Virus record (IMG/VR): IMGVR_UViG_3300037010_002844
Span: 64,001-128,000 of that record
Reading direction: 5' to 3' (one strand)
DNA: 64,000 bases
Source: a virus
In this document: piece after piece, positions 1 to 64,000 of the stretch
Layout of the letters: every line of letters begins with the position of its first letter
Position numbering within the stretch: position 1 is the stretch's first letter
Translations under genes and position numbers: made by a program
Notes under the pieces: generated by a model
What the model was told of the DNA's origin: nothing
Databases searched by the model: none
Seen by the model: the letters and a program-made list of their open reading frames with translations, nothing else

Positions 1-254
1 CAAGCCTTCCAGACCGCTGGTGCTCCACCGGGGATGTCATTGACGTTCCGTGACATGGAGCGATACCATTCAATCTCACGAGCCACGTAGTCCTGATTGA
101 CCGTTCCGAAGATCGATGTTTCGTTAGCGATGAACGTAGCACCGACGACCTCGATCATCTTGCAACCAGACTTGTCAGTAACGTGTTCCTGGCGTTCCTT
201 GAGGTCCTTAAACAAGGAGCGAACATCGGCAACCTTGTATTGAATTTGAATCAA
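1..254 (-). CDS. Deoxypyrimidine (dCMP/dUMP) hydroxymethylase, T4 gp42-like. Only the N-terminal 84 codons are present; the rest lies beyond the window edge.
   Basis: Not in the ORF track because it runs off the edge. My minus-strand translation from TTG 254-252 is IQIQYKVADVRSLFKDLKERQEHVTDKSGCKMIEVVGATFIANETSIFGTVNQDYVAREIEWYRSMSRNVNDIPGGAPAVWKA. It aligns without gaps to my recollection of the T4 gp42 N-terminus (VDKTGVKTIEIIGASFVADEPFIFGALNDEYIQRELEWYKSKSLFVKDIPGETPKIW). GGAGG lies 5 nt upstream of the TTG. Confidence 0.75.
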   Translation of the reverse strand, partial: MIQIQYKVADVRSLFKDLKERQEHVTDKSGCKMIEVVGATFIANETSIFGTVNQDYVAREIEWYRSMSRNVNDIPGGAPAVWKA

Positions 255-443
255 CTATTCCTCCACGCTTCTCGATGTTTTGATTACCAGCGATCCATTC
301 TTTAGACTCACAAGCTCCAAGAGCACCGGTTCTTGTTGGGAAGGTAGAAACCCAGCAAACTTCGCAGTGTCGACATGTTCTCTTAGAGCAGTGCGTAGAT
401 CATTACTGCTTGTAACAGCGTGTGTTGTTTCGATGATTTTCAT
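255..443 (-). CDS. Hypothetical 62-aa protein, translationally coupled between the epimerase and the hydroxymethylase.
   Basis: Internal ATG at 443-441 overlaps the epimerase TGA (ATGA). Its TAG at 255-257 directly abuts the TTG start of the next gene. Sequence starts MKIIETTHAVTSSNDLRTALREHV... Confidence 0.45.
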   Translation of the reverse strand: MKIIETTHAVTSSNDLRTALREHVDTAKFAGFLPSQQEPVLLELVSLKNGSLVIKTSRSVEE

Positions 444-1399
444 GTGTGCAGCTTCAATACCTTGGTCCACGACCAGTTGTCCTCGTACCACTTGATGGTG
501 CGGTCCAAGCCGTCCCAGAATCGTACCACGGGGATGTACCCGAGTACACGCTCAGCTTTCGAAACGTCGGCCTGCGTGTGCATCACATCACCCGGGCGCC
601 AAGGGGCATCGACATAGGAAGCGCCCGGATAACGACGCTTGAGCTCCTCAAGGATCTCTTTGTTCGTCGTTCGATCACCGCACGCCACGTTGAATGTTTC
701 GGCTCCAAGCTTTCCAGAATACGTGGCTGCCTTCATGCAGGCTGACACCACGTTGTCCACGTAACACATGTCACGGGACTGTGAGCCGTCACCGTCGGAG
801 CGCATAGGCACGCCTTTCTTGATCGCCGTCAACCACGCAGAAACCGCAGTAGCGTACGGTGAATCGCCGAGTTGATTGGGTCCGAAGACGTTGAAGAACC
901 GCATGCAGGCTGAGTCGAGACCGTAAAGCTCGCTGTACAACCGCAGATAGTCCTCAATGATCGCCTTCTGCAGAGCATAAGGCGACTTGGGATTCCGTGG
1001 AAAAGTCTCAGGGGTCGGCAGCACATCAGCGCCTCCGTACACAGATGAGCTGGAGGCGAAGACGACGTGATTGACATTGCCCTTGCAAGCCTCCAGGAGG
1101 AGCAATGTCTTGTCGACGTTGACCTCATGCGTTCTCAAGGGATAGAGGACTGAGTAAGAGACCCGCGGGACCGCCGCCAGGTGAATGACCGTGTCAAACT
1201 CCTGACGCCTGATCCGATCGAGGACCGTGGAGTTCGCAAAGTCGTTGGGTTGAAAGCGCACTGCGATGGGCGATGGCAAGAATTCGCGGTGACCGTTGCT
1301 CAGGTCATCGACGCAGGTGACGTGCCACCCAGCATCTAGACACGCCTTCGTCAGGTTCGAACCTATAAAACCCGCGGCACCCGTAATCAAAACTCTCAT
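440..1399 (-). CDS. NAD-dependent sugar-nucleotide epimerase/dehydratase (extended SDR, UDP-hexose/pentose 4-epimerase-like).
   Basis: N-terminal Rossmann motif VLITGAAGFIGSNL. Catalytic ASSSSVYG ... SPYALQK (S...YxxxK). Length of 319 aa is typical. Confidence 0.85.
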   Translation of the reverse strand: MRVLITGAAGFIGSNLTKACLDAGWHVTCVDDLSNGHREFLPSPIAVRFQPNDFANSTVLDRIRRQEFDTVIHLAAVPRVSYSVLYPLRTHEVNVDKTLLLLEACKGNVNHVVFASSSSVYGGADVLPTPETFPRNPKSPYALQKAIIEDYLRLYSELYGLDSACMRFFNVFGPNQLGDSPYATAVSAWLTAIKKGVPMRSDGDGSQSRDMCYVDNVVSACMKAATYSGKLGAETFNVACGDRTTNKEILEELKRRYPGASYVDAPWRPGDVMHTQADVSKAERVLGYIPVVRFWDGLDRTIKWYEDNWSWTKVLKLHT

Positions 1400-1431
1400 G
1401 AGGTCATTATATGCCTCACAGAGTCCTTAGT

Positions 1432-2226
1432 TCAACGGGTCGTGTTTAGCGACAAAAAGATGGTACCCCGGACAGGGTCAGCATCCAAGACACCACGAAT
1501 TGACGGGCTGGTGTAGTCGGCAAACAAACCCTCATCGGAAGTGTCTGCTAGGATCGCAGCAGGATCCTCGATCGAGGACTCAAATCCAAGCTTTATCATG
1601 ACCTCATCAAGATATATTGACACTTTCATGCACTGCTCGGGCGGAACCATCATACTGCACTTCGTCTTCAACGTCTTTGCATCCGGCATGGGCGAACAGG
1701 TGACCTTCGTCCCCTTGAGGCGTATGGCCTCACGCACAGCATTGACGACCTCAGTCAGCGTCTTCGGAGCCTTCTTGATGAGAGCAGTTGTCTTCGAACC
1801 CGACATCACGGAAACGACGGCCGTTGCCAGTGCCTTCGGATCGAACTTTGCGGGCCTGTGACCTGGGGCATAGTTCATGGCGTTGAAGTAACTGTCCGCC
1901 ATGTCAAGAACTGCATCGTGAACGTAGAACTCGACCATATCGAGCCACGTATCATGGCGTTCTGCAGGATCACGGATGCCAGACATCTCGGCCTCGATAT
2001 TGGTCCACGCCTCGTAAATCGCGCCGAAGATGGGCCCACCTTCGTAATCCTCATCGAGGGCCTCGTCGACGAGATCATCCGGCGCACCGGCCTGTTCGAG
2101 CGCCATGGCAAATGCCTTGCGAAACTCGGAAAATGACTTCGGAGGCGCTGCAGCGGCCTCCATGAGGTTGGCTACGACGGCGAGTACCTCTTCACGGATC
2201 ATTTGAACAAGCTCTGACTTCTTCAT
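1432..2226 (-). CDS. Hypothetical protein carrying the shared N-terminal leader motif.
   Basis: 264-aa ORF. N-terminus is MKKSELVQMIREEV (I-x-E leader, see findings). The AT-rich palindrome GGTAATAATTACC lies 20-32 nt upstream of the start. Confidence 0.6.
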   Translation of the reverse strand: MKKSELVQMIREEVLAVVANLMEAAAAPPKSFSEFRKAFAMALEQAGAPDDLVDEALDEDYEGGPIFGAIYEAWTNIEAEMSGIRDPAERHDTWLDMVEFYVHDAVLDMADSYFNAMNYAPGHRPAKFDPKALATAVVSVMSGSKTTALIKKAPKTLTEVVNAVREAIRLKGTKVTCSPMPDAKTLKTKCSMMVPPEQCMKVSIYLDEVMIKLGFESSIEDPAAILADTSDEGLFADYTSPSIRGVLDADPVRGTIFLSLNTTR

Positions 2227-2285
2227 CGGCGGAGTCTCCCTGGCAGGTAATTATTACCTTAGGCGGAGGGGGCCTATAACTAGGC

Positions 2286-2530
2286 CTACACTTCTCGCAA
2301 GAGTGCCCTTGAAATTGCCAGACGACCACCGAAATTGATGTTTTTGAACTCAGCACTAACGAGTCCCCCACAGAATACGCAAGAATCCGTGGGTCTGACG
2401 GGCACTTTCTTTAGCTCTTCGATGCGCTTCTTTTCTTTCTCACGGGCAGCCTCAGCAACCTCTTTGAAGCGCTTTTCTCTTTATTTGCAGGTAGACTGTC
2501 GAGCCACCTCGCGAAAATGAATTGATCCAT
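2286..2530 (-). pseudogene. Small ORF broken by a frameshift (or an assembly indel).
   Basis: MDQFIFARWLDSLPANKEK (frame of ORF 2411..2608) is followed, in another frame, by a start-less open stretch 2289-2480: EKRFKEVAEAAREKEKKRIEELKKVPVRPTDSCVFCGGLVSAEFKNINFGGRLAISRALLREV*. The frames meet at the A-rich run near 2470-2485. Confidence 0.35.
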
Positions 2531-2553
2531 GTGATCGGGATCTTTATCGTTCT

Positions 2554-3891
2554 TCACAGCAGGTCCATGCGCTTCATCGCCATCGGCGTCGTGGCCTCGT
2601 ACGAACATCGAGCTCGGACGACCGTCCGCAGACGATCGAGCCAGTCCTTCATGTACGCAGGTCGTTCCTTGATGTTATGAATCAAAGCTGAAGCAATGTG
2701 ATGCAGATCCTTGAAGTCCGGCGACGCCAAGAAGGGCCACTTACTGGCCTCCTGAGCGATGCTCGAATATTCGAAGTTATCGATCCACAGAGGCATACAC
2801 CCGAGCTCAATGCATTCTCGAGCGGCGGTGCCCCCATAGGTGTCCTGATCATAGAGGCTGACAGCGATGTCAGCCTGACGACAGATGACCTTGAACTCGT
2901 CGCGGTTAAAGGCATCCGGGACCAATGAAACGTAGCCATTAGGCCCGCACTCCTTCTCGAGCTCGTGGTTGAAGAACTTCTGGCTGGGGTTGCCCGCTAG
3001 CACAACGAAGTCCTGGCGCAGTTCACGGAGTTTCGGCAAGATGTCAAACATGAACTTGCCACAGTTGGTGTAGTCCGACGAACGACCGCGCCCGCCGACA
3101 CGGTTCGGGACGAAGAGGATGACCTTGCCTTCGGCGTGCCAGCGATTCAACAGGTCGGGATCAAACCTGACGTTGCTCATGTCGGGCTTAGAGTTGATCT
3201 CCTCGGCTGAGTAACCATCGTCCCAGGGATCCGACTTCATCAAGATGTCATTGACAATGTCCCGCTTCAGGACATTGTCAGCCTCGCGCTCGAACTCCTT
3301 CAAGGCCGAGGGACACTGCCAGAAGTTCCAGTCAGCCTTTATGGCTGCCTCAAGCTGGCCGAACCAGAGCGAGGCCTCTTCCGGAAACTTGGGACAAGAA
3401 GGTACGTCGACGAAGTGACTGTGCACGTAAAACCTGGGCCTATAACCACCAGTCACGTGGAACAACGCCTTGAAGTTGCGAAGGTGCATTGGGTCGTTGA
3501 TGTAGACCGCGTCCCACTTGGGCTTTTTGCCGATCTTCTGCATTCCGAGATCAAGGGCACTGGCGAGTGCCGACCAGTTGAAGTCGTACCGTGTCACCAA
3601 CGCGTTGGCGATGATCTCGTGCTCGATGAAATTCAGACGGCGCTCGCCATCCTCACCGTACTTGGCCCACAGGTCAGCATTGACATCCCGGGGATCTGTG
3701 ATAACCTGACGACCAGCGGGATCACCCGTCTTGGGGCACATCACGTCAATGTGAAGGTCAGGATTGAGCTTCAGCATTTCACGGACGCGGCCCATCACCA
3801 TCTGCCATCCTGAGTCACATTCGAGCAGAAACTTACCGTAGGTATTGTAATTGCTCAACTGTGTCTCGATCAAGAGCCTCTTGTGTTCCAT
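2554..3891 (-). CDS. GT-B fold glycosyltransferase (GT1/GT4-like); candidate DNA or sugar glycosyltransferase.
   Basis: 445 aa. The C-terminal half reads VILFVPNRVGGRGRS...VVLAGNPSQKF...YGGTAARECIELGCMPLW, which resembles the nucleotide-sugar binding E-x7-E region of GT-B enzymes. Confidence 0.6.
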   Translation of the reverse strand: MEHKRLLIETQLSNYNTYGKFLLECDSGWQMVMGRVREMLKLNPDLHIDVMCPKTGDPAGRQVITDPRDVNADLWAKYGEDGERRLNFIEHEIIANALVTRYDFNWSALASALDLGMQKIGKKPKWDAVYINDPMHLRNFKALFHVTGGYRPRFYVHSHFVDVPSCPKFPEEASLWFGQLEAAIKADWNFWQCPSALKEFEREADNVLKRDIVNDILMKSDPWDDGYSAEEINSKPDMSNVRFDPDLLNRWHAEGKVILFVPNRVGGRGRSSDYTNCGKFMFDILPKLRELRQDFVVLAGNPSQKFFNHELEKECGPNGYVSLVPDAFNRDEFKVICRQADIAVSLYDQDTYGGTAARECIELGCMPLWIDNFEYSSIAQEASKWPFLASPDFKDLHHIASALIHNIKERPAYMKDWLDRLRTVVRARCSYEATTPMAMKRMDLL

Positions 3892-4044
3892 GAAGCAGTA
3901 TCTACTACTTGTTTATCAAGTTGTATTGGGTTGAAGGAAAAGGCAAGCGATCAGGCCAAGCGACAAACGTCGATCAATCGCTATGGCGTCAAATGCTATG
4001 CAAGCACCTGAAGCTCTAGAAAAAAGACATGTCTCGAACACAGA

Positions 4045-4170
4045 CTATAGGCAACACATTGGGTGCAATAATCTTGCCTCCACACTTTTTGCTTCCATGA
4101 GAAGACACTCCATACCATAGTGGTTCTTGTAGTCAGAAGTGTCTTTCCCATAGTAGCAACAGGGGTGCAT
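4045..4170 (-). CDS. 41-aa Cys-rich micro-ORF (MHPCCYYGKDTSDYKNHYGMECLLMEAKSVEARLLHPMCCL).
   Basis: ATG 4170-4168 shares one base with the methyltransferase TGA (TGATG). HPCC and HPMCC motifs sit at the two ends. No homolog recognised. Confidence 0.25.
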   Translation of the reverse strand: MHPCCYYGKDTSDYKNHYGMECLLMEAKSVEARLLHPMCCL

Positions 4171-4853
4171 CAGGTCGCCTTCTTGTAGACACGAGTGTTC
4201 TTGCGGTAGAAGCTCGCAAAGGCACACTTCAGGCGATTGCCCTTACCTGGCACCTTGAGGTTGGCAAATGCAGCTGACAACGCGGGATCGACCACGTACC
4301 CGCGGGTCGCCATCTTCTTGATGACCTCGTCGACCGGTTGGCAGTTGACATGGTGACGCCCCCACTGTGGGTGCCAATCTGGCCCTCCCGGCAGGCGCTC
4401 GCCCAACCGATTGACCTTCAACGTCAAGTTGGCATCATAGGTACCCCAGCCCGAGGCCACGCCGAAGACTACGAGCCTCGGATCCGGCGACAACAGGCAG
4501 TCCAAAAAGTTCGACTCTTTGTCATGAGTCACGTGTTCCATCGCCTCGAGCGACATGCAGACATCGCGTGAGCCCACCGTCAGGTTCTGAGGCGACACAG
4601 TCCCAATGTCGATCTTTTGGAAGTTCTTGACATCGATCCTCAGCTGATTGACGTCAGCGAAGCCATCGCAGCCCCAGACCGGGATGCTGCCCTCGAGCGG
4701 CTCCAACCAATCACCTTGACCGCAGCCGAAGTCGGCAATCGACTCAGCCTTCAGAACATTCAAAACGAAATCCTTCCACGCCGGTAGCCCGTGAGCGAAA
4801 TACTGCCGACCATCGTCAAAGAAGCCACTGTCGTAATTGATGGGTTTTGCCAT
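4170..4853 (-). CDS. Class I SAM-dependent methyltransferase.
   Basis: Motif I is IADFGCGQGDW, post-I is WGCDG, motif II is DVCMSLEAMEHV. I place the start at ATG 4853-4851 (MAKPINYD), 1 nt after the upstream TGA, rather than at the ORF-track start 4916. Confidence 0.7.
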   Translation of the reverse strand: MAKPINYDSGFFDDGRQYFAHGLPAWKDFVLNVLKAESIADFGCGQGDWLEPLEGSIPVWGCDGFADVNQLRIDVKNFQKIDIGTVSPQNLTVGSRDVCMSLEAMEHVTHDKESNFLDCLLSPDPRLVVFGVASGWGTYDANLTLKVNRLGERLPGGPDWHPQWGRHHVNCQPVDEVIKKMATRGYVVDPALSAAFANLKVPGKGNRLKCAFASFYRKNTRVYKKAT

Positions 4854-4854
4854 G

Positions 4855-5394
4855 TCAGTCCTTGTTAAGGAAGTCGATGATTTCCTCGGTCTCGCGGGCG
4901 AGGTTCTCGTCGTCAACGTTCAACCTCAAGATCCTGCACTTCGACCAACTTGCAAATTCCTCATAGGCGCTGTGAAGGCTGGTCAGCAGCTCTTCTCCAA
5001 TGCTAGGGTCGAGGTCGTCCTTGATACCCGCGTAATTGGAGCGTTGCGCAAAGATCACGCGAGCGCCCAATGATGCCCATGCCTCGTCCATGTGTCGCAG
5101 CATCATCAAGTCGGTCTCACGGCCAAATACCTTTGCATATGCATACTCACACGGAAAGCCTCGGTCGAAGATGACACTGTAGCCCGTTTGCTTCAACAGG
5201 TCATATACACGGGGATCTGCGAAACGCAGTTGATTCAAGAATTTGTCGTTCTTGGTGACCCGCGAGCTTAGAAATGAGGTGTATTCTGAGGTCGCCTTGA
5301 AATACGGAATGCCAGTTACCCGCGAAAGCTCGCGGGCCATCTCGGTCTTACCACAACGATCTGGTCCGACAAAAAACGTTAGTGATTGTTTCAT
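4855..5394 (-). CDS. P-loop nucleoside/nucleotide kinase (Tmk/dNMP-kinase-like).
   Basis: Walker A is FFVGPDRCGKTEMA. A Tmk-like DRGFPCEYAYAKVFG segment is present. 179 aa. Confidence 0.6.
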   Translation of the reverse strand: MKQSLTFFVGPDRCGKTEMARELSRVTGIPYFKATSEYTSFLSSRVTKNDKFLNQLRFADPRVYDLLKQTGYSVIFDRGFPCEYAYAKVFGRETDLMMLRHMDEAWASLGARVIFAQRSNYAGIKDDLDPSIGEELLTSLHSAYEEFASWSKCRILRLNVDDENLARETEEIIDFLNKD

Positions 5395-5509
5395 TTACTT
5401 CCTTCCAGATTACGTCTGGATCTTGACGGGCAAGATCAAATACAATCTTGGGAAATCAACATCTGTTACTACACGAAACTCTATCCCGCGTTACGCCATG
5501 CCGATTATC

Positions 5510-6079
5510 TTAAACCGTGGGAATCGGCGTGTTCAGCTCGGGCGCATCTTGCACGTTTTCATAGTTCACGTAGAGCCCGTGACTGCCCACGCCCTTGCGC
5601 ACGTGTCCCAGGGACTCGCAGAAGACCACGTACTGCGCCAGCTGTTCCTCAACCTTCGACACCTCACCCACCTGGTCCTTGCCACGGTGCTTAAAGGTCA
5701 CACGTTGGCCCACAGAATATTTGGGAGTAACCCCATGGTGGTTTACCCATTCCGCGATCAGAGAATTGTGAGCCTTGATTCGCATGTAAGCTACATCCTC
5801 CAAGAGGTGGAGGAGCTCGTGATCAACCTCCCAGTAGTGAATGTTGTCCAACATCTTGGCAATGTCGTACGCATCGTCGTCGAACCTGACGGCACTTCTC
5901 AGGTCATCATGGATCTCCTTCAGGTAGGATTTCTCAAACTTGTCGGTGTCATCGCCCGCGGACTTCATCCACTGAATGACGCGTGGCATCAGGGCATCGA
6001 GCAGGCGCTCGAGCACCTCGGGATCCGTGCGATTCGGGCGAGGCGGCCAACCGCAGCCGAAGAGGACCTGCTGCTTCAT
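5510..6079 (-). CDS. Hypothetical protein.
   Basis: 189-aa ORF with an ATGA overlap to the upstream gene. No motif recognised. Confidence 0.5.
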   Translation of the reverse strand: MKQQVLFGCGWPPRPNRTDPEVLERLLDALMPRVIQWMKSAGDDTDKFEKSYLKEIHDDLRSAVRFDDDAYDIAKMLDNIHYWEVDHELLHLLEDVAYMRIKAHNSLIAEWVNHHGVTPKYSVGQRVTFKHRGKDQVGEVSKVEEQLAQYVVFCESLGHVRKGVGSHGLYVNYENVQDAPELNTPIPTV

Positions 6080-6267
6080 GGTTTGCTACTGTCGTAGAGT
6101 TCCTGTAGGGAGTTTGTGATCGTTTGGATGATTCCTGGTCGAATTCGGACCCAACACGGACTGCACAGCAACCCACGATTGGTGTGCCACTTTTGTGGGT
6201 CGAACGCCCAGTGAGGTGCCCCGCACTCAGGACAGGTGACCTTGACAATATCATCATTCGACGACAT
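6076..6267 (-). CDS. Small zinc-ribbon protein.
   Basis: CPECGAPHW...CSPCW (CxxC...CxxC). 63 aa. Confidence 0.5.
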   Translation of the reverse strand: MSSNDDIVKVTCPECGAPHWAFDPQKWHTNRGLLCSPCWVRIRPGIIQTITNSLQELYDSSKP

Positions 6268-6344
6268 GACATGAAAGTACTTTAGTACGCCCTCGGTTTA
6301 CACTTAGGCGTGCACCCGCACGATGGAGGGAATAATTACCATGC

Positions 6345-9300
6345 ATGAAGGTCACCCTGGGCACATTGCGCGAGTCAATCCTAGAAAGCTACGTTGAGAT
6401 TCTCGTCGAAGGCCGCATAGAAGACGCCCGTGAACGGTACCCTGACATTTCCGACGAGGACTTCGATGACCTAGTCGAGAATCAGCCGCAAGGGTCCAAC
6501 AACAAGTACCTGATGTGGTGTGCCAAGCAGGTCGACGATGGCTTTTCAGTCAACGTCGTCGTCCAGAACATGCGATTGTTCGACGGCAACAAGCAGCGAC
6601 TCGAGAAGAAGGACATCAACCAGTATGAAGATCCCAGCGCCATCGAGACCGCTGTCCAGGCCTTGGGTGGCAAGTCGAAGAGCCAGGAGTCCAAGCAGGC
6701 CAAGGCTGATTCTGACGTGATCTACAATGATGATCACTGGTTGGTCATCCGTCCTCACACCATGGGAGCCTCCTGCAAGTACGGCATCGGAACCAAGTGG
6801 TGCATTGCAGCGACCACGAGCCACAACTACTTCTCGACGTATTCAACCAGCAACAACAAGTTCTACTTCGTCATTGACAAGACGCAGTTGCAGACCACAC
6901 CCCCGCCTCCGAGTTCCAAGTACGCCATCGTCATTCGTGACGAGGCGGGCCGCAATAATGAGGCCTACGATGCCTCTGACAAACGAGTCCCGGTATCGAC
7001 AGTTGCTAAACACGTGGGCGTCGAGTGGCCGGCAATCTGGTCAAAGATTGAGGCTCACGTCAAGAAGGTCCCACTGACCCGTGAGGTTGAGGACGAACAA
7101 CGCGCGGTTGAGGAGCATGTCAATGACCTGATGGCGGGCAAAGACGTGTCTTCGCAGGCGCTACAAAAAATCGCCAAGAGTGCCAAGATGACGTTGCGGG
7201 TGGTGCAGAAGGTCTATGATCTCGCGGCGAAGAAGGTCGAGACCGGAGAAGACAAGTACATGCTTTCATTCTTGATGTATGCGCTCAGCGACAACATCGG
7301 CAACTTGACGCCCGATGCGGCGATGTTCTTCATTCAGAAGATCGGCGATGGCGGCAACAGCTACTACATCAAGCGGGCCATCGAACATGCCAACCTGACA
7401 GAAGAGAACTTCACGCAGTTGGTGAAGAGCGGCAACGAGGCCGTCATCGCGGCCATCATGGAGAATCCACGCGCTCCTGACGCATTGAAGGACGAGATCG
7501 TTAAGGTCATTCCGAACTTCAAGAATGACATGGCAAAACACGATGCATGGTGGGCCTTGATCAAAAGCGGGCGCTACACGCTTGAGCAGTTCAAGGAAGC
7601 CGTGGAAAGCAGCTCTGCTTCACATTACCACGTCGTCGCAGGTCAGGTGTTGAGACACATTGACGAACTGAACTTGACGCCCGAGCAGCTCATGTTGATC
7701 CCCGTCACTGACGAATACGACCTGAAGAACATCATGAAGGCACCCAACCTGCCACCGGCTCACCTAGGTGCCTTGATCGTTAAGCTCCGTGACAAGTTGT
7801 CGACGCAGTTCTTGATCAAGTTGTTGAAGCAGTCGAACATCGACTCTGACACTGTCGAGTTGTTGTGGAAGTCGGTCACGCCCGACATCAGGACGGCGCT
7901 ATTGCAGAACCCGTCGATCGGAGCGTCAAATGCCAGCAAGTTCGCCCTCAGCAAGAATCACGCCTACCGCTTTGCGGTGGCCCACAATCCGGTCACGCCC
8001 AAGGAGGACCTAGCTGTCCTCGCAGGTGATGAGTCGACTTCTACGCGGGCCGCGGTGGCTGCTAACCCCAACACGCCCGTTAATGTTCTGAAACAGCTAT
8101 CCCGCGATGAGGCCGTCGCCATCCGCGCGGCTGCCGCGTCAAATGCCGCTGTCGGCAACGATGTCCTGCAGGCCTTGACCAAAGACAGCGACAACTTCGT
8201 CAGGAGGGTCGCTCGCAAGACTCTGAAGTCCCTAAAGGTCGCTGAGGCCTATGTCAAGGCTGCGATGGGCATGCGTAGGATCTTGTTGGAAGAGCTCAGC
8301 GACGAAAACGAGAACCAGGACATCATGAATCCCTCCTGGCGCGACATCTCGACAAAGTCTCTCAAGTCTGACGAGTTCATTGTCATCTTCTTGCTGCAGA
8401 ACAACGGCCACGCCACCCGCGAAGAAATCGAGTCAGCATGGTTTGACTGGATGGGTCGCCTGGTTCGACGCCACGATTTGTGGAAGAGCACTCAACACGG
8501 CAAGGAACCCGTGCGAGGCATCAATGCCAGCGGCTCAGCTTGGTACTGGGCACCGCCGGGTATCGACAAGGGCGCGCTGTTCCAGCTGACGCCCGCGGGC
8601 GCGGCTGCTGCCATGCATGCCCTGAACAAGGTTCGTGGCAGCGTTGAGCCAAGGCGCTCTGAGGTCGGCTCGGCCGGCGCACGCCCGGGCAGGACGTACT
8701 ACATCAGCAATGATGTCTCGGCTTTTGACATCACCGGCCGCGAAAATGACGAGATCGAAAGTGAAGAGATCGAGGTCAATCGTTACTCTTCCGAGCCCGT
8801 CATCCGCGGTGGCAAGTACACGAAGTTGTCACCGAATCGCAGCCGTGCGTCCAGGATGCGCACCAAGGGCGCGGTCTACTGGAAGTTCACGAGCCCGAAT
8901 GGCCGTGAGACGTACACCAAGAACCTACCTCAGGTTGCCTTGAAGCGCGGTGCCGAGGTCACATACGTCAAGGCTGTCCATGCTCCGGGTAGCGGTGGTC
9001 ACCCGTACAACATGGCGATGGTCAAGTATGGCGACAGGTACCTGTTGACCGCATTCCCGTTGATGACGACGGCCTCGGGCGCCCGTGAGGAAAATGCACC
9101 AGAAAACGTGGCGCCGCCGATTAAGAAGTCGCCGCCGTCGAAGGCAACAGCTGCCGCGCCCGCCGCAGCTGCAGCGATTGAGCCCACGGCAGCCAAGGGT
9201 CCGAAGACGACCTACAAAATCTACGGCCGATTCAAAGGTCACCCGGCCGCGACGCGATTGAAAGGTCAAGCCTACGTGGCCGGACAAGACACGCAGTTCT

Positions 9301-9404
9301 CGGCCGGTGAGCAGGCAGTCATTTCCAAGACGGACGACGGCAAGCTCAAGGTCAAGAAGGCTGACTCGGATCACAGCCAGATCTGGGAGCCGATTGACGG
9401 CTAA
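6345..9404 (+). CDS. Large (1019 aa) LRV/HEAT-like repeat protein with the N-terminal leader motif; candidate packaged virion protein.
   Basis: N-terminus is MKVTLGTLRESILESY. The central region has repeats of the leucine-rich-repeat-variant type (AVAHNPVTPKEDLAVLAGDESTSTRAAVAANPNTPVNVLKQLSRDEAVAIRAAAASN). There is an Ala/Pro-rich linker near the C-terminus. It is one of the few plus-strand genes. Confidence 0.7.
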   Translation: MKVTLGTLRESILESYVEILVEGRIEDARERYPDISDEDFDDLVENQPQGSNNKYLMWCAKQVDDGFSVNVVVQNMRLFDGNKQRLEKKDINQYEDPSAIETAVQALGGKSKSQESKQAKADSDVIYNDDHWLVIRPHTMGASCKYGIGTKWCIAATTSHNYFSTYSTSNNKFYFVIDKTQLQTTPPPPSSKYAIVIRDEAGRNNEAYDASDKRVPVSTVAKHVGVEWPAIWSKIEAHVKKVPLTREVEDEQRAVEEHVNDLMAGKDVSSQALQKIAKSAKMTLRVVQKVYDLAAKKVETGEDKYMLSFLMYALSDNIGNLTPDAAMFFIQKIGDGGNSYYIKRAIEHANLTEENFTQLVKSGNEAVIAAIMENPRAPDALKDEIVKVIPNFKNDMAKHDAWWALIKSGRYTLEQFKEAVESSSASHYHVVAGQVLRHIDELNLTPEQLMLIPVTDEYDLKNIMKAPNLPPAHLGALIVKLRDKLSTQFLIKLLKQSNIDSDTVELLWKSVTPDIRTALLQNPSIGASNASKFALSKNHAYRFAVAHNPVTPKEDLAVLAGDESTSTRAAVAANPNTPVNVLKQLSRDEAVAIRAAAASNAAVGNDVLQALTKDSDNFVRRVARKTLKSLKVAEAYVKAAMGMRRILLEELSDENENQDIMNPSWRDISTKSLKSDEFIVIFLLQNNGHATREEIESAWFDWMGRLVRRHDLWKSTQHGKEPVRGINASGSAWYWAPPGIDKGALFQLTPAGAAAAMHALNKVRGSVEPRRSEVGSAGARPGRTYYISNDVSAFDITGRENDEIESEEIEVNRYSSEPVIRGGKYTKLSPNRSRASRMRTKGAVYWKFTSPNGRETYTKNLPQVALKRGAEVTYVKAVHAPGSGGHPYNMAMVKYGDRYLLTAFPLMTTASGAREENAPENVAPPIKKSPPSKATAAAPAAAAAIEPTAAKGPKTTYKIYGRFKGHPAATRLKGQAYVAGQDTQFSAGEQAVISKTDDGKLKVKKADSDHSQIWEPIDG

Positions 9405-9739
9405 ACGTCGTCCTTGCGGTTGCCGATGCCCGGGGAGATGTTGCTAAATCTAGCACGTCGCTCGTGACCCTCGCGATCATAGTCACGAACTCGCTCGATG
9501 ATCCCGCGGAAAAATCCACTCCACTCATCAAGCGTGACTTCTTTCTTGAAGTCCTCAGCTAGCTGGACGGCATACGCCTCGATCTCTTCCTCCGAGGCTT
9601 CTGTCATGTCATTGCTGAGGGCCATGCGTAGCTTCCGCGCCAGCTTAACGCTGGGAGGAGGCAACATCCACTGGTTCTTTTCTTTATCCCAAGTTGGGAG
9701 AGAGACCTGTAGCGTTATCACGATGCCGCGTCGACTCAT
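9401..9739 (-). CDS. Hypothetical protein.
   Basis: Internal Met (MSRRGIVITLQ...) of ORF 9401..9874. The upstream part of the track ORF is Arg/Ser-rich and overlaps another acidic ORF (9684..9877). Confidence 0.35.
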   Translation of the reverse strand: MSRRGIVITLQVSLPTWDKEKNQWMLPPPSVKLARKLRMALSNDMTEASEEEIEAYAVQLAEDFKKEVTLDEWSGFFRGIIERVRDYDREGHERRARFSNISPGIGNRKDDV

Positions 9740-10067
9740 CTGCGATCCTTTCTTCCTCGAGGCACCTGTTGTCGCGCTCCGTCCTCTCCATCGTCTCTTC
9801 CCACTGTTGTTCAGCGGCTTCCCAAGCCTCGGCCCACTGTCGGAGTGCGTCCGCGTTGGGCACGCCCTCGTCATTCATAGCTTCAGGTCCTCCAAAGACG
9901 CAGAGATATGACTGTTGTGTGCCGTGGCCCCACAGTTGCACGGAGCGTAGCCCTCGTGATCGCATTCAGCTGGGCACGAGTCCGAGTGCCCGCGGTGGTT
10001 GCCAGCGAGACCTTGGCACGGACTATCTTCTCGATCAACTGTTCGTAGGTGTACATGGGTTTTATGT

Positions 10068-11198
10068 TTACGTGATTTCCCTCAACTTCCAGACCGTCGT
10101 CGACGCGCCAAAGTCGTCCCTCTTGACCTCGGCACAACACAGGATGAAGGGGTCAGGAAGCTCCTTGCCGCCCCAGACAGAAATCTTCGTGGCCTTGCCA
10201 GTGGGTCCAACCGCAAAGATTTGCACATATTCCTTGCCATTGCGGGTCTTCTTCTTGATGCCCGTCACCGGCTTGCCACCCTTCTTTGCAGCAACAGGGG
10301 CCGTGACAAACCAGACGACCGCCGTGTCACCGTGCTCCAGGTCGTCAATGCTATTGACGCCCTTCTTCTCCAAGGCAGCCAAGATTTCGATGTCAATCAT
10401 GGCGGTGACGTCCAAAGCACCGAAGACGTCGACCATATTTTGAGCACGTTCAGAAGACGACCAGTCCTCGATGTCAGCGTAGTCCCTGACCAACTGGTAG
10501 AAGTTCTTAAGGCCCTCGTGCGGGTCAGACTTCGGGTGTCGCTTGATCAACGCCCCGTGATCGATGTCGACCTCTTCGGTGACCTCGACGCCCTTGCGCT
10601 TCTTGGTCACGGTCTCCACGTGAGAACCGAAGAGGACCTCGTGCATGTGATGATAGTTGTTGAAGACCTTGCCTTCGCCCACGATGTCCATACTGCCGAA
10701 GGCACCGATCTTGACCAGGGCCTCCATCGCCTTCTTGTTGAACTTGCTGTGTTTCCACTCGAAGTTGTCATCCCACAGCAACTCCTCGATAGTGTTGTAG
10801 GGACGGTTGGCCATGATCTCTTCGACCGCCGAGTCGCCGACACCCTTGCAGGACGTCATCGACGGCATCAACTTCTTGCCGGGCAGCGCGGTCCACCCGA
10901 GCCCCGCCAGGTTGATGTCGATCGGGACGATCTGATAGCCCAAGGCCTTTACCTCGCTGAACGCCTTAGCACGTTGAGCAGGAGTGTGCGACATGCTTTC
11001 GAGATAGGCACACAGCCATTCCTCCTCGTGATATGTCATCAGCCAGGCGCACCAGAAGCTGTCAATGGCGTATGCCACTGCATGGCTGTTAGACGTCAGT
11101 ATCCCGTTAGCGAGATAGAACTGGTGATCCGGGTGATCGACTTCGAGGTCATAGGTCTGGTGTCGACCCACGGGTGTGATAGACTTGATGTTACTCAT
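10068..11198 (-). CDS. dnaE: DnaE (Pol III alpha) fragment 8 of 8: C-intein 7 plus the C-terminal extein.
   Basis: C-intein 7 at 11088-11198 is MSNIKSITPVGRHQTYDLEVDHPDHQFYLANGILTSN. The extein at 10071-11087 starts SHAVAYAIDSFWCAWLMTYHEEEW, which matches the DnaE KSHAAAYA helix onward. Confidence 0.85.
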   Translation of the reverse strand: MSNIKSITPVGRHQTYDLEVDHPDHQFYLANGILTSNSHAVAYAIDSFWCAWLMTYHEEEWLCAYLESMSHTPAQRAKAFSEVKALGYQIVPIDINLAGLGWTALPGKKLMPSMTSCKGVGDSAVEEIMANRPYNTIEELLWDDNFEWKHSKFNKKAMEALVKIGAFGSMDIVGEGKVFNNYHHMHEVLFGSHVETVTKKRKGVEVTEEVDIDHGALIKRHPKSDPHEGLKNFYQLVRDYADIEDWSSSERAQNMVDVFGALDVTAMIDIEILAALEKKGVNSIDDLEHGDTAVVWFVTAPVAAKKGGKPVTGIKKKTRNGKEYVQIFAVGPTGKATKISVWGGKELPDPFILCCAEVKRDDFGASTTVWKLREIT

Positions 11199-11419
11199 GT
11201 GAGCAGGTCCTTCAACAGGTCTTCGATCGCTCCTGCGTTCGGTTCATCAAGCATTGCTTTAGCATACTCTTCTTCAATGTACTCGTCAGTCGGCTGGAGT
11301 TCAACCTTCGTTTCGCTTTTGCGTCGGTAACGTGCCGCGGCCCGTAACAGTTCGATCGGACTCAGACCCATGCGTTGGGCAATGTCATTCAGTGCGATTT
11401 CAAACGGCGGTCTTTTCAT
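11195..11419 (-). CDS. Small hypothetical protein (possible HTH) inside the intein-7 gap.
   Basis: 74 aa, with IALNDIAQRMGLSPIELLRAAARY. Overlaps the neighbouring genes at both ends. Confidence 0.4.
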   Translation of the reverse strand: MKRPPFEIALNDIAQRMGLSPIELLRAAARYRRKSETKVELQPTDEYIEEEYAKAMLDEPNAGAIEDLLKDLLT

Positions 11420-12449
11420 ACGCTTTTCCTATCCGATGAACGCCAGGTCGAGGATCTTTCAGGATCTCAAAAAGCTTTTTCAAGCAATCAGGTTCGAAGC
11501 GACCGCCATCCTTGTATGAGAACTGATCGTAAGAAATTCGAATGAGTGTCCAATCATGTTTAGTGATGTAATCATCAAGCATTGCATCCATGCACTTCAC
11601 TCGTTCAAAATTATCCTCGCCTTTAATACGTGCATTAAAATGGATGATTCCATCAAATTCAACATAAATGTGTCTTGATCGATCGGCAATGTCAACTTGC
11701 TTTCTTTTAGATTTGTTTGGAAAAGCAACTGACTTGACGACCTGATTATGAACAAAATCATAACCTTCAACGTTTTTCAACAAATCAAACAACGCTAATT
11801 CCGGAATGCTATGCCAAATAGCATGTGCAGCTTTTGTGCACTTTTCGTAGAACTCATCGGGGTTCAACTCACGCCAACGGGCCAGGCGCTCAGCACGTGC
11901 CTTGAGTATCTCAGGCCGGGTTGACGTTAGTCTTGCAACGTCTGATGAACGTTTACGGGCTTCAGGTCGTCGATTAAGTTCTCCCATTAGTTCAGAGCGA
12001 CGTTTCCTCTCGCCCGGATTGCTCGTGATGGCCTCACTGACCGCACGGCCCATCTTTTCCTTGTAGGCAGTCAAATCATCACCGCGTGCCTTCGCTCGTT
12101 TGAGCCAGGCGAAATTCTGCCCACGATGCTTGAAACGCGCTGTCGAGACTTTCGATGTGATTGCGGCAGTCGGGTACGCTTTCAGGTATTCTTCTTTGCT
12201 CATACCATGCGTCCCCGACAAGTGCTTTGCCAGTGCCTTACCCGTGAAGCCACAGACTTGGCATGTGACACTCTCACTGTCACCGAGTATGAATCCTTGG
12301 CACCTAGCTTGGTGTTTTTCGTAGGCCTTCAGGTAGACGAAGAGCCTGCTACATCGGTCACAACGATGCTGAGGCCCCGTTCGGCAATCATCCACAGGGG
12401 CAACATCTCGTTTGTCTCCTTCGTCCTGAACTTGTGATCCCACGTGCAC
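11400..12449 (-). mobile_element. Free-standing homing-endonuclease gene in the intein-7 gap (MucR-like zinc finger plus a DUF559/Vsr-like PD-(D/E)XK domain).
   Basis: CQVCGFTGKALAKHLSGTHGMSKEEYLKAYP resembles the Ros/MucR finger. The C-terminal SIPELALFDLL...QVDIADRSRHIYVEFDGIIH resembles the DUF559/Vsr-like nuclease core. It lies between N-intein 7 and C-intein 7. Confidence 0.65.
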
Positions 12450-13030
12450 TTTACCTTCTCTCCGGTCACCAACTCCACTTCTACCAAGTCTAGCTCACCG
12501 TGGTCGTGTTTTGCAACAACAGGGACGAGGATGTTTTTACCTGAATTCTCATCACGAGACATGACCAGGTCGCCGGGTTCGATGTGTTGAAGCTGCTTTG
12601 TCTCTTTGAACGTGCCGTCTGAAAAAAAGGTATTTACTGGTTCCGAAAAGTACAAACTTTTATTGAAGCCGTAGCCCGCGAAGTACAGAATCTTGTCGTA
12701 GAGGTTGTTGGCCACCTTCTCGGTATAACCGTTGGCGATGCAACCCTTGACGAACCCGTCACGGGTCTCTTGGGCTGCCTTCTTTGCCGCCTCACCGCCC
12801 GAGATGCTGCGCTTCATGATTGCGCGACGGACCTCGTCACACTTGTCCTTCGGGAAGCCGGCAGCCTTCTCGGCGAGTTCCATCACCTGTTCCTGAAAAA
12901 TTATGCAGTTATGCACGAGAAGGCCATTTGCGAAGAAGTTGTTGTTCTTCTTGACCTGGATGTCGTACACAGGCTGTGCAGGAACACGCTTGATCGCACG
13001 GATCTTGACGGGAACTACGTCAGGCATCAC
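12329..13030 (-). CDS. dnaE: DnaE fragment 7: C-intein 6, extein, N-intein 7.
   Basis: C-intein 6 at 12908-13030 ends PVYDIQVKKNNNFFANGLLVHN. The extein at 12659-12907 is CIIFQEQVMELAE...DEVRRAIMKRS...ILYFAGYGFNK. N-intein 7 at 12332-12658 is SLYFSEPVNTFFSDG...CTWDHKF. Confidence 0.85.
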   Translation of the reverse strand: MMPDVVPVKIRAIKRVPAQPVYDIQVKKNNNFFANGLLVHNCIIFQEQVMELAEKAAGFPKDKCDEVRRAIMKRSISGGEAAKKAAQETRDGFVKGCIANGYTEKVANNLYDKILYFAGYGFNKSLYFSEPVNTFFSDGTFKETKQLQHIEPGDLVMSRDENSGKNILVPVVAKHDHGELDLVEVELVTGEKVKCTWDHKFRTKETNEMLPLWMIAERGLSIVVTDVAGSSST

Positions 13031-13344
13031 TTACGCTCCGTTTCACGATGAGTCTGACAAACAATGTGTAATGACATTGAGCGCGACAAAGCATCACTGC
13101 CTAGAACGACTCGGCAAGGGTTGAGATTTTCCCCCACATGACGCATCCATTCTTGCAAAGCGTTGATCAATCGTTGGGCTTCGTTGAAACCCTCATGCGA
13201 GGGTGGAAACTGACAGCAACCTACCAAATCTCTAGTCCCAGGATCATATGCAATGATTCGCAAATTCCCATGAACGTTCATCTCTAGCGTTAGAGATCCA
13301 TAAACATCGTCATCGATCTCGCTAGTGTAAAGATCTGCGCTCAT
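13027..13344 (-). CDS. Hypothetical protein (cargo ORF in the intein-6 gap).
   Basis: 105-aa ORF with an ATGA-type overlap to fragment 7. No motif recognised. Confidence 0.45.
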   Translation of the reverse strand: MSADLYTSEIDDDVYGSLTLEMNVHGNLRIIAYDPGTRDLVGCCQFPPSHEGFNEAQRLINALQEWMRHVGENLNPCRVVLGSDALSRSMSLHIVCQTHRETERK

Positions 13345-13345
13345 A

Positions 13346-13591
13346 TCATTTTTCTTTCATGTTCAATGATGATGCGCAGAGTTGGCACACTGGTCCATCA
13401 ACACTCAAAACACGTTGACCATGGTATTCGAGCTCCATATCATTTCCGACCTCTTCATAAGCTCGAAATGTGTCGAACCAGTCGGCATACGTGAGATCAT
13501 CACGCTTTCCAAATGCCGTATGTGACTTCATCGTGTTGATAAAGTTCTTGAACGACGTAAGCAACTCCTCTTCAAAATCATCAATCTTCAT
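13346..13591 (-). CDS. Hypothetical protein (cargo ORF in the intein-6 gap).
   Basis: 81-aa ORF starting MKIDDFEEELLTSF. No nuclease motif. Confidence 0.45.
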   Translation of the reverse strand: MKIDDFEEELLTSFKNFINTMKSHTAFGKRDDLTYADWFDTFRAYEEVGNDMELEYHGQRVLSVDGPVCQLCASSLNMKEK

Positions 13592-13662
13592 GTCTAAATT
13601 GTCCTCAATTTGAGGTGATAGTTCAAGGCATCAGACTCCCAGACGCGGTACACCGTGAAGCC

Positions 13663-13842
13663 TCAAGTTCTTGTGGCAAGCGTCCATAATTGATCAAGCC
13701 TAAATTGCTTCTTCATCGCAGGTGTTAGTTCATGCTTCGCTGGGTTACTGTGCCAATAGTCGCCGTCGTACTCGATGATGAGGTTGAGTGATGGCACGAC
13801 GAAGTAGCCTGGTTTCAGTACTTCATTCCCAAAATCTCGTCT
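13663..13842 (-). pseudogene. Remnant of a Vsr-like homing endonuclease.
   Basis: My translation of a start-less open stretch is RRDFGNEVLKPGYFVVPSLNLIIEYDGDYWHSNPAKHELTPAMKKQFRLDQLWTLATRT*. The IEYDGDYWHS core matches AIECNG(V/L)YWHSE of the two intact endonucleases at 15352 and 17837. Confidence 0.6.
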
Positions 13843-14414
13843 TCAGACGTCAGTTCACCTGCTTGCACCCAACCACGAGGCGTCATGACAAGGTGATCTT
13901 CAGTCAAAGACAAAGTTTCTCCACCCTCCAGCTCAACCTCGATGATGTCACGTACGCCGTTTGAGGCGACAGCGACAACTTCGTCCATCTCGACGGTCTT
14001 CGTCATTTCATTGTATGACGGAAGCTTAGTTCCCACCATTCCTTGTTCAACGATTTGTCTAATGGGAACCTCACCTTGCTCAGTAAGGATATGTGTGTCA
14101 CCCGTCAAACACGAGTATGTCTTCTTCAGGATGTCGTTGACGCGGTGATCGCCCCACTCCAACTCCTTGCCGTCATTCTTCGCCTCCAAGTACAGTCGAT
14201 CGACTTTGGCGGCCAAGGGACCCGGGCGATAGATGCTGGTCAGCGTCGCGATGTCGATGATGCTCTTGGGCTTGCCTTTGACAAAGAGTCGCTGAGCGCC
14301 CTGGCCCGTGCAATTGTGAACAACGACGTCGTTAGCGACGAAATTATGATGATTTCGCACCTCGATGTCGTAGACGTGGCGCTTACCCACGCTGCGTGAT
14401 GACACAAGCTTCAA
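13815..14414 (-). CDS. dnaE: DnaE fragment 6: C-intein 5, extein, N-intein 6.
   Basis: C-intein 5 at 14313-14414 is MKLVSSRSVGKRHVYDIEVRNHHNFVANDVVVHN. The extein at 14112-14312 is CTGQGAQ...LTSIYRPGPLAAK...ILKKTYS. N-intein 6 at 13818-14111 is CLTGDTHILTEQG...LTEDHLVMTPRGW. Confidence 0.85.
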   Translation of the reverse strand: MKLVSSRSVGKRHVYDIEVRNHHNFVANDVVVHNCTGQGAQRLFVKGKPKSIIDIATLTSIYRPGPLAAKVDRLYLEAKNDGKELEWGDHRVNDILKKTYSCLTGDTHILTEQGEVPIRQIVEQGMVGTKLPSYNEMTKTVEMDEVVAVASNGVRDIIEVELEGGETLSLTEDHLVMTPRGWVQAGELTSEDEILGMKY

Positions 14415-14772
14415 GCGTCGTCTCCTTCTTTTCTAGCAACTGTAGGTCATATCCACTGACAAGTGCACACTTGAGCGTCGGATGCAACGTTACGAATGCG
14501 TCAAACTTCTCCCTAGCATCATCACGCCACCAGCCCTTGACTTCCACGTACACCCGCTTAAAGAGCTCCAACGTCGGTCATTGACGATGGAAGATCATGT
14601 ACGCCTCTCTTGTGAGCTGGATCCTGATCTCCTCCTCGCTGAAGCCCTCGTCCATGCAATGACGCCAGTTGTCATACAGGTCGACGACGCCATTCTTTCC
14701 GTTCCCGTTGCCCGCTGAGTGCAGAAAGTACAAAGGGGCGCTACGATGAGCGGAGCGCGTCCGTACAATCAC
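14383..14772 (-). pseudogene. T7 endonuclease I-like homing endonuclease remnant with an in-frame TGA (intein-5 gap).
   Basis: ORFs 14578..14772 and 14383..14571 are in the same frame and are separated only by TGA 14578-14580. VYVEVKGWWRDDAREKFDAFVTLHPTL resembles T7 endonuclease I FVETKGLWESDDRKKHLLIREQHPEL as I recall it. The upstream PD motif is not preserved. Confidence 0.55.
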
Positions 14773-14856
14773 ATGTTGCGGAGTCGTGGGCCTGTTGCGT
14801 CTCTGTAAGGCGACATGGCCACGGTCGCGGCGAAACCTGCGACCAAAACGCCCGCC

Positions 14857-15333
14857 TCACGTCAATCCACGAGCTTCGTAACCACTGCTAGACCCAATCA
14901 ACTCGTCGTCTTCGGTTAGGTGCTGTGCCTCAACCCACCCGCGATTCTTCGTCAAGATGGGATGATCAGCGGTGCAGACAAGCTTCTTGCCGTCGTCGAA
15001 CACGAGCTCGATGCACTCCTTGGGTCCTTGGTCGTAAACGACGTCGACGACTGATGTGGTGAACTGCTGCTTGACTTCATCGAAGACCGTCACCTCGTCA
15101 CCGACATGGACGTCCTTGATCAACTTGTACGAGTCATCGCCCATCAGCACTGCCGTGTCCTGGTCGACGCACTGGAAGATGCCTGCCCACTTGCCTTTCT
15201 CGTAGACCTCGTAAGGTTTGGGATCGGTGAAATCAATGACGGCCGGGTGCATGTGCTGCTCGAACCAGGTCTTGATGTCATTGAATGATACCGCATTTGT
15301 ATGTGCGTCAACGTTAGCAACGACTTTTGCCAT
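14857..15333 (-). CDS. dnaE: DnaE fragment 5: degenerate C-intein stub, extein, N-intein 5.
   Basis: MAKVVANVDAHTN is a decayed block-G-like stub. The extein at 15172-15294 is AVSF...DPKPYEVYEKGKWAGIFQ. N-intein 5 at 14860-15171 is CVDQDTAVLMGDD...CTADHPILTKNRGWVEAQHLTEDDEL. Confidence 0.8.
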   Translation of the reverse strand: MAKVVANVDAHTNAVSFNDIKTWFEQHMHPAVIDFTDPKPYEVYEKGKWAGIFQCVDQDTAVLMGDDSYKLIKDVHVGDEVTVFDEVKQQFTTSVVDVVYDQGPKECIELVFDDGKKLVCTADHPILTKNRGWVEAQHLTEDDELIGSSSGYEARGLT

Positions 15334-15351
15334 GTCTTTGTAAAGGTACTT

Positions 15352-17151
15352 TCACAGGTCCATAACGTACACCGCGTTGGAGCAACCAAAGATCTTAAAA
15401 AGCCTGTGTTCCATCGCCATCTCTTCTTGTGATGCGATCCCCGGAATCGCCCTGACAGCAAATCTATCGATACGATTTTGTCCGTCCGTCCACCAAAACC
15501 TAGGCTGCGTCATGTGATCAAATCTAAAACCAGATAGTTCATACGCCCGGCCAGTGCCACCCAACCTCATGTCACGGTATGTGATCATTTTTTGGTAACC
15601 ATGCTCACGTGACCAATCCCTGGCAGCGTTGATCAACCGCGACATGCCTCCAACGACGATGGTATCGCGGGCCGTTGAAACCCGCGCCAATTCAATTGTC
15701 TTAGATCCCCACTTAGTCTGCTGGTGCGGTTTTCGCAATGTCAATGCACAAATAATGTTTCCAGCAATGTCCTCTAGCCAGAACGAATGCGACGAAGGAG
15801 TGTTTCCATCGAGGTGATTGTTCGCCATGAACTGAGCGGTGATGGCTGGACGACCGCTGCGAAGATGTAGCTTTCGTGCCATCACGCGAGTAGCAAGACC
15901 AAGCTTTACCCTGATCATGCTTTTGATGATGTTTTTCTTTACATCATGGTGCCATTCATCGTCGAAGATATGTAGCAACGACACACCACGCTCAAGAGCG
16001 CGAGTCGACTTGTCTTGGTGATACGATGGTGGAGTACCGGTCGCCTCACTGTGCCAATAGACACCGTTGCACTCGATGGCAATCCTTCCGTTACCTGACA
16101 CGATGTCCAGCTCATAAGGCGCGATTGACTGTCTGTCGTTGGCGATGGCGTTCGAATCGAGCTTGACGAAGAAATCGAACACCTCACGATGCCAGCGAGA
16201 GAAATTAGCCGGGTAGCACGTTGAACACACCTTTCCCTTGTAAAGGACGTTAAAGGGAACAATATCAGGTACGTTACAACTGACGCATGTCACATGCACC
16301 GGTGTTGAGTATCCAGCAAACTCAAATTTTTCGATGTTCCACCTCGACCGCAGTGCATCAACTCGCCGTTCGACCTCTTCGAGAGACAACCGAAAAGGAG
16401 AGTTAGTGCCGTTCTCGATAAGGCGTTTTCTAGTCTCGATGATCGAACGTTTGATATCTTCAGAATTAGCGTTCCGAGACCAATGATTCAAGCGAACGCC
16501 TTCGCCGATCCGTTCTGATCGCCGTTTGATCCTATCGTCAGTTTCTGACGTCTGACCGTGCTGCGTCCAGTGTTTTTCTACTTGCCATTTTTCAGTCAAT
16601 GCTCGAGAGATGTTATGCGCAGCTCTTGTGATAGATTCATTATTTTCTTTAGTTTGTCCTGTTCTCCAGTGCCCGTGTTTTTTGATGAAATCACGACAAC
16701 CTTGTGCGGCCCTTCGAACCGATTCAGACGTTGTTTCTGACAGCCCCTTGTTCCATGCAGGCAATGATTTTGATTTCCGGCTAAGCGCACCTCTTACTTG
16801 AGAGTTCTTCTTGCTACAAACTCCACAGAGACGTTCATATCCCGTTTGAAAGGTCATGAACTTGACCGGCCCTGAACACTGAACGCACGGTCCAGGGTGC
16901 TCTCGAAAAAGAAGGTACGCAGCCTCCGCATTGAGCCCGTGCTTTTTAAGGAGATGTGCGCGGAGCGAATTTAGGCTAGCTTTTCGCAATGGATCATTGC
17001 ACTGTGGGCACCTCGAAGGACACGATGTCATCGCCGGGCCCGAGCTCCCTCGCAAGGATGGTGCCCCTGTTGCTGGTGACGATTCGTTGGTCGCCGTAGA
17101 CGCCTCGTGTCGTTCCATCGTCGAGTTGGATCTCAAACCACCCTCTTTCAT
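15352..17151 (-). mobile_element. Free-standing homing-endonuclease gene (zinc finger, NUMOD3-like repeats, Vsr-like nuclease, conserved C-terminal domain) at junction 4.
   Basis: Contains CPQCNDPL...HLLKKH, WNKGLSETTSESV and TGQTKENNESI repeats, and YELDIVSGNGRIAIECNGVYWHSE. The C-terminus is YRDMRLGGTGRAYELSGFRF...FWWTD...IFGCSNAVYVMDL. It is a paralog of 17837..19570. The true start is probably an internal Met (17118 or 17031), because the track start overlaps fragment 4. Confidence 0.75.
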
Positions 17152-17851
17152 GTCGTTCCTTTTTGATGATGAGCTCGATGGCGCGCTCGATGAGCCGCAT
17201 CGTTTCTAGACCTAGGAGGTCGTACTTGATGAACTCTCCGATCTTCTCAAGGTGTTTATAATTTACGCCCTCGACCCAAGGTGACTGTGGCTCGCGGACG
17301 CCGGCCTTGCCTTTGGACGTCACCAAAGGCATCTTGTTGGGCAAATCGTCTGCAATCAGCACACCACCCGCGTGACGACCGAGACTACGATTCTGCTTGA
17401 AGAGGATCTTGATCGACTCGGCGACGACCGGGTACTTCTCAATGAAGCCGCGAAACGACGGGCTGACCGGCTGCTTACACTCTGGGCTACAGCCCTGGCA
17501 GATGGACTTCGACTCCGGGCCCTTAGGAGCCCTGCAGTGGAAGGCCATGGCCTCATCGTAGGTCAAGACGAACAGATTCTTGTCGTCGCCTTCCTTCATC
17601 GTCGCCTTACGGACCTCGTCCTCGACGGTCCGCGTGGCAGCGTTGGTCTCCTCGAATGGGATGCCGTAGAACTTGCCGATATCCTTTACAAGCGTTTTTA
17701 GTTTGAAACAGTTATAATTGCTGATGGGAACGACGTTTTCCCACCCAAAAAAGTTTCGAAGTTCATCAAGAACCTCATCTCGCCTGGCAAGATCGGTGTT
17801 GTGAACAACGACGCTCTTGTTGGACGCCAAAAATGAATGAACGACCATCAC
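16994..17851 (-). CDS. dnaE: DnaE fragment 4: very short C-intein 3, palm/fingers extein, degenerate N-intein remnant.
   Basis: Starts MVVHSFLASNKSVVVHN (17798-17848, ATG at 17848). The extein is TDLARRDEVLDELRNFFGWENVV...SLGRHAGGVLI...IKYDLLGLETMRLIERA. The tail at 16997-17140 is WFEIQLDDGTTRGVYGDQRIVTSNRGTILARELGPGDDIVSFEVPTVQ. Confidence 0.85.
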   Translation of the reverse strand: MMVVHSFLASNKSVVVHNTDLARRDEVLDELRNFFGWENVVPISNYNCFKLKTLVKDIGKFYGIPFEETNAATRTVEDEVRKATMKEGDDKNLFVLTYDEAMAFHCRAPKGPESKSICQGCSPECKQPVSPSFRGFIEKYPVVAESIKILFKQNRSLGRHAGGVLIADDLPNKMPLVTSKGKAGVREPQSPWVEGVNYKHLEKIGEFIKYDLLGLETMRLIERAIELIIKKERHERGWFEIQLDDGTTRGVYGDQRIVTSNRGTILARELGPGDDIVSFEVPTVQ

Positions 17852-19570
17852 ATGAATCCTAACTCAACTACAGTTGAATTTACATGCGCTCGTTGTGGTC
17901 GAAACCACGAAACGCTACGAGCATTGAAGATCCACGAGGCACGACACAGGCGAGAAGACGCCAGGCCTCCCAAACAGGTGTCAACTTACGCGTGTCCGTG
18001 GTGTGAGGCGTCATATGACAGCGGGCGTAAGTTGACATTGCACTGCACAAAAACGCACCAAAAATCACCCGTCGTTGTGTATGAAACAAGGTACCCAGGG
18101 TGCAGGAAGACGTGCATCGATTGTTGCGACTGGGTCAGGTTCATCGATCAAGAAAAAGGATACCCCGAACGGTGTCCACGTTGTAGCCGAAAACACGCAT
18201 ACGCGTCCAAGGGCACCTCGTCATGGAACAAAGGCCTGACGAAAGACAATGACGAACGCATGTCAGCCAGTGCTGCAAACATGCGAGCTCACTACAAGGA
18301 ACACGGTCACCACAACTCCGACAAGACAAAGGAAAACAACGAAAGCCTTAAACAAAAGGCGGCAAAAATCAGCGACAGCCTGCGGAGGTATTATGCAACG
18401 CACAGCGGCTGGTCACTTGGCCTGACAAAGGATACGTCTAGCATCATTGAATCTCGCAGTAAGAAGATCAGCGCTTCGTTGAAAGGACGATTCTTTAGCG
18501 ACGTAACGCTTGAAAAAATGCGCAAGGCAAAGTTGCTGACGCACGACGAGGTACAAAAACGCCTCAAAGAAAAGCAGCTTAAACTCATTGACGAATATGT
18601 CGATACTGTCACCAAAGCGCGCATCGAATGCACGATATGTTCAACAATATTTGAGCGTTGCGTTGGCGCAGTGTTCAACAACGAGGCCAAGTGTCCCACC
18701 TGCTTTCCGCCTTGGTCAGACAAAACGAGCAGGTGGCAACAGGACGTCTACGCATTTATCCAGACGCTGGCACCTGACGCAGTCCTTAGCGATCGTAAGA
18801 CGCTCGGCGGAATGGAGCTCGACATACTCATTCCATCGCGCATGTTTGCCATCGAGTGCAATGGCCTATACTGGCACAGCGAGGCCGCCAATAGATTTGA
18901 GCACGATCACGCGGAAAAGAAGAGATTGCTGTCCCTCAAAGCCGGCGTATCGCTTTTCACGTTATTTGAGGATGAGTGGCGCGACAAACGACCGATAATC
19001 GAAAGCATGTTGCGCCATCGCCTTGGGTTTTCTACCAAAGTCGATGCGCGTAAGTTGAAAGCAGAACGCTGCGAGCCCGAAGAAGTTCGAGAATTCATCA
19101 ATCAGTGCCACCTCGACGGTCACGTGAGGGCCCAATTTGCCGTGCGATTGGTAACCTCATCGGGCGAAATCGTAGGCGCCTGCAGCCTTAGGTGGGCACG
19201 AAATGGGGCAGACAGAACGACGATTGAGATCGCTCGCCTGTGCTTCAAGCTTGGCACACATGTACGAGGCGGGGTGTCAAAATTGCTATCAAAGGCAAAA
19301 GCTATAGCAAGAGAAAACAATGCAGCGAGGTTGATGTCTTACTCAGACAATCGCTTGGGAGGAAACGGTTATGCCACCTCAGGCATGAAGTTCAACGGTA
19401 CCACAGTCGCTCGCTTCTGGTGGACTGACTTCATGCATCGTTACGACAGGTTCAAGTACCGAGCCAACAAGAAGCAAGGTCTAACAGAAAAACAGGTAGC
19501 GGAGGCTGCCGGCGTTTATCGCATCTATGGCTGTAGCAACTCTCGCTACGTCTTAGACGTCACAGCGTGA
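17837..19570 (+). mobile_element. Homing-endonuclease gene on the opposite strand inside the intein-3 gap (C2H2-like finger, NUMOD3-like repeats, Vsr-like nuclease, conserved C-terminal domain).
   Basis: Contains CARCGRNHETLRALKIHEARH, then WNKGLTKDNDERM and SDKTKENNESL and GLTKDTSSIIESRSKKIS, then MELDILIPSRMFAIECNGLYWHSE. The C-terminus is YSDNRLGGNGYATSGMKF...FWWTD...IYGCSNSRYVLDV. Its ATG at 17837 overlaps, head to head, the ATG at 17848 of fragment 4. Confidence 0.8.
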
Positions 19571-19872
19571 CGCTAATGTCATCGTCAAACTTTGAGGACG
19601 CATTTTCTTTGAGCCAGAAGATGGCGTCAATTGTGCGCTCGTCGGCGTCGGCGTCATCGCACGACGTAGCCCCATAGTATGGGGGCCAAATCGTGCTCAA
19701 ACCCTTTAACGCGCAGTTTGACCTGACAATCTTGAAATTCAGGATTTTCTGCAGCTCTCGTCTGAGCTATTCTTTCCAGGCCAGACACTATCACATCATC
19801 TGCTCGGCAGAATCGCCGTTGTCTGTAAGCTGCACCGCATCAACGTTGCTCGGACACGGTCCCAACTCCAGC

Positions 19873-20610
19873 TCAAATTTCATAGTTGCGCTCGCTGTGG
19901 TCTGTTCTTCTCTTAGACGCGCACCAATCGCTGCAAAAATTGTCTCCTTCGCCACACGCAAGGAACGTGCCAGGAATGACGCCCATGCAATAACCGACGT
20001 CATGTGATGGATCACCTCCACTTAGAATGGACGTATTGAACGGTACCACGTGGAATCTGTGATCGTCTTCAACAGTCAGGTCGACGTATCTAGCGTTGGA
20101 AGAGCCCCAACCACCGTGCTCGATCGATACGACCTCAACGCTGCCGCATGATGCCATCAATTCATCTCCGACCTTAAGGTCGCGGCAGTACACGATGACG
20201 CCGTCAGCTCTGACAAATTTGTGACCGGGCACCACCAAAATGTGGCCCAACGTACCATCATTGGCCCTAACTCTGACCCAGACAGCGTCCTCGAATGGCC
20301 GCAAATTTCTAGCATAGGTCGCAGTTACTGCGTGTGGCATTCCATCGCCTCCCAGGACGACGTCGCCGACAATGATGTCAACAGCTCGCTTATGAGTGCC
20401 GTCTGTCATGACGACAAGATGGTCCTCGTGGACGCAGTCGATATCAGGAGCACCAGAGTTATGTGTCAGCACCCAATCGCTATCGTTGTTGGACACCCAA
20501 AACGTATGCTGGCCTTCGACCTCGATGTCGATGAGTTCTACACTTTCATCGACAACCTCGATAGCTTCAATTTTGGCCGTGCTTGCTGATGAGATGTTGG
20601 GTTCCTGCAT
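19873..20610 (-). CDS. dnaE: DnaE fragment 3: C-intein 2, 7-aa extein, long N-intein 3.
   Basis: C-intein 2 at 20458-20610 ends ELIDIEVEGQHTFWVSNNDSDWVLTHN. The extein SGAPDID is at 20437-20457. N-intein 3 runs down from 20436 as CVHEDHLVVMTDG...VVPGHKF...ARYVDLTVEDDHRF (to about 20053). About 60 unrelated codons follow. Confidence 0.8.
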   Translation of the reverse strand: MQEPNISSASTAKIEAIEVVDESVELIDIEVEGQHTFWVSNNDSDWVLTHNSGAPDIDCVHEDHLVVMTDGTHKRAVDIIVGDVVLGGDGMPHAVTATYARNLRPFEDAVWVRVRANDGTLGHILVVPGHKFVRADGVIVYCRDLKVGDELMASCGSVEVVSIEHGGWGSSNARYVDLTVEDDHRFHVVPFNTSILSGGDPSHDVGYCMGVIPGTFLACGEGDNFCSDWCASKRRTDHSERNYEI

Positions 20611-21532
20611 AGTCCCTGTGCTCTAGATTGGCAATCGTATGGTACAAACCTTGTCGACGAAGTTCACCATAGAAGTCATTCATGTACACGACGTCGATGC
20701 GCTGACCAGACGCCACAACGACTTCCCGTGAACGTGCGTTTGAGTTAAGCAACTTTGAGAAACGCGATTTGCCTTCTCGCACACCTTTCAACTCCACGTA
20801 TCGGTCCTCATCACTGAACCAAAAGTCTGGAGTGTAACACTTCTCTTTGCCATCGATGACAACATGGAAAGACCTATGTTCATAGAATGGCATCTTACCG
20901 AGGTGCAAGCAATATCTGTAGTAGTCGGCTTCGAACGAGCTCTTGAAGTACGGGCTGTTTAGGATGTCGGAACGAAAACACGAGCGTCCGTTCACATGTG
21001 AAGCAACCATATCACGTGACTGTGCCTCGCGGGTGCACCGTTTGGAACAGAACCGCGGCACGTAGCTCTTCTTGGTGACGATCGGTTCGCTACAAACTTC
21101 GCATACCAACGTGTGGCGGTCAAACCTCGATGCAGCGAAACATTTGGGTGAACAGAACCTGCGATTGACGTTCTTCGTTGAGAAAGTGCCTAGACACTGT
21201 ACACATGTCAGTGTACGGAGCTCATTCTTTGTCAGCGCTTTCGCAGTGTACTTGTGCCTGCACGCATTCGAACATAGTTTTCTGTTGTTGTGACACTTTG
21301 GAACGTAGAACTCATCGCCGTACTCGACGCACGTCTTCACAAGCCTCGAGGGCATGGGAGCGTGTGACATCAGCTTCCTGTGAGCGACGGCACACTCATC
21401 AGTGCAGTACGGGCGATGGAGCCTACTACCAGAACCCTTGCAGTTGGGCTCATAGTTGAACTGAAACATAATACCACAGTGTTTACACTGTTTCTCAATG
21501 ATGCTCATAGTGGTACGTGTACAGCTCGTCAC
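20567..21532 (-). mobile_element. Free-standing homing-endonuclease gene in the intein-2 gap (four CxxC...FCSxxC zinc modules plus a T7 endonuclease I-like PD-(D/E)XK domain).
   Basis: The repeats are CKHCG...RPYCTDEC, CVEYG...RKLCSNAC, CVQCL...RRFCSPKC and CEVCS...PRFCSKRC. The C-terminal KCYTPDFWFSDEDRYVELKGVREGKSRFSKL matches the T7 endo I YTPDF...FVETKG core as recalled. Confidence 0.7.
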
Positions 21533-21992
21533 TCGTCGACAGCTCAGATGTATACTTCTTCACAGGTTGTCCATCAGGACCCACTGTCAACCACACATGA
21601 TTTTCAGAACACGTGAACGTAGTACCATTCACCTTCACGCGGTACGTCTTCTCATGTTTTGTGGTCATGGTGAACGTAACTTTACGGTGTGAGCCATCCT
21701 GTGAGACAACGCTGTCACCGACTTTCACGTCTCGAAGCGCGGACGACGAACCATCTGACATCAATACCTTTGTGTCTGGCGACAGACACCTGTGAACGCT
21801 AAGGAATCGCGCGAAAGGCAGGTCCCAGAACAACGGGTCCAAGTCGGTGATGTATAGGACGTAGGCGACCAGAGAGCCACCGCCCGAATTGTGGACTGCA
21901 ATACCTTCCACGTTGTAAGTGTGGCTGTTTTCCACACACAGGTCTACGACCTCACCCTTATACGGTACGACAGTCTTACTTCTGAGCTTCAT
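21495..21992 (-). CDS. dnaE: DnaE fragment 2: C-intein 1, 33-aa extein, N-intein 2.
   Basis: C-intein 1 at 21888-21992 is [35 protein letters not shown]. The extein at 21789-21887 is [33 protein letters not shown], matching the DnaE GSAAGSLVAY..ITDIDP..FERFLNPER region. N-intein 2 at 21498-21788 is [13 protein letters not shown]...CSENHVW. Confidence 0.85.
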
Positions 21993-22076
21993 GATATGCG
22001 TTCGCTCTCTTCATGTAAGCCTTGAGATCCCTGTCTAATAGACATTTGACGAGGATCAGGTAAACTTAGTTGAGTT

Positions 22077-23762
22077 TCATTCAACCTCGATTAGGTCATC
22101 ATCTTCAGTCAAGTGTTGTGCTTCAATCCACCCACGATTCTTCGTCAGAAACTTATGCTCCTTGGTGCACCTGATCTTCTTACCGTCATCAAACTCGAGT
22201 TCTAGCAGCTCCTCATCAACCTGATACCTGAAGATCTGAGTCACCATCTGATCAACACCATATGCATCCTTGATAACGTCGCCCACCTTGATGGTGCCAA
22301 TGGGAGCATGCATGCCGTCAGCCATTAGAACCCGCGTCTCAGGAACGAAACAACCGCGGGCTGGGCCGGTAAGGCACACATTGCGTGCCAGCTCCATGAT
22401 CTTCTGGTAGGAAATGAAGTAGTCAGAGTTTTTCATCACCTTAATGACGCCGAGTTCCTCCTTGAGGCGCGCGATATACTCTGGCTTGTCTTGAAGACCA
22501 CGCTTCACCATGCCCACCTTACAAAGCGAGATGAGGTGATTGAACGAGGTCGTGCCTTCGGGCACCAACAACCTCGTCGGAAACTTGGGCGAACGATCGG
22601 GTGGAATCTCCCCGATGACACTGTGTGCGATATCGTGAGTCCGCTCAATGGCGTCACAGACGACTTCATCGTCATACCAGTCGGTGCCTTCCTTGGAGCG
22701 CTGGTACTCATCCCACATCTGTTGGGCGTTCTTCGGATAGAGCTCACACTTCAGCTCATCCTTCGACTTCGGAATCGCGTCAGGATTGATCTCCTGGTAG
22801 TTCATCCAACCCAGGCGCTTGTAGAGCTCACGGTCCTTCCAACGATCGGGATTATAGTAGTGAGCATCGCCGGTGACGATCAGCTGCTTGTTGAGCCCAT
22901 TGCGACGAGCGAACTCCAGGATCGCGCGGTTGACGAGGTTCTGCGCCGGTAGGCGATTGAACTGCAGCTCGAGGAAGTAGTTTCCTTCGCCGACTGCATC
23001 GACCATGTGCTGGTAGGTATTGCCCACCGCGACAACGCATTTCTCGAGCAGCACAGGGTCACTGAGCAACCGTGCGTCGAGCTCGTCAAACTTGTACTGT
23101 TGGATTTCCTGGAATATGGAGTACGCCGGCATGCCGCCGATACAAGCGCTGCTGACGATGATGTCGCCGCCTTTGGCTGCCTCTTTGAGGACAGCATGGT
23201 CAATGCGCGGGAACTTGTAGAAGCCCTTCAAGAATCCCTTCGAACATGCTGCGAAGATCGCCAACAGGCCCTTCTGGTTCTTGGGCAGAATGACTAGGTG
23301 ATGCCGTCGGTTGACGGGATTGAAGTGTTTGGTCGATTTGGACTCTTCCTCGTTTTCGACAGTCAAGGCGTTGGACATCTCAATGTCCTCAGTCTCATCA
23401 TTTTCATCGATGGTGGCGATGATCTTGGTCTGCAGCTTTTCCTGCTCCTTAGCAAGCTTGGCCGCAACCCTCCTGTCTCCCTTCGCCTGCTCTGCGAGTT
23501 CGACGTCCTTCTTCCATTGCTCCAGGTCGGGATGGTAGTACGCCTCGACGCCGGGAATGTACTTGAACGACTTTCCCTTATTGGCCTTGGCCCACTCCTC
23601 GACCCACAGTTGAGCGTGGGCATAGGAGTTCATGTTCCCGTGCTCGGTGATGGCATGGCCATCGAGCCCGTTCTCCATGCACCACTTGAAGTGTTCATCG
23701 GGATAGCCCAAACCATCGAAGGGCGCATTACGAGAAGCCCGTGTGGTTGTGCAAACCGACAA
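22077..23762 (-). CDS. dnaE: DnaE fragment 1: PHP and N-terminal half, plus N-intein 1.
   Basis: Contains FDGLGYPDEHFKWCMENGLDGHAITEHGNMNSYAHAQ (PHP) and ends ...CLTGPARG, followed by N-intein 1 at 22080-22352 (CFVPETRVLMADG...CTKEHKFLTKNRGWIEAQHLTEDDDLIEVE*). The track start (TTG 23762) is an artefact. The real N-terminus is in another frame (see 23728..23820). Confidence 0.85.
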   Translation of the reverse strand: MSVCTTTRASRNAPFDGLGYPDEHFKWCMENGLDGHAITEHGNMNSYAHAQLWVEEWAKANKGKSFKYIPGVEAYYHPDLEQWKKDVELAEQAKGDRRVAAKLAKEQEKLQTKIIATIDENDETEDIEMSNALTVENEEESKSTKHFNPVNRRHHLVILPKNQKGLLAIFAACSKGFLKGFYKFPRIDHAVLKEAAKGGDIIVSSACIGGMPAYSIFQEIQQYKFDELDARLLSDPVLLEKCVVAVGNTYQHMVDAVGEGNYFLELQFNRLPAQNLVNRAILEFARRNGLNKQLIVTGDAHYYNPDRWKDRELYKRLGWMNYQEINPDAIPKSKDELKCELYPKNAQQMWDEYQRSKEGTDWYDDEVVCDAIERTHDIAHSVIGEIPPDRSPKFPTRLLVPEGTTSFNHLISLCKVGMVKRGLQDKPEYIARLKEELGVIKVMKNSDYFISYQKIMELARNVCLTGPARGCFVPETRVLMADGMHAPIGTIKVGDVIKDAYGVDQMVTQIFRYQVDEELLELEFDDGKKIRCTKEHKFLTKNRGWIEAQHLTEDDDLIEVE

Positions 23763-23820
23763 ATCGTCGGGGCACTCGCACCGAGCTTCCCTTGGCGTCC
23801 TCCTTTCCTTGCTGCGTCAT
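23728..23820 (-). other. dnaE: True 5' end of dnaE (PHP motif I), out of frame with the rest of fragment 1.
   Basis: ATG 23820-23818 (ATGA overlap with the upstream stop) gives MTQQGKEDAKGSSVRVPRRFVGLHNHTGFS, then TAA at 23730-23728. Removing one base in tcg-t-aat would read ...GFSNAPFDGLGYPDEH, the canonical PHP HxH...DG continuation. Confidence 0.7.
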
Positions 23821-24137
23821 TTACCTTCCCACCTTACCTTGTCACGGTACTGTAGACCCAATTGACGGTACTGGACACCGTCAATGACCACGATAGTCAC
23901 TTCAGGAAACTTGATTCGCATCAGTGCAAGCTGATAGCACGCCTTGTCAGACCACCTTCCCTTAATTTCGTAGTACACGCTTTCATCGTGAACGAAAATC
24001 TGGTGTGTACCAAGCCGGCCATGTCGGCGATCTGCGGCAACGTGGCCATACCAATGGGTATCAGCACGCGGAGCCACTTGGGCAGCTTGTTCCAGGTGGG
24101 CTTCAGCTGGGTGACGAGCTATGAAACAACGATGCAA
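23817..24137 (-). CDS. Small T7 endonuclease I-like protein, probably a degenerate homing-endonuclease remnant.
   Basis: THQIFVHDESVYYEIKGRWSDKACYQLALMRIKFPEVTIVVIDG parallels YTPDF...FVETKGLWESDDRKK...HPELDIRIVF. The PD aspartate position is not conserved. Confidence 0.45.
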   Translation of the reverse strand: MHRCFIARHPAEAHLEQAAQVAPRADTHWYGHVAADRRHGRLGTHQIFVHDESVYYEIKGRWSDKACYQLALMRIKFPEVTIVVIDGVQYRQLGLQYRDKVRWEGK

Positions 24138-24211
24138 CCAGCGGCAACCTCGGCAGCAATGTCTGCAAGAACCATGTCGTCATGGTAAACCGGAAGCGAT
24201 CAGTTTTACAT

Positions 24212-25234
24212 CTAGGCGATGACCTTCCGGAAGTAATCGATGGAACGTTTGAGGCCTTCTGCGAGCTGCACCTTGGGCTCCCACCCTAGACGATTCTGGG
24301 CTTGGGTGATGTCGGGCCGACGCTGCGTCGGGTCATCGACAGGCAGCGGTTTGTAGTCAAACCAACGGGCCACATCGCGGTGAGGTGCCTCGCGCCCACC
24401 GTAGATTTGGTGAATGACCTCCTTCGCCAACTGATTCATCGTGAACTCGTGCGGGTTGCCGAGGTTGATGGGCATCCGCGGGTTGTTGCCCAGATCGCCC
24501 AAGGTCACAATGCCTTTGATCAGGTCGTCCACGTAACAAAAGCTACGTGTCTGTTGACCGTCACCGTAGATCGTCAACTTCTCGCCCTTCAAGGCCTGGA
24601 CGATGAAATTGCTGACGACCCGGCCATCGTATGGGTCCATGTGCGGACCGTAGGTGTTGAAGATCCGGACCATGCGAGCGTCGACACCGTGGGTATGTAG
24701 GTAGTCATAGCACAGGGCCTCTGCCGCACGTTTTCCCTCGTCGTAACAGGCTCTGGGCCCGTAGGAGTTGACGCGACCTCGGTATGACTCGACCTGCGGC
24801 GAACTCTCGGGATCACCATAGACCTCAGAAGTCGAAGCGTGGACCACGATCGATCCATGCGATGCCGCCAGTTCCAGGACGTTCTGGACGCCTAGCGTAC
24901 AGGTCATCATGGTCTCCACGGGCATGCGCTGGTAGATGGGCGGCGATGCTGGGCAGGCGAAGTTGTAGATGATGTCGAAGCGTACCGAGTGCATCGACCC
25001 GGTGTCGTAATCGTGAATCACGCGACTAAAGCGACTGTCTCCATGGACGTCAGCGATATCGCAGTACATCAACGTCGCCAGCGGAAACTTCTTGATCTCA
25101 TCGACCTGAATCGACTCCGGCTTCGACGAACAGAAATTGTCGAGGCCGAGGACCTTGTCACCCGCCCTCAAGTGATGTAGCATCAAGTGCGAACCCAGAA
25201 AACCAGCGGCTCCCGTGACGAGGACAGTCTTCAT
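24212..25234 (-). CDS. UDP-glucuronate decarboxylase (UDP-xylose synthase)-like extended SDR.
   Basis: VLVTGAAGFLGSHL, then ASTSEVYGDPESSPQVESYRGRVNSYGPRACYDEGKRAAEALCYDY. This closely matches the UXS signature ASTSEVYGDP...GPRACYDEGKR as I recall it. Confidence 0.85.
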   Translation of the reverse strand: MKTVLVTGAAGFLGSHLMLHHLRAGDKVLGLDNFCSSKPESIQVDEIKKFPLATLMYCDIADVHGDSRFSRVIHDYDTGSMHSVRFDIIYNFACPASPPIYQRMPVETMMTCTLGVQNVLELAASHGSIVVHASTSEVYGDPESSPQVESYRGRVNSYGPRACYDEGKRAAEALCYDYLHTHGVDARMVRIFNTYGPHMDPYDGRVVSNFIVQALKGEKLTIYGDGQQTRSFCYVDDLIKGIVTLGDLGNNPRMPINLGNPHEFTMNQLAKEVIHQIYGGREAPHRDVARWFDYKPLPVDDPTQRRPDITQAQNRLGWEPKVQLAEGLKRSIDYFRKVIA

Positions 25235-25243
25235 GCGTCCATT

Positions 25244-25585
25244 CTATCCAATCGTCACGTGCTCTACACTGCCTTTACGCGGGTAGCTTTCGAGATACGC
25301 AATCAACAAGCGTCTTGACACGGGCTCCCAATCAATGCCGGCGCTTCCGCGAGACATTTCGTCGAACCAAAACTGAAAGACGTCGGAGACCATTTGAACC
25401 GCAATGGGCGTTGCTTCCTCGGCATCTGCGAGTTGAAAACCCGCCTCGTTGAAGCGCGCCAGGATTGACAACGCCTCACTCTCGTACTCGTCATCGTGCG
25501 GAGAGTGAAGACCCATCGGATCGACCTCGTAGAGGATTGTAGCCATCTCAATGAGGAGTTCTGCTTTGCTCTTCGCCTTGTCCAT
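25244..25585 (-). CDS. Hypothetical acidic protein.
   Basis: 113-aa ORF. No motif recognised. Confidence 0.5.
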   Translation of the reverse strand: MDKAKSKAELLIEMATILYEVDPMGLHSPHDDEYESEALSILARFNEAGFQLADAEEATPIAVQMVSDVFQFWFDEMSRGSAGIDWEPVSRRLLIAYLESYPRKGSVEHVTIG

Positions 25586-25621
25586 GCCCTCAATGTAACA
25601 CAGGAAGCGATATTTAGTTCA

Positions 25622-26038
25622 ATGAAGAAGCAACAGTTCGATGAGACAGCGCGCCGCATGTTCAAAATCCTAGTTGAACGCTTCGGCGAGCCCATCGGTG
25701 ATGCGCCCGCAGTCCCAGGCGTCCCAGACGAGAGAAACGAGGCGCTCGAGGCCGGCGGTTTCCCGACCTGTCCTGAGTGTGGAGGTCAGTACGCAATTGA
25801 GACCGACGTGCCGGGCGAGTTGCTGTGCCACGATTGCGGCGCAACTTATACGCCTGATGTGAACGAGGCCAAGAAGCGCAATGGCCCATCAAAGAAGGCC
25901 GCAAAGTCTTGGATCAATGGAACCAAGAAGTTCAAGGACAAGGTCACCAAGGCGAAGAAGGCTGGCGCCAAAAATCCTGAGGGACTCGCGGCCTGGATGC
26001 AACACAAGGCAACCGGCAAATGGCCTTCGGCCAAGTGA
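25622..26038 (+). CDS. Zinc-ribbon protein with a Lys-rich tail.
   Basis: I chose the internal ATG at 25622 (MKKQQFDETARRMF) because the track start overlaps the divergent gene. Contains CPECGGQYAIETDVPGELLCHDCG. Confidence 0.5.
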   Translation: MKKQQFDETARRMFKILVERFGEPIGDAPAVPGVPDERNEALEAGGFPTCPECGGQYAIETDVPGELLCHDCGATYTPDVNEAKKRNGPSKKAAKSWINGTKKFKDKVTKAKKAGAKNPEGLAAWMQHKATGKWPSAK

Positions 26039-26091
26039 TGGCCACAGCCACGACATTCTTTTGAATATTCTACGGGCCTTTGAATGACCGC

Positions 26092-26319
26092 TCAGTGACG
26101 GCGGAAGCCACTGTGAGGATGTCCATACCCAGGATGCGGGTACCAGCGCCTGTAACCCGAATGCCAAGTGTAGTAGACGCCCATATGATAGTAGACGCCA
26201 GGACTCACGTAAATCGCGCCGGGCGGATAATCGTAGTACGCAACTGGATAGCCACCGTGGCCCACCACGCAACCGCTGAGTCCGAGCGCCAGGATCAGCG
26301 CTGCCAACAACTTCTTCAT
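26092..26319 (-). CDS. Small lipoprotein rich in Tyr/Gly/Pro/His.
   Basis: Signal peptide plus lipobox: MKKLLAALILALGLSGC. 75 aa. Confidence 0.7.
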   Translation of the reverse strand: MKKLLAALILALGLSGCVVGHGGYPVAYYDYPPGAIYVSPGVYYHMGVYYTWHSGYRRWYPHPGYGHPHSGFRRH

Positions 26320-26320
26320 G

Positions 26321-26875
26321 TTAGACTCCGGTGGCGATTCGCTGTTTCAGCAGGTAAACGTGGCCCTCGTGCTTGTCCTCGATGCCAGCGATCAAATTGT
26401 CGAGGCCACGCGTCAAGGTGCCAGCCTCCTTCATGGAGTCGACCAGATTCTTGACGACAACGAGAAAGTTCATTTCAGCCAGTAGGCTGCGCTTGGCCAG
26501 CTCCGTCGGCTGTGGGATCATTTGCGACATCCCGTAACCCTGCACGAGTCGCATGATCTGCGACGTCTGCAACGCCAAGTTGACATTCTCCGTCGTGCCC
26601 AGGCCAACTGCCTTTTCAGCGATCGAGTCGACCTCTTCAACGACGGCAGTGTACAGCCTGTCGAACAACAGATGATCACCGTAGAACAAATCACCCTTCG
26701 AGGTCCAGTGATGATTCTGGTGAACCATCGCTAGAAACTTCAGGTGGACCAGCAACACCGAAAGCTGCGGGTAGGGCAGCGCGCCCCACTCTGAACACAT
26801 GTTGTCGAGGACGATTGAGACGTTCGGGTCTGAGACGACCACCTGCACCTCAAGTGTTTCTGCGAGGCGCCTCAT
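26321..26875 (-). CDS. Dps/ferritin-like four-helix-bundle protein.
   Basis: HLKFLAMVHQNHHWTSKGDLFYGDHLLFDRLYTAVVEEVDSIAEKAVGLG matches the Dps pattern HW.v.G..F...H.lf...y......D.iAER...LG. Confidence 0.7.
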   Translation of the reverse strand: MRRLAETLEVQVVVSDPNVSIVLDNMCSEWGALPYPQLSVLLVHLKFLAMVHQNHHWTSKGDLFYGDHLLFDRLYTAVVEEVDSIAEKAVGLGTTENVNLALQTSQIMRLVQGYGMSQMIPQPTELAKRSLLAEMNFLVVVKNLVDSMKEAGTLTRGLDNLIAGIEDKHEGHVYLLKQRIATGV

Positions 26876-26879
26876 CGTC

Positions 26880-28031
26880 TCACCTCAACTCAGCGTTGAA
26901 CGAAATCATTCCTGCCTTAGTAGGATTTGTCGACCAGTTGATCCTGACGGGCTCGCCGTTCATCGCTTGAAGCATGTTCCAGTTCTTGACGTAGAGGTCG
27001 AGGGCACGTTCCGCCAACCGCGAGACGTTGCCGTTGCCAGGCACTCGGGCCAAGCATGGGATCTTGATATCACCCGAGAGTCCTTCCGTAACGCGAAACT
27101 TGCGTAGCGACTTGGGCATCACTGACTCGCGGACATTGAACAGCTTGTTGGCCTGCTTGACGTACTCTGCGGCCGAGACGTCTGAGTGCAGCAGCGTTTC
27201 CAACGGGTCAACCGCTTCTGAGAAGAGCTGCGGCAGCTCAGGCTCGAGGCCTTCACGAAGTGACTGGGCGATCTCCTTCAACGCATAGCGTTCCAGAGTC
27301 CGATCGTCCTTCTCCTTAAGCTGCTTCATGATCTCTTTGTAGAGCTTCTTCTCGTCGATTTCCACGCCTGACGTGGCTTTCGACGAAGCACAGAACCTGT
27401 GAACGACAGGCTCTTCCCATTGTCCTTCGATATTGCCGCCATAGTCCTGAATGAACTTGTGTGCCGTTGTCTCGTACCAGGCGTCGCTCAGGCCCTCGTC
27501 AGTGGCCGCGCCGTCCTGTTTGACGGTGTCGCCCAACGGTTCTTCGCCGTACATGTCAAACGGTTCGTCTTTCTTGTCGGGAGTGGCCAGGCCGGCCTCT
27601 GTCAACTTCTTGTCGTGGAAGATGACACGAAGTGCATCGTCATTGGGCGTGCGCTTCAGCATCTCCTTGACCAGGCTCGCAGGCAACCGGCGAGCGACTG
27701 CGTGACGAACAGCGGCGCTCTTGTCACCGCGCATCCGAGCAACGTACCGCTCCGGCAGCGTCCTGGCCGCAAGCACGCGGGCCTCGACTGACGCGCTATC
27801 AGCGAACTTCAACATCACAGCAGGTTTGAAGTTGATCTGTGACTCACGGCCAGTTCGCTCCAGCACGCTGATCCGATCGTTGGCGCCCTCGGCCAGCTGG
27901 TCCAACTTGACGTTCGTCAGAACGGATGGACCTAGCACCCGGGACACTTCCTGACGGAGGGCATCGACAGCCTTTTCTTCGGCCAAGGTCCGATCGACGA
28001 CCCTCTGTAGCTCTTGCAGCCTCAATCGCAT
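26880..28031 (-). CDS. Hypothetical protein with the leader motif and HEAT/LRV-like segments.
   Basis: N-terminus is MRLRLQELQRVVDRTLAEE. An internal segment reads ARVLAARTLPERYVARMRGDKSAAVRHAVARRLPASL. 383 aa. Confidence 0.6.
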   Translation of the reverse strand: MRLRLQELQRVVDRTLAEEKAVDALRQEVSRVLGPSVLTNVKLDQLAEGANDRISVLERTGRESQINFKPAVMLKFADSASVEARVLAARTLPERYVARMRGDKSAAVRHAVARRLPASLVKEMLKRTPNDDALRVIFHDKKLTEAGLATPDKKDEPFDMYGEEPLGDTVKQDGAATDEGLSDAWYETTAHKFIQDYGGNIEGQWEEPVVHRFCASSKATSGVEIDEKKLYKEIMKQLKEKDDRTLERYALKEIAQSLREGLEPELPQLFSEAVDPLETLLHSDVSAAEYVKQANKLFNVRESVMPKSLRKFRVTEGLSGDIKIPCLARVPGNGNVSRLAERALDLYVKNWNMLQAMNGEPVRINWSTNPTKAGMISFNAELR

Positions 28032-28067
28032 GAAGTGACTCCTACGCTCTAAGTATTGTACACAATC

Positions 28068-28319
28068 TCAACGCGAGCGTTTGCGGCCATCGAGCCCCAT
28101 GGCCACCATCCACTTTTTGATGGCGTCCTTGATATCATCAGGCACGTATACGCTGCGCTCGGCGTAAACAGGATCGTCGACCAGCAACTGGTCGTACGTC
28201 TCCTCAGGCTGCGAGCCTCCCCAACAGTCACGTGCTTCGCACAACCGCTTAAACTCCTCGCGGATCGACCGCCGGAGTTGTCCGACAGTGATCCGCGAGA
28301 TTCGCTTGTCGTTACTCAC
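28068..28319 (-). CDS. Hypothetical small protein with the leader motif.
   Basis: MSNDKRISRITVGQLRRSIREEFKRL. 83 aa. Confidence 0.5.
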   Translation of the reverse strand: MSNDKRISRITVGQLRRSIREEFKRLCEARDCWGGSQPEETYDQLLVDDPVYAERSVYVPDDIKDAIKKWMVAMGLDGRKRSR

Positions 28320-28332
28320 GAAGAGTAACTAT

Positions 28333-28860
28333 TCAGCCTTGAGGAAGGAACATCTCCCAATCGGGATGCCAATCATTGCCCTTTGCGACGTCCCAGAAGT
28401 GCAATGGAGACGGCTCCATTGGAGCCTTTCGCAAAGGCATGCCGGCCTCGACGGGCGTCTTGTTGGCCTTCTTCTTGTTGCATGGTTTACAAGAAGCCAC
28501 GCAATTCTTCCAACTCGTCCCGCCGCCACGCGACTTGGGCTGCACGTGGTCGATCGTCACATTGCTCCAGTGAAGCGGCGCATGACAGTACTGACACTGC
28601 CAATTGTCGCGGTTGAAGAGGACCTTCTTCCGGAAACGCGGAACCTTCCAGCGCTTGTGAACGCGCTCAAGAACGCGGATCGTGGCAGGCACGTCCCAAG
28701 TACGTCCAGGACTCGTCAGCTGTTCACCTTCCCAGATGGAAGGCTTACCACTGAGATCGACGATCTCGGCGATGCCCTTGTAGACCATGATAAATGCTTC
28801 CACGTCCGATAGGAAATGGAGCGGCGAGTAGTCGGCGTTGAGTAGAAGGGCTCTCTTCAT
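28333..28860 (-). CDS. HNH endonuclease.
   Basis: DNWQCQYCHAPLHWSNVTIDHVQPKSRGGGTSWKNCVASCKPCNKKKANK. I placed the start at the internal Met (MKRALLLNADYSPL), which is typical for this family. Confidence 0.85.
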   Translation of the reverse strand: MKRALLLNADYSPLHFLSDVEAFIMVYKGIAEIVDLSGKPSIWEGEQLTSPGRTWDVPATIRVLERVHKRWKVPRFRKKVLFNRDNWQCQYCHAPLHWSNVTIDHVQPKSRGGGTSWKNCVASCKPCNKKKANKTPVEAGMPLRKAPMEPSPLHFWDVAKGNDWHPDWEMFLPQG

Positions 28861-28961
28861 GAGAAACCTCGTAGGACCACTATAACTAGTCGTGACCAAG
28901 AATTGCATCGTCCGTGCTCTTTGTTGAGCACTGAACGATTCAACAGCGATTTACGCAGGCC

Positions 28962-29933
28962 TTAGCGCGCCATCGCAAAGTCGAAGCTGACGTGTCCAAC
29001 GTCAGCATCAATCTCACACTGCGCGCCGATCGGTACCGGCCCGGTCAGCGGCCCATGTGAGAATGGGTAACCATACGTGCAGGGAGGACCATTTCGAAAG
29101 TACTCCTCGATCGAGTTTTCAATGGACGGTTCACGTTCCTCAGTCCGCTTAGGGACCTCGGCAAATTCTCCGATGACGATGCCATTGACCATGTTCAACA
29201 TGCCCGAAAGACGCATGTGAAGGAACTCGCGGCCGAGAATCTCACCGCTCTTGTGGACGTCTTCGATGAAAAGGATCGTGCCCGTAAGTTCAGGCATGTA
29301 CGGCGTCCCGAGCAGGTGCACGAAGGTGTCAGCGTTTCCACCAATCACGTTACCAGTGGCCTTGCCAGGGCACACGGTCCTCGGAAAATATTCAGAAAAA
29401 TCAAAGGGTTGAGTTCCCCAAGGCTCGTCAGACATCATCAGGCGCAACGTCAATCGAAACGAGTCGGAATCGGCTCGGCGAATGGCCTCGCCCTTATCGA
29501 GACGAATCGACGGCGATTGACCGTTGATAGAGATGAGCCCGGCACGGGCCAGGATGCCCGCATTCAACGCCGTGATGTCAGACATGCCCAACAGGGCCTT
29601 TCTCGAGGCTCGAATCATTCGATAGTCGAGATAGGGAAGGATTGCAGCTGAACCCATGCCGCCGCAAACGGCGAGCACGCCGTTGATGCTTGGGTCCGAA
29701 AATGCCCAATTGAGCTCTGCGGCGCGATCTGCAAGACTGCCCGCGTGGATGTTGTCGCTGCGTAGGTTGCGAACGCAGGGACCCAAGACAGGAACGAGTC
29801 CCATCTCACGCATGATATCCATGCCCTCCGTCACCTCATCCGTCTTGAACGGCGAGGCCGGAGCCACTAGCGCGATCTTGGCGCCTCTACGCAGTTTCCG
29901 GGGCGTCAGGTACATCGACTTTAAGTATGTCAA
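28962..29933 (-). CDS. LD-carboxypeptidase (peptidase S66, MccF/LdcA-like).
   Basis: AKIALVAPASPF, nucleophile motif LLGMSDITALN, then ILFIEDVHKSGE and YPFSHGP (Ser-Glu-His triad context). Confidence 0.8.
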   Translation of the reverse strand: MTYLKSMYLTPRKLRRGAKIALVAPASPFKTDEVTEGMDIMREMGLVPVLGPCVRNLRSDNIHAGSLADRAAELNWAFSDPSINGVLAVCGGMGSAAILPYLDYRMIRASRKALLGMSDITALNAGILARAGLISINGQSPSIRLDKGEAIRRADSDSFRLTLRLMMSDEPWGTQPFDFSEYFPRTVCPGKATGNVIGGNADTFVHLLGTPYMPELTGTILFIEDVHKSGEILGREFLHMRLSGMLNMVNGIVIGEFAEVPKRTEEREPSIENSIEEYFRNGPPCTYGYPFSHGPLTGPVPIGAQCEIDADVGHVSFDFAMAR

Positions 29934-29937
29934 AACA

Positions 29938-31098
29938 TCAATTCAAATCCGTCTCGACCTGTGACTTGGGATTCGTAAGCTTCTCAATTGTCGGCTGCAG
30001 CGACGCCGAGGTCCGCCTGTACAATTCCTTCATCGGGTAATTGTAGGCCTCAGGCGGGTAGTACATGCTGAGTTTCATCAGGTTTTCAGACGAGAAGCAT
30101 CGCATGATCGGATGCAGGTAGTTGAAGATGAAATCGTATGGCTTCCGCGGCGGTGCATTCTCACGGTAAACCGGAGCATAACCGCCGGCCTCGATATCCT
30201 GGATCACCTGATCGATGTTGTCGTTCAACATCTGCAGGCTAGCGGGCGTCAGGCCGTTGTCGTACCCGTGCTTCTTGACCCACTTGGCCAACCGTGACAT
30301 CATGTAGTTTTGCTTCCAGGTGTGAATGTGAATCATCTTGTTCTGGAAGAGCCACTCCCACCCCTCGGGAATGAAAAGTTGGTCATTGACGATGTAACAG
30401 GCGGCGTTGTAAATGTCAAAGCCGTCCACGATCTCTTCTGGAGATCCGAGGAACTTGGTAATCGTCTGCACCAACTGCCCATCCAATCCGCCCTGAGCAA
30501 AGCAGATGAACTCTTCACCAAAGCCGGCTGGGGTGATGTTGTTGACGATGCGTGCAGGCTCGAGGTATTGCGGCGACTGCTTGACCTCGAACAGGAATGT
30601 CTCCAGGCAGTAGCGATTCCGGAACCAGACATCGATGTCACCCATGTTCTTCTTCCAGAAGTGCCTTGTCTGGTGAATGTTGTTGAAGTCGAGCCCGGCT
30701 GAGCCCATCCCGATGCCCATGTAACGCTTCAACTCATTGATGACTGGTCGCTCGGACATCTCGTATGTCTCGATGGGTCGATCGTACCATTGGCACGAAG
30801 ACACTAGGGACTTCTCGCTTGCCGCGACCTTGAGGTAACTGAACGGATCATCTGTACCAAGGTGGACTGCGGCCCGCTTAATGCCCGCCGCGATCAACTC
30901 TTTGTTGGTCTTCAACCAGTGCTCTGGTCCACCATGAACCAGCTGCATCGAGGCGATCTTAGTCGCAAATCCACCAGCAATGAAGCCACCGTGCTCGTGC
31001 ACCTTGCCCAACAGCCAACTCGTGCGTTCATTCAGAACGCCTGCGTTATAGAGCAGTTCGACGATCGGCGCTTTGAACGTCAAGGCATGGTGTTGCAT
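29938..31098 (-). CDS. Hypothetical protein.
   Basis: 386-aa ORF. GGFIAGGFA ... GDIDVWF segments are noted but not assignable. Confidence 0.55.
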   Translation of the reverse strand: MQHHALTFKAPIVELLYNAGVLNERTSWLLGKVHEHGGFIAGGFATKIASMQLVHGGPEHWLKTNKELIAAGIKRAAVHLGTDDPFSYLKVAASEKSLVSSCQWYDRPIETYEMSERPVINELKRYMGIGMGSAGLDFNNIHQTRHFWKKNMGDIDVWFRNRYCLETFLFEVKQSPQYLEPARIVNNITPAGFGEEFICFAQGGLDGQLVQTITKFLGSPEEIVDGFDIYNAACYIVNDQLFIPEGWEWLFQNKMIHIHTWKQNYMMSRLAKWVKKHGYDNGLTPASLQMLNDNIDQVIQDIEAGGYAPVYRENAPPRKPYDFIFNYLHPIMRCFSSENLMKLSMYYPPEAYNYPMKELYRRTSASLQPTIEKLTNPKSQVETDLN

Positions 31099-31124
31099 GC
31101 CTACATACTACCAAGCTTTATACT

Positions 31125-31907
31125 TTAAGTACAAATATAGTGGACACTCAACGCATCTAGCCGAGCCTTTGTTATTGCGATTGCCTGCGGGTTGGCATCA
31201 CCTACTACGAACTGACGACCAAGACCCGCGCTCGCCACGGCAGTTGTTCCCGATCCGCAGAAAGGATCGAGGACTGTTCCTTCCGGCGGTGAAGACGCCA
31301 GAATCGCTCGCTCGATCAACTTGACGGGTTTCTGATTTGGATAACCCGTGCGTTCCTTGGACGCGGTTCCCACGATCGACATCCACCACACGTCGGTCGG
31401 CACCTTTCCAGCAGCGGCCCGTGCCGGGTCCTTCTGAAGCCCCGGTGCCATGTACGGAATGCGATCGATGTCGTTCCAATTGAAGACGTGCTTGCCACGT
31501 TCCTTGGCATAGACCAGGATCGTATCATGTTTAGCGGGCCAGCGATCCTTGCCGCGGCCTCCGAAATCATAGGCCCAGATGACCTCGTTCAGGAAGTTAT
31601 CCCGCGTGAAGATCTTATCGAGCTCCACCTTGGCATAATGAACCCAACGAGGGTCCAGGTGCAAGTAGAGAGTTCCTGTCGGTTTCAAGACCCTGTGTAG
31701 GGCCGCCAGATGAGGCACGAGAAAACCCACGTAATCCTCAAACCTGTCACTATAGCCCATTTCCGGGAATACTTGATCGCCCACGCGTCTTTGAGCCCGC
31801 TGGACGGTGCCGGTTCCAAAAGGTGGATCGGTATAGACCAGATCGATGCTCTCCTCGGGCAGCGACTGGATCACAGAAAAGGCATCGGCCAGATGAACAC
31901 TGTTCAC
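31125..31907 (-). CDS. DNA methyltransferase (beta-class N6-adenine/N4-cytosine).
   Basis: IDLVYTDPPFGTG (DPPF catalytic motif) at the N-terminus and VLDPFCGSGTTAVAS (SAM motif I) at the C-terminus. GTG start. Confidence 0.85.
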   Translation of the reverse strand: MNSVHLADAFSVIQSLPEESIDLVYTDPPFGTGTVQRAQRRVGDQVFPEMGYSDRFEDYVGFLVPHLAALHRVLKPTGTLYLHLDPRWVHYAKVELDKIFTRDNFLNEVIWAYDFGGRGKDRWPAKHDTILVYAKERGKHVFNWNDIDRIPYMAPGLQKDPARAAAGKVPTDVWWMSIVGTASKERTGYPNQKPVKLIERAILASSPPEGTVLDPFCGSGTTAVASAGLGRQFVVGDANPQAIAITKARLDALSVHYICT

Positions 31908-32286
31908 TGGCCGATCTTACTACGATGACGTCGCCATGATAGGTCGCATTGAGAGTAGCATCACCCTCTATCGTAGCCCCAGCGACTTTGGTCTTTGCCA
32001 TCGAGAGCATCGAGCAGCATGTCGACCTTTTCAGTTCGGCCTCAAGGACCCGCAATGGCTTCAGTCGCTCGAGCAGATCCTTCTTTTGGCGAGGAGGAAG
32101 TCCCTGGTTGATATTGGATCCACGTTGGCATCAGCGATATTGATCGCCTTCGCGGTCGTAGGGTTGACCGGCGGCTTCCGGGAAGGTGACGGTGATCTGT
32201 TTAGCTTCGTACACCTGGTTGGGGTTTGACTTGATGATCACCGTCACCTCAACTTCGCATGTGACCTCTAGCTTGTGATGGTTGGC

Positions 32287-32305
32287 GGCCCACTCTCAGT
32301 GGGCC
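32287..32305 (-). terminator. Stem-loop just downstream of the stop of gene 32315..32623.
   Basis: GGCCCAC-tctca-GTGGGCC, a 7-bp perfect stem. No U-tract follows, so terminator function is uncertain. Confidence 0.3.
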
Positions 32306-32314
32306 TCGACCACC

Positions 32315-32623
32315 TCATCGCGAGTCAGCTTCACGATCACTGCGCCCCAGCTGCTCCAGGCGGTGCTTGATGTGATCAATGGCGTTCACGGCCTGCTCAT
32401 CATCGCGGCCAGCTGCGATCAAACGTCTGACCATCTTCGCCGTCTTCTCGGGCTTCCACTTGCGAGTGATCTTGCGCTTCATCAGCGCCTCCAATCGAGC
32501 TCGACGTGGGCCAGCGTAGGCGTGCTGGTTCTCGAACGTCTTGAGAACCTTCTTGAGGTGCTCAGCATTCTCTTCGATTTCCTTGACTTCTTCTTCCGTG
32601 ACGGGTGCTGTCTTGGTATCCAT
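32315..32623 (-). CDS. Hypothetical basic/acidic helical protein.
   Basis: 102-aa ORF. No motif recognised. Confidence 0.5.
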   Translation of the reverse strand: MDTKTAPVTEEEVKEIEENAEHLKKVLKTFENQHAYAGPRRARLEALMKRKITRKWKPEKTAKMVRRLIAAGRDDEQAVNAIDHIKHRLEQLGRSDREADSR

Positions 32624-32635
32624 GTGTCCTCTGCT

Positions 32636-33427
32636 TCAGGATACAACGGGCGGTGGCTCGTTTACACGGAGGCGTTTCACCATGTCATCAAAGATCGTTG
32701 GGTCACTTTCGACCAACGCGAACCTACGACCGAGCTTTCGCGCCGCGAAGCCCGTGACGCCTGAGCCCGCGAAGGGATCGATGATCCACTCGCCTGGGTC
32801 TGTGTGAACCTCAATCATGACCTCGTGAAGGCGTTGAACCTTCTCCGTCGGGTGGACCTTGCCCCGCATCAATTCTGTGATGTCAGTCCAGACGTTGGAG
32901 CGTCGATAGAACTCGCTTTTGGCCGGATACTTCGCATTGTAGCCCGCATAACCACGCTTCTCATCCAAGAGAGGCACATGGAACTTTCTAGGCTTCTTCA
33001 TGGGACCCTTGACGAAGTAAGCAAGCTCCTCGCGAGTAAAAAGGTAGTTCCACTGCACGCCGTAGGCACGGCGCTTCTTCCAGGTGATCAGGTTCGCCAG
33101 CTCAAATTGGTCCTTGATCTCCACGTCGCACAGGTAGCGCATGAACGGCCTGAAGCTCGGCTGCCCAATGCCACCCCAGACGTAGAACGCGCCCCCATCG
33201 TGAAGTGCGTGGGTCGTCCAACGCAGCGTCCAATCGATCATCCACGATGCAAATGCCTTATCGGATTGTTGAACGCGGTCCCACTTTTCACGGACCACGT
33301 TTCCGTATGGCGGATCCGCAATGATCAAACCGACCTTCCCGGTGGCCTCGACCGTCGCCAGGACGGTCACGAGGTCGGTACAGTCGGCTTGAATTGCTAG
33401 GCCGTCCGTGAACTTTTCGATTTTCAT
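32636..33427 (-). CDS. DNA methyltransferase (N6-adenine type, DPPY).
   Basis: GLIIADPPYGNV and IIDPFAGSGVTGFAARKLGRRF. Confidence 0.85.
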   Translation of the reverse strand: MKIEKFTDGLAIQADCTDLVTVLATVEATGKVGLIIADPPYGNVVREKWDRVQQSDKAFASWMIDWTLRWTTHALHDGGAFYVWGGIGQPSFRPFMRYLCDVEIKDQFELANLITWKKRRAYGVQWNYLFTREELAYFVKGPMKKPRKFHVPLLDEKRGYAGYNAKYPAKSEFYRRSNVWTDITELMRGKVHPTEKVQRLHEVMIEVHTDPGEWIIDPFAGSGVTGFAARKLGRRFALVESDPTIFDDMVKRLRVNEPPPVVS

Positions 33428-33681
33428 TTCATGATCCTCAATGTCTCTCTAATCTCGAACCGGGCCACCTCACGGCCGGCCTCGTAAGCATGGTCCAACA
33501 TGTGACAGATGACGTCCGCCGCAAGATCATGACGATCCTTATCGTCGTTCAGGCACTTGATAGCCCATTCGTTGTTGTGTTGTTGCAGATGAACGCTCGA
33601 ACCGTGCTGACTCAGTCCTGGGCCTTGGAAGACGTGCTGCTTCCCCGAGGCCGTGTGACTGTGCCTGAAGGTGTAGCTCAC
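33424..33681 (-). CDS. Hypothetical protein.
   Basis: 85-aa ORF overlapping both neighbours by 4 nt. Confidence 0.45.
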   Translation of the reverse strand: MSYTFRHSHTASGKQHVFQGPGLSQHGSSVHLQQHNNEWAIKCLNDDKDRHDLAADVICHMLDHAYEAGREVARFEIRETLRIMK

Positions 33682-34526
33682 GGGACGTTGATGACCGTCT
33701 GAAGCTGCGGTTGGTAGTATTCAGCGCCGCCCACGTGAACAAACATGTTGTTCGTAATCTGCAGATCTGCTTTCCCGTGGGTGTGACCCGCGAAGACCTC
33801 AAAGCGAACCTTCGGGTAGGCCTGCGCGGCCTGCCTCAACATGTCGCCCATCATCTTCGACGTGTACCAAGGCTGGTGCGCCGCGTCGCCCTTCTGCCCC
33901 TCGAAGATATGCGATTCCTCGAAAGGTGGGAAGTGCGTTGCCACCAGGATGACCGTGTGGTAGCGAGCAGCTGCCTTGATGCCGTTCATCACGTGGGTCA
34001 CCCCCTCGTGAGCCAACTTCCGCGAGACCGAGATGATCTTGCTATAGTTGGGTGAACGGCCGCCGTACATCGACGCTGCGCCCATCGCGCCCTCGCTGAC
34101 GAAGTCACCGATCCGGTGCCAGTCCATCATGATGAACCGCGAGTTTCGAGCATCGCCGTAGAGGGCATCGTACCATCCATCGTGGCCCACCAATGCCGTC
34201 GCCGGCGAGAGCGCCACGTAAGGCGTGGTCGGCAGGTATCGCAGAAACTGCGACATATTGCTGACATCCTTCATCTCCTTGCGGACTGTCTCGGTAGTGC
34301 CACCGTAGTAATCGTGATTGCCCAAAACGTAGTAAACCGGACGGCCGACGACCTTCTCCACGGCCGACAAGTGATACGTCAGATCACGAGCGATCGAGAT
34401 GTCACCCGTCAGGAGGACGGCGTCAGGATTGTCCTTGATCAGCGCCTGGCCAAAAGCCACAAGAGCCCCCGGTCTTTCAGCGATGAAATCAAGGTGAACG
34501 TCAGTGGCCCATGCAAGCTTCGGCAT
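33678..34526 (-). CDS. Calcineurin-like metallophosphoesterase.
   Basis: WATDVHLDF, LLTGDIS, VLGNHDYY and GHTHG motifs appear in the canonical order. Confidence 0.8.
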   Translation of the reverse strand: MPKLAWATDVHLDFIAERPGALVAFGQALIKDNPDAVLLTGDISIARDLTYHLSAVEKVVGRPVYYVLGNHDYYGGTTETVRKEMKDVSNMSQFLRYLPTTPYVALSPATALVGHDGWYDALYGDARNSRFIMMDWHRIGDFVSEGAMGAASMYGGRSPNYSKIISVSRKLAHEGVTHVMNGIKAAARYHTVILVATHFPPFEESHIFEGQKGDAAHQPWYTSKMMGDMLRQAAQAYPKVRFEVFAGHTHGKADLQITNNMFVHVGGAEYYQPQLQTVINVP

Positions 34527-34558
34527 GATCTTATTTTACTTCAAAGTGGGTTGTTGGA

Positions 34559-35104
34559 TCAGAGCTTGAAGCGACAGACATTGGCCACGTACTGTCGCAC
34601 GTCGTCGAACGTCTTTCCGTTCCCGTAACGTCTGCACAGGTGCGTCAGATACTGCGGGTACTTGCCGTTCTCCCACTTCTCCGCGTTCCAGGCGATGGCC
34701 CGATCAAGTTCCTCGAGGTCAGCCACGAGCAACAGCGAATAGTCAGCCGACTCGCAGACGTACTGCGCGACGGGGCCGGGGAGCAGTGCAAGCATCGACA
34801 GGTAGCAATCGCGGTAGTGCCGCGCATCGAACATGTAACACTCGTCGATGAATTGTTGGTCAGGGTCGCCAGTGTGCCCCGTCTTCAACCAACGTTCTGT
34901 GACGAGAGCTTGATCAGCCAACGTGCAGTAGATTCGAATGTCTGCGAACTTGACCTTGTGCTGGTAGACCATAATGGTCGACGTCCACGGTTGCGTCCCG
35001 TCAGTGTACCACGAGCCATTGCACCGCGGCACGGGATACCGCAGCGCGGCTCCGATGAACCGGGCCACATCGTTGAGGTTGGGTTCCTGCTTGTTCTTCA
35101 TCAC
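34559..35104 (-). CDS. Hypothetical protein.
   Basis: 181-aa ORF. No motif recognised. Confidence 0.5.
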   Translation of the reverse strand: MMKNKQEPNLNDVARFIGAALRYPVPRCNGSWYTDGTQPWTSTIMVYQHKVKFADIRIYCTLADQALVTERWLKTGHTGDPDQQFIDECYMFDARHYRDCYLSMLALLPGPVAQYVCESADYSLLLVADLEELDRAIAWNAEKWENGKYPQYLTHLCRRYGNGKTFDDVRQYVANVCRFKL

Positions 35105-35988
35105 GTGTCGCTCCTGAACATGTGCTCCAGCGCACCTGGAATCAGGCCGTTCTGCAAGATGGGTCTGTCGTGCCAGTGTTCGTCTTGCCCCGCGATGTGG
35201 CTGACGAAGTCGTCACGCACGAACTTGTAGCGGCCCTTCACGATACCGTCCTTCTCCCACTTGACGTAGAGGCCCTCCATCGTGGGACCGACGTAGTACT
35301 TCTTTCGCAGCTCTTCACATCTGGCGATCCACTCGTCCTGCTGGAACACGTAGTGTCCCCTCTTACCCAGGACGTTACACACAACAACAGCATCGTACCA
35401 CGAAGACTCGCACGACAGCAACGAGTCGTTGTGACGTGACTTTCCCTCGCTCACAAACGCAGACGGGCCGATCATAGACTTCAGCTCTTCGACGCCCGAC
35501 ACAAGGCCAGTTGCGATCACCCGCACAGGCACGATCCTGACGGGTGCAGACGTGCGTCTCAGCAACTCGTCACGGGCGGGTGTCGACAGGAACGTGTCGG
35601 TCTCCCTGTCGAAGACGTCGAACTCCATGAAGTAGTGTGGTAGCCTGTCGTACCAGATCGTGTGACAGGCGAACATCCACTCACCGTACATCACGTAGCG
35701 TTCGCCAAGCATCTCGTACAAACCCATCTCATGTGTCGCTGCCCACTGTTTCAACAGTTCGAACTGCTTTTCACGGGGACCTCCATGAAGGTAGTGCCCA
35801 CGCGACTGTAGCTTCATCTCACCGTCGACGAAGGAAATGCCGACGTTAGCACCGTCGATCTTCTCCTCGATGAGGAGGTGTTTGCCGGCGAGCTCCTCCC
35901 ACGGGACGGCCTCGAGGTCGTCGTCCCCATGTTGGAACCGCGAACCACGAATGTGTCTTGTGCGCGGGAACTTTTTCATCTCGCTCAT
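35101..35988 (-). CDS. ATP-dependent RNA ligase (Rnl2/Rnl5-like nucleotidyltransferase).
   Basis: KFPRTRHIRGS, then motif I LLIEEKIDGANVGISF (KxDG), then YVMYGEW. Confidence 0.75.
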   Translation of the reverse strand: MSEMKKFPRTRHIRGSRFQHGDDDLEAVPWEELAGKHLLIEEKIDGANVGISFVDGEMKLQSRGHYLHGGPREKQFELLKQWAATHEMGLYEMLGERYVMYGEWMFACHTIWYDRLPHYFMEFDVFDRETDTFLSTPARDELLRRTSAPVRIVPVRVIATGLVSGVEELKSMIGPSAFVSEGKSRHNDSLLSCESSWYDAVVVCNVLGKRGHYVFQQDEWIARCEELRKKYYVGPTMEGLYVKWEKDGIVKGRYKFVRDDFVSHIAGQDEHWHDRPILQNGLIPGALEHMFRSDT

Positions 35989-36269
35989 AGCTTCACCAGA
36001 TGTTTCTGTTCGTATCCGTAGCGCAGGCCGCTGGATTGCAAGCGAACGTCAACGAAGTCTTTCGCATCCTCATACGTAAAGTCACCGACGATGCCAAGAC
36101 ACTCGCCGAACTCATCTACGCGTGAGGTCGAGCAGGAAATGCAGCCCTCGTCGGGCAGCTCTGAATCGGCAGGACCTCGAAGTCCCTTGTGATTTCACGG
36201 AGTGCACTGCCCACGAAGAATCACCTTGAACTCCTCGGTCATCTTGACCTGGTCACCGCACTTCAACAT
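35985..36269 (-). pseudogene. Small ORF interrupted by an in-frame TGA, translationally coupled to the RNA ligase gene.
   Basis: MLKCGDQVKMTEEFKVILRGQCTP-TGA(36197-36195)-NHKGLRGPADSELPDEGCISCSTSRVDEFGECLGIVGDFTYEDAKDFVDVRLQSSGLRYGYEQKHLVKL*. Its stop overlaps the ligase ATG (ATGA). I checked the frame by coordinate arithmetic. Confidence 0.35.
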
Positions 36270-36299
36270 GTTACAATTCTATTCCACTGAATCGTGAAG

Positions 36300-36599
36300 T
36301 TACATACCCGCGCACTCTTTTGCCCAACGTAGTTCATCCTCGAGGAATGCCACGCGTTGAGCATCCTCAAACTGCCGGAGCTTCTGCCGATAGGCATTGC
36401 GTGTCGCCTCGGCATTTCGATAGCGAAAGCGATTCTTTGCCAGCCTCTCGGAGACGTCGATCGTCTGGACGTGGGTGATCTCGAACTCGTGGATCTCCGG
36501 CCAGGGTCCCTAGTCGTCACAGGTGCTCGCAGCCATTCCAAGGTGACGCTTGTATTCTTGCTCTGTCGTATAGAGCCAAGCGCGCTTGTGATCAGACAT
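36300..36599 (-). pseudogene. Small ORF interrupted by an in-frame TAG.
   Basis: MSDHKRAWLYTTEQEYKRHLGMAASTCDD-TAG(36512-36510)-GPWPEIHEFEITHVQTIDVSERLAKNRFRYRNAEATRNAYRQKLRQFEDAQRVAFLEDELRWAKECAGM*. Confidence 0.35.
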
Positions 36600-36727
36600 C
36601 CACGCGAGGCCGCCACCCGACCAGGAACTGCGTGCTTCCTACACGTATTGTCCCTAGCAGAAGATCGCGAAGAGCCTCATCCTCGATTTCACTTGTAGGG
36701 ATCGTAGCCGCTGCCGTAGCACGTGGT

Positions 36728-37057
36728 CTACGAGCTACCGAGACCCAGGTCGACGCTGACCTGCAGTTGTGCATTACCCAACTGTCTGACCTCGAAAAAG
36801 AAAAAGTTCTTCTTGTCCCTGGCCGCACGTAGGACCCACTCACCGAGCGTTTCCTTGTCAGGGAAGGCAAAGTAGTGAATGTCAGGCACCGTCGACGATG
36901 AATCGCTATCGTGAGAATCGTAGGCCGGCATCCACTCCGTCCGGGTGTCGAACAGGACGGCAGCGAAATGCGGACCCTTGGGCTTCTTCTCAGGACGATC
37001 GACCATGAACTGCGTCCAGTCGTGGTAGTTGTAATCGTCCATGTACTTCTTCGGCAT
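36728..37057 (-). CDS. Hypothetical protein.
   Basis: 109-aa ORF starting MPKKYMDDYNYHDW. Confidence 0.5.
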   Translation of the reverse strand: MPKKYMDDYNYHDWTQFMVDRPEKKPKGPHFAAVLFDTRTEWMPAYDSHDSDSSSTVPDIHYFAFPDKETLGEWVLRAARDKKNFFFFEVRQLGNAQLQVSVDLGLGSS

Positions 37058-37064
37058 GGCATCC

Positions 37065-37289
37065 TCAGCAGGGGTTGTCGCGGTAATGCTTCACAATGGT
37101 GAGGATCTCATCGACCTCATCGTCTCCGCAGTCCTTGTAGCTCTTCCCCTTCGTTGACTTGATGCGTTCCCAGAGGTGAGCATAAGAGTTACGCTTCGCG
37201 AGTCCGGGATGAAGCGGAAGCTTCCCGTCGAGGTGGGCTCCCGCCTCCTTCACGGCTTCCTGGATGCGCTTGCAGTTTTCAGGACTCAT
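37065..37289 (-). CDS. Hypothetical protein.
   Basis: 74-aa ORF. Confidence 0.5.
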   Translation of the reverse strand: MSPENCKRIQEAVKEAGAHLDGKLPLHPGLAKRNSYAHLWERIKSTKGKSYKDCGDDEVDEILTIVKHYRDNPC

Positions 37290-37674
37290 CGATGTCGCCA
37301 GTCTTCAAGCGAAGCAAGTCGTTCTTCGAGATCTCGAACTTTTGCCGCCAACAATTTGGTGCAAGTTGATCCACAGTGACCGGCGCCGGTTTCGTGATCA
37401 GCGTGAAGGTTGTCAGTGTAGCGAGGAAACCCGCAAAATCAGTGAGAGTCGGAAAGGAAAGACTCAGTGGAACAAAGGCATGCGCGGTCTGACATACAAT
37501 TTTAGCGAAGAAGATCGACAGAAAGCACGTGAACAACGCATTACTTTCAGCAAGTTACGGCCCATGTTAGGAAAACGACACAGCGATAAAACTCGCGCAA
37601 AGATGCGAAAATCTCATCGCTGTTCGAAGTACGGTGAACCCAGCCACCAGAAGATGACCCGTAAATCCTCCTAG
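37264..37674 (+). pseudogene. NUMOD3-only remnant of a free-standing homing endonuclease.
   Basis: CSEETRKISESRKGKTQWNKG and GKRHSDKTRAKMRKSH are NUMOD3-type DNA-binding repeats. No nuclease domain is present. It is on the plus strand and converges on pnkp. Confidence 0.5.
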
Positions 37675-38675
37675 AACGCACCTGGGGCTACTTGAAAACA
37701 GGTCAGGCCGATGCTGCGCCAGAAGTCGACGACCTGATTGCGATCATCGAGGACGAAGTCCACGTGGTACTTACCGGCCACGAACTTGTCGAACAGCTCC
37801 TGCTTGATGACGGCGTCCTTGCGCTGGTCGAGCTTTCCCGGATCGGGCGCAGTCTCGCCACGCATGTGCAGCTCGTACGGGATAGGCATGGTCGCAGATG
37901 TCTCCACCATGTCCTGCGTGAATGCTGGGTTGGCGACGCGGCAGTACTTCTCAATGAAGCGCTGCGTCTCGGGACGGTACTTCTGGTCGCGGCCCGACAT
38001 GAACATGATCTTGTAGCCCTGAGCGTGCATCGCCAGGACTGTTCGGATCACCGGCCAATTGGGCTTGTCGATCTCGTCGCAGTTCGACGCATCGTATGGC
38101 GTGCGGTTGCCGATGATGGCCAACGTCCCATCGAGGTCACACATGATCGCCTTCGGCAGGCTCTCGTCCTGGATGATGACTCGGAACGAGTCCGGCCGCG
38201 GTTCGTAGTAGCACTCCTTGTCGGAGAGCTTGCGCCCCTTGTCGAGGCCAGCGCCACGGGCCATGTCAAGGATGATCTTCTCACCCACATGAGCGAACCC
38301 GGTGCGCTGTGCATCGCGAGCGATGCAGGTCTTGACATCAACATTGACACCCTTCTCGATGACCTTGACGTCGCCATAGCTCGCAGCCGCAGCGTGCAGC
38401 TTCTTGACGGTCATCGGCACCAGGTGCGTGTCATCCAGGATGACATCGTAACCCGCGTCGAAGGCCTGACGCATCAGCGCTTCCTTCATTGAGCGAACAA
38501 GGTCCTCACGAGAGTTGTCACGAGCGTGTGGGTTGTTGCCAGGGCCCACGCACATGCCGCGCAAATCATCGCGGTTGATGCGCACCCAACGCTTGGGCTC
38601 GCGCTTCACCAGCGCCGCGGCTTCGGTCGACTTACCGGAACCCGGCAGGCCCTTGAAAATCACGAGAGTACGCAT
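37671..38675 (-). CDS. pnkp: Polynucleotide kinase-phosphatase (T4 PseT-like).
   Basis: N-terminal P-loop VIFKGLPGSGKST. C-terminal HAD phosphatase motif IMCDLDGTLA. Confidence 0.85.
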   Translation of the reverse strand: MRTLVIFKGLPGSGKSTEAAALVKREPKRWVRINRDDLRGMCVGPGNNPHARDNSREDLVRSMKEALMRQAFDAGYDVILDDTHLVPMTVKKLHAAAASYGDVKVIEKGVNVDVKTCIARDAQRTGFAHVGEKIILDMARGAGLDKGRKLSDKECYYEPRPDSFRVIIQDESLPKAIMCDLDGTLAIIGNRTPYDASNCDEIDKPNWPVIRTVLAMHAQGYKIMFMSGRDQKYRPETQRFIEKYCRVANPAFTQDMVETSATMPIPYELHMRGETAPDPGKLDQRKDAVIKQELFDKFVAGKYHVDFVLDDRNQVVDFWRSIGLTCFQVAPGAF

Positions 38676-38714
38676 ACCTTGACTCTATTCTCTGTGATGG
38701 TTGTTTTGCACAAC

Positions 38715-38746
38715 ATCAATGCGGGCCGTCTCTGACCCGCATTGAT
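38715..38746. terminator. Perfect 11-bp inverted repeat between the nucleotidyltransferase and pnkp genes.
   Basis: ATCAATGCGGG-ccgtctctga-CCCGCATTGAT. A second small hairpin (GTTGT-gcaaa-ACAAC) is adjacent. No clear U-tract. Confidence 0.4.
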
Positions 38747-38761
38747 TCGCTGCGTTTGTTG

Positions 38762-39718
38762 TCAGCCGTGGAGCGTCAGGTACCGCTCCGTCATCGACAC
38801 CACGAATTTGTCGATGAGCTTACGGTCGGGCTCTCGACGCAGGGTTGAGGTCTCATAGAGCTCGTTGGCACGTTTCTCCAGTGCATCGGCACGCTCAATC
38901 AGGGCATCGTAGTCGTGCTCGCCCCGGCGATACGCCAGGATCTCTTCGCGGTCGCCACGTTCCTGACGGTCCACGTAGACCTTATGGTCTTCGAGGATTT
39001 CAACGGCCATGGTCTTGAGGCGAATCAGGTGCATGCCATGTTTCACGTCAAAACCCCACTTGGCCTCAAGCTCGGCACGAGCTGGGTTCCGAGTCTTGAG
39101 CCAGTTGACGTACTGGTCGTAGTGCGTCTTCGCAGCCTGATACTGCTTCTCCCGCGTGAACAGGGTCAGCACGTCCTTGGGCAGGTCCAGCTCAATCCCG
39201 TCGGCGACTGCCGCATCGTAGGCACCCAACTCCGACTTCGAGACCTTGCTCGTCTCGGAAAGTCCGAATGACTTCCTCGAAGGAGCTTCCTTGGGCGGGT
39301 TGAGCAACCACGAGCGATGCGTCTTGATGCGCTGCAGCTGGGCATGGGCATAGCCCGAGAAGGTGAACTTCGCCTTCTTGGACAAGAACTCGTCCTTGAT
39401 GCTGCGCAACTCTTCGCCGAACTCGTCGATCTTCAACACGTGCCTGTCGGCCACGTGGAGGATCTCGATGATGTTCGGGTTGCAGTCGGCAGCGAGCCTA
39501 GCAAACTTGTTGAGGGCATAGGTTACCGAGTCGACGCCGTCGCTCTTGGAACCCATGTGTTCCGCCTGCTCGAACGTCTTCATGAAGCCCAAGTAGTACT
39601 CCTTGGGAGCGATGGCAACGCCCTTGAAGTCCTCGTCAGAGGTGGCGACGTTCAGGCCATAGGCGTGAGAACCGTGCCGAACGTAGAGGATTGTGCGCTT
39701 TTTGACGTCAAAGTCCAT
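38762..39718 (-). CDS. Pol-beta-fold nucleotidyltransferase of the RNA-repair-associated (RlaP-like) family.
   Basis: ILYVRHGSHAYGLNVATSDEDFKGV (GS...D.D signature). It sits next to pnkp and the RNA ligase. Confidence 0.65.
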   Translation of the reverse strand: MDFDVKKRTILYVRHGSHAYGLNVATSDEDFKGVAIAPKEYYLGFMKTFEQAEHMGSKSDGVDSVTYALNKFARLAADCNPNIIEILHVADRHVLKIDEFGEELRSIKDEFLSKKAKFTFSGYAHAQLQRIKTHRSWLLNPPKEAPSRKSFGLSETSKVSKSELGAYDAAVADGIELDLPKDVLTLFTREKQYQAAKTHYDQYVNWLKTRNPARAELEAKWGFDVKHGMHLIRLKTMAVEILEDHKVYVDRQERGDREEILAYRRGEHDYDALIERADALEKRANELYETSTLRREPDRKLIDKFVVSMTERYLTLHG

Positions 39719-39810
39719 GTCTTCACCTCCCGTAAGGGTACTTTCATCCTACCCCAACGAGTAACGATTGTGCACAGGCACTCGCGGGCCCGAAAGGCCT
39801 ACTTATAGTC

Positions 39811-40080
39811 ATGTCGAAATCCACCCTCGCGCTACTTCGTGAGTTCATCAGCGAAATCATGCTGAGCGAGGCGCCTGTCAACCTGCAGGTCCCCAAGGAC
39901 AAGAAGCAGGCCGACGCATTCATCGACATGTTGCTATGGGCAGGCGAGAAGATGCAGGCCACTCAGGAAGAGGTCGACACTGCCGTCGAAAAGGCCAAAG
40001 ACAAAAACGACTGGTCTGACGCGCTTGACTTGATCTCAACCTACTTTGTGATGAAGGGCATCAAGTTCAAGCGTCAGTGA
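39811..40080 (+). CDS. Hypothetical small protein with the leader motif.
   Basis: MSKSTLALLREFISEIML. 89 aa, plus strand. Confidence 0.5.
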   Translation: MSKSTLALLREFISEIMLSEAPVNLQVPKDKKQADAFIDMLLWAGEKMQATQEEVDTAVEKAKDKNDWSDALDLISTYFVMKGIKFKRQ

Positions 40081-40528
40081 CTTCGACGCGAATGTTCTCG
40101 ACCTGCATCACCACCTCAGTGATAACGGGAGACGGGTCGCCGTAGTCAAGAAACTGCGGTGTGGCGTGCAGTGGCTTGACTGTCATGGTCCATACTTCAG
40201 TCGCGCTGCCGGCGGCATTGATGAACTTGAAGACGGCTTGGCGCGACTTCTTCTCTTGACACCACTCCTGAAACTGTGAGTAGATCGATTGCCCTTCGAT
40301 CTCGTAAAACTGCGCTGTCAAGAATGACTGGCGGTCTGCTGCGGCCCAAAGCATCGGCAGCTGAGCGCTCTTAACGAGGAACGTGTCCAGACCTTCGATT
40401 GCAAGGACCCATCGATTTCTGCGCTGCGGGCGAAACTTCTCATCCTCTGGCTTGACTTCGATGACTCGAGCCTGAGGTTTGGGTGACCAGAAGGTCCGCT
40501 TGAAAAATTCGAGAAATTGAGAGAGCAT
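40067..40528 (-). CDS. Hypothetical protein.
   Basis: 153-aa ORF. Confidence 0.5.
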   Translation of the reverse strand: MLSQFLEFFKRTFWSPKPQARVIEVKPEDEKFRPQRRNRWVLAIEGLDTFLVKSAQLPMLWAAADRQSFLTAQFYEIEGQSIYSQFQEWCQEKKSRQAVFKFINAAGSATEVWTMTVKPLHATPQFLDYGDPSPVITEVVMQVENIRVEVTDA

Positions 40529-40543
40529 GATAAACCGTATCAG

Positions 40544-40930
40544 TCAATAGCCATTTTCGATGCGCTCCACGTTGGTGCGACCCTTTTCGAGGTAAGCCTC
40601 GAACAGTTCATCCAATGTGATACCTGAGGCGATGACGAGCTCGAGGTAGAGATGCAGAGCATCGACTAGCTCTTCTTTGTATTCCTCGCGGTCCACGTGA
40701 GGAAGTTCAGTCGCCCGGTGTGACTTTGCATTCTTGAGATGCTGCCCGGCCTCAAACAGTTCCTCCATGATGTGATTGCGAATGTCCTTCAGGAACTTCT
40801 GCCCTTGCTTCGACGTAATGTCAGTCGGGAAGTCCGGGAAACCGCGCTTCTTCTGCAGGAGCCTCATGAACGACTCCTGTTGGTCCCAAAGCATCTGCAA
40901 ACGATCGGTCATCCGTACACCCTCACGCAT
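40544..40930 (-). CDS. All-alpha NTP pyrophosphohydrolase (dimeric dUTPase/dCTPase, MazG-like superfamily).
   Basis: IMEELFEAGQHLK...EEYKEELVDALHLYLELVIASG...YLEKGRTNVERIENGY matches the dimeric-dUTPase pattern EE..E...E.vDalHf......K...N..R...GY. Confidence 0.6.
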   Translation of the reverse strand: MREGVRMTDRLQMLWDQQESFMRLLQKKRGFPDFPTDITSKQGQKFLKDIRNHIMEELFEAGQHLKNAKSHRATELPHVDREEYKEELVDALHLYLELVIASGITLDELFEAYLEKGRTNVERIENGY

Positions 40931-40936
40931 TCGCGC

Positions 40937-40967
40937 ATCGTGTTATCGTGTTATCGTGTTATCGTGG
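40937..40967. repeat. Tandem 8-bp repeat ATCGTGTT, about 3.9 copies.
   Basis: Read directly: atcgtgtt atcgtgtt atcgtgtt atcgtgg. It spans the 3' end of ORF 40951..41319 and the region 7-37 nt upstream of the next gene's start. Confidence 0.9.
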
Positions 40968-41319
40968 ATCTCGAGCACCTTTGGGATGCTACCATCCTTC
41001 TCAGTCTGATAGCCGCCTGCGAGGTCCAGGCCACTGGAGTGCGACTTTTGGCTAGGTCATCGAAGACCATTGCGTCTCGGAGTCGCAACTGTTCCGTTGT
41101 CATCCACCCGCCATACGGGTCATTGATGTGTGGATCAGCGCCGGCCTGGAACAGGACGATGTCAGTGTAACTCATCCAGTCGAGGACGTCACTGAGCTCT
41201 CGGAAGAGATCATTGACCTGACTGTGATGCATGTAGCGTTGGCCGGCCGTGAAGTGTTGAATCCAAGAACCGGCGTTGAGGCGCTTGATGATCTCGGGAT
41301 CACTCATCGGGTAGGTCAT
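40951..41319 (-). pseudogene. C-terminal fragment of an HDAC/acetylpolyamine-amidohydrolase-fold protein, with an apparent frameshift.
   Basis: DIVLFQAGADPHINDPYGGWMTTEQLRLRD matches the deacetylase pattern aGfDah.gDplG.l.lt. The expected GGY motif appears only in another frame (GLDLAGGYQTEKDGSIPKVLEIH). The N-terminal catalytic half is absent. Confidence 0.35.
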
Positions 41320-41394
41320 CCTCTCTGAACATCATGCACGGGAAGAGCATCACTCCGATGAACAGGATCTGCCACCAAGACAACTCTTCCACGA

Positions 41395-41655
41395 TCAACT
41401 CTTGAAGATGACGCTCGAACCCTGACGGGCCTGCTGATGCTCCTGCGCTTCCGCGAGCAACTTCTCGTGCATCTGCTTGATGGATGCCACGTAGGCGGGG
41501 GTCAAGGTCAACGTCTCGCCATCGCCGGCAGGTTCAACCTCGATCTGGCGCATCAGATCGACGACGTCAATGCCAAGGATCATGCCCTCCTGGACGATCT
41601 GGGCAATACGCGCGATAACGGTGTCATTCAGTTTGTGGCTCATGGTTCGTATCAT
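41395..41655 (-). CDS. Hypothetical protein.
   Basis: 86-aa ORF. Confidence 0.45.
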   Translation of the reverse strand: MIRTMSHKLNDTVIARIAQIVQEGMILGIDVVDLMRQIEVEPAGDGETLTLTPAYVASIKQMHEKLLAEAQEHQQARQGSSVIFKS

Positions 41656-41676
41656 ACTCCTTCATCTGACGGGTGA

Positions 41677-42258
41677 TCAAAGAAGGCCGTGCTTCTTGAC
41701 CTGTTCAATGACTCGCTCATGAACATTGACGCGAGTGCCCTCACAAGACACTAGCACCGTGTCGGGATCATGCTTCCCGTGATCTGCGTAAAGGACTCGA
41801 ACACGAGCCTGGAGGGTGTCATCCTTCTCATAGACGTCATCCTTGCGATCGATGTGAGATCGACCGTGCAATACGATTGTCAGGTCGGGCTTACGGAGGC
41901 GTGAACACAGTTCACGGGTCCATTGGGGATTTGCCCCGCCTGCACAACCGTAGACGATGGCCGACAGCGCCCAACGATCGAGCACGACAAAGTCATTGTC
42001 GGCCTCGAGTTCGGGCAGCTGATAGGTTTGAAAGATTCGCTTGTTGATGTACTGCGTCCACTGAAAGAGATTGGGCATCGACTTGGCAATACCTTTTCTC
42101 AACATCCAGTAGATGGCCTTGTGCGTAAAGTTGTCGTTGAATGGTACTTCAACGAGAGTTGCGCGGTGACCATTGTGCTTCAAATATGCAGTCAACAGCT
42201 TTGACTGCGTCTCCTTGCCCACCTTGTCAGGGCCCTCAATGACGATCAACTTGGCCAT
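41677..42258 (-). CDS. tmk: Thymidylate kinase.
   Basis: LIVIEGPDKVGKETQSKLL (P-loop) and VLDRWALSAIVYG (DRY-like motif). Confidence 0.8.
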   Translation of the reverse strand: MAKLIVIEGPDKVGKETQSKLLTAYLKHNGHRATLVEVPFNDNFTHKAIYWMLRKGIAKSMPNLFQWTQYINKRIFQTYQLPELEADNDFVVLDRWALSAIVYGCAGGANPQWTRELCSRLRKPDLTIVLHGRSHIDRKDDVYEKDDTLQARVRVLYADHGKHDPDTVLVSCEGTRVNVHERVIEQVKKHGLL

Positions 42259-42266
42259 GTGTTTCC

Positions 42267-43031
42267 TCAGACGTACAGTGCGCGGAGATTGCCGTCAGGC
42301 ATCACCAGCTCGAACGCCTCGAGGCTGGCCTGAAATTGTCCGGTCATCTGGGCGAGCTTCAGCATCGCTTCCGCGATGTGCCGCACTTCGACCTGAGCGT
42401 GCTTCGAGTAGCGCAGCCTCAGGAAGTGGACGAAGCTTCGAAAGTTGAACATCACGTCAGCCGTGATCTGATTGCCGTAAGGTAGATAGAACCTCGCGGT
42501 CTCCTTGGCGCGCTTGCGTGGCACTCCCTTGGTCACGAGTCGCTCCAACGTTTCATGGTAGCGTTCCATCGCCTGTTCCATGTGATCGATGTAACGAGCA
42601 CGTTCTTCATCGTCCCAATCGAATGGCACGTAGTACTTGTCGTCCTTCAGCTCCTTATATCGAGCCGATTCTGCATTGACAGAAACGCCGATGCGGTGCT
42701 TGATCAGGTGGATGTGCGTGGCAATGTCAGTCGTCACCAGGAAGTGCAGAGACGACTTCTCGAAAGGCGTCTCGTGACCAGCAGAAGCGAGGTCCTTCAA
42801 CAACTTCGGAAGTCGGGCACGCTTCTCGTCGGTCAGATCCCGCGAGGTACTGGTCCAGGCTGACATGGCATGGCTCTGATCGCCACCGTAGATGCCGACC
42901 AGCTCGACGGTGTTGGGACCAGCGCCTTTGCCCTTGATCTTGATGGGCTCCGGAGGAGGCGAAGAAATAGTCGGCACCTCAACTTGGGGCTGAGAACCTT
43001 TGCTGGTTTTTGCGGATTTCTTCTGCTTCAT
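42267..43031 (-). CDS. thyX: FAD-dependent thymidylate synthase ThyX.
   Basis: ThyX signature IKHRIGVSVNAESARY (RHR..S......S.RY). Confidence 0.9.
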   Translation of the reverse strand: MKQKKSAKTSKGSQPQVEVPTISSPPPEPIKIKGKGAGPNTVELVGIYGGDQSHAMSAWTSTSRDLTDEKRARLPKLLKDLASAGHETPFEKSSLHFLVTTDIATHIHLIKHRIGVSVNAESARYKELKDDKYYVPFDWDDEERARYIDHMEQAMERYHETLERLVTKGVPRKRAKETARFYLPYGNQITADVMFNFRSFVHFLRLRYSKHAQVEVRHIAEAMLKLAQMTGQFQASLEAFELVMPDGNLRALYV

Positions 43032-43069
43032 TCTGTGTCCTCTTTCTTGGCATCGATGATGGCCTCAGA

Positions 43070-43309
43070 TCACTCGAACAGATTGTGGAGACATGGGTAA
43101 TCCACGGGCTGCAGCAGAACGGCGCCAAAGGCGCCCGACTTGCTCTGAAAGCCGAAAACATACTTCACCGCAATCCAAAGGCAACGATACCACGGATGAT
43201 AGTGCGACAGAAAGACCTCGGTCGTCACGAGGCCGTCTTCAGTGTCAACTGCAATACATAACGTGTGTTCAGCACAACCGCACTGGCACTCGTAGTATTC
43301 CCTCTCCAC
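43070..43309 (-). CDS. Hypothetical Cys-containing protein.
   Basis: 79-aa ORF starting MEREYYECQCGCAEH. Confidence 0.45.
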   Translation of the reverse strand: MEREYYECQCGCAEHTLCIAVDTEDGLVTTEVFLSHYHPWYRCLWIAVKYVFGFQSKSGAFGAVLLQPVDYPCLHNLFE

Positions 43310-43349
43310 GAGAAAGAAGTATAACCTACGTTAGGTCGACTGTTTCAAC

Positions 43350-43613
43350 TCACGTCTGCTGGATGAATTGCCAGAGGGCGTCTTCAGCCACAGCGTACAT
43401 CTTCTCGTCGAGCTCAGCCAGTGTCTTGTTGGCGATCTGCATCAACTCACGGGCCTGTGACGGATTCTCAGCGCGAAGCTGGATGAACCGCTTGACGTGC
43501 TGGCGGATCCGATCAGTGCAGTCGTCCGTCGCCTGACGCACCATGAACTCTGGGACGCCGCGCATGAACTCCTCGCAGATGATCTGCCTCAGATCTCCCA
43601 GACGAACCTTCAT
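43350..43613 (-). CDS. Hypothetical small protein with the leader motif.
   Basis: MKVRLGDLRQIICEEF. 87 aa. Confidence 0.55.
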   Translation of the reverse strand: MKVRLGDLRQIICEEFMRGVPEFMVRQATDDCTDRIRQHVKRFIQLRAENPSQARELMQIANKTLAELDEKMYAVAEDALWQFIQQT

Positions 43614-43972
43614 CAGGACTCCGACTTGCCCTTCAGAGCACGAGCCCAGGCGCCCTTGACCGCGCTACCGACCTGCGACATCATGGTCTCAGTCGCGCCC
43701 TCGGCGGCCTGCTTCAACTGCTCGTAGGTCGCATCGTCAAATTCACGTGAGCCCTCGTCGTACTTGTCGGCGTGTGCCAACAGCAGTGCATGCATCACAG
43801 AATTACTGAAGTGGCGCTCGAGGTTGCCCAAGGCCTGCGAAATGTTCTGCGACTCGAGAGGATCCTTGACGGCAGTGTTGCCGGCACGAAAGAGCGCCGG
43901 CGACAGTCCGACTTCGGAGATGACACTTTCGCGGATCAGGCGACGTAGGGTTCCCAACTTGATCTTCATCAC
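43613..43972 (-). CDS. Hypothetical small protein with the leader motif.
   Basis: MMKIKLGTLRRLIRESV. 119 aa, overlapping its neighbours. Confidence 0.55.
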   Translation of the reverse strand: MMKIKLGTLRRLIRESVISEVGLSPALFRAGNTAVKDPLESQNISQALGNLERHFSNSVMHALLLAHADKYDEGSREFDDATYEQLKQAAEGATETMMSQVGSAVKGAWARALKGKSES

Positions 43973-44391
43973 AGTTCCTCTGAATCGTTGTGGTCAATGA
44001 CAGAAGCCACGGCCTCGTAGATGCCGTCTGACAGGTCGTTCAACCGCGAGCTGATCTCAACGGTAATATTTGCGCGGAGATCTTCGAGATCATCAACGTA
44101 CTCCAGCGATTCCTTGAGGGTCCGAGGAGTGATGCGGTTCAACCCATCAGACTTCCGGTAGGTCTCCTCCGCGATGATTGCGTAGGCCTTCTTTTGGAAA
44201 TTCTCGACCGCCGAGGTCGCCTCTTCGAAGACAAGCTGCGAAAGACGTTCCTGGATGACCAACTGCGTGTCGGTGTCAAATCCACTGACCATTTCCTTGA
44301 ACGAGGGCTCACGGCGCTTTTCCAGCGCCGTTTGCACTTCTTCCTGAATGATCTCGTTGATTCGGACGGCCTGCCGAGGCGTGATTCTCAT
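43969..44391 (-). CDS. Hypothetical small protein with a weaker version of the leader motif.
   Basis: MRITPRQAVRINEIIQEEV. 140 aa. Confidence 0.55.
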   Translation of the reverse strand: MRITPRQAVRINEIIQEEVQTALEKRREPSFKEMVSGFDTDTQLVIQERLSQLVFEEATSAVENFQKKAYAIIAEETYRKSDGLNRITPRTLKESLEYVDDLEDLRANITVEISSRLNDLSDGIYEAVASVIDHNDSEEL

Positions 44392-44404
44392 GCAGGTAAG
44401 TATC

Positions 44405-47400
44405 TCACCCGCATTTGCTGTTTCCGCAGTTCATGCAAGTAACGCATCCCTGCTGATAGGCGAGCGACGTCGAGGCACAGATCGGGCAACACTTTTCCTG
44501 CGTTGCCTTGGTCCCATCCACGATGTAGTGCTTGCTCAACGTTCGCGCGATAACCGTCGAGAACGAGAACAGATCGCTGTGCTTGTCCTTGCGGAGCTGC
44601 TCGACGACAAGGTGAACTGGTACTCCATGTCGAAGTGTCATCGACAAGGTTCGAGTGTGCGCTCCGTACAACGGATTGTCGAAGAGGTTGACAATGTCCT
44701 TATAGAGAAGGAAATTGTCGTCCAGGTCGACGCGGAGGTTGTACGTGGACACCCCGTCAGCGTTCTTGCCGTTCTTGATGAGGACGCCCTTCTTGGCCTT
44801 CCTCGGGACTTCAACCTGTTCTGACAGTCCGGCGAACAGCTCGTAAGGCTTGCCGTTCATGAGGCCCACGAAGACCAGGTACTTCTCACCCTTGATCGAA
44901 ACGTGGTGAATGTCACACTCCAGCTCCTTCGGACGCTTCAGAGAGTGAGACTCGGCGATATTCTTGGGTTGGTCCGCCGCTGTCTTCTTCTCGTCCTTGA
45001 TGAGGACGCCATCACGAGAACCATCTCGATAGATGGTGACGCCCTTGCAACCAGTCTCCCAACCGCGCATGTAGATCTGCTTCACCACATCGACCGGCGT
45101 GTCACTCGGAATGTTGGTGGTGTTCGAGATGGAGTGACAGACCCACTTCTGAGCTGCGGCCTGGACGTCGATCTTCTTGACCCAGTCGATGTCATTCGAC
45201 GTGGCACCGAAGTAAGGCGACTTTTCCACGTCGGTCTCACCAGTGACGTCCATCCACTTCTTGAATCCGTGGTGATAGACCGTGTACTCCTGCCACTTGT
45301 CGCCCATGGCGTCAACGAAGTCGACACGAGCATCCAAGTCATTCGGATTGATCTTCTTCCTTCGCTTGTAGCTCAGGAGGAAGGCGGGCTCGCAGCCAGA
45401 TGTAGTCTGGGTCAAGATGGAGACAGAGCCAGCTGGCGCTGTCGTCGTCAAGGCGATGTTGCGACGTCCATAGAGACGATACTGATCACGGAGCTCATGA
45501 TCAGCGTCCATCACTTGTTCAATGAAAGGATGTCCCTCTTCCACCTTGTGGGAAAAAATCGGGAAGGGACCACGATCACGTGCCATCTCAACAGTCGAGC
45601 GGTAGGCACCCAACGCGAGGCCCTTATAGATCTGCTCAGTGACGTTGATAGACTCGTCCGAACCGTACTTGATGTTGAGGTAGGCCAAGGCATCGCCCAA
45701 GGCAGTGATGCCCAAGCCGGTGCGACGACCATTGATTGCAGTGTTGCGGATCTTGGTCCATAGCTCGATTTCGGGCCGCTTCACGTCAGCGGGCTCAGGG
45801 TCATTCTCGATCTTCTGCATGATTCGATCAATGGCCTCGAGCTCCAGGTCGACGAGATCGTCCATCAACTTCTGCGCCTTCTTAACAACATCGTTGAAGC
45901 GCACGAAGTCAAAACTGGCGTGAGGAGTAAATGGATCTCTGACGAAGCGAGCGAGGTTGACGAGAAGCAAACGACATGAATCGTAAGGCGACAGCGTAAT
46001 CTCACCGCATTGTTCGCTAGCGATTATTACGTTTGCTTGATTTTGGAACTGTACAAGCTTTTCGTCACCAACATACATGCACAGTGTGTGCTCTCCGTCG
46101 ACAGTGCCGTTGTACACGTCTTCGACACCCGCGGGTTCAACGCTGATCACGCGGTGATTGTGCAATGCCGCGGCCTCTTTCAGGGCAGACCAGGACGCAA
46201 AACCGTTTTTGGTACCGATTCGTGCCGGCACATCCAAGCGTCGACATTCGGCAACCCACTCTCTTCCCAAGGGCTCTCTACCCAACGTAAACCTAAGTGA
46301 GGTAAAGGCGTCAAGTTGCTGTTTTCGCGTTACTTCTGCACGATCAGCGTGAAGCTTCTTCAGGTTCTCTGCCCGTGCAACGTTCTTATTGGCCTTCCTG
46401 TTTGCGTAGAGGTTGGAACACGAATGTGAGCAGAATGCCTGTTCACGTCGGCAGTACGGCAGCGCGAACATTTCGTTGCACCACTCACACGTCCGGTTGA
46501 CGTACAGCTCACCGTCGATCACATCGACATCATAACCTTCTTCAAGGGCCTGAACGTACGTACGTTGAATCCTCGTGTCGAGTTCTGGTGTTGAGATGTC
46601 GACCTCTCGAGCCGCCCAGCACGACAGGTCGTAGAAGCTTCCCAGCTCGCTGCGACGCCAGGCCGAAAACGACATCGGCAGCGACCGTTGTTTAGCGTAA
46701 GCGTACCACTCGTTCAGTGAAACGCGGCGGCCGAGCGACCGGGTCAACCCCAGCACGTGTTGGCGGATGTCATCATTGGTGACGTTGTCATAGGCACGCG
46801 GATTGTTGGCCCCACCGACGCTCTCGCTCATCTTCGCCGAATATTCAGCAAACTTGCCAGCGACTTTATGAGCAACCCAAAGTTGATCGCCATTCAACAG
46901 CTCGTCGACTCGCTTCCGGGATCCGTCACGCATGATCATCGTGTGGTTTCCGGTGGCCTTAAAAGTGTGACCTCCCTCAATGGTCACCTTGAACACAGGA
47001 ACTCCCTTACCGGTAAGCCTAGGATTCCTCATCAGGCGGATGCCAATTTTTCCTGTGGCCTCCTGGTAACAATAGACCGGCAAGTCCTTGCCTTCGTCAG
47101 CTAGCTGCTTGATGGGCACGTAACCCCTTCCGTCAGCGACGGCGATAAGAGTTTCTCCCGTAATGCACGGGTTGGTGCTCGTCGAGCCGTAACCAAACGC
47201 AGCGTAGGCATCTGCTGGCCCGCGGCGCAGGACAGTGTCCCAGAACAGCAAACCGGGTTCAGCAGATTCCCATGCTGCCTGGATGATCTCATGCCACAGT
47301 TGGCGAGCGTCTACCTGTTCCTCGACGATGTGAGGAACGTCTTTGTCAACTGGAAACCGCAGTTGAACCTGCGTACCCGCCTTAACGGCGTTCATGAACT

Positions 47401-48046
47401 CGTCTGTCAAACGAATCGATATGTTGGCGCCCGTGACCTTCTTCTTGTTCTTCTTGATGTTGATGAAGGTGCGAATCTCCGGGTGGTGCACCGACACTGT
47501 CAACATCAGCGCGCCTCGGCGGCCGCCTTGGGCCACCTCGCGACAGGTATTACTGTAGCGCTCCATGAAGATGCCCAGGCCATCGGTGGTGCGGGCAGCG
47601 TTGGCAGTCTCGATACCCTTCGGGCGAATCGTCGAGATGTCAAAACCCACGCCGCCGCGACGCTTCATGATCTGCGCCTGTTCCTGGTCAGTCTTTAGGA
47701 TGCCGCCATAGGAATCATAAGGGCTCTCGATAACGAAGCAGTTGCTCAACGACTGAAACTGGTACGGATTGCCAACTGCCGACATGGGTGATCCCTGTGG
47801 GACCACGTCCCATGAAGAGAAGAGCTCATAGATCTCTTGCTCTGACATGGCGTTCGGATACCGTGTCTCGATGCGAGCAAACTCCCGCGCCTCGCGCCGG
47901 TGCATGTCGTCAGGGGTAGCCTCGTAAATGTTTCCCTTAAGATCCTGCAGCGCATACTTGCCTGCAAAGACCTCACCCGCCAGCTCATCTCCACGAAAAT
48001 ACTCGATCGACGCATCGCGAACGTGCTGATACGTGAAAGTCCTCAT
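44405..48046 (-). CDS. nrdJ: Class II (adenosylcobalamin-dependent) ribonucleotide reductase NrdJ, interrupted by one contiguous intein.
   Basis: N-terminal YFRGDELAGEVFAGKYALQD; GGVGFDISTIRPKG; the active-site TNP[intein]CGEITL; and a C-terminal CCPICAS...CVTCMNCGNSKCG zinc module. Confidence 0.9.
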   Translation of the reverse strand: MRTFTYQHVRDASIEYFRGDELAGEVFAGKYALQDLKGNIYEATPDDMHRREAREFARIETRYPNAMSEQEIYELFSSWDVVPQGSPMSAVGNPYQFQSLSNCFVIESPYDSYGGILKTDQEQAQIMKRRGGVGFDISTIRPKGIETANAARTTDGLGIFMERYSNTCREVAQGGRRGALMLTVSVHHPEIRTFINIKKNKKKVTGANISIRLTDEFMNAVKAGTQVQLRFPVDKDVPHIVEEQVDARQLWHEIIQAAWESAEPGLLFWDTVLRRGPADAYAAFGYGSTSTNPCITGETLIAVADGRGYVPIKQLADEGKDLPVYCYQEATGKIGIRLMRNPRLTGKGVPVFKVTIEGGHTFKATGNHTMIMRDGSRKRVDELLNGDQLWVAHKVAGKFAEYSAKMSESVGGANNPRAYDNVTNDDIRQHVLGLTRSLGRRVSLNEWYAYAKQRSLPMSFSAWRRSELGSFYDLSCWAAREVDISTPELDTRIQRTYVQALEEGYDVDVIDGELYVNRTCEWCNEMFALPYCRREQAFCSHSCSNLYANRKANKNVARAENLKKLHADRAEVTRKQQLDAFTSLRFTLGREPLGREWVAECRRLDVPARIGTKNGFASWSALKEAAALHNHRVISVEPAGVEDVYNGTVDGEHTLCMYVGDEKLVQFQNQANVIIASEQCGEITLSPYDSCRLLLVNLARFVRDPFTPHASFDFVRFNDVVKKAQKLMDDLVDLELEAIDRIMQKIENDPEPADVKRPEIELWTKIRNTAINGRRTGLGITALGDALAYLNIKYGSDESINVTEQIYKGLALGAYRSTVEMARDRGPFPIFSHKVEEGHPFIEQVMDADHELRDQYRLYGRRNIALTTTAPAGSVSILTQTTSGCEPAFLLSYKRRKKINPNDLDARVDFVDAMGDKWQEYTVYHHGFKKWMDVTGETDVEKSPYFGATSNDIDWVKKIDVQAAAQKWVCHSISNTTNIPSDTPVDVVKQIYMRGWETGCKGVTIYRDGSRDGVLIKDEKKTAADQPKNIAESHSLKRPKELECDIHHVSIKGEKYLVFVGLMNGKPYELFAGLSEQVEVPRKAKKGVLIKNGKNADGVSTYNLRVDLDDNFLLYKDIVNLFDNPLYGAHTRTLSMTLRHGVPVHLVVEQLRKDKHSDLFSFSTVIARTLSKHYIVDGTKATQEKCCPICASTSLAYQQGCVTCMNCGNSKCG
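46010..47167 (-). mobile_element. 386-aa intein in the NrdJ TNPCGE active-site motif.
   Basis: Residues 294-679. Starts CITGETLIAVADG, has block B GNHTM, and ends ANVIIASEQ followed by +1 Cys. Internal modules are two homing-endonuclease-associated-repeat-like segments (LGRRVSLNEWYAYAKQRSLPMSFSAWRR; LGREPLGREWVAECRRLDVPARIGTKNGFASWSALKEAA) and one CxxC...FCSxxC zinc module. I saw no LAGLIDADG, HNH or GIY-YIG motif. Confidence 0.8.
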
Positions 48047-48128
48047 TCAGTTATTCTCCATGGCATTGAAGATGGTTTTCGCCGGCCAAGCGAAGCAGCC
48101 CATTGAGCAGACATAACTATACCGAGAT

Positions 48129-49592
48129 TCAGCTCAGCCCTGAACTGCCCGAACCTTCGCTCCCTCCGTCGCCAAAGCCGGACTTTTTCATCTTGTCGCC
48201 GAGCAGGGGGTCATTGCGAAGCTCCTTCCACTTCACGCGAAGGGCGCGCTTCACTTCATCCTCGTCTTCCTTGACGGCTGCGTCCAACGAACCGGCGTTG
48301 CCAACGATCTCGAACTTGCTTTTCGAGGTATCGATTTTTACCGAATAGACGAGGCCATCACGGCCCGCACGGTTCTTGGCGACGTAGAGGCGACCAAATC
48401 CCGTAGCCTTCTCGTGAGCGCGTCTCGAGATGCTCAACACCACGTCAGCGACCATCGCCTTGCCATAGGCCTCACTCATGTTGCCAAGGTCAACAATGTC
48501 GCTGTTGGAGCCTTCCTTGTTGGACTGCGATGCGGTCCAGATTGGGATGCTCTTCTCCGCTGAGAAACCGCGAAGTTCCTCGTAGATCAGCTTCAACTCA
48601 TGACGCAGCGAATCGTACTGCCGCGTCGATCGCATGATGTCAGCGTAGTCGATGATGATGAGGCCAGGCCTGAAGCCCTTGACGTCCAACCGCTCGATGT
48701 GATTGCGAAGGGTGTAGATACTGGCCGTGTTGGTCGGGAACTCCTTGATGATGAGGCGACCCAACTTCATGCCTTTGTAGTTGTCGAGGACTTTCTCTTT
48801 GTTGTCAATGACGTGGTTAGAGTCGATGTCACAGAGGTTTGAATCATAGCGGCGGCCGACGGCCGCCTCAGAGAGCTCAAACGTGTAGTGAAGAACGTCG
48901 ACCTGATTGCGCAGTGCGTTGGCGCCCAGGAACGTCAACATGTGGCTCTTGCCCACGCCGGTGGGAGCAACGATGACGCCGATCTCGCCGCTACCCAGGC
49001 CACCGTTGAGAATGTCCTTCTTGTCGAGCTCGTCTAGTCCCGTGGCCACGCAGTTGCGTTGAAGTTGGGTGAAGCGCGCCTCGAAGTCATTAAAGAAATC
49101 ATGGCCCAATTGTGGGGCAGTGCCCACCATCACTGCCTTCTTGATGCCTTCGACAATTGACTCGTATTTCTCGGCCTGCATGTCATCGACCGCACTCTCC
49201 AGCGCGGCCTTGAGGGCCTGCTTGCGACAGAAGTCCAGCGACTTTTCCTTGACGTACTGGAGGTCACCCGGGTCAGGGTTAGCCCGCATACGCTGCAGGT
49301 AGTCGATGATCTGATCACGGAGCACCGTGTCTGTGCCCACCTTCAACTCATCACGGATGATGGTGATGAGTAGTTGCAGGGTCGGAAAGACCTTGTATTT
49401 CTTTGCGTAACCGAAATAACGATCAGCCAAGAAGGCGAGGTACTTCAGTTCTAGATACCCATTGTCAAAAACCTCGAGCATCTGCTCGGCAAACTGCCTG
49501 TCGACCAACAAGGCCTGGACGAACTTCTCCTGAAATGACTTTCCGTACGTTCCGAATGTTGCCTTGGTGGTGATCCTGTCGTCGCTCATCAT
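48129..49592 (-). CDS. dnaB: DnaB-family replicative helicase (T4 gp41-like).
   Basis: Walker A GVIVAPTGVGKSHM, Walker B LIIIDYADIM, and a RecA-like C-terminal domain. No intein. Confidence 0.85.
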   Translation of the reverse strand: MMSDDRITTKATFGTYGKSFQEKFVQALLVDRQFAEQMLEVFDNGYLELKYLAFLADRYFGYAKKYKVFPTLQLLITIIRDELKVGTDTVLRDQIIDYLQRMRANPDPGDLQYVKEKSLDFCRKQALKAALESAVDDMQAEKYESIVEGIKKAVMVGTAPQLGHDFFNDFEARFTQLQRNCVATGLDELDKKDILNGGLGSGEIGVIVAPTGVGKSHMLTFLGANALRNQVDVLHYTFELSEAAVGRRYDSNLCDIDSNHVIDNKEKVLDNYKGMKLGRLIIKEFPTNTASIYTLRNHIERLDVKGFRPGLIIIDYADIMRSTRQYDSLRHELKLIYEELRGFSAEKSIPIWTASQSNKEGSNSDIVDLGNMSEAYGKAMVADVVLSISRRAHEKATGFGRLYVAKNRAGRDGLVYSVKIDTSKSKFEIVGNAGSLDAAVKEDEDEVKRALRVKWKELRNDPLLGDKMKKSGFGDGGSEGSGSSGLS

Positions 49593-50566
49593 TCCTCTGA
49601 TTTGTTGCCTAGGTTGTCGATGCCGTTGAACGCGTAGAAGAAACCTTCTGCATCAAAGTCATTGACGCCCTCTTTGATAAGGGCCTTGATCAGCCCCATC
49701 CTATCGATGCGGGGTCTAAATGTACTGATCAGGTGGTCAACCTTCGAAGCCTGGTGCGCTGATAGCATTGAACCATCGAGGAACACCAACTTCCAGTTAC
49801 GCTTGACCTCTTCCTCATGATCAACGATACGTTGATAGAGCACGCTCTCGTCAGCATGAGAGTGACAAAACTTGAGCACGTCCTCGAGCAACACTTCCTC
49901 TTCTAGAGACAAGAAAGGCAGCACGCGAGCGACAGTCTTGAAGCCTAAACCTTTGACGCCCGGAATGTTGTCGCTCGGGTCACCACACAGTGCCTTGGCC
50001 AAGGCGAAGTTGTGAGGCTGCACTCGGAAGTCCTTGACAACGTCTTCCGGGACGATGTAGGTCTTCTTGTGCAAATTGTAGACTCGAGTGTTCTCGTCTA
50101 GCAACTGGTACATGTCCTTGTCGCTGGAAGCGATGACCTTGGGGACAGCCTTGAAGGGACCACGAGCTAGGTAGGCGATGACATCGTCACCCTCACAGTC
50201 CGAAACGTAGATCTGACAAACCGGGCAACACTTCAGCATGCCGAGCAACGCGATGATCTGGTGCTGACGATTCTCTTCTGTGTCTGGGATGTCGTCCTCA
50301 TAGAAGCGGTTTAGCTTCCCGGGTTTTCGGTTGAGCTTGTACTCGGAATAGAGGGCTCGACGCCTCTGTGAGCCTCCGCCCTCCCAAGCGATGTAGACCG
50401 CCGAAGGTCCGATCTCGTTGACGAGACGTTGAAGCGTCTTCAGGAATCCGATGCAACCGCCCATTTGGTAGCCATGGGCGCTCATCGAGGGGTACGCACT
50501 GTAGCTACGTACGAAGAGGTTCATACTATCCACAATAAGGACAGGTCTTTGTACGTTATTTTGCAT
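49589..50566 (-). CDS. 5'-3' exonuclease / flap endonuclease (T4 RNase H-like).
   Basis: N-terminal PIN-like VLIVDSMNLFVRSY. H3TH motif GDPSDNIPGVKGLGFKTVARVL. Confidence 0.85.
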   Translation of the reverse strand: MQNNVQRPVLIVDSMNLFVRSYSAYPSMSAHGYQMGGCIGFLKTLQRLVNEIGPSAVYIAWEGGGSQRRRALYSEYKLNRKPGKLNRFYEDDIPDTEENRQHQIIALLGMLKCCPVCQIYVSDCEGDDVIAYLARGPFKAVPKVIASSDKDMYQLLDENTRVYNLHKKTYIVPEDVVKDFRVQPHNFALAKALCGDPSDNIPGVKGLGFKTVARVLPFLSLEEEVLLEDVLKFCHSHADESVLYQRIVDHEEEVKRNWKLVFLDGSMLSAHQASKVDHLISTFRPRIDRMGLIKALIKEGVNDFDAEGFFYAFNGIDNLGNKSEE

Positions 50567-50600
50567 TTCAATACCGCCTACCCAATACAGGATCTATACC

Positions 50601-51560
50601 ATGCCTACCAAGATCGTCATACCGCCAGAGAACATCAATGAGATGCGTAATTTGTTCTGTTCTGGCGCCAGCATCCCAGAGCTCATGCTAAAGTACGGTC
50701 TCTCACGGAACAAGGTCACTGCTACCCTTCAAAACGCTCTGGGCGAGGAATACACGACATATGCTCAGAAGATCATCGCCGGTTGTGCTGTAAAATCTGC
50801 TGACAAACGGCGTGGGCGCAAACAAAACCGAACTCCGAAGTGGAACGCTAAAATCGCTGATGCAAATCGAGGAAAGAAACGATTAGAAGAGACAAAAGCT
50901 AAGATCAGCGAAGCATCACGCACACGCTTCGAGCGTGGCACCTGGTCGAAAGAAAAACACATTGAGGCTATGAAGAAGGCCGTACAAACCAAGCGTAAGA
51001 ACGGCTACTTTCAGTTTCATTCACAGCGTCATTCTGAGTAGACGAAGGAACACACACCGATGCGTGGTAAGAAAATGTCAGATGAGGCGTGGCAAAAGAT
51101 GCGTAAAGCAAAAACGCTTTTTTGAACTGGGTGGTGAGCCCTCGCACTTAGATCGCATCATTCCTGCACATGAATGTCAAAAACATAGTGAAAATACCAA
51201 GCGCATGTGTGCAAATGGCAAATTTTCATACGGCGACGGTTCTGTAATGCGTAGTAAGCTCGAAAAACGTATCTACGATCAAGCGCTCACCGTCTTTCCA
51301 GACGCTCAACACTCACGTTGGCTCACTGTCAATGACACCACGTACGTCTTCGACATCTTCATCCCATCGATCAAGACGTTCATCGAAGTCAATGGGAACT
51401 ATTGGCACCTTAACTCACGGATCTACGAGGCCACACACACCACGACGCATACCGTGATGTGATGGCTTCAGAGATCTGGGAACGAGACGCTGTAAAACGT
51501 CACGTCGCTGAATCTCAAGGCTATCGTGTCATCAATCTTCCACTGCAGCCTGACGTCCAT
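50601..51560 (+). pseudogene. Decayed free-standing homing endonuclease (NUMOD3 repeats plus a Vsr-like core).
   Basis: Frame 0 has NUMOD3-like GRKQNRTPKWNAKIADANRGKK and RLEETKAKISEASR, then an in-frame TAG at 51039-51041, then GKKMSDEAWQKMRKAK. A frame change at the T6 run 51118-51123 leads to SKLEKRIYDQ...VFDIFIPSIKTFIEVNGNYWHLN. A second frame change near the (CA)n at 51431-51450 leads to EIWERDAVKRHVAESQGYRVINL. Confidence 0.65.
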
Positions 51561-51563
51561 CCG

Positions 51564-52013
51564 TCACTGCCTCCCCGTGCTACCGAAGCCGCCCTGTCCG
51601 CGATCAGTCAACGATAGCTCTTCCGAGCCCTCGAAGACCGCCTGAATAACTGGCGCAATCACCAATTGGGCAATCCTGTCGCCTTTTCGAACATAGAAGT
51701 GAGTGTTCGAAGAATTGCGCAGGATGACCTTCACCTCGCCTCGGTAGTCAGAATCAATGGTTCCTGGTGAGTTCAACACGGAGATTCCATGCTTTGCAGC
51801 CAGACCTGACCGCGATCGAACCTGTCCCTCGTACCCAGGCGGAATTTCGAGGAACAATCCCGTCGAGATCAGTGCCTGGCCATGCGCCCTGACTTCCTTG
51901 TCCTCGTCAGCAATGATGTCACAGCCCGCCGCGCCGGCCGTTTGATAGGCCGGCGCATTGGGACCGCGAAACTTGATGGTGACCTTGGTGACGAAGTAGT
52001 CCTTGTCAGTCAT
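51564..52013 (-). CDS. dut: Trimeric dUTPase.
   Basis: AGAAGCDI, GQVRSRSGLAAKHGI, PGTIDSDYRGEV and GGFGSTG motifs. I placed the start at ATG 52013 (MTDKDYF), which overlaps the recA stop (ATGACTGA). Confidence 0.9.
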   Translation of the reverse strand: MTDKDYFVTKVTIKFRGPNAPAYQTAGAAGCDIIADEDKEVRAHGQALISTGLFLEIPPGYEGQVRSRSGLAAKHGISVLNSPGTIDSDYRGEVKVILRNSSNTHFYVRKGDRIAQLVIAPVIQAVFEGSEELSLTDRGQGGFGSTGRQ

Positions 52014-53250
52014 CGCCCACGACCTCATCGTCATCAGAGTCAGGCGTTTCGCCTTCTCCCGCCACCTCGCCACCGTGAACGGTCAATGCTGCGTCAATGA
52101 CCTTGTCGATGAAAGGCTTGAAGACCTCGTCCTTCATCAAATCACCGAAGTCGTCCTTGTAGAACTTCTTCTCGATCAGGACTTCACCCGTCTCAGCATC
52201 GCTGACGAGCAGTTCCTTCCAGGCCTGGGTACCTGAAATCTTGATCTCCACCTTCTTCACGTTCCCCTTGGAGTCCGTGTAATCGGCAAAGACCTTGTTC
52301 TTATCGCACCATGAGCGACACTCATCGAAGATGAAGGTGTGTTCCACAATGCCTTTGCCGAAGTGAATGTCGAACTCACACTTTCGGAAAGGCGCCGCGA
52401 CCTTGTTCTTCTTGATAGAGACGGTCACGTGAATGCCGATGATGTTGCCTGCCTTGTCCTTGATGGGGCTGCCTGAGCCCAATCGAATCCGCAGCGAGGC
52501 GTGGAACGGAATGGCCTTGCCACCCGGGGTCGTCATCGGATCACCGTGCATCACCCCGATCTTTTCGCGGAGCTGGTTGATGCAGATGAACGTCACGTTA
52601 TTCTGACCGATGACGCCAGTGATCTTGCGCATACCCTTGCTGATGACGCGGGCCTGCAGACCGACCGTGTTCTGGTCGTAGTCGCCGTCGAGCTCTGCCT
52701 TCGGCGAGGTGGCAGCGACGGAGTCCCAAATCACGAGGATCGGGATGTTTTTGTCGACGATCTGCTTCGCCTTGTTGATCGTGGACTCCACGATGGCGAA
52801 GACCTCCTCGGTGCAGTGGGTATCGCAATAGACGAATTTCTTCGCCACGTTGATGCCCATGTGCCGCAGCTTATCAAGCGGCGTCGCGTTCTCAGTGTCT
52901 ACGTAAACAACGAGACCGCCCATCGACTGGACGACTGCTGCTGCATGGTATGCAAGGTGTGACTTGCCCGATGAAGGCAGGCCAGAGATCTCGATGATGC
53001 GTCCCTCGGGATAACCGCCCCCGAGAGCATTTCGAATCGCGTAGTTCAGTTGGATCGACCCTGTGTCGATCCACCGCTTAACAACCGTCGGTGCTTCGTC
53101 CTCACTCAGATTGTACGCCACCCGGACGCCGAACTCCTTGTTGAGCGCCTTGATGAGGTCGGAGGTGAGATCATCGATCTCATCCCCCGGCTTCTTCTTA
53201 GACGTCTTCTCGGAATCGACGTTGGGGGCTGCCTTAGCTGCCCTCGCCAT
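52006..53250 (-). CDS. recA: RecA-family recombinase.
   Basis: Walker A ISGLPSSGKSHL. ICINQLREKIGVMHGDPMTTPGGKAIPFHASLRIRL is nearly the RecA [35 protein letters not shown] segment. Confidence 0.85.
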   Translation of the reverse strand: MARAAKAAPNVDSEKTSKKKPGDEIDDLTSDLIKALNKEFGVRVAYNLSEDEAPTVVKRWIDTGSIQLNYAIRNALGGGYPEGRIIEISGLPSSGKSHLAYHAAAVVQSMGGLVVYVDTENATPLDKLRHMGINVAKKFVYCDTHCTEEVFAIVESTINKAKQIVDKNIPILVIWDSVAATSPKAELDGDYDQNTVGLQARVISKGMRKITGVIGQNNVTFICINQLREKIGVMHGDPMTTPGGKAIPFHASLRIRLGSGSPIKDKAGNIIGIHVTVSIKKNKVAAPFRKCEFDIHFGKGIVEHTFIFDECRSWCDKNKVFADYTDSKGNVKKVEIKISGTQAWKELLVSDAETGEVLIEKKFYKDDFGDLMKDEVFKPFIDKVIDAALTVHGGEVAGEGETPDSDDDEVVGDD

Positions 53251-53260
53251 GTCGCCTCAC

Positions 53261-54163
53261 TTATTCGTTGTCCATCAACTCGTCGAACGCCTCGTCAAGC
53301 GTCTGCTTCTTCACCGGTGCGGCCGAAGCATCGTCATCATCAACCTTGGGCTTGCGAGGCGAAGCCTTCGCCGGCTTCACTGCCTCAGCCTTGGGAGCCG
53401 CAGGTTCATCATGGGCTTTGGCGCCGCGCACGTCCTTCACCAGCTCGTCGAGCTGGTCCTTAGGAGCGGCAGAACCACGCTGAGTGCCCTCGTCACCCGA
53501 GGAGCTCTCGCCGCCCGAGAGCCAGGTGCTAAGGATCGACTCGATCTCTTCCTTGGACTTCAGGCGATACATGTCATCAAGGTTGGGGACTGCGTCGAGC
53601 CAGGACTGCGCCTGCTTCGAATCATCATGCAGCTTGCTGGCCTTCGGCTTGCAAGAGACGGCGGTGTCCTGGAACTGCTTGCCAGGCGCCTGGGAGATAA
53701 CGACCTTGAGGTCGAACCCTTCGTTCGGGTCCAGGATGTCGCCATAGTCCTCATCGAGGAAAAAACCCAGTAGCTGCTGATAGACGATCTTGCCGAAGCT
53801 CCAAACCATCACGCCCTTGTCTTCCTGACCGCGAACGATGACCGGAGCATAGGCACGCATCTTTGGGAGCAACTTCTTTGCCAAGAGCCTGTCGTCAGGC
53901 TTACCGCTGCTGAAGAGCTTCTTGATCAGATCGTCAATCGGATCGGGCTTGTTGAACTGCTTGGGAGACAGAATGCCGGCGTTGGTGCCGATGTAGTAGA
54001 ACCAACGCTCCATGAACGGATTCTCTGAAGAGTTGTTCTTCCATGGAAGACAACGGATCCTGTACTCACCGACGCCCGGCTTCCAGAGTTGGACCGACGA
54101 CGTCTTCTTCGTGCCATTGAGTTCTGCCATGCGGCGACGAATCGCCTCGAGATCTACTGCCAT
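53261..54163 (-). CDS. gp32-like single-stranded DNA-binding protein.
   Basis: LEAIRRRMAELNGTKKTSS..W....GEYRIRCLPW parallels the T4 gp32 AELAAQMAKLNGNKG...W...GQAVIRFLP. It has an acidic C-terminal tail (LDEAFDELMDNE). Confidence 0.7.
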   Translation of the reverse strand: MAVDLEAIRRRMAELNGTKKTSSVQLWKPGVGEYRIRCLPWKNNSSENPFMERWFYYIGTNAGILSPKQFNKPDPIDDLIKKLFSSGKPDDRLLAKKLLPKMRAYAPVIVRGQEDKGVMVWSFGKIVYQQLLGFFLDEDYGDILDPNEGFDLKVVISQAPGKQFQDTAVSCKPKASKLHDDSKQAQSWLDAVPNLDDMYRLKSKEEIESILSTWLSGGESSSGDEGTQRGSAAPKDQLDELVKDVRGAKAHDEPAAPKAEAVKPAKASPRKPKVDDDDASAAPVKKQTLDEAFDELMDNE

Positions 54164-54319
54164 GATTTCCTCTACCTTTTCCGTATTCCATGAATCGACG
54201 GAATGGACCGCACCATGCGGCTCATACCATCTTACAGATCAAGCTTTCACAAGTTCAAGAGACAAAACGTCCTACCATCACAATCGATGTGGTGGCCAGA
54301 TTTCGTCGGTGGAGCGCTG

Positions 54320-54580
54320 TCACTTCCGGCGCTTTTTGCCGGCGTTCTTCCTGCGACCCATGGCGTCAGGGTTCGCACCCAGCGGCGCGGTGTACCCAGC
54401 GACGGCTCCAACACCCGAAAACTCATTGACGTCTTCAACCTCATCACGCTTCTTTCCGTCTTCCGATCCCGTGTCCGGTTCAATGAGCTGGTTTGGAACG
54501 CGAGCATCCCTGGCCGACTCGAGGACCATCCTAACATACCGCACGAGCAATGTCTTGCCCATACTAATAAGTATGACCAC
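54320..54580 (-). CDS. Hypothetical small protein with a basic tail.
   Basis: 86-aa ORF, with a possible start at MGKTLLVRYVRMVLESARD. Weak call. Confidence 0.3.
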   Translation of the reverse strand: MVILISMGKTLLVRYVRMVLESARDARVPNQLIEPDTGSEDGKKRDEVEDVNEFSGVGAVAGYTAPLGANPDAMGRRKNAGKKRRK

Positions 54581-54621
54581 GAGCCGGATTTGTTGAACTC
54601 AGCGACGCAGCGGGTCACTTT

Positions 54622-55209
54622 TCAGGGAAAGCGACCCTTCTCCTGCATCGTCGAGACGTAGTCTGCGGTCATGACAACGTGAGCCAGCAACGGTTCCTTG
54701 AGGCAGTACTGTTTGTTCTCTTCGACGACCCAACCGTCGTTCAAGAGGATGGCCAGCGTCTCATCCCGCGTCAACTTCAGACCGTAGTGATTGCAGAGGA
54801 AGACGCCGCGATGAGGCACCGACATGTGATCGATCTCGCGGTTGTACGAATAGAGCTCACCGCGCTTCGCCTGCCAGTCTTCGGCAAGGACGTAGTAGTC
54901 CTTCTCATGGTCGCCGACCTTGCCCAGATCGTGGAAAAGGCAGCTGATGATGAGCGAGTCCTTCGGGACCGTCCACCCCATCGACTTCACATACGTCATG
55001 GCATTGCCAAGGACGCGCAACGAATGGTCCACCAACCCGCCCGGAAAGGCGTTGTGATAATCCTTCTTACCCGAGGCAGGACACAGTGCTAGGCGCTCAC
55101 CCAGGCCGTCAACCAAGGCTAGGGCATCAGTGGAGCGCGGGCCGAGCTTTTCGCACAATGCGCGGTACTTGTTGAAGCTCTTCTCAATCTCTTCTGCTGT
55201 CAGCGACAT
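54622..55209 (-). CDS. HD-domain phosphohydrolase.
   Basis: H...SCLFHDLGKVGD (HD motif), with downstream His/Asp residues. Confidence 0.8.
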   Translation of the reverse strand: MSLTAEEIEKSFNKYRALCEKLGPRSTDALALVDGLGERLALCPASGKKDYHNAFPGGLVDHSLRVLGNAMTYVKSMGWTVPKDSLIISCLFHDLGKVGDHEKDYYVLAEDWQAKRGELYSYNREIDHMSVPHRGVFLCNHYGLKLTRDETLAILLNDGWVVEENKQYCLKEPLLAHVVMTADYVSTMQEKGRFP

Positions 55210-55231
55210 GTAAGAATCGTACCCTTCACGT

Positions 55232-56458
55232 TCACCGTGTACAAGTAATGAACTCGCACTTCAATGGAAAATAATTGACGTAGCCCGGAACTCGCACCTT
55301 GTCAATTGATTTGACGATGTCAATGCAATCAGGCGCCACATCGAGCAGTAGCGCATCGTGCAGCACAAAGATGGGCCTGACGCCGGGCAATCCCGAGAAC
55401 TGGTTGACGAGCTCTGAAAACCCGAGGAGGCTAACGTCAACACCGGTCGACTGGGCATACGTATTGATGAGGATGTGATCAAGCGGTTCCTCGATCAACA
55501 GCGACCTGCCATAGCGATTGGTGACGTGGCCTGTCTTGATGAACTCGTCCTTGACACGCTTCAACAGTTCCTTGGTACGAAAGAATCGCTTGACCTTGCC
55601 AACGAAGTCGTTGAGTTCCTTGCCTTCGATCCCGAGCACCTCACCCAATGAATGCTTGCCAGATCCGTAGAGCTCAGAGATAACGGCCTGCTTGATGGCG
55701 TTCCGTGAGGCGGTCCCAGCAAACAACTCACGGGAAATGAACGTGTACATGTCAGCGTCTTCGCAACGACCACCGGCCTCGTACAGCAGGACACGGGCCT
55801 CCAATGCCGCGAAGTCAACGTAGGCAATGGCACCACCTTCCTCGACGGGTACTACCATGTCGCGGAACTCTCGCTTCAAGCTAAGGATCGCGGGCCCGCT
55901 TGCGGTCGTCAAGCGCCCAGTGCGTGTTCCGAAGCGATCATAGTCAACGATGGTTGCCATGCCGTCGCTGTCAGGTTGAAAGCTCTCAATCACCTTAGCA
56001 TTGTTTCCCGCGGACGCCCGCAGCTCTAGGTACCGAGCCTTGTCAACACGTGCAGGTTGCAACGACCTGAGGACGGCCGATTGGGGAACCCACGTGTTCA
56101 CGTAATAATCTCGTGATAGGGTGTCCAAGGCAACAGTGGCCTCATTTATGAGGCTTTTTACGAGGCCGCGGTGTTCCCTTTCTGGCATCACCTGTGACCA
56201 CGGCGGCTGCACGTTAGAACCCGACATCAACAGGTTCATTGCATTGATGAATCTCTCGGGTGGTCGAGAGGAAATCTCCTTGCCCGCTAGACGCATCACA
56301 GTGTCCAGGCACCTGTCAGAACGCAGCTTCACCTGGCCCGACAGGTGCCAGACGCCCAAAGGCACATCGTCGACCCAGCGGTAACCCGTGTCGACGTACA
56401 GGTGACGTTCCGTGCCCATCAACCGCGAGTCAATGCAAAAAGGTTCTGTCACGAGCAA
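55232..56458 (-). CDS. Minimal family-A (PolA-like) DNA polymerase domain.
   Basis: Motif A is YVDFAALEARVL, motif B is RNAIKQAVISELYGSG, motif C is IFVLHDALLLDV. Only 408 aa, with no recognisable exonuclease domain. Confidence 0.65.
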   Translation of the reverse strand: MLVTEPFCIDSRLMGTERHLYVDTGYRWVDDVPLGVWHLSGQVKLRSDRCLDTVMRLAGKEISSRPPERFINAMNLLMSGSNVQPPWSQVMPEREHRGLVKSLINEATVALDTLSRDYYVNTWVPQSAVLRSLQPARVDKARYLELRASAGNNAKVIESFQPDSDGMATIVDYDRFGTRTGRLTTASGPAILSLKREFRDMVVPVEEGGAIAYVDFAALEARVLLYEAGGRCEDADMYTFISRELFAGTASRNAIKQAVISELYGSGKHSLGEVLGIEGKELNDFVGKVKRFFRTKELLKRVKDEFIKTGHVTNRYGRSLLIEEPLDHILINTYAQSTGVDVSLLGFSELVNQFSGLPGVRPIFVLHDALLLDVAPDCIDIVKSIDKVRVPGYVNYFPLKCEFITCTR

Positions 56459-56490
56459 ATCGTAACTCGCAAAAGGCCACGATTACACGG

Positions 56491-59400
56491 TCACTTATCG
56501 AGGACCAAGGGATGTGACTTAATCTTGTCAACGAGCTGCGGCGCGCCTTCATATTTGCCATAGGCATCATAGAAGGCCATTGTTAGGCTCGATTCGAACT
56601 TGCCCGGTGCCAGAGTGTGCGTCAAACCAGAGATGCCGTAGATGTTGTCCAACGTGGTGCCGGTGTTGAAGTCAATAAAGAACAGTTGCGAGTAGTTCAA
56701 CAACGGACAACCTATCGTCCGCAGCGTCAATGCTGCAGGAATCACCTTCAAAGGCAGTCCACCCATGCCGCCGCCCTGTGGAGTCGCCTGGACCTTCTTG
56801 CCCGAATTGAGGCCCAACAGCTGCGCTGCGGTCAGGTTAGCATCGTGCTTCGTCTGAACCGATGCATCGATGATTCCCGAGGCATTCATGCCATAGACGA
56901 GGCTGGGCACCATCTTGGAGACCAGGTGCTTGATGCTCTGGTTGCTAGAGACCTCAGTGACCTCGATCAGCTTCACGTGAATCGGGCTGTCATTTGAGTC
57001 GCTCGCTGTCGCAGTCTTAGATGCAATCTTGGTCTTCAGCGGTCCCGCCGTGGTGACCGTCTTCTCGTCATCCCCGTGGTATGCCTTAACCCAGGAATTT
57101 GCATCGACTTCATAGATCGACGAGGCAGAGCCCAAAGGCGTGTCGGCCCGCAGCAGCGCGCCGGCAGCGCGGTACGGGTTAACGGTCTTGTCATAGATGT
57201 GAACGCGGACGATCTTCTTGATCTTTGAGAAACCCGCTGAGCCCGGCTTTGACGGTGAACCCTCGTAGTAACGCAGTAGGTCAGTCGGCACGTCCTTGGT
57301 GGCATCACTAGATGACGCCTTGGCGTGCGTCGTCTCAATGTAGACCTCGATCTGTGGCATCTGAAATGCGCCGCGCTGGCCGTTGACCGACCAGATCAAC
57401 TGGTCGTACTGTGATGCCGTTGCATTGTCCTTGAATGCTGGATCGCGGCCTTTAGGATCCCAAGGTTTGAAGACCTGCGCTGACTTGAATCCATACCCGA
57501 TGGCGCGAGGATCCTGCAGCTGAGCGTCGATGGCCAACTTGACAAACTGTTCAATCGTCATCGTCGTGGTGCCACGGGATTCGATAACTTCCTTGTACTG
57601 TCGCAAAAAGACGGGAAGGTCGATTGGAAACTCGGCGATGCTGATGGCTGAGGCCGGACCGCACTTGTCGTTCAAGGTGTAGAACAACAGTTGAAATTCG
57701 TCGACGCTCTTGACGGTGAACAAGGCCGGGCCCATAAAGACGCTGAAGAGCTTGCCGAACGAGCAGTAGCCTTTCTTCAGGCCGTCCTTCTTCAGATCGT
57801 CGCTCAAGGGATCTGATTTCAGGTACGTCTCCATCTCCTTCAGCAGCGGATGCGAATCATCGGGTCCCGCCTCAGCCTTACGCTTGTCATCCTTGACCCT
57901 GAAAGGCAAGAATGGATCTGGCCCCCTCGACAGTTCCTCAAACTTCCGCGCTACGTATGAAGACGCAATGTTCTTGTACTGCTGCTGGTAATCAAAGACG
58001 TCCTTATTGGCACCGCCCGCTGAAGCGTACAGTTGCTTCAGCTTGGCGATCAATGGATCTGATGTACCTGCGCCAATCTTGCCTGAGTTTCGCAGTGCCG
58101 TCTCGAGCGCAGTGATCGCGTCCAACACCTCGTTGGGCTTCAGATTTGGAAATCCGCCTTGTTCAGCGGTATCGAGGACCATGAACCCGCGGATCTCCTT
58201 GTTGAGACCAGTAGGTGGATTGAGGTTGTAGGCACGGCGAAGTTCACCGATCTGTCGAGCAAGGTCCTCAATCTTCTGCGAGATCTGCTTGAAACCTTCC
58301 TCTGGATCATCAGTGACCTTGATGTCGCGCATCTCAGAGACTGACTTGGTGAACAACTCCAAGGTGATCGTCACTTGACCGACCTGGTCGAACGCAAAGC
58401 CTGCGTTCATGACGCCGTACGCCTCGCGGATCAACATGTTGTTGTTGATGAAGTCAGCGTACGTCTGCGTCGACTTTGTGTCAGATGCTGGCTCGTATGG
58501 ATGTCGCCAGCCGTACGTCAGCCACACTGTGGTGCGTGTGTAGGTCGTGGGCTGAATCAGGTCGGCCAACTCAGCTAGCCTAGAGCGATCGTGCAGCTTG
58601 ATGACCGCCGTGGCCTTCTTGTAGGACATGATGCCCACGGTGGGTGCCACGTTGATGGTGACGTTCTCCAGGGACGCAAAAGGCCGTGTTGGATCGATGA
58701 CGTCAACGTAGCGCTTGCCTTGCTTGGCGGTCACCGGGTCCATGTTGATCAACGTCTGAGGAGCTGTGAACAGTTCCATTCCCGCCGTCGACTTCATGCG
58801 CTGTGAGTCTTTGTCCTCGCCGACCGTCGTCCTAGCGCCGAACATTGCCGCGTTAGGCGTGTCAGCCTGTAGCTTGTCGCCGCCCAATAGGAACTTGAGC
58901 ATGCCAGCGGTGGTCAACGTCAAGGCCTTGTCGTCGCCTTTACTGATACCGCGGTCGAACTCAAACTCGAGCTCTAGGTACGGAACGCACCGCGAGATCA
59001 CCGTCGTCGGCAGGAAATTCAAGAACAGTTCGACCTTCTGCGCATCACGGGCCATTGGCGTGATGAAGGGCGACCGCGAGACGAAGATGCTCAAATCGCG
59101 ATCACCGCGAATCTTGTCGGGATCTTTAAATCCGACGATCTTGTCAACGCTGATGTCATCCTTGACCGTCTTACCGTCAGCGTCTTGATAGATGTACGGA
59201 TATGTCACGTCCGACAGCTTGCCAGCGCCTGCAGTCGTGTAAAAGTTGATCAACCGATTGAACAACTTAAGGTCTTCCGCACCCGTCGACTTGGTCGACA
59301 GTTCTTGCATTTTGGCCAACATCGTGGCAGCATCATAGACGCCACCATTGCCACCTTCGAGCATCAGCCTTTGCAGCTGACGTAGGACAGAATTACGGTT

Positions 59401-59499
59401 CGTGGCATCACTACCTAGACTGACCTTCTGCGCAGCCAACAGATCTGCGGGCTGCAGCATTTGAAAGATACTCTCGAGGCTACCAAAATCACCTGTCAT
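56491..59499 (-). CDS. Large (1002 aa) putative tail/baseplate structural protein.
   Basis: Long ORF tightly packed next to the LysM tail protein. No motif recognised. Confidence 0.45.
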   Translation of the reverse strand: MTGDFGSLESIFQMLQPADLLAAQKVSLGSDATNRNSVLRQLQRLMLEGGNGGVYDAATMLAKMQELSTKSTGAEDLKLFNRLINFYTTAGAGKLSDVTYPYIYQDADGKTVKDDISVDKIVGFKDPDKIRGDRDLSIFVSRSPFITPMARDAQKVELFLNFLPTTVISRCVPYLELEFEFDRGISKGDDKALTLTTAGMLKFLLGGDKLQADTPNAAMFGARTTVGEDKDSQRMKSTAGMELFTAPQTLINMDPVTAKQGKRYVDVIDPTRPFASLENVTINVAPTVGIMSYKKATAVIKLHDRSRLAELADLIQPTTYTRTTVWLTYGWRHPYEPASDTKSTQTYADFINNNMLIREAYGVMNAGFAFDQVGQVTITLELFTKSVSEMRDIKVTDDPEEGFKQISQKIEDLARQIGELRRAYNLNPPTGLNKEIRGFMVLDTAEQGGFPNLKPNEVLDAITALETALRNSGKIGAGTSDPLIAKLKQLYASAGGANKDVFDYQQQYKNIASSYVARKFEELSRGPDPFLPFRVKDDKRKAEAGPDDSHPLLKEMETYLKSDPLSDDLKKDGLKKGYCSFGKLFSVFMGPALFTVKSVDEFQLLFYTLNDKCGPASAISIAEFPIDLPVFLRQYKEVIESRGTTTMTIEQFVKLAIDAQLQDPRAIGYGFKSAQVFKPWDPKGRDPAFKDNATASQYDQLIWSVNGQRGAFQMPQIEVYIETTHAKASSSDATKDVPTDLLRYYEGSPSKPGSAGFSKIKKIVRVHIYDKTVNPYRAAGALLRADTPLGSASSIYEVDANSWVKAYHGDDEKTVTTAGPLKTKIASKTATASDSNDSPIHVKLIEVTEVSSNQSIKHLVSKMVPSLVYGMNASGIIDASVQTKHDANLTAAQLLGLNSGKKVQATPQGGGMGGLPLKVIPAALTLRTIGCPLLNYSQLFFIDFNTGTTLDNIYGISGLTHTLAPGKFESSLTMAFYDAYGKYEGAPQLVDKIKSHPLVLDK

Positions 59500-59502
59500 G
59501 CA

Positions 59503-59796
59503 TCACCCCGTGATTCCTACGACAGCGCCTAGATCCGGGATCCGGATGACGGTCCCAGCGGGAACCTGCATTCCCCAGCCAATGTCGCTGGCAGCAGCCA
59601 AGACCCACCAGTACCGTGAGTCGCCGTAGATAGTTCCGGCCAGCGTATCAAGTCGCTCGACACCGCGTAGCAACAGGGTCTTGGTCGGCACCGTGCCTGC
59701 CTTGATCGCAGCACGCAGGTTATTGATCGACTCAGTCGTACCGTACTGTCGACCAAAATCAAGGATGGGTGTGCGAGCGTATCGAGATGCTGCCAT
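59503..59796 (-). CDS. LysM-type tail protein (P2 gpX-like).
   Basis: GVERLDTLAGTIYGDSRYWWVLAAASDIGWGMQVPAGTVIRIP parallels P2 gpX GDTLDAICVRYYG...VLAANPGL...LPHGTAVELP as recalled. Confidence 0.6.
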   Translation of the reverse strand: MAASRYARTPILDFGRQYGTTESINNLRAAIKAGTVPTKTLLLRGVERLDTLAGTIYGDSRYWWVLAAASDIGWGMQVPAGTVIRIPDLGAVVGITG

Positions 59797-59799
59797 GGC

Positions 59800-62700
59800 T
59801 CACTTCTTGTCGTCAGTATCAGTCGATGGAGCAAAGTAACCCACCGGATAAATGGGAGCCCGATTGTACCCCTGCGAATCGAGACCAGGCGAGATGTCGT
59901 GGATGGGCGTGAATGAGATGGTGACCTTGCACATCATCGGTGCCTTGTGACCAGGCCTGTCGTCCCAATTGACCTTGTCGTACCAGTCAAAGTTCATGGA
60001 ATCGATGAAACCCGCCAAGCCCCGGCCGCCTGCTGACTTGAACGACTTGACAAGTGCGTTCTTCTCAGGATCAAGGAAGTTGCTCAACGAATCGAGCGAT
60101 GTGACCTTGGCGCCTGAAGCCTGGTTGATTGCCTTCAATGTGCTCTGCGTCGGACGCAATTCCGAAGACTTGACGAGGAACTTCTGATTGATGATCTTGT
60201 TCAGAGGATCTTTGTCATTATTGTACAAATTTGTGATGGCCCGAGTAAGCGCGGCCTGTCGAGCAGGATCAGTGATTCCTTGCGAGTTGAAGAACGCAGC
60301 GTCGGGCATCTTGACCTGGACTGCTACAACATCTGCATCGTCTGTCGTTGAGACAACATTGACAGGAATCATGTCAGCATAGGCATCGACCTTCCACCGA
60401 GGGGCCGACGGCACCTGATTGCTAGGCAGCGGATTGCTCTTGCCTGCGTCGGACGCGGAATCGTAGATCTGACCCGGAGTCACGAACCAAGTCTTTTCTG
60501 ACGGCGTGGTTCGTGACTTGATGATCTCCGGCGGTACCTTAAACTGGTTACCTGCATCAAAGTCAAGGCCAGAACTATCACCGAACTGTGCCACCGAATC
60601 ACCACCCAACGTGGCTCCAAAGAGCCTGGCCAACGCGAATCGTGAGTAGTTGGTCGACAACAGGTTGCCCAGCCTCAATCGAACCAACGGTGATGCTGCA
60701 ATCATCTGGCTAAACGGTTGGGTGAAGGCGTAGTTGTTGTCCTTGTCTGACAACCAACGACCTTCGCTGTACTGTGGATAGATGAGAGTCGTCAGCTTGT
60801 TGATTTTGACCCACATGTCCTTGAAATCAGCCGGGCTCGTGGCGGCCACGTAGAAGCTGAGGCCGATCTTGCGGACGGTGCTCTTGTAGATCTTGACGGG
60901 CTCTACACGCCCGAAGCCATCAGATGATTCATAGTTGGCCGTGTAATCGTCAGACAATGACGACAGGAAGGCGTGGAAGGCAATAATCTCGTTGGTCCTC
61001 ACATCGTGAAAATAGAACGGGATGTACTCAGCATCGAGAGCACGTTCCATGTTCCGCAACGTGACATCGTTGTCGTTATCAGAGCCCTTGCCGACCGGGA
61101 TACGATTGCCGTTCTTCTTGCTGGCATCGTTCGACAACAGGTAGTACTGCGCTCGAGTGTCTGCGTCTTCTGAGGCAATGCCTGATTGGAAGCTACCCAA
61201 GTTATCAGTCGTGGCCTGCAGCGCTAGCGTGGCATTCGGCAGCAGGTACAACGCAGGTGCTCTGTTAGAGCTCCACGCCAGCTTGAGATTCTTGCCATCG
61301 CCCATTCGGTTCTTGCCGATGACATTTGACGGAACGTCATCGGGCAGCTTGTCGATGCTCGAGCGCCTGACGGGCTCACCCGGGGCGCTGATGTTGTCAA
61401 AGTCACTGTCGGTCAAGATCTTGTCGCCCAACGTTGAAAACACGTTCAAGGCTGAGACCAACTTTGAATGCCTCAACACATCGAGCATCGACAGCAGGTT
61501 CTTAACGCCAGACACCAGGTTGTTGCTCTGAAAGATCTTCTTGATTGACTCGATGATGCTAGAGATTGAACGGATGACAGCACGTGCAACGACAGAGTTG
61601 TAGCCCGGCGCAGACGTGATGGCTGTGGCATCGATCGTGACCAGGGCACCAGCGGTGCCATCACTAGAAATGCCAAAGAATGCCAGCGTCCCGACCTTGA
61701 GGCAGTCCGAAAACCTATGCAATGTGGGCCTGATTCCCAAGAGGGCGCCGATGTCCAACGGAAAGTTCGGTGGGAATGCATTGGGATCAGCCAGCTTAGC
61801 CTTTGTTGAAGATCCCAAGATGAAGCGACCGTCTCTCGTCTTCTTGTCTTCTGGCGTTCCTTTGATCAATGACAACAATGAGGCCAGGCCCTCGAACAGC
61901 AACTGAACTCCTGCTGTCAAGGCAGTCGACAGGGCGATCATGCCCAATGACGTGATTCCTGAGTAGGTATCGTATGTGTTGTTCATAGATCCCCACGAGC
62001 CATTGGCGATCGACACCAGGCCTTGGTCGGGAATCTCGTCAGCGCTGATGGTCCGGAGGACGTCTTGCGCCTCCAACATCGACAGGTCAATCTTGGTCGT
62101 TCCCAGTTGGTTGAATGACGGCAAGATCGCCTTGGCTTCCATGCCGCCGGAGCTGGGATTCAGACCTTCCTTTGCGGAGTTCAGCTCGCGGGATGCACGC
62201 ACCGACAAGGCAACGCCGACCTGTGCCATTCGTTTGGTCGAAAATCGACCAAACTTGGGTGAGTACAATGTCGGATTATCACTGGCCCCATAGGGAGCGT
62301 CAGACGTAAAGCGATTGTTGGCCAACACAGACTTGGTGTAGTTGCCGACCGTCGTGCCGTCGACTGACCCGTCGGGCACGTCGGGCAGCAAATGATTGCC
62401 GTCAATCGCATCGGGCGGCGAGCCCAACTCTTTGCCTTTCTTGAGCTTGACGATCGCCGGATCAGGCGCGGTGTACTTCTTATCGTCAGTTTGCGCGCCC
62501 GTCATCCATCCCTTCAAATTTGATGTGGATGAAGTGCCGCCGATGATGCTCTTGCCTTTCGTGAAGAAGGTAGAATTTTCGGTGGTGTGATCGGGCGCTG
62601 GAATAGCGGGCGTCTGATTGTTAGGCGCGGAAGTACTGGCATCAGATGCCGTGCCATCGACGGGGTAGTAGTTGATCTGCGTCTTCTTACCCAAGTAGTC

Positions 62701-62886
62701 TGCCAGCGTCTTCTTGGTGGTGTTGCTGAGGTCCTTCTTGGGCGGGTCGTTCTTGTCAACCGTCAAGTCGCCTTTGTCTGTCGTCAGCGGGTAACCAGGC
62801 GCAGGCGGTGCACTCGGGTCGCCAACATCGTAGGTGTACGACTGACCGTCAATGTCGAATCCAGGAGTGCCTGTGTTGGTGCCCAT
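59800..62886 (-). CDS. Large (1028 aa) putative tail/baseplate structural protein.
   Basis: Long ORF between the tape-measure-like and LysM genes. No motif recognised. Confidence 0.45.
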   Translation of the reverse strand: MGTNTGTPGFDIDGQSYTYDVGDPSAPPAPGYPLTTDKGDLTVDKNDPPKKDLSNTTKKTLADYLGKKTQINYYPVDGTASDASTSAPNNQTPAIPAPDHTTENSTFFTKGKSIIGGTSSTSNLKGWMTGAQTDDKKYTAPDPAIVKLKKGKELGSPPDAIDGNHLLPDVPDGSVDGTTVGNYTKSVLANNRFTSDAPYGASDNPTLYSPKFGRFSTKRMAQVGVALSVRASRELNSAKEGLNPSSGGMEAKAILPSFNQLGTTKIDLSMLEAQDVLRTISADEIPDQGLVSIANGSWGSMNNTYDTYSGITSLGMIALSTALTAGVQLLFEGLASLLSLIKGTPEDKKTRDGRFILGSSTKAKLADPNAFPPNFPLDIGALLGIRPTLHRFSDCLKVGTLAFFGISSDGTAGALVTIDATAITSAPGYNSVVARAVIRSISSIIESIKKIFQSNNLVSGVKNLLSMLDVLRHSKLVSALNVFSTLGDKILTDSDFDNISAPGEPVRRSSIDKLPDDVPSNVIGKNRMGDGKNLKLAWSSNRAPALYLLPNATLALQATTDNLGSFQSGIASEDADTRAQYYLLSNDASKKNGNRIPVGKGSDNDNDVTLRNMERALDAEYIPFYFHDVRTNEIIAFHAFLSSLSDDYTANYESSDGFGRVEPVKIYKSTVRKIGLSFYVAATSPADFKDMWVKINKLTTLIYPQYSEGRWLSDKDNNYAFTQPFSQMIAASPLVRLRLGNLLSTNYSRFALARLFGATLGGDSVAQFGDSSGLDFDAGNQFKVPPEIIKSRTTPSEKTWFVTPGQIYDSASDAGKSNPLPSNQVPSAPRWKVDAYADMIPVNVVSTTDDADVVAVQVKMPDAAFFNSQGITDPARQAALTRAITNLYNNDKDPLNKIINQKFLVKSSELRPTQSTLKAINQASGAKVTSLDSLSNFLDPEKNALVKSFKSAGGRGLAGFIDSMNFDWYDKVNWDDRPGHKAPMMCKVTISFTPIHDISPGLDSQGYNRAPIYPVGYFAPSTDTDDKK

Positions 62887-62888
62887 CT

Positions 62889-63149
62889 CTACCCTGTGGA
62901 GCCCGAAGTCGCGCTCTCACTGTTAACTACTTCCCTGTCTCCGGTGAGACCCCTGATCAGTTCGGCACACGCCTCTGGGTCGGCTACGACTTTCTCGGCA
63001 AATTCGTCCATCTGCGAAATCAGGTTGACGAACAACGGTTCCAACATCGCCTGGATCTTCTTGCGATCCTCTTCAGTGCCCGCGAGGATCGCTCGCCGAT
63101 AGAGAGGATCGTTGACTAGCAAGTCTCGAATTTGCTGCTTCGTGCGCAT
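62889..63149 (-). CDS. Hypothetical small protein in the tail module.
   Basis: 86-aa ORF. Confidence 0.4.
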   Translation of the reverse strand: MRTKQQIRDLLVNDPLYRRAILAGTEEDRKKIQAMLEPLFVNLISQMDEFAEKVVADPEACAELIRGLTGDREVVNSESATSGSTG

Positions 63150-63171
63150 GGCAATATCCTACTCCACAATT

Positions 63172-63189
63172 CCCACGATTATTCGTGGG
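63172..63189. promoter_or_regulatory. Stem-loop between the tape-measure-like gene and the next gene.
   Basis: CCCACGA-ttat-TCGTGGG, a 7-bp perfect stem. Function unknown. Confidence 0.3.
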
Positions 63190-63192
63190 TCA

Positions 63193-64000
63193 TCACTTGG
63201 CCGTCACGGGAGTATACGTGTAACCCGTTGCTGTATCGGGCAGTGTGGTCGAAGCAGTCTTGTCGGGCGAGCCCGTCGCAAAGTTGATGCGGTCCCTGAT
63301 GACCGAGTCCTTACGCAGGACGATCGCTTTCTCAACGTCAGAAGCACTCATCTCGATCTTGACGGTCATGTTGATGACGACGTCTTTCGCCTTGATCTCG
63401 TAATTGAACTTGCCGCCCAAACCCATGCCGTTGGCTAGCGTCTTCAACTTGGCGTCCAACTTCAAATCCGGGAGCTTGCCCAAGGCATCATTCAGACTCT
63501 GGGCCTTAGTGACCATGTCGTTGATTGCAATCAACGCGGTGCCGATGCCGTCCTTCGTCATGCTCTTGGAGATGGCCTCAAGGTCGCTACCACTCTTCAG
63601 AATGTCTGTGAAGTTGCCAAAGGCCTTCTTGAGGTTCTCGAGGGCTGCCTTCTGACCAGCGATCTTGCCGATGATCGGATCAGCCAGTGAATCGGAGATC
63701 AACTTCAGTGGGGCGTCGCCTTGTCCGACGCCGCTCTTGGTGATCTTCTCGAAGAACCAACCAATTTCATTCATGATGAGTGCCATCTTGAAACCAATGC
63801 CGGCGATCTGCGTGCCGCCCGACACCAGTGAGTTGACGTCCTTGATGACCTTCATGACATCATTAATGAGGCCGAACAGCAACTTTAGGCTATCGATTTC
63901 CGACTTCTGTCCTGCCAATGTCTTGATGATGGGCAATCCCAAGACGTAAGAAATCAGCTCCATCGGCGCGATGCCGGCGCCGACGCCGCTCTTGAAGATC
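63193..64000 (-). CDS. Tape-measure-like protein, C-terminal part; the ORF stays open to the window edge.
   Basis: No stop lies upstream of the listed Met through 64000 (IFKSGVGAGIAPMELISY...). There is an internal tandem repeat: KSGVGAGIAPMELISYVLGLPIIKTLAGQKSEIDSLK versus KSGVGQGDAPLKLISDSLADPIIGKIAGQKAALENLK. Confidence 0.5.
   Translation of the reverse strand, partial: IFKSGVGAGIAPMELISYVLGLPIIKTLAGQKSEIDSLKLLFGLINDVMKVIKDVNSLVSGGTQIAGIGFKMALIMNEIGWFFEKITKSGVGQGDAPLKLISDSLADPIIGKIAGQKAALENLKKAFGNFTDILKSGSDLEAISKSMTKDGIGTALIAINDMVTKAQSLNDALGKLPDLKLDAKLKTLANGMGLGGKFNYEIKAKDVVINMTVKIEMSASDVEKAIVLRKDSVIRDRINFATGSPDKTASTTLPDTATGYTYTPVTAK

Follow-up and report, generated by a model that had tools for sequence, protein, structure and literature searches.

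Does the resemblance between two split inteins of one broken gene record the copying of an intein within that gene, or does it have an older source outside it? The question is posed by a fractured dnaE gene in the window, by which we mean the whole 64,000-nucleotide stretch of viral DNA analysed here. The original prediction held that the N-terminal halves of inteins 1 and 5 (N1 and N5) are paralogues that spread within the gene by duplication or ectopic homing, that this creates a recombination problem and that it implies selection for orthogonality among the pairs.

Architecture of the fractured dnaE

The gene is divided into eight ORFs by six split inteins (sites 1, 2, 3, 5, 6 and 7) and one non-splicing break (junction 4). 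The in-silico spliced DnaE is 1,252 aa long and colinear with the unbroken DnaE of relative L001, to which it is 74% identical; at all six splice junctions the two align without gaps, so that intein removal restores conserved host sequence. The +1 nucleophile at sites 2, 5 and 7 is present only in intein-bearing alleles. The phage also carries a UvsX-like recombinase gene. The gene, inteins 1 and 5, and the endonuclease genes and remnants in the gaps are placed as follows.

10068..23762, minus strand: whole fractured dnaE gene, eight ORFs, A–H
22080..22352, minus strand: N-intein 1 (N1), 91 aa, fused to the C terminus of DnaE fragment A; insertion site between GPARG and SGGGS
21955..22047, minus strand: endonuclease remnant in the N1–C1 gap (tblastn, 61% identity, E = 5.6e-7)
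21888..21992, minus strand: C-intein 1 (C1), 35 aa, start of fragment B; ends AVHN, followed by S
20567..21532, minus strand: free-standing endonuclease gene, 321 aa, between N2 and C2 (PHROG endonuclease families 'HNH endonuclease' and 'endonuclease')
17837..19570, plus strand: homing-endonuclease gene, 577 aa, between N3 and C3 (PHROG 3339 'homing endonuclease', E = 3.5e-59)
15352..17151, minus strand: homing-endonuclease gene, 599 aa, at junction 4 (PHROG 3339, E = 1e-59)
14860..15171, minus strand: N-intein 5 (N5), 104 aa, fused to DnaE fragment E; insertion site between GIFQ and CTGQGA
14383..14571, minus strand: 62-aa ORF in the N5–C5 gap (BLASTP, 54% identity over 50 aa, E = 1e-13)
14313..14414, minus strand: C-intein 5 (C5), 34 aa, TTG start with AAGGAG 8 nt upstream; ends VVHN, followed by C
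11400..12449, minus strand: endonuclease-like gene, 349 aa, between N7 and C7 (PHROG 559)

N1 lies in ORF A (22077-23762, minus strand) and N5 in ORF E (14857-15333, minus strand); the predicted end coordinates were exact, as N1 opens with the codon at 22352 and N5 closes with the one at 14860. Each N-half opens with Cys1 directly after an extein motif (CFVPETR after GPARG in N1, CVDQDTA after GIFQ in N5) and has a block B with the T-x-x-H residues (CTKEH and CTADH, respectively), and their Pfam matches, to Intein_splicing/Hint for N1 and of Hint type for N5, are sub-threshold. Both splice junctions are flush, that of intein 1 as judged against the unbroken L001 DnaE, and both C-halves end in His-Asn, with Ser (C1) or Cys (C5) at +1. 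Same-site orthologues of N1 occur in L005, L006, L015, L038 and P0092, and orthologues of N5 in P0002 (82%), P0003, P0022 and L006; at its C terminus N5 is extended by 12 aa that are absent from its orthologues.

Endonuclease genes between the halves, a feature of fractured genes, are found at inteins 2, 3 and 7. The 321-aa endonuclease has a PDF...VELKG motif; the 577-aa gene runs on the strand opposite to dnaE, and the 599-aa gene is its paralogue, a 40-nt inverted repeat linking the two; and a homologue of the 349-aa gene occupies the same place in L006. The gaps of inteins 1 and 5 hold only C-terminal endonuclease remnants in the window, where L005, L006, L015 and P0056 have intact endonuclease genes. 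The first remnant corresponds to the last 31 codons of a 336-aa PD-(D/E)xK-type endonuclease that separates N1 from C1 in L005 and L006, the N1-coding and C1-coding halves being 84 bp apart in the window; the 62-aa ORF is the C-terminal remnant of a PD-(D/E)xK endonuclease that comes after N5 in P0056.

Dassa et al. 2009 described fractured genes, in which replication enzyme genes, including three DnaE loci, are broken by split inteins with free-standing Vsr-like or GIY-YIG endonuclease genes between the halves; one DnaE locus held part of a second intein, and allelic inteins were mutually very similar (PMC2677866). The present dnaE shares this layout of split inteins and intervening free-standing endonuclease genes, but differs from those loci in combining six split inteins and a seventh, non-splicing break in one gene and in retaining only endonuclease remnants at inteins 1 and 5 (PMC2677866). 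It is a new, extreme case of the known 'fractured gene' class, with eight pieces and six split inteins.

The shared tail of N1 and N5

N1 and N5 are the most similar N pair of the gene, at 49-50% identity overall. Their Smith-Waterman score is 202 (44/88 identical, z = 35), a value reached by none of 300 shuffles, against 120 for the next-best N pair within the gene. The identity is regional: over residues 1-50 it is 30%, and over residues 51-88 it rises to 76%; by module, it is 30% in the head, 57% in block B and 89% in the tail, the head alignments being uncertain as they cover about 50 divergent residues. The predicted similarity over the last ~40 residues is borne out (29 of 38 residues identical, with 9 differences), both peptides lying in the minus-strand ORFs A and E. 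So is the predicted DNA likeness near 14905-14950 and 22105-22150: two 39-mers, identical at 32 of 39 positions, lie at ~14920-14958 and 22113-22151. These 39-mers sit 8-15 nt away from the predicted positions. An independent repeat search returned a 118-nt N1/N5 repeat as the longest direct repeat across the 14-kb locus.

14903..15020, no strand assigned: direct DNA repeat (family D1), copy 1, N5 block B and tail
22096..22213, no strand assigned: direct DNA repeat (family D1), copy 2, N1 block B and tail, 71% identity to copy 1
22089..22145, minus strand: N1 tail, TKNRGWIEAQHLTEDDDLI, the family-signature module, matching the N5 tail at 17/19 and SPL and RNR inteins at 16/19
14896..14952, minus strand: N5 tail, TKNRGWVEAQHLTEDDELI, matching SPL inteins at 18/19, NrdA inteins at 17/19 and N1 at 17/19

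The similarity is concentrated in the 19-residue tail, TKNRGW[IV]EAQHLTEDD[DE]LI, and this tail is not confined to dnaE. Other viral contigs encode it, at 84-95% identity, in the N-inteins of SPL radical-SAM proteins, of NrdA (two types), of NrdJ and of a class II RNR, and the heads of these N-inteins have only 12-25% identity to N5; having been located by a motif-directed DNA pattern, these tails prove occurrence elsewhere, not frequency. Among the best 150 of an unbiased list, TKNRGW occurs in only 14 and T.NRG[WYF] in 41, so the canonical tail is not universal. The DnaE5 orthologues of P0028, P0050 and P0084 have closer heads yet diverged tails, an incongruence that could reflect old exchange of modules between inteins.

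In a phmmer search against the PDB, the best solved-structure match of both inteins is NrdJ-1 (PDB 8ubs; E = 1.2e-13 for N5+C5 and 8.1e-10 for N1+C1). The alignments span the tail with the two marks of the NrdJ-1-like subfamily, the TKNRG-aromatic turn and an acidic strand, ..LT.DD[DE]L, and the N1 tail aligns to TKNRGYVRADELTDDDELV of NrdJ-1. With this intein of a metagenomic 'fractured' ribonucleotide reductase gene (PDB 8UBS/9OMB), N1 and N5 have in common the pattern CT.[DE]H...TKNRG[WY]....[DE]LT.DD[DE]L, and inteins 1 and 5, like NrdJ-1, are natural split inteins that combine an acidic N-half with a basic C-head. They interrupt another host gene at another site, carry Trp in place of the NrdJ-1 Tyr, and beyond the tail show little overall identity to NrdJ-1, with heads that do not align to it. 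The tail Trp of N1 occupies what we take to be the position of NrdJ-1 Tyr89 (the residue after TKNRG, in our numbering of the sequence). Tyr89, termed an accelerator residue, is reported to pack against the C-intein's penultimate His, and resolution of the branched intermediate requires it (PMC13123727). NrdJ-1 has been characterized biochemically, whereas inteins 1 and 5 are known here from sequence alone.

N1 and N5 do belong to the same intein family, as originally proposed, and on these alignments that family is a widespread and already known one of phages, the NrdJ-1-like inteins. The tail is a hallmark of this family, and the likeness of N1 and N5 is therefore no proof that an intein copied itself within dnaE.

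Relatives of N1 and N5 and the case for intragenic spread

An exhaustive phmmer search with N5 gave 2,984 matches at E <= 1e-3. The nearest non-allelic relatives of N5 are inteins of helicases, not N1: helicase-borne inteins (ResIII/DEAD_2 hosts) are 50-52% identical to N5 and nearer to it than N1 is, and the one in P0038 reaches 52% overall, 42% in the head and 71% in block B, as against 30% and 57% for N1. For N1, the nearest non-allelic relatives are the DnaE5 inteins, at 49% versus 45% or less for the next. When same-site orthologues are set aside, the expectation that intragenic paralogues be mutual nearest relatives thus holds for N1 and fails for N5. Neighbour-joining bootstraps recover a DnaE1 clade (80%) and a DnaE5 clade (77-85%); a clade of DnaE1 and DnaE5 exclusively appeared in 5-22 of 200 bootstraps, and pairing of the window's N1 with its N5 in 0 of 200. 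The C-halves are not related in the way the N-halves are. C1 matches its counterparts in L005 and L006 at 89-91% identity but C5 at only 38%, which is background level, and C5 is nearer to the C-inteins of DnaE6 (C6) and NrdA (41-44%). The proposed common start of C1 and C5, MKL.S, stands only if C5 begins at TTG, and the two are otherwise just 38% identical.

These relationships bear on the possibility of an ancient ectopic spread, in which one intein transposed to a second dnaE site before the sampled phages diverged and everything except the constrained tail then drifted. We consider such an event unlikely. The placement of the DnaE5 inteins nearest to N1 would fit it, as would the block B motif FDDG[KR]K common to N1 and N5 and the membership of intein 6 and the junction-4 relic (R4) of the same gene in the broader family. 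Inteins 1 and 5 also occur together in the window, in L006 and in the P0070 lineage, three divergent lineages in all, which indicates stable co-residence. Against these points stand the helicase inteins, nearer to N5 than N1 is in both head and block B, the rarity of the exclusive DnaE1 and DnaE5 clade among bootstraps, and C-halves with no special relationship.

A recent event would have left traces in the DNA. If gene conversion had recently replaced the tail of N5 (or N1) with that of the other intein in this genome, with the repeat as a live recombination substrate, one could understand why the N5 tail of the window matches that of N1 at 17/19 and those of the DnaE5 orthologues in L006 and P0028 at 14/18 and 9/18, why it has K-N residues that N5 of L006 lacks, and what part the encoded UvsX-like recombinase might play. 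Yet the same codon is used at only 8 of the 18 identical residues in the tail (15 of 29 in the similar block as a whole), and the longest exact DNA word common to N1 and N5 is 13 nt; these synonymous sites come close to refuting such conversion. Moreover, the same tail is present in the N5 orthologues of P0002, P0022 and P0056 and in SPL and NrdA inteins, and the window's N5 has the same identity, 48-49%, to N1 of L005, L006 and L015 as to the N1 of its own genome. Concerted evolution of this kind is the least credible of the explanations weighed here.

Constraint on the DNA itself is also very improbable. Under this explanation the tail would be the recognition or insertion site of the downstream free-standing homing endonuclease, or a hitch-hiker in co-conversion, and the likeness would reflect endonuclease mobility, in keeping with the endonuclease genes or remnants directly 3′ of the tail and with N-side similarity that increases toward the split point. 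At synonymous positions, however, the tail is free to vary, both within host groups and from one group to the next (fraction of identical codons 0.28-0.5, which is the figure between host groups), the endonucleases that come after canonical tails are of unrelated types (PD-(D/E)xK, GIY-YIG and HNH-like) or are absent (NrdJ of L016, SPL), and the heads of the C-inteins are not comparably conserved.

We found no DNA similarity between N1 and N5 beyond protein constraint, and no similarity that is higher within a genome than between genomes. Together, the tail signature, the closeness of N5 to helicase inteins, the same-site orthologues, the between-genome equality, the codon divergence and the 13-nt word indicate that there has been no recent duplication or gene conversion and that there is no realistic recombination substrate. 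The proposed intragenic spread finds no support, given the occurrence of the tail in SPL, NrdA, NrdJ and RNR inteins of other phages as well as the trees, and nor does the proposed recombination problem, given 71% identity over 118 nt with synonymous sites largely randomized.

Partner choice and junction 4

We think it likely that N1 and N5 belong to separate site-specific lineages, both old, of a single widespread phage split-intein family, the NrdJ-1-like inteins. They sit at different conserved phage DnaE motifs, intein 1 between GPxRG and SGG and intein 5 between G[IV]FQ and CTG, and they share what would be the most constrained module of the family, block B plus the 19-residue tail. The tail may do two jobs, bringing its aromatic residue (Trp here; in NrdJ-1, Tyr89) up against the C-intein at its penultimate His and terminal Asn, and pairing its acidic strand with the basic head of the C-intein; selection at the protein level, not recent DNA copying, would keep the module constant. 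Inteins 1 and 5 have diverged in the C-intein and in the N-terminal half of the N-intein, the parts that probably govern which halves pair, and each N-half would splice solely with its own C-half. The eight ORFs would thereby yield two polypeptides, one of exteins A–D with the relic and one of exteins E–H, which would then associate non-covalently at junction 4.

Other systems put this arrangement in context. The cyanobacterial split DnaE intein (Npu/Ssp), the sequences of which are weaker PDB matches of inteins 1 and 5, interrupts the same host protein family (Pol III alpha) and likewise occurs split in nature, its N-half acidic and its C-half basic; it differs in its insertion site, in having its halves at distant loci without an endonuclease and in being the single intein of its gene. 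Its alleles cross-react freely. Multi-intein hosts also exist, such as Trichodesmium with several inteins in DnaE and RIR1; the non-allelic inteins of one host are generally not mutual closest relatives, and being mostly contiguous and cis-splicing they raise no issue of partner choice. In such hosts, as here, several inteins of one polypeptide must each splice correctly, but the six pairs of the present dnaE must meet in trans.

Wrong pairing of halves would, as predicted, scramble the polymerase product, and selection for orthogonality among the inteins is a reasonable inference; a search of the tail for a sequence signature of such selection found none. Cross-pairing among inteins 1, 5 and 6 is plausible, since all three have acidic N-halves and basic C-heads. 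The flanks of junction 4 hold two further features.

16997..17155, minus strand: junction-4 relic (R4), C terminus of fragment D, second half of a same-family N-intein
15289..15333, minus strand: head of fragment E, 15 aa (MAKVVANVDAHTNAV), without counterpart in unbroken DnaE in the split versus unbroken alignment

The assignment of R4 to the family of N1 and N5, made in the original prediction, is supported by a match to family-HMM positions 49-92 that scores 22.1 bits, where the best of 300 shuffles reached 6.4. R4 retains T-x-N-R-G and lacks Cys1 and the whole first half, with YGDQR in place of the block B TxxH. These features identify it as what remains of an N-intein that has been cut down to its second half and is catalytically dead. 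Equivalent tails are found in L002, L005, L008-10 and L043, in at least five phage lineages, and dN/dS of R4 versus L002 is ~0.3. The first 15 aa of fragment E may be what is left of a C-intein head.

A further possibility, which we advance tentatively and hold to be rather unlikely, is that inteins 1, 5 and 6 cross-associate through a common docking module of acidic tail and basic head and are told apart later, in folding or catalysis, by their diverged N-heads and C-halves, and that R4 is the same module kept as a non-covalent clamp joining the two half-polymerases. If so, R4 would be a split intein exapted as a heterodimerization domain, and the assembly of an eight-piece polymerase would rely on discrimination at a later step.

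A polymerase gene in eight pieces

10068-23762, minus strand: fractured gene for a DnaE-type polymerase III alpha subunit, eight open reading frames (A to H)

Pfam matches place PHP and DNA_pol3_alpha (NTPase) domains in ORF A, DNA_pol3_alpha in B and D and the finger domain in F and G, with Hint or intein-splicing matches at fragment ends. Complete split inteins occupy six of the breaks, each with Cys or Ser at position 1 and a block B, and all six C-halves end in HN or SN followed by Ser, Thr or Cys. Removing the inteins in silico gives a 1252-aa product that is colinear, at 74% identity and with no gaps at the six splice junctions, with DnaE from a related viral locus where the gene is unbroken (L001). 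The +1 nucleophile follows the presence of an intein: site 2 reads R/S in the window versus R/K in the intein-less L001 (slash, insertion point), site 5 Q/C versus Q/L and site 7 K/S versus K/A; sites 1, 3 and 6 carry Ser, Thr or Cys at +1 even in the unbroken gene. The seventh break, between D and E (junction 4), lacks the catalytic residues, and the predicted products are two polypeptides, one of about 777 aa (724 aa from exteins A-D and a 53-aa intein relic) and one of about 543 aa (528 aa from exteins E-H and a 15-aa head), without scrambled junctions. Four of the breaks contain an endonuclease gene (321 aa; 577 aa, plus strand; 599 aa; 349 aa).

Nearby lie genes for a DnaB-like helicase, a UvsX-like recombinase and a ribonucleotide reductase (RNR), and the IMG/VR viral contigs that carry relatives of the window DnaE reach 369 kb in length, from which we read the locus as the replication module of a large phage; ORF E is present on a 309-kb contig. 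Among cultured phages, a tblastn search with fragment A returned DnaE only, at 25% identity or less, and no close relative. A literature search on multi-split DnaE in jumbo phages and on non-allelic intein spread returned nothing specific, which is no proof of absence from print. The locus is a new, unusually extreme representative of a known class of fractured genes, in which DnaE was already among the hosts (Dassa et al. 2009, PMC2677866).

DnaE is unbroken in most of 13 related viral loci, inteins being sporadic and their sites always the same: intein 1 recurs in L005, L006 and L015, intein 5 in L006, intein 6 in L003 and L012, and intein 7 in L006. Among the sampled genomes, L015 (IMGVR_UViG_3300015608_001846, a 150-kb contig) has the N-half of intein 1 closest to that of the window (84%); its intein 1 comes with an intact 341-aa endonuclease, and it also has intein 2 together with an endonuclease homologous to the 321-aa one. 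Multiply fractured DnaE occurs in other divergent phages as well (proteins P0033, P0056, P0070 and P0141). P0070 is a middle fragment with a site-1 C-intein at its start and a site-5 N-intein at its end, the latter in an in-frame fusion with an endonuclease; P0141 has the C-intein of an upstream site at one end and the site-1 N-intein at the other; and in P0033 the site-7 N-intein is fused to an endonuclease-like region.

Intein 3, inserted in the catalytic PDID/TD motif, appears to have an unusual split point. Its N-piece of 187 aa (19876-20436, minus strand) holds blocks A and B, an F-like block (YVDLTVEDDHRF) and then a conserved Cys-rich tail (C..11..CGEG.N.C...C), and its C-piece (17798-17851, minus strand; MVVHSFLASNKSVVVHN, followed by T) is only 17-18 aa long. 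The same arrangement occurs in locus L043 (about 6001-6570 and 8679-8735) at 48% identity, with the pieces 2.1 kb apart and kinase-like and methyltransferase-like ORFs, not an endonuclease, in between. Engineered split inteins with so short a C-piece exist; we know of no natural one.

Inteins 1 and 5 within a wider family

22080-22352, minus strand: N-half of intein 1 (N1)
14860-15171, minus strand: N-half of intein 5 (N5)

N1 and N5 are the outlying pair among all N-halves, with a Smith-Waterman score of 202 (next pair, 120), 44 of 88 residues identical and z = 35. Identity is 30% over residues 1-50 and 29/38 over residues 51-88, of which the final 20 match at 18, so the likeness near the C-terminal end that was originally predicted is borne out, as is the assignment of both to one intein family. 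The predicted DNA likeness also holds, although its coordinates were off by 8-15 nt: an independent repeat search found the longest direct repeat of the locus to be 118 nt at 71% identity (14903-15020 versus 22096-22213).

The original prediction went further, to intragenic duplication or ectopic homing with a hazard of recombination and mis-pairing, which as first stated would be a neat case of selfish-element dynamics. We found no evidence for such spread. First, an exhaustive phmmer search with N5 over 1.84 billion representatives gave 2984 matches at E <= 1e-3 and 237 at E <= 1e-10, and the best full-length matches after the same-site orthologues (P0002, 82%; P0003, 70%; P0022) were inteins ending ResIII/DEAD_2 helicase fragments. 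One of these, P0038, is 52% identical to N5 overall (head 42%, block B 71%), ahead of N1 (49%, 30% and 57%). For N1, which has same-site orthologues of its own (P0017-P0021), the nearest non-allelic relatives are DnaE5 inteins (49%), followed by a class II RNR intein and a contiguous mini-intein (45%), a small margin that stems largely from the 19-residue tail. The closeness is therefore one-way only, true for N1 and false for N5. Second, in neighbour-joining bootstraps (200 replicates) the inteins group by site (DnaE1 80%, DnaE5 77-85%, DnaE6 93-100%), the window N1 and N5 pair in 0/200, and an exclusive DnaE1+DnaE5 clade appears in 5-22/200. Third, N1 and N5 are no more alike within one genome than across genomes (48-49% identity in both cases). 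Nor do the C-halves behave as matched paralogs: C1 and C5 are only 38% identical, less than C5 to the C-inteins of DnaE6 and NrdA (41-44%), and the shared MKL start varies even within C5 orthologues.

At the DNA level, the similar block uses the same codon at 15 of its 29 identical residues (8/18 in the tail), and its longest exact word is 13 nt. On codon usage and this short maximum match we reject recent gene conversion, and no trace of recent duplication or conversion was found in the N1 and N5 DNA. The recombination hazard falls with them, because a 118-nt repeat at 71% with matches of at most 13 nt is, given minimal homology requirements, not a realistic substrate for homologous recombination.

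What N1 and N5 share is found far beyond this gene. Protein searches seeded with intein parts alone recovered N-inteins of SPL-type radical-SAM proteins that are 38-40% identical to N5 overall and yet carry TKNRGWVEAQHLTEDDEL exactly, and a degenerate DNA pattern for KNRGW[VI]EAQHL retrieved 26 viral loci, the hosts being DnaE site 1, two kinds of NrdA, NrdJ, another class II RNR and SPL. Comparing head, block B and tail of the N-intein alignment separately, we found that the N5 tail of the window matches N1 at 17/19 positions, SPL inteins at 18/19 and NrdA inteins at 17/19, whereas the SPL and NrdA heads are only 12-25% identical to that of N5. At identical tail residues, the fraction of identical codons is 0.28-0.5 between host groups and 0.43 among DnaE1 orthologues; codon choice is thus free and the tail is conserved as protein. 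For inteins 1 and 5 the nearest solved structure is the NrdJ-1 split intein (8ubs), with an alignment that spans the tail; NrdJ-1 itself came from the metagenomic 'fractured genes' (Dassa et al. 2009, PMC2677866). The N1-N5 likeness is not specific to this gene; it is the core that a known intein family conserves.

Two other explanations of the constant tail were considered. A DNA-level endonuclease target is rejected on the synonymous sites, which vary freely between and within host groups. Carriage by one endonuclease family fails too: canonical tails precede PD-(D/E)xK, GIY-YIG or HNH-like genes, or none, and with endonucleases so unrelated or absent the tail is neither an obvious target nor a passenger.

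The window also encodes a 1213-aa RNR (44405-48046, minus strand) with an insertion of ~400 aa that starts after TNP, at CITGETLIAVADG, and apparently ends ...VIIASEQ/CGEITL. The insertion resembles a contiguous intein whose middle domain is rich in zinc fingers and whose last residue is Gln in place of Asn; it lacks the TKNRGW tail and so lies outside the N1/N5 family.

Tail function and partner choice

The Trp of TKNRGW occupies the position directly after TKNRG, which we take to be Tyr89 of NrdJ-1, a numbering that fits the NrdJ-1 alignment. Tyr89 is one of two 'accelerator' residues in the NrdJ-1 N-half, where it packs on the other, Tyr83, and on the penultimate His of the C-half, beside the catalytic Asn; resolution of the branched intermediate is reported to require an aromatic side chain at this position (PMC13123727). 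By analogy, the Trp would make a Tyr89-like contact with the penultimate His and act in the same resolution step. In split DnaE inteins, an acidic strand pairs with a basic C-half head ('capture and collapse' model), and the remainder of the tail may provide that strand.

Net charges of inteins 1, 5 and 6 are -9, -13 and -13 for the N-halves and +3, +4 and +3 for the C-heads. Charge polarity was rejected as a source of orthogonality, all three being acidic in N and basic in C (only intein 2 differs), so partner choice, if specific, must reside in the diverged heads and C-halves. A search for C-intein heads co-conserved with the tail found only a loose basic pattern, [KR][LI].[ST]. Split inteins of different families do not cross-react, for want of sequence identity (PMC13123727), which leaves within-family pairs such as inteins 1 and 5 as the remaining case. 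The window, L006 and P0070, which are divergent, all have both of these inteins, so that at least three lineages combine them; any cross-talk is evidently tolerated. Whether the pairs are orthogonal is a legitimate question and one that is generic to the intein family.

Endonuclease loss and the junction-4 relic

The N1-C1 gap is 84 bp long and, with the start of ORF B, retains the last 31 codons of a 336-aa endonuclease that separates N1 from C1 in L005 and L006. The N5-C5 gap (442 bp) holds a 62-aa ORF, the C-terminal remnant of a PD-(D/E)xK endonuclease, 54% identical (E = 1e-13) to the one after N5 in P0056; in P0033, the site-5 intein is a contiguous mini-intein. This mini-intein and the decayed genes fit the published model in which an endonuclease gene invades a mini-intein and splits it; once that gene has disappeared, the intein remains fixed in its split form. 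The window N5 ends ...DELIGSSSGYEARGLT with a 12-residue extension (14860-14895, minus strand) that takes the place of the usual terminal strand residues, where orthologues end directly in ...DEL[MV].V; the extension may be the scar of the deletion that took out the endonuclease gene.

The endonuclease genes of 599 aa (15352-17151, minus strand) and 577 aa (17837-19570, plus strand) are oppositely oriented paralogues: each matches PHROG 3339 at ~1e-59 and has a C-terminal Mom-like or GNAT-like region, and the two share an inverted repeat (16043-16082/18846-18885; 40 nt, 85%). The 599-aa gene also has a direct repeat (31 nt, 87%) in common with the remains of an endonuclease in the gap between F and G (13747-13777). 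A 106-aa ORF immediately upstream of fragment A (23817-24137, minus strand) contains ...VYYEIKGRWSDKACYQLALMRIKFPEVTIVVIDG..., which in a comparison by eye resembles the YVEVKGWW...IV C-terminal region of intein-gap PD-(D/E)xK endonucleases and may be another remnant.

16997-17155, minus strand: junction-4 relic, last 53 residues of fragment D, family-HMM positions 49-92
15289-15333: short head of downstream fragment E at junction 4

The relic, predicted to be a dead member of the N1/N5 family, scores 22.1 bits against the family HMM (shuffle maximum, 6.4), which confirms the assignment. It retains T-S-N-R-G, lacks the first half including Cys1 and has YGDQR where TxxH stood. Non-splicing breaks of this kind occur in at least five phage lineages (equivalents in L002, L005, L008-L010 and L043), with a ~45-aa N-intein-derived tail upstream and an 11-15-aa M[AS]K[IV].S... 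head downstream. What lies inside the break varies: the window has the 599-aa endonuclease there, L005 and L008 have GIY-YIG-like ORFs, L043 has a 341-aa ORF whose E.NG..WH motif is Vsr-like, and L002 has next to nothing. With the relic as query, a homologue search gave no candidates. Between the window and L002, dN/dS is ~0.3 for the relic and ~0.07 for the adjacent extein, rough values with dS near saturation, and on this ground the relic is maintained as protein; that it serves as a non-covalent clamp or association module is speculation.

Up to six split inteins reside together in this gene, and three of them belong to one family and have docking tails that are nearly identical. The locus is thereby a natural test set for partner specificity, the location of which would be useful for engineering orthogonal split inteins. 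The 19-residue tail, constant where other parts are 12-30% identical, is a candidate functional module, linked by one NrdJ-1 study to branched intermediate resolution (PMC13123727). The eight-piece polymerase illustrates how far inteins and endonucleases can fracture a gene in a large phage.

What the first reader, a model, noticed from the sequence alone, without database searches (positions are those of the whole stretch)
15352..19570. Two large paralogous endonucleases share an uncharacterised ~190-aa C-terminal domain
ORFs 15352..17151 (-) and 17837..19570 (+) share the same architecture. It consists of an N-terminal Cys/His finger, several WNKGL(T/S)..T and TKENNES repeats (NUMOD3-like), a Vsr-like core (ELDI......AIECNG.YWHSE), and then a long conserved tail. 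The tail reads ...ARKL.......F...NHLDG / CHLDG..., Y(R/S)D.RLGG.G.....SG(F/M).F, FWWTD, DRF, and I(F/Y)GCSN..YV(M/L)D(L/V). I cannot place that tail in any family from memory. They are inserted in opposite orientations at adjacent junctions of the same gene. A decayed copy of the nuclease core is at 13663-13842, and another decayed relative is at 50601-51560.
Basis: partly seen in the sequence, partly recalled or inferred. Interest (0 to 1): 0.6.

Follow-up and report, generated by a model that had tools for sequence, protein, structure and literature searches.

The report
Hef-like homing endonucleases with Mom-type tail
The two large genes are selfish 'Hef-like' homing endonucleases lodged in a shattered phage DNA-polymerase gene, and their "unknown" tail is a known fold, a relative of the phage Mu DNA-modifying enzyme Mom, so the finding is a new member of a known family whose tail function has not been tested.

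Summary
ORFs 15352..17151(-) (HE1) and 17837..19570(+) (HE2) are 32% identical over 568 aa (E 1e-83). They share one architecture: zinc fingers, NUMOD3-like repeats, a zinc ribbon, an EDxHD/Vsr-like nuclease and a ~180-aa tail. They flank one piece of a dnaE gene broken into eight ORFs.

The interpretation that the tail is uncharacterised does not hold. It is a GNAT-fold domain of the phage Mu Mom family. Evidence: PHROG 'Mom-like' E 1e-10; AlphaFold pLDDT 94; best Foldseek PDB match 8BV8 (Mu Mom); hhalign to Mom E 2.8e-5. The equivalents of Mom residues H58, R111, S124, D149, R151 and Y159 are present.

The whole architecture is the 'Hef-like homing endonuclease' family. The tail alone matches 259 phage records and 15,778 protein clusters. 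The nuclease-Mom fusion was described in print in 2021.

Thirteen related viral contigs lack both genes at these junctions, and four of them carry an uninterrupted dnaE, which fits mobility.

What the Mom-type domain does inside a homing endonuclease is untested. Its catalytic-type residues are conserved at least as well as the nuclease's. I therefore favour, at about 40%, a retained DNA-adenine modifying activity that marks the resident genome.

Verdict: new member of a known kind, modest interest.

The parts
15352..17151 (-). HE1: Hef-like (EDxHD) homing endonuclease ORF, 599 aa as the longest ORF. The start is uncertain: ATG 17151 has an AAGGAA-like site upstream, and ATG 17031 lies 7 codons before the first finger.
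16807..17016 (-). HE1 N-terminal zinc-binding region. It holds a C2H2-type finger (C48, C51, H66, plus a second His, probably H71 by my reading of the sequence) and a CxxC...CxxC knuckle (C89, C92, C109, C112).
16507..16761 (-). HE1 NUMOD3-like repeats (AWNKGLSETT, QTKENNES, HWTQHGQTSETD).
15901..16200 (-). HE1 EDxHD/Vsr-like nuclease core (E347, D349, E360, H367, D398).
15355..15900 (-). HE1 Mom-family GNAT domain (H446, E487, R490, S504, D527, R529, Y537, R560, R563).
17837..19570 (+). HE2: Hef-like (EDxHD) homing endonuclease ORF, 577 aa, on the strand opposite to dnaE.
17879..18184 (+). HE2 zinc-binding region. It holds an extra C2H2 finger (C17, C20, H33, H37), the family C2H2 finger (C53, C56, H69, H74) and a Cys4 knuckle (C93, C96, C113, C116).
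18218..18481 (+). HE2 NUMOD3-like repeats (SWNKGLTKDND, KTKENNES, GWSLGLTKDTS).
18629..18703 (+). HE2 Cys4 zinc ribbon preceding the nuclease (C265, C268, C286, C289; at least 90% conserved in the family).
18725..19018 (+). HE2 EDxHD/Vsr-like nuclease core (E327, D329, E340, H347, D379).
19019..19567 (+).
19873..20610 (-). dnaE piece 3. It consists of the C-terminal part of intein 2, the 7-aa extein SGAPDID, and a long N-terminal part of intein 3 (blocks A, B, F).
16994..17851 (-). dnaE piece 4. It consists of an 18-aa intein-3 C fragment (..SVVVHN|T), the Pol III alpha extein, and a ~50-aa Hint-like tail without Cys1.
14857..15333 (-). dnaE piece 5. It consists of a 13-aa leader (MAKVVANVDAHTN), an extein, and the N part of intein 5.
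13666..13842 (-). Remnant of an EDxHD nuclease core (LNLIIEYDGDYWHS) at the piece 6/7 junction. It has no tail.
50601..51617 (+). Tail-less EDxHD homing-endonuclease relic spread over three reading frames (ORFs 50601..51041, 51064..51462, 51459..51617), read here as frameshifted. It keeps a NUMOD3-like GKKRLEETKAKIS motif and the core FIEVNGNYWH.

Best explanation
HE1 and HE2 are two anciently diverged members of the Hef-like branch of the EDxHD (Vsr-like) homing-endonuclease family. Each is a free-standing selfish gene sitting inside an insertion that breaks a jumbo-phage dnaE.

HE2 lies inside intein 3, which interrupts the catalytic PDID|TD motif. HE1 lies inside an intein-like insertion in a KEG|KPH loop.

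The N-terminal zinc fingers, NUMOD3-like repeats and zinc ribbon recognise a long DNA site. The EDxHD domain cuts alleles that lack the element, and recombinational repair then copies the element in. This is inferred from family membership and from empty-site alleles.

The C-terminal ~180 aa is not a new domain. It is a GNAT-fold domain of the phage Mu Mom family, and it is the hallmark of Hef-like enzymes.

My sub-claim on its role, held at about 0.4, is that it keeps a Mom-type activity. It would flip out an adenine and transfer an acyl or aminoacyl group to N6, with aminoacyl-tRNA rather than acyl-CoA as the likely donor. This would act on DNA at or near the enzyme's own site. Already-resident phage DNA would then be refractory, while incoming or unmarked alleles are cut, in a single-chain restriction-modification-like logic.

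Shown here: identity, fold, residue conservation, genomic placement and empty sites. Inferred: cleavage, homing and any modification chemistry.
For: Paralogy and architecture:
- The two proteins are 32% identical over 568 aa, E 1e-83; the alignment is.
- Full length including the tail matches phrog_3339 'homing endonuclease', E 1e-59.
- 414 phage records match by tblastn, annotated Hef-like (PA5oct, Campylobacter phages, Lak phages).
- The tail alone matches 259 phage records.
- A Hef-like gene between nrdA and nrdB of a Tequatrovirus aligns over core plus tail, E 8e-33.

Nuclease:
- The family profile hits I-Bth0305I (3R3P), E 1.7e-5.
- YWH aligns to YW(H213A), and FEDEW to IEDDE.
- E327, D329, E340, H347 and D379 are 80-99% conserved.

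Tail:
- AlphaFold pLDDT 93.9.
- The Foldseek top PDB hit is Mu Mom 8BV8, E 7e-9, TM 0.66-0.69.
- In BFVD the order of matches is Hef-like tails, then stand-alone Mom, then generic GNATs.
- hhalign against Mu Mom gives E 2.8e-5.
- Equivalents of Mom H58, R111, S124, D149, R151 and Y159 are present in both proteins. Across 195 relatives they are conserved at 100, 100, 65, 84, 95 and 97%.
- Those residues are required for Mom activity (PMC7261163; PMC13219725).
- Among orthologues the tail is as conserved as the nuclease.
- 26 of 144 relatives lack the nuclease His or Asp yet keep all Mom-type residues.

Mobility:
- Thirteen related IMG/VR dnaE loci lack both genes at these junctions.
- Four of them carry an uninterrupted dnaE; in L005 it is a single 1311-aa ORF.
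- A second phage contig keeps the HE1-like / piece 4 / HE2-like module.

Published precedent: Mom domains fused to REase-fold nucleases in jumbo phages (PMC7824862), and Hef placed in the EDxHD family (PMC3239194).
Against: - No activity was or could be tested here.
- Neither protein reaches Pfam's gathering score for Mom: HE1 scores 12 bits against 27.1, and HE2 has no hit.
- Mom Y59 is L or I here, and the dimer residue W48 is not conserved.
- The S124 equivalent is Gly in 27% of relatives, and the T4-type Hef has Gly at the D149 position.
- Tail-less EDxHD enzymes such as I-Bth0305I cut DNA without it, so the tail is not needed for cleavage.
- From memory of Sandegren et al. 2005 (paper not held), Hef cleaved its own phage's DNA as well. 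That argues against simple self-protection.
- HE1's flanks lack canonical splicing nucleophiles, so that junction is not a textbook split intein.
Confidence: 0.8

Rival explanations
1. The Mom-type tail is catalytically silent. It would serve only as a DNA-binding, base-flipping or dimerisation module that positions two nuclease domains for a double-strand break.
For: - Mu Mom is a tight dimer that binds dsDNA through a basic cleft (PMC13219725).
- Double-strand cleavage by a single-site nuclease needs two active sites.
- Y59 and W48 equivalents are lost. The GNAT pyrophosphate-loop position is L, F or V in most members.
- Some lineages have lost the D149 or S124 equivalents.
- Invariant Arg residues (R535, R538) sit in the insertion that contacts DNA in Mom models.
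Against: - The residues Mom needs for chemistry rather than folding (R111, R151, H58, Y159 equivalents) are 95-100% conserved over 195 diverse sequences.
- They persist in members that lost nuclease residues.
- Tail-less family members cleave DNA well.
Confidence: 0.3
2. The proteins are not homing elements. They would be phage-encoded restriction-modification-like weapons, as proposed for jumbo phages. The Mom domain would protect phage DNA globally, and the nuclease would attack host or superinfecting DNA.
For: - This is stated as the predicted function of Mom-REase fusions in jumbo phages (PMC7824862).
- The source contigs reach 309 kb.
- Several copies per genome are common: 5 in PA5oct and 10-12 in Campylobacter phages.
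Against: - Both genes sit precisely inside insertions that interrupt an essential gene. One is inside an intein at the polymerase catalytic motif.
- Relatives carry empty sites.
- Remnants of related nucleases litter other junctions of the same gene.
- Long modular DNA-binding regions (zinc fingers plus NUMOD3-like repeats) point to long, rare target sites rather than frequent restriction sites.
- T4-type Hef occupies the classic mobE locus between nrdA and nrdB.
Confidence: 0.15
3. The tail is an ordinary acetyl-CoA-dependent GNAT that acetylates a protein or small molecule, for example a host factor. It would be unrelated to DNA.
For: - The family profile hits GCN5 at E 3.7e-6, and the invariant E464 aligns to the GCN5 catalytic Glu.
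- One source names a relative 'GNAT family N-acetyltransferase'.
Against: - The Mom-specific residues that are not general GNAT features (R111 and R151 equivalents) are nearly invariant.
- The Q/RxxGxG/A CoA loop is degenerate.
- In the viral structure library, stand-alone Mom proteins rank directly after Hef-like tails and ahead of generic GNATs.
- The domain is fused to a DNA-binding nuclease in most of the relatives examined: 156 of 195 cover both nuclease core and tail.
Confidence: 0.05
4. One reading: the tail is a previously unrecognised domain family.
For: Pfam leaves most family members without any hit on the tail.
Against: PHROGs, NCBIfam, hhalign, Foldseek and published comparative genomics all place it in the Mom/GNAT family.
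Confidence: 0.02

Closest known systems
Hef-like homing endonucleases of phages (prototype Hef of T-even phage U5; F-LimIII/VII/VIII/X; Campylobacter phage Hef proteins; PA5oct)
   Same: - Full-length profile match including the tail: phrog_3339, E 1e-59.
- Same domain order: nuclease core followed by a Mom-type domain.
- Free-standing genes next to or inside essential replication genes.
- BFVD structural neighbours have TM 0.8-0.87.
   Different: - Only 25-32% identical to cultured-phage members.
- Extra N-terminal C2H2 fingers.
- Located inside intein or intein-like insertions of dnaE rather than between genes.
- HE2 is antisense to its host gene.
I-Bth0305I and the EDxHD / Vsr-like homing endonucleases of 'fractured genes' (Dassa 2009; Taylor 2011; PDB 3R3P)
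   Same: - Same nuclease core and catalytic residues.
- N-terminal NUMOD-type DNA-binding region followed by the nuclease.
- Same genomic logic: host gene broken, with the endonuclease gene between the split-intein halves. dnaE is among the published hosts.
   Different: - I-Bth0305I (266 aa) ends with the nuclease and has no GNAT domain.
- The published fractured genes keep host and endonuclease in one orientation with a canonical split point.
- Here one endonuclease is inverted, intein 3 is split between blocks F and G, and one gene carries seven breaks.
Phage Mu Mom (PDB 8BV8), the Gly-tRNA-dependent N6-adenine DNA-modifying GNAT
   Same: - GNAT fold, and the best Foldseek PDB match.
- hhalign E 2.8e-5.
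- H58, R111, S124, D149, R151 and Y159 equivalents are present.
- An insertion lies between the last two strands, where Mom has its essential HTH-like insertion.
   Different: - About 16-20% identity.
- Y59 becomes L or I, and W48 is not conserved.
- The insertion is shorter and unrelated in sequence.
- The domain is fused to a nuclease instead of standing alone with Com regulation.
- Below the Pfam gathering score.
- Activity is unknown.
Mom-REase fusions of jumbo phages (Iyer et al. 2021, PMC7824862)
   Same: Same fusion. That paper counts five 'momylating enzymes' in PA5oct. This fits the five places my full-length query matched in that record, of which the one inspected is annotated a Hef-like homing endonuclease.
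   Different: That paper reads them as restriction-modification-like defence. Here the placement inside gene-breaking insertions, with empty sites in relatives, favours homing.

Membership tests
EDxHD (Vsr-like) / Hef-like homing endonucleases | Vsr-like nuclease core related to I-Bth0305I | tested here: met
   Profile of 61 relatives against the PDB: 3R3P at E 1.7e-5. HE2 core alone: 3R3P is the top hit. PADLOC HEase model hits both proteins.
EDxHD (Vsr-like) / Hef-like homing endonucleases | Composite E-D-x-H-D catalytic residues | tested here: met
   HE2 has E327, D329, E340, H347, D379. HE1 has E347, D349, E360, H367, D398. D329, E340, H347 and D379 are invariant, and E327 is at least 90% conserved, in 61 relatives. 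H347 aligns to the H213A position of 3R3P.
EDxHD (Vsr-like) / Hef-like homing endonucleases | N-terminal NUMOD-type modular DNA-binding region | tested here: inconclusive
   HE1 and HE2 give no PF07460 hit at E<=1. Six of 61 relatives hit NUMOD3 (best 2e-13), and those hits map onto HE2 aa 136-208 and HE1 aa 139-212.
EDxHD (Vsr-like) / Hef-like homing endonucleases | Full-length similarity to annotated Hef-like proteins, including the C-terminal domain | tested here: met
   phrog_3339 covers aa 72-574 of HE2 and positions 55-534 of a 536-position profile. A Tequatrovirus Hef-like gene at nrdA/nrdB aligns at E 8e-33 over core plus tail.
EDxHD (Vsr-like) / Hef-like homing endonucleases | Presence/absence polymorphism at a defined site in a conserved host gene | tested here: met
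   Thirteen IMG/VR relatives of dnaE lack both genes at these junctions. dnaE is uninterrupted in L005, L008, L011 and L017, and the exteins join as ...GAPDID|TDLA... and ...KEG|KPH....
EDxHD (Vsr-like) / Hef-like homing endonucleases | Site-specific double-strand cleavage and homing | not testable with these tools
   Needs enzyme assays and phage crosses.
Mom family (GNAT superfamily, PF25680) | GNAT fold | tested here: met
Mom family (GNAT superfamily, PF25680) | Mom is the nearest characterised relative | tested here: inconclusive
Mom family (GNAT superfamily, PF25680) | Curated profile threshold (Pfam gathering score 27.1 bits) | tested here: not met
   HE1 scores 12.0 bits and HE2 has no hit. 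PHROG 1384 'Mom-like' gives 1e-10 and 2e-6. Some relatives pass, for example P0282 at 28.9 bits. The tail is therefore a sister subfamily, not a core Pfam member.
Mom family (GNAT superfamily, PF25680) | Residues essential or important for momylation: R111, S124, R151; H58, D149, Y159 | tested here: met
   HE2 has R467, S481, R506, H425, D504, Y512, and the same six are present in HE1. Family conservation is 100, 65, 95, 100, 84 and 97%. Their roles in Mom come from PMC7261163 and PMC13219725.
Mom family (GNAT superfamily, PF25680) | Y59 (iron and cofactor residue) and W48 (dimer interface) | tested here: not met
   The Y59 position is L or I in all relatives. W48 aligns to Glu in HE2.
Mom family (GNAT superfamily, PF25680) | Essential insertion between the last two strands (Mom residues 175-209) | tested here: inconclusive
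   A ~30-aa segment with invariant R535, R538 and F539 lies between strands at the same place in the model. It shows no sequence similarity to Mom's insertion.
Mom family (GNAT superfamily, PF25680) | tRNA-dependent N6-adenine modification of dsDNA | not testable with these tools
   Needs LC-MS of DNA nucleosides.
Fractured genes (split intein plus free-standing endonuclease gene) | Host gene halves with split-intein halves flanking the endonuclease gene in one locus | tested here: met
   This applies to HE2. Piece 3 carries Hint blocks A, B and F (PF07591, 1e-8), and piece 4 starts ..SVVVHN|T. Differences: the endonuclease gene is antisense, and the C fragment is only 18 aa.
Fractured genes (split intein plus free-standing endonuclease gene) | Canonical splicing nucleophiles at both ends of the flanking intein | tested here: not met
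   This applies to HE1. The upstream fragment begins ..G|WFEIQLDDG with no Cys, Ser or Ala at position 1, and has no Pfam Hint hit. The downstream fragment ends ..DAHTN|A, so the +1 residue is Ala.

The most novel reading that the evidence does not exclude
The Mom-type domain of Hef-like homing endonucleases is an active, probably aminoacyl-tRNA-dependent, DNA-adenine modifying enzyme. It would mark the element's own target on resident DNA. These very common selfish genes would then be single-chain 'cut-or-mark' systems that carry their own immunity. This would make an uncharacterised clade of more than 10,000 protein clusters into DNA hypermodification enzymes.
Probability: 0.3. Interest if true: 0.65.

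Novelty: new member of a known kind. Interest (0 to 1): 0.3.

Why it matters
As filed, the finding is explained. The tail is a Mom-type GNAT domain, and the proteins are Hef-like homing endonucleases, a family annotated in hundreds of phage genomes.

What remains open is general rather than specific to this locus. Nobody has shown what a Mom-type domain does inside a homing endonuclease. Meanwhile the 2026 demonstration that Mom uses Gly-tRNA to modify DNA makes the question sharper.

This locus is a convenient test bed for three reasons:
- It holds two diverged copies.
- Their insertion points are known to the residue.
- Natural empty-site alleles are available from related phages.

Target DNAs for cleavage and modification assays can therefore be synthesised directly.

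Tried and rejected
- Nucleotide search of the 4.2-kb region against 50,697 phage records found nothing.
- Exact-sequence look-up of the 577-aa HE2 found nothing, because the public gene call is the 436-aa form.
- The first word-indexed protein search with the single tail gave only 2 hits. A small alignment was needed to reach 53.
- Single-sequence PDB search was dominated by zinc-finger hits. GCN5 and 3R3P appeared only at E 0.5-0.8, and a 61-sequence profile made both significant.
- The promoter/terminator scan of 14.8-20.7 kb found no more sites than shuffled controls, so it gives no information on how the antisense HE2 is expressed.
- PADLOC gave only a generic homing-endonuclease model and no defence system.
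- The original Hef paper (PMC1275590) and Iyer et al. 2009 (PMC2995806) are not held. Statements about Hef cleaving its own DNA rest on my memory.
- Literature searches for Hef-like plus acetyltransferase found no experimental study of the fused domain. Searches for Mom plus endonuclease plus fused found none either.
- I considered a recent local duplication and rejected it. Each copy has relatives elsewhere at 50-70% identity, against 34% to each other.
- I considered that the tail might be degenerate and rejected it on conservation.

Full report

Yes. ORFs 15352..17151(-) (HE1, 599 aa) and 17837..19570(+) (HE2, 577 aa) are in the ORF table. They align collinearly at 32% identity over 568 aa, E 1e-83.

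A 61-sequence alignment of full-length relatives shows which parts are under selection:
- a C2H2 finger (HE2 C53, C56, H69, H74);
- a Cys4 knuckle (C93, C96, C113, C116);
- the WNKGL unit;
- a Cys4 ribbon (C265, C268, C286, C289);
- the nuclease residues;
- a dense set of invariant positions in the tail.

HE2 has one extra N-terminal C2H2 finger.

The 'NUMOD3-like' label is right by homology only. HE1 and HE2 do not hit PF07460. NUMOD3 hits in relatives map onto HE2 aa 136-208.

Both decayed relatives are significant with a family HMM scored on the six-frame translation of the window. These are 13666..13842(-) at E 5e-5 and 50974..51459(+) at E 1.3e-5. Both match only the nuclease part of the model.

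**2. What are the neighbours?**

The minus strand from 23762 down to 10068 carries a Pol III alpha (dnaE) gene in eight ORFs. Pfam places PHP, DNA_pol3_alpha, finger and HHH_6 domains in order, with Hint/intein signatures at the ends of the pieces. HE2 lies between pieces 3 and 4, antisense to dnaE. HE1 lies between pieces 4 and 5.

The rest of the window is a phage replication module:
- ribonucleotide reductase with an in-frame intein;
- DnaB-type helicase;
- RecA/UvsX-type recombinase;
- family A polymerase fragment;
- probable dUTPase and 5'-3' exonuclease, both identified by my reading of the translations and not searched.

An identical copy of HE2 occurs in JGI metagenome 3300036715, and that protein cluster is seen on contigs of up to 309 kb. 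The source is therefore most likely a jumbo phage.

**3. What is the nuclease?**

A profile of the family hits the crystal structure of I-Bth0305I (3R3P) at E 1.7e-5. In the pairwise alignment, AIECNGLYWHS matches AIEVNGVYWAS, where the Ala is the H213A mutation of the crystal construct. FEDEW matches IEDDE (construct described in PMC3239194).

The E, D, E, H and D positions are 80-99% conserved in 195 relatives. This is the EDxHD family first found in 'fractured genes', where dnaE was among the hosts (PMC2677866). Taylor et al. added Hef-type phage endonucleases to it.

**4. What is the tail?**

It is a GNAT-fold domain of the Mom family. The evidence comes from several independent methods.
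- Sequence profiles: PHROG 1384 'Mom-like DNA modification protein' gives 1e-10 for HE2 and 2e-6 for HE1. NCBIfam XF1762_fam gives about 4e-7. Pfam gives only weak hits to Acetyltransf_1 and Mom.
- Structure: an AlphaFold model built on 41 sequences has pLDDT 93.9.
- Foldseek against the PDB: the best matches are the two chains of 8BV8, phage Mu Mom S124A (E 7e-9, TM 0.66-0.69), followed by ordinary GNATs.
- Predicted viral structures: Hef-type endonucleases come first (TM 0.8-0.87), then stand-alone Mom, then generic GNATs.
- hhalign of the tail family against Mu Mom: E 2.8e-5.

The hhalign alignment pairs the following residues (Mom, 241-aa numbering; HE2 numbering):

| Mom | HE2 |
|---|---|
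| H58 | H425 |
| R111 | R467 |
| S124 | S481 |
| D149 | D504 |
| R151 | R506 |
| Y159 | Y512 |

These are the residues shown by mutagenesis to be essential or important for Mom (PMC7261163; PMC13219725). Both HE1 and HE2 have all six. Across 195 relatives they are conserved at 100, 100, 65, 84, 95 and 97%.

There are also differences from Mom:
- Y59 is L or I.
- The dimer residue W48 is not kept.
- The GxG/A position of the CoA loop is mostly bulky.
- Neither protein reaches Pfam's gathering score.

I therefore file the tail as a sister subfamily of Mom within the GNAT superfamily, not as a core Mom orthologue.

**5. Is the combination known?**

Yes.
- The full length including the tail matches phrog_3339 'homing endonuclease' end to end.
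- tblastn finds 414 phage records with the whole protein and 259 with the tail alone. The annotations read 'Hef-like homing endonuclease', 'homing endonuclease', and in some Acinetobacter phages 'putative nuclease/acetyltransferase protein'.
- A Tequatrovirus carries such a gene between nrdA and nrdB. Reviews describe phage U5's hef as cleaving nrdB, like mobE. HE2 aligns to this protein over core plus tail at E 8e-33.
- An exhaustive HMM search finds 15,778 cluster representatives with the tail at E<=1e-3, and 10,024 at E<=1e-10. Most top hits are 450-650 aa with the domain at the C terminus.
- Iyer et al. [quoted passage not shown] They count five in PA5oct. My search found five places in that same record, and the one inspected is annotated Hef-like.

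**6. Are these copies mobile elements?**

The evidence fits.
- Thirteen related dnaE loci from IMG/VR share 57-81% identity in piece 4. None has an HE1- or HE2-type gene at these junctions.
- L005, L008, L011 and L017 carry an uninterrupted dnaE. In L005 it is a single 1311-aa ORF.
- Alignment to that allele fixes the insertion points. Intein 3, which hosts HE2, splits ...GAPDID|TDLA... From my knowledge of Pol III alpha, this is the catalytic aspartate motif. The HE1-bearing insertion sits in a variable ...KEG|KPH... loop.
- Other relatives carry different, tail-less EDxHD ORFs at other junctions. This dnaE lineage is therefore a recurrent target.
- A Logan contig keeps the HE1-like (62.5%) / piece 4 (73%) / HE2-like (53%) module intact.

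HE1 and HE2 are old paralogues, not a local duplication. Each has relatives at 50-70% identity elsewhere, against 34% to each other.

**7. How does it most likely work?**

Several steps are inferred from family membership. The zinc fingers, NUMOD3-like repeats and ribbon would read a long site. The EDxHD domain would cut element-free alleles. Repair would then copy the element.

The tail is not needed for cleavage in this family, because I-Bth0305I lacks it. Three observations nonetheless point to a selected function of its own, most simply a retained Mom-type reaction on DNA:
- It is as conserved as the nuclease among orthologues. In the HE1 lineage the tail is 68-70% identical against 55-60% for the core.
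- Its Mom-type catalytic residues are nearly invariant.
- 26 of 144 relatives lack the nuclease His or Asp while keeping every Mom-type residue.

Mom is now known to use Gly-tRNA(Gly). The CoA loop here is degenerate, so a tRNA-borne donor is plausible. The role I favour, at about 0.4, is marking of resident DNA at or near the target, which would give time-ordered immunity as in restriction-modification.

The main rival, at about 0.3, is a purely structural role in DNA binding or dimerisation. Points in its favour:
- the lost Y59 and W48 equivalents;
- lineages with Gly at the S124 or D149 positions;
- my recollection that Hef cut its own phage's DNA (source not available).

**8. Verdict**

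The locus is a new, divergent member pair of a known, widespread family. The residual interest is the untested biochemistry of the Mom-type domain in homing endonucleases. This locus offers defined targets for testing it.

Noticed in passing
window 10068-23762 (- strand): dnaE is broken into eight ORFs (seven junctions), with endonuclease genes or their remnants at most junctions. Related phages carry the same gene uninterrupted (1311 aa in L005) or with different subsets of insertions. This is an extreme case of the 'fractured gene' arrangement.
   Followed up: partly
window 19873-20043 and 17798-17851 (- strand): Intein 3 appears to be split between blocks F and G. Piece 3 carries blocks A, B and F (..YVDLTVEDDHRFHV) plus a 57-aa unrelated tail. 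Piece 4 begins with only 18 intein residues (MMVVHSFLASNKSVVVHN|T). I know of no natural split intein with so short a C fragment. The intein sits inside the PDID|TD motif of the polymerase.
   Followed up: partly
window 16994-17160 and 15295-15333 (- strand): The insertion that hosts HE1 has Hint-like sequence (WFEIQLDDGTTRG...GDDIVSF) but no Cys/Ser/Ala at position 1. It ends ..DAHTN|A with Ala at +1. Canonical protein splicing looks impossible there. The two dnaE pieces may assemble non-covalently, or this junction may be defective.
   Followed up: partly
L003 (Logan SRR14234030 contig, 23.8 kb) 4205-8418: A related phage keeps the HE1-like / dnaE piece 4 / HE2-like module. No other dnaE piece is detectable within 4 kb on one side or 10 kb on the other; there are only many small ORFs. 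The pieces of dnaE may be dispersed in that genome.
   Followed up: partly
window 17837-17851: HE2 (+) and dnaE piece 4 (-) start back to back and overlap by 12-15 bp in divergent orientation. No promoter-like signal stands out. Transcription of the downstream dnaE pieces must run antisense through the whole HE2 gene.
   Followed up: partly
window 20567-21532 (-) and 11400-12449 (-): There are two further, unrelated junction endonucleases. HE3 is a Cys-rich repeat protein with a weak phage endonuclease I / resolvase-like C terminus. HE4 has a ROS/MucR zinc finger plus a tail-less EDxHD core. An HE4-like gene (35% identity) sits at the same junction in L010.
   Followed up: partly
window 14383-14571 (-): A 62-aa ORF (..VYVEVKGWWRDDAREKF..) lies between dnaE pieces 5 and 6. 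It looks like the tail end of a PD-(D/E)xK-type nuclease and is possibly another decayed junction endonuclease.
   Followed up: no
window 44405-48046 (-): The ribonucleotide reductase large subunit (1213 aa) carries an in-frame intein of about 350 aa (aa ~305-653), large enough to hold an endonuclease domain.
   Followed up: partly
relatives P0014, P0018, P0019, P0021, P0022, P0024, P0025 and others (about 300 aa): One subgroup of relatives has a short N-terminal domain that aligns to the nuclease core but lacks the catalytic His. It keeps every Mom-type residue, has Glu at the D149 position, and several members pass Pfam's Mom model. These may be Mom-type enzymes with a dead or different nuclease-like domain.
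   Followed up: partly
L002 (JGI 3300036715 contig) gene calls: Public gene calls truncate both endonucleases (436 aa and 501 aa) and so cut off the conserved zinc-finger region. Automated annotation of this family probably often misses the N-terminal DNA-binding modules.
   Followed up: partly

Follow-up and report, generated by a model that had tools for sequence, protein, structure and literature searches.

The dnaE gene of the window (the whole stretch of 64,000 nucleotides that was analysed, positions 64,001 to 128,000 of IMG/VR virus record IMGVR_UViG_3300037010_002844) lies in pieces on the minus strand. Translation and the ORF list show that these pieces are collinear, with a homing endonuclease gene between the two halves of the third intein (intein 3). 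All coordinates given for intein 3 in the first-pass annotation hold on re-reading of the sequence. The features are listed below in the direction of dnaE; here and in the text, ↓ marks a junction of intein and extein or the insertion site.

19873-20610, minus strand: ORF with the N-fragment, comprising the intein-2 C-fragment, the extein SGAPDID and the intein-3 N-fragment
20458-20610, minus strand: intein-2 C-fragment, 51 aa, MQEPN...WVLTHN, first part of ORF 19873-20610 (translation)
20437-20457, minus strand: DnaE extein SGAPDID, 7 residues, separating inteins 2 and 3, in the region of the catalytic PDID motif (translation)
20053-20436, minus strand: intein-3 N-fragment core, with Cys1, blocks A and B and the complete first half of block F (Pfam, AlphaFold2, Foldseek)
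19990-20052, minus strand: N-fragment extension HVVPFNTSILSGGDPSHDVGY, family-specific (alignment of homologues)
19873-19989, minus strand: Cys-rich tail CMGVIPGTFLACGEGDNFCSDWC...NYEI and stop codon (alignment; only the closest relatives, P0001-P0004, have the tail)
17837-19570, plus strand: free-standing homing endonuclease gene, 577 aa (PHROG 3339; alternative start ATG 17852)
17798-17848, minus strand: intein-3 C-fragment, 17 aa, MVVHSFLASNKSVVVHN, with block F His-x-Phe and block G VVVHN (translation, upstream stop)
16994-17797, minus strand: C-extein, the next DnaE piece from Thr+1 (TDLARRDEVLDELRNFFG...), ending in the junction-4 tail and a stop codon (Pfam DNA_pol3_alpha, E = 7.9e-13)

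Intein 3 is naturally split: in the window, as in eight further loci, each half is fused to an extein and has an ORF of its own. The downstream ORF (16994-17851, minus strand) opens (V)MVVHSFLASNKSVVVHN↓TDLARRDEV, and the start of this ORF adjoins or overlaps that of the endonuclease, which diverges from it. A scan of 16900-20700 for sigma-70 promoters and terminators found one promoter-like site, fewer than in shuffles (2.5), and is thus uninformative as to expression; no promoter could be assigned to the C-piece.

A conserved C-fragment of 17 residues

The C-piece may start at the ATG at 17848, which has an AGGA 8 nt on its 5' side, or at the GTG at 17851, in which case the C-fragment has 18 residues; the Asn codon that ends it is at 17800-17798. 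In the same frame, a stop codon lies four codons upstream of the GTG (stop-VRIH-VM...), and a longer C-fragment is therefore impossible, the maximum from a standard start being 18 residues. This disposes of the longer C-fragment from an upstream start that had been set beforehand as an outcome speaking against so short a piece. Relatives likewise have an in-frame stop 5-6 codons upstream of the C-piece ATG.

The claim of a C-fragment of about 17 residues is also borne out by comparison. The same start peptide of 17-18 residues heads the orthologous piece in six related metagenomic loci (L001, L002, L004, L005, L006 and L007), where its consensus is M-x-x-H-S-F-L-x-x-(G/N)-x-S-V-V-V-H-N↓T-D, and in about 45 homologues. 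This main flavour heads 33 database proteins, and a second flavour, HSFKKKNFWVGSHN↓S/C/T, heads about 10. The invariant residues are written with three to five different codons (Leu as CTA, CTG, CTT, TTA or TTG; Ser as AGC, AGT or TCT), and this synonymous variation shows that the peptide is under purifying selection. The first-pass annotation had allowed for a dead pseudo-junction at this locus, an idea at odds with a peptide that is conserved in related loci while its codons vary synonymously. The remaining C-fragments of the window are, as had been claimed, 34-51 residues long.

Relatives of the insertion site lead to the same picture. A phmmer search of 1.84 billion representatives gave 67 hits, of which about 36 are DnaE N-fragments inserted at (P)D(I/V)D↓C. 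All of these PDID↓C clusters (about 36) end 2-70 residues after a PF(D/N)V motif, and none of the 67 hits is a contiguous relative of intein 3 running on to HN↓T. Intein-free alleles read PDID↓(S/T)DLADRDKV (e.g., SGAPDID↓TDLADRDKV), which is exactly the predicted ligation product, and their DNA across the site is ...CCDGAYATHGAY↓ACNGAYYTN.... In four alleles without intein 3 (P0012-P0015) the intein-2 C-fragment has the same N-terminus as in the window. Two distant pairs, L014 and L015, show the same split architecture with different endonucleases. Identical protein sequences were found on nine independent contigs from different samples. Among 50,697 GenBank phage records, blastn and tblastn returned no DNA match, and the DnaE hits were at most 32% identical and lacked the intein; these records therefore offer no cultured relative.

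The N-fragment and the position of the break

The Cys1 codon of intein 3 (20436-20434) directly follows PDID. Block A reads CVHEDHLVVM, block B is LGHILVVPGHKF, which contains VVPGHKF with an invariant His, and the block F sequence of the N-fragment is YVDLTVEDDHRF (20088-20053). Pfam PT-HINT matches the N-fragment with 35.8 bits (cut-off 27.7), AlphaFold2 gives a pLDDT of 80-90 over the core, and the top 30 or more Foldseek matches of the model are inteins or HINT domains, the best of them all being inteins, with target-normalised TM-scores of 0.72-0.79 (up to 0.79, to gp41-1). Together these results show a HINT fold for the N-fragment.

The first-pass annotation had the N-fragment run from 20436 to about 20053. 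Its start and blocks stand as described; its end does not, since a conserved extension (HVVPFN...GY, 20052-19990) continues beyond that point. The extension consists of a conserved F-x-V-V-P-F-(N/D)-V followed by an acidic loop and then G-Y. The motif is present in 36 N-fragments, and P139, F140 and Y156 are invariant in 11 homologues. Over the 16 residues after PF the mean net charge is -2.1 (36 sequences), complementary to the +1.4 of the N-terminal half of the C-fragment (43 sequences). In the AlphaFold2 model the extension forms short strands at F140-I144 and P150-H152, at low confidence. The Cys-rich tail that follows is without a family match and is disordered in the model.

A split between blocks F and G had been proposed, and the comparative data strengthen this reading. 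Joining ...VEDD to HSFLASNKSVVVHN recreates block F-G: the joined sequence aligns without gaps to the C-terminal half of the solved HINT domain 2lwy, through HN, and to 8w20, through to VHN, and PI-SceI (...DSDHQFLLANQVVVHN) aligns to the C-fragment. The break lies in the β10-β11 loop, the place at which the artificial cut of Npu DnaE was made for IntC15. The N-fragment holds strands equivalent to those of a canonical C-fragment (SVEVVSIEHGG...YVDLTVEDD), and the break differs from the canonical S0 site, which is situated between motif N4 and motif C2, leaving C-fragments of about 33-54 residues.

The class-1 catalytic positions are all present (Cys1, block-B His, block-F Asp, terminal HN and Thr+1). 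Cys1 is found in all 11 close N-fragments, and in the wider set, where 36 N-fragments were recognised, it comes after (P)D(I/V)D. In block B the His is invariant (VVPxHKF), but the position three residues ahead of it, Thr in the usual T-x-x-H motif, holds Val; the block F Asp (VDLTV) is likewise invariant, and the C-fragment brings H-S-F. The main flavour has an invariant VVVHN↓T as block G; for the second flavour the sequence is SHN↓S/C/T.

One earlier observation is not supported statistically. DHRF in the N-fragment and VHSF in the C-fragment had been taken for a short duplication at the insertion point, a resemblance that rests on H-x-F only. In the wider family Ser, Thr or Lys often takes the place of the His on the N side (about 15 of 36 N-fragments have one of these or Ala), and a profile of the C-fragments detects no significant second copy in the N-fragments. 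A third, degenerate copy in the Cys-rich tail (VIPGTFLACGEG against VVHSFLASNKS in a MAFFT alignment) was also considered and was rejected because an HMM of 33 C-fragments found nothing significant in any N-fragment, whether in the tail or at DHRF.

AlphaFold2 models of N-fragment and C-fragment fused in two designs left the peptide undocked; in pLDDT the peptide scored below 50 and the extension 45-66, and the last two HINT strands are without a confident model. The alignment had zero rows over the peptide, so the failure to dock is uninformative rather than negative.

The endonuclease gene in the gap

The 577-residue ORF on the opposite strand is confirmed and is shared by five loci, with inverted orthologues in L001, L004, L005 and L007. 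Its product matches PHROG 3339 'homing endonuclease' (E = 3.5e-59) and is 32% identical to the 599-residue endonuclease encoded at 15352-17151. For a Vsr-type PD-(D/E)xK core the matches are weak: the Pfam match to REase_MTES_1575 is below the cut-off (E = 0.0036). A sequence search of the PDB gave a marginal match to I-Bth0305I (3r3p, E = 0.8) and otherwise zinc-finger noise.

The head-to-head overlap of 12 nt noted earlier is real for the longest form of the endonuclease ORF against the dnaE ATG (15 nt to the GTG). It depends on the choice of start and is not conserved: an in-frame ATG at 17852 removes the overlap and is used by the gene caller on a sister contig, giving a 572-residue product, and the two starts are 19 nt apart in L001 and about 290-410 nt apart in L007 and L004. 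Orientation also varies in the family, the endonucleases of L014 and L015 being on the same strand.

At other loci the endonuclease is decaying, replaced or absent, and L002 and L006 are without any. The content of the gap is unrelated between loci, where an endonuclease, DnaJ-like genes or 16 small genes are found. Splicing would not need the endonuclease, since it has been lost or replaced in relatives. The arrangement in the window is that of a fractured gene, but with the endonuclease inverted. The putative Vsr-like homing endonuclease gene is probably a selfish element that created or exploited the break.

Discussion

We consider it likely that intein 3, inserted at DnaE PDID↓T, works as a class-1 intein that is split by nature, with its break in the block F (motif C2) turn between β10 and β11. 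In this scenario the two fragments would be translated separately. The N-fragment (about 149 residues and a variable tail) would bring Cys1, the block-B His, the block-F Asp, nearly the whole fold and the acidic extension; the 17-residue peptide, fused to the next DnaE piece, would contribute the HSF His of block F, both final strands and the catalytic His-Asn, followed by Thr+1. We suspect that the basic peptide docks onto the N-fragment with the help of the acidic extension. With the active site completed, canonical trans-splicing could join ...PDID to TDLARR..., and the polymerase palm motif would be restored. Points that weigh against this reading are the Val in block B, the failure to assign a promoter to the C-piece and the seemingly non-covalent assembly at junction 4.

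A bolder version of this mechanism, which is conceivable though rather doubtful, gives the extension a more specific role. The acidic extension could be a built-in pseudo-C-fragment hairpin that caps the near-complete HINT fold and keeps it soluble, and the basic 17-residue peptide could displace this hairpin or zip onto it. Such assembly by strand exchange would be distinct from the canonical 'capture and collapse'. If true, it would be a natural answer to the low affinity of very short C-fragments and would provide a ready-made, evolution-optimised split intein with a synthesisable 16-mer as its C-fragment.

The same features of the N-fragment also bear on where the effective break lies. It could be later, in the manner of engineered S11 inteins, if the N-side strand F-H-V-V-P-F occupied β11 and only SVVVHN entered the core, MxxHSFLxxG and the N-extension forming an extra intermolecular β-sheet as an affinity handle. 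The N-fragment does keep an H-x-F with a conserved hydrophobic strand right after block F, and its model alone reaches the TM-scores given above against complete mini-inteins, with strands at F140-I144 and P150-H152. The charges of the extension and of the N-terminal half of the peptide are complementary, and six-residue S11 C-fragments function in engineered inteins (PMC11766414). However, about 15 of 36 N-fragments have another residue in place of their His, while about 45 of 47 C-fragments retain theirs (P0022, with NSF, and P0028, with DSF, do not), and this suggests that the block-F His comes from the peptide. Given also the in-register match of HSFLASNKSVVVHN to canonical block F-G and the low confidence with which the extension is modelled, we regard a later break as unlikely.

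It is less probable still that the junction is catalytically dead and that the intein serves as a dimerisation module for fragments that associate non-covalently, as seems to be the case at junction 4 and for phage Aeh1's split NrdA. In the same gene, junction 4 is without a position-1 nucleophile, an HN dipeptide and a +1 nucleophile and is conserved nonetheless; since it apparently has no catalytic residues, non-covalent assembly seems to be tolerated in this polymerase, and a documented case of a fragmented phage enzyme assembled in this way is reported in PMC3045599. But junction 4 also shows how fast catalytic residues are lost when they are not needed, whereas at intein 3 Cys1, the block-B His, the block-F Asp, HN and Thr, Ser or Cys at +1 are invariant or nearly so across lineages of 25-60% identity. 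The codons of HN↓T vary synonymously, and a pure docking module would not need these residues. An artefact of annotation or assembly, in which the real C-fragment is longer thanks to a start further upstream, a frameshift or a third, gap-encoded piece, is extremely improbable. On sister contigs, gene calls after the N-fragment include small ORFs (30 and 46 aa), and in L004 an upstream in-frame GTG adds 6 residues to the C-fragment. Against this, the reading frame is closed by a stop 4-6 codons upstream in the window, L002, L005, L006 and L007, the nine contigs agree, and the gap contents are unrelated between loci. No segment of the intein is missing, because the N-fragment holds everything up to block F.

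The trans-splicing reading, if correct, is of practical interest. Split inteins are workhorses for protein ligation, segmental labelling and semisynthesis, and a C-fragment short enough to be synthesised would allow C-terminal labelling; until now such fragments have come only from artificial cutting. Compared with natural split inteins, those made artificially usually react more slowly and splice more poorly (PMC13014065), though engineered Npu IntC15 stayed robust (PMC2664965). The large family of uncultivated phages studied here offers dozens of sequence variants to screen, and the N-fragment extension may explain how a 17-mer is captured. From the perspective of intein evolution, the locus adds to the 'fractured gene' model: it appears that an intein can be broken by a homing endonuclease at a place other than that usual for the endonuclease domain, and in inverted orientation, and that the break outlives the endonuclease.

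Comparison with known split inteins

The fractured genes of Dassa 2009 (PMC2677866), which include three DnaE loci, are similar in that the pieces lie at one locus in unchanged order and orientation and split-intein halves flank a free-standing Vsr-like endonuclease, in phage and in a DNA-replication enzyme. Their inteins, except the terminase one, are broken between N4 and C2 (S0), with C-fragments of 33-54 residues, whereas intein 3 is broken inside or after C2, leaves 17 residues and has its endonuclease on the opposite strand. That paper describes the gene pieces as retaining orientation, and we found no statement in it on the orientation of the endonuclease. The cyanobacterial split DnaE inteins (Ssp and Npu) share with intein 3 the DNA polymerase III catalytic subunit, class 1 and Cys1, but differ in insertion site, in an S0 split (102-123 aa and 36 aa), in distant loci and in having no endonuclease.

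The closest parallels to the break itself are engineered. Npu DnaE IntN123/IntC15 and Ssp DnaE IntN144/IntC16 trans-splice (Aranko et al. 2009, PMC2664965); like intein 3 they are cut in the β10-β11 loop just before the block F H-x-F, and their C-fragments of 15-16 residues contain H-x-F and the last two strands. Unlike intein 3, they are artificial, come from a cyanobacterial intein that has the canonical split and sits at another DnaE site, and are without an N-extension. Engineered S11 inteins (Ssp GyrB, DnaX and Ter DnaE3 S11, with a C-fragment of 6 residues) also have a C-proximal split and an N-fragment that is a near-complete intein, but they are cut one strand nearer the C-terminus, exist only in synthetic form and act slowly or with low affinity. 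A C-fragment of 17 residues, a size known until now only from engineering, is here natural, conserved and evolutionarily old.

Among natural inteins, AceL-TerL, GOS-TerL, VidaL and PolB16 OarG are also split at positions other than that of the endonuclease, come from metagenomic phage-like sources and have one fragment short enough for peptide synthesis. In these the short piece is the N-fragment (15-37 aa; sites S1 and S2), and S1 and S2 are the only natural atypical split sites given in specialist papers of 2023-2026 (PMC10189870, PMC13014065). To the S0, S1 and S2 sites of such papers up to 2026, intein 3 and its family of relatives appear to add a natural C-proximal split site at the β10-β11 loop, the mirror case of the short N-fragments.

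Anatomy and position of the break

The dnaE gene (DNA polymerase III alpha) of this phage-like contig, which in the window also encodes a UvsX-like recombinase, a DnaB-like helicase and a ribonucleotide reductase, runs from 23762 to 10068 on the minus strand and is broken at seven junctions into eight pieces. Most junctions hold a canonical split intein whose C-fragment measures 34-51 aa, and a free-standing endonuclease gene lies in the gap at three or four. Broken pieces, split inteins and gap endonucleases together match the "fractured gene" arrangement known from ocean metagenomes (PMC2677866).

The finding on the third intein (intein 3) is real and its first-pass reading essentially right: it is a naturally split class-1 intein, predicted to splice, with a C-proximal break and a 17-aa C-fragment.

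Features of intein 3 (from translation, except the endonuclease gene)
19873-20610 (-): ORF beginning with the 51-aa intein-2 C-fragment, followed by extein SGAPDID
20436 (-): Cys1 of the intein-3 N-fragment, which starts CVHEDHLVVM...
within the N-fragment (-): block B, LGHILVVPGHKF
20088-20053 (-): complete first half of block F, YVDLTVEDDHRF
to 19990 (-): conserved 21 residues after the block-F half (the extension), HVVPFNTSILSGGDPSHDVGY
19989-19873 (-): Cys-rich tail, CMGVIPGTFLACGEGDNFCSDWC, stop at 19873
17837-19570 (+): endonuclease gene, 577 aa, PHROG 3339 "homing endonuclease" (E = 3.5e-59)
16994-17851 (-): next dnaE piece, starting (V)MVVHSFLASNKSVVVHN and then TDLARRDEV

A stop codon four codons upstream (stop, then VRIH) closes the frame of the C-piece and leaves no room for a longer C-fragment in the window. 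An AGGA lies 8 nt before its ATG, comparable to other dnaE pieces. An identical copy of the N-fragment protein occurs on a JGI metagenome contig of 309 kb and on 8 other contigs. The Cys-rich tail is found in the closest relatives (P0001-P0004) only, other N-fragments being without it, and has no family match; its four Cys are spaced as in a small zinc knuckle, and it is disordered in the model.

The N-fragment holds the strands of a canonical C-fragment (SVEVVSIEHGG...YVDLTVEDD, the counterpart of IKIATRKYLGKQNVYDIGVERD in Npu); the Npu counterpart of the peptide is (D)HNFALKNGFIASN. Joined to HSFLASNKSVVVHN, ...VEDD aligns without gaps to residues 70-138 of 2lwy, the C. thermocellum BIL domain, as far as the terminal VHN. 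The joined sequence can also be aligned with the 8w20 HINT domain (YDLTVDGFHSYYVS..VLVHN), and PI-SceI DSDHQFLLANQVVVHN with the peptide. Strands and alignments together place the break in the β10-β11 loop, and the earlier placement of the split just before block G is borne out.

An AlphaFold2 model of the whole N-fragment with peptide and extein (window sequence, alignment of N-fragment homologues) gave pLDDT 80-90 for the core, 50-66 with short strands for the extension, and <50 for tail and peptide. Because the top Foldseek matches in the PDB (6riz/6qaz gp41-1, 6bs8, 6riy, 2lwy) were all inteins or HINT domains, with target-normalised TM-scores of 0.72-0.79, the predicted intein/HINT fold of the core is a solid assignment. 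A second model of window sequence joined the peptide straight onto an N-fragment ending at G-Y; here pLDDT was <50 for residues 135-176.

Conservation of the split

Searching with the N-fragment ORF recovered ten relatives (43-87% identity), all ending ...VD(L/I)TVE(D/G)DH(R/K/T)F-x-(V/I)(V/I)PF(N/D/S/T)...G-Y, as well as intein-free alleles (PDID followed by (S/T)DLADRDKV) that define the insertion site. The contigs behind six relatives were compared at the downstream DnaE piece, which starts with a 17-18-aa peptide in all six; in-frame stops lie 5-6 codons upstream of it in four.

Start of the downstream DnaE piece at related metagenomic loci (each followed by T)
L001: MTIHSFLAKNYSVVVHN
L002: MLKRHSFLQKGHSVVVHN
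L004: MVAVHSFLKTGKSVVVHN
L005: MMLHSFLSKGHSVVVHN
L006: MIVHSFLKSGKSVVVHN
L007: MIDHSCLAKGHSVVVHN

A C-piece ORF search returned ~105 DnaE pieces, ~45 of which begin with an intein-3-type peptide in one of two flavours, HSFLxxGxSVVVHN before T or HSFKKKN(F/Y)WVGSHN before S/C/T; most of the others are without intein 3. Across seven loci, each invariant residue of the peptide is encoded by 3-5 synonymous codons (five for Leu; AGC, AGT and TCT for Ser), a signature of purifying selection on the translated peptide. With the peptide kept in six loci under such selection, the related genomes speak against a dead pseudo-junction, an outcome the first-pass annotation had allowed for.

When 1.84 billion representatives were scanned with the N-fragment (phmmer), 67 hits came back, ~36 of them DnaE N-fragments at (P)D(I/V)D followed by C, with identity down to 25-30%. 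All of these ~36 end 2-70 residues past the F-x-(V/I)-(V/I)-P-F-(D/N)-V motif, and not one continues into a block G. Two distant pairs share the architecture: L014 (N-side ...SNSHTFQCVPFDV..., C-side MLVTTIHSFKKKNFWVGSHN before SD) and L015 (N-side ...EGSSSFRVIPYDV..., C-side ...RVHSHKSAGSWLGSHN before SDF). Together these show that the split in this lineage is old, obligate and maintained. Intein 3 stands for a sizeable, previously undescribed family in DnaE genes of uncultivated phages.

A short duplication at the break (DH-R-F and VH-S-F) had been proposed, but only H-x-F is shared, and an HMM built from 33 C-fragments matched no part of the N-fragments significantly. Of 36 N-fragments, 21 have the N-side His and the others Ser, Thr, Lys or Ala at that position, whereas the peptide His is retained in ~45 of 47 C-fragments, from which we infer that the peptide supplies the catalytic block-F His. 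The segment after block F is strongly conserved: PF never varies among close homologues, is found in almost all of the 36 N-fragments, and is followed by an acidic loop and then G-Y. Mean net charge is -2.1 for the extension and +1.4 for the first half of the peptide, opposite charges that recall the electrostatic steering known from canonical split inteins. The extension may aid capture of the short peptide, as a capture handle or a displaceable pseudo-hairpin.

The inverted endonuclease

The 577-aa endonuclease gene does lie in the gap on the strand opposite to dnaE, as first described. Its product has weak Vsr-like signals (Pfam MTES_1575; I-Bth0305I, 3r3p) and 32% identity to the same-strand 599-aa endonuclease of junction 4. 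The N-terminus carries C2H2-type zinc fingers and NUMOD-like repeats, and the C-terminal third (residues ~400-560) matches Mom-like DNA-modification/GNAT proteins (PHROG 1384, E = 1e-10; Pfam Acetyltransf_1, E = 0.008), a predicted domain combination unusual for a homing endonuclease.

Inverted orthologues occupy the intein-3 gap in L001 (45% identity), L004 (59%), L007 (47%) and L005, three of them decayed:
L005, 11617-13258 (-): broken into 348-aa and 135-aa ORFs
L004, 8531-9835 (-): N-terminally truncated ORF
L007, 4084-5403 (-): N-terminally truncated ORF

The gap instead holds small same-strand genes (5.6 kb) in L002, a DnaJ-like gene in L006, and unrelated same-strand endonucleases in L014 and L015. 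The inverted orientation is therefore ancestral to one subclade, but neither universal nor required. The endonuclease follows the usual cyclical course of decay and loss, which the split outlasts.

The reported head-to-head overlap with the dnaE ATG holds in the window for the longest ORF (12 nt, up to 15 nt depending on the start used), but would be abolished by the in-frame ATG 17852, chosen by a gene caller on a sister contig (572 aa). It is seen in the window alone: the starts are 19 nt apart in L001 and roughly 290-410 nt apart in L007 and L004. The argument that dnaE read-through across the gap would yield RNA antisense to the endonuclease gene is logically sound. A sigma-70 promoter scan of 16900-20700 turned up fewer promoter-like sites than shuffled sequence did (1 against 2.5).

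Other junctions and inteins

Intein 1 is split by a gap of 84 bp (21993-22076) with no endonuclease gene between its halves, which would fit a fractured junction whose endonuclease was fully lost.

Features of two further dnaE junctions
16994-17151 (-) and 15295-15333 (-): junction 4, with the 599-aa endonuclease, 15352-17151 (-), in between
12329-12560 (-) and 11088-11198 (-): last dnaE intein, with a 349-aa ORF, 11400-12449 (-), in between

Judged by its sequence, junction 4 is unlikely to be a splicing intein and may be a non-covalent docking module of HINT origin. Its upstream piece ends in RHERGWFEIQLDDGTTRGVYGDQRIVTSNRGTILARELGPGDDIVSFEVPTVQ and a stop, resembles only the block-B half of an N-fragment and is without Cys/Ser1; the downstream piece starts MAKVVANVDAHTN and then AVSFNDIK, with HN absent and Ala as the junction residue. 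L005, L006, L007 and L014 keep the N-side tail, but their C-side peptide is variable. The last dnaE intein apparently uses Ser1 (GFNK, then SLYFSEPV...), and its C-fragment end (GILTSN, then SHAVAYA) has Ser, not His, as penultimate residue. The large subunit of ribonucleotide reductase (44405-48046 (-), 1213 aa) is interrupted at ~residues 305-653 by an insertion that resembles an intein in one piece (Pfam Intein_splicing, E = 4.3e-6, below cut-off); the genome therefore holds both split and apparently unsplit inteins.

Comparison with known split inteins

Apart from one terminase intein, the natural split inteins known to Dassa et al. break between N4 and C2 and have C-fragments of 33-54 aa (PMC2677866), unlike intein 3 with its β10-β11 break and 17 aa. 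The Mootz laboratory (2023 and 2026) lists S0, S1 (VidaL, PolB16) and S2 (AceL/GOS TerL) as natural sites (PMC10189870, PMC13014065), and a 2025 review regards C-proximal S11 splits as synthetic (PMC11766414). In the open-access literature we came across no natural C-proximal split; intein 3 would add this site to those of the known natural split inteins. The position at which intein 3 breaks has been cut by design: Aranko et al. divided Ssp DnaE (IntC16) and Npu DnaE (IntN123/IntC15) in the β10-β11 loop, and the resulting fragments were active in trans-splicing (PMC2664965).
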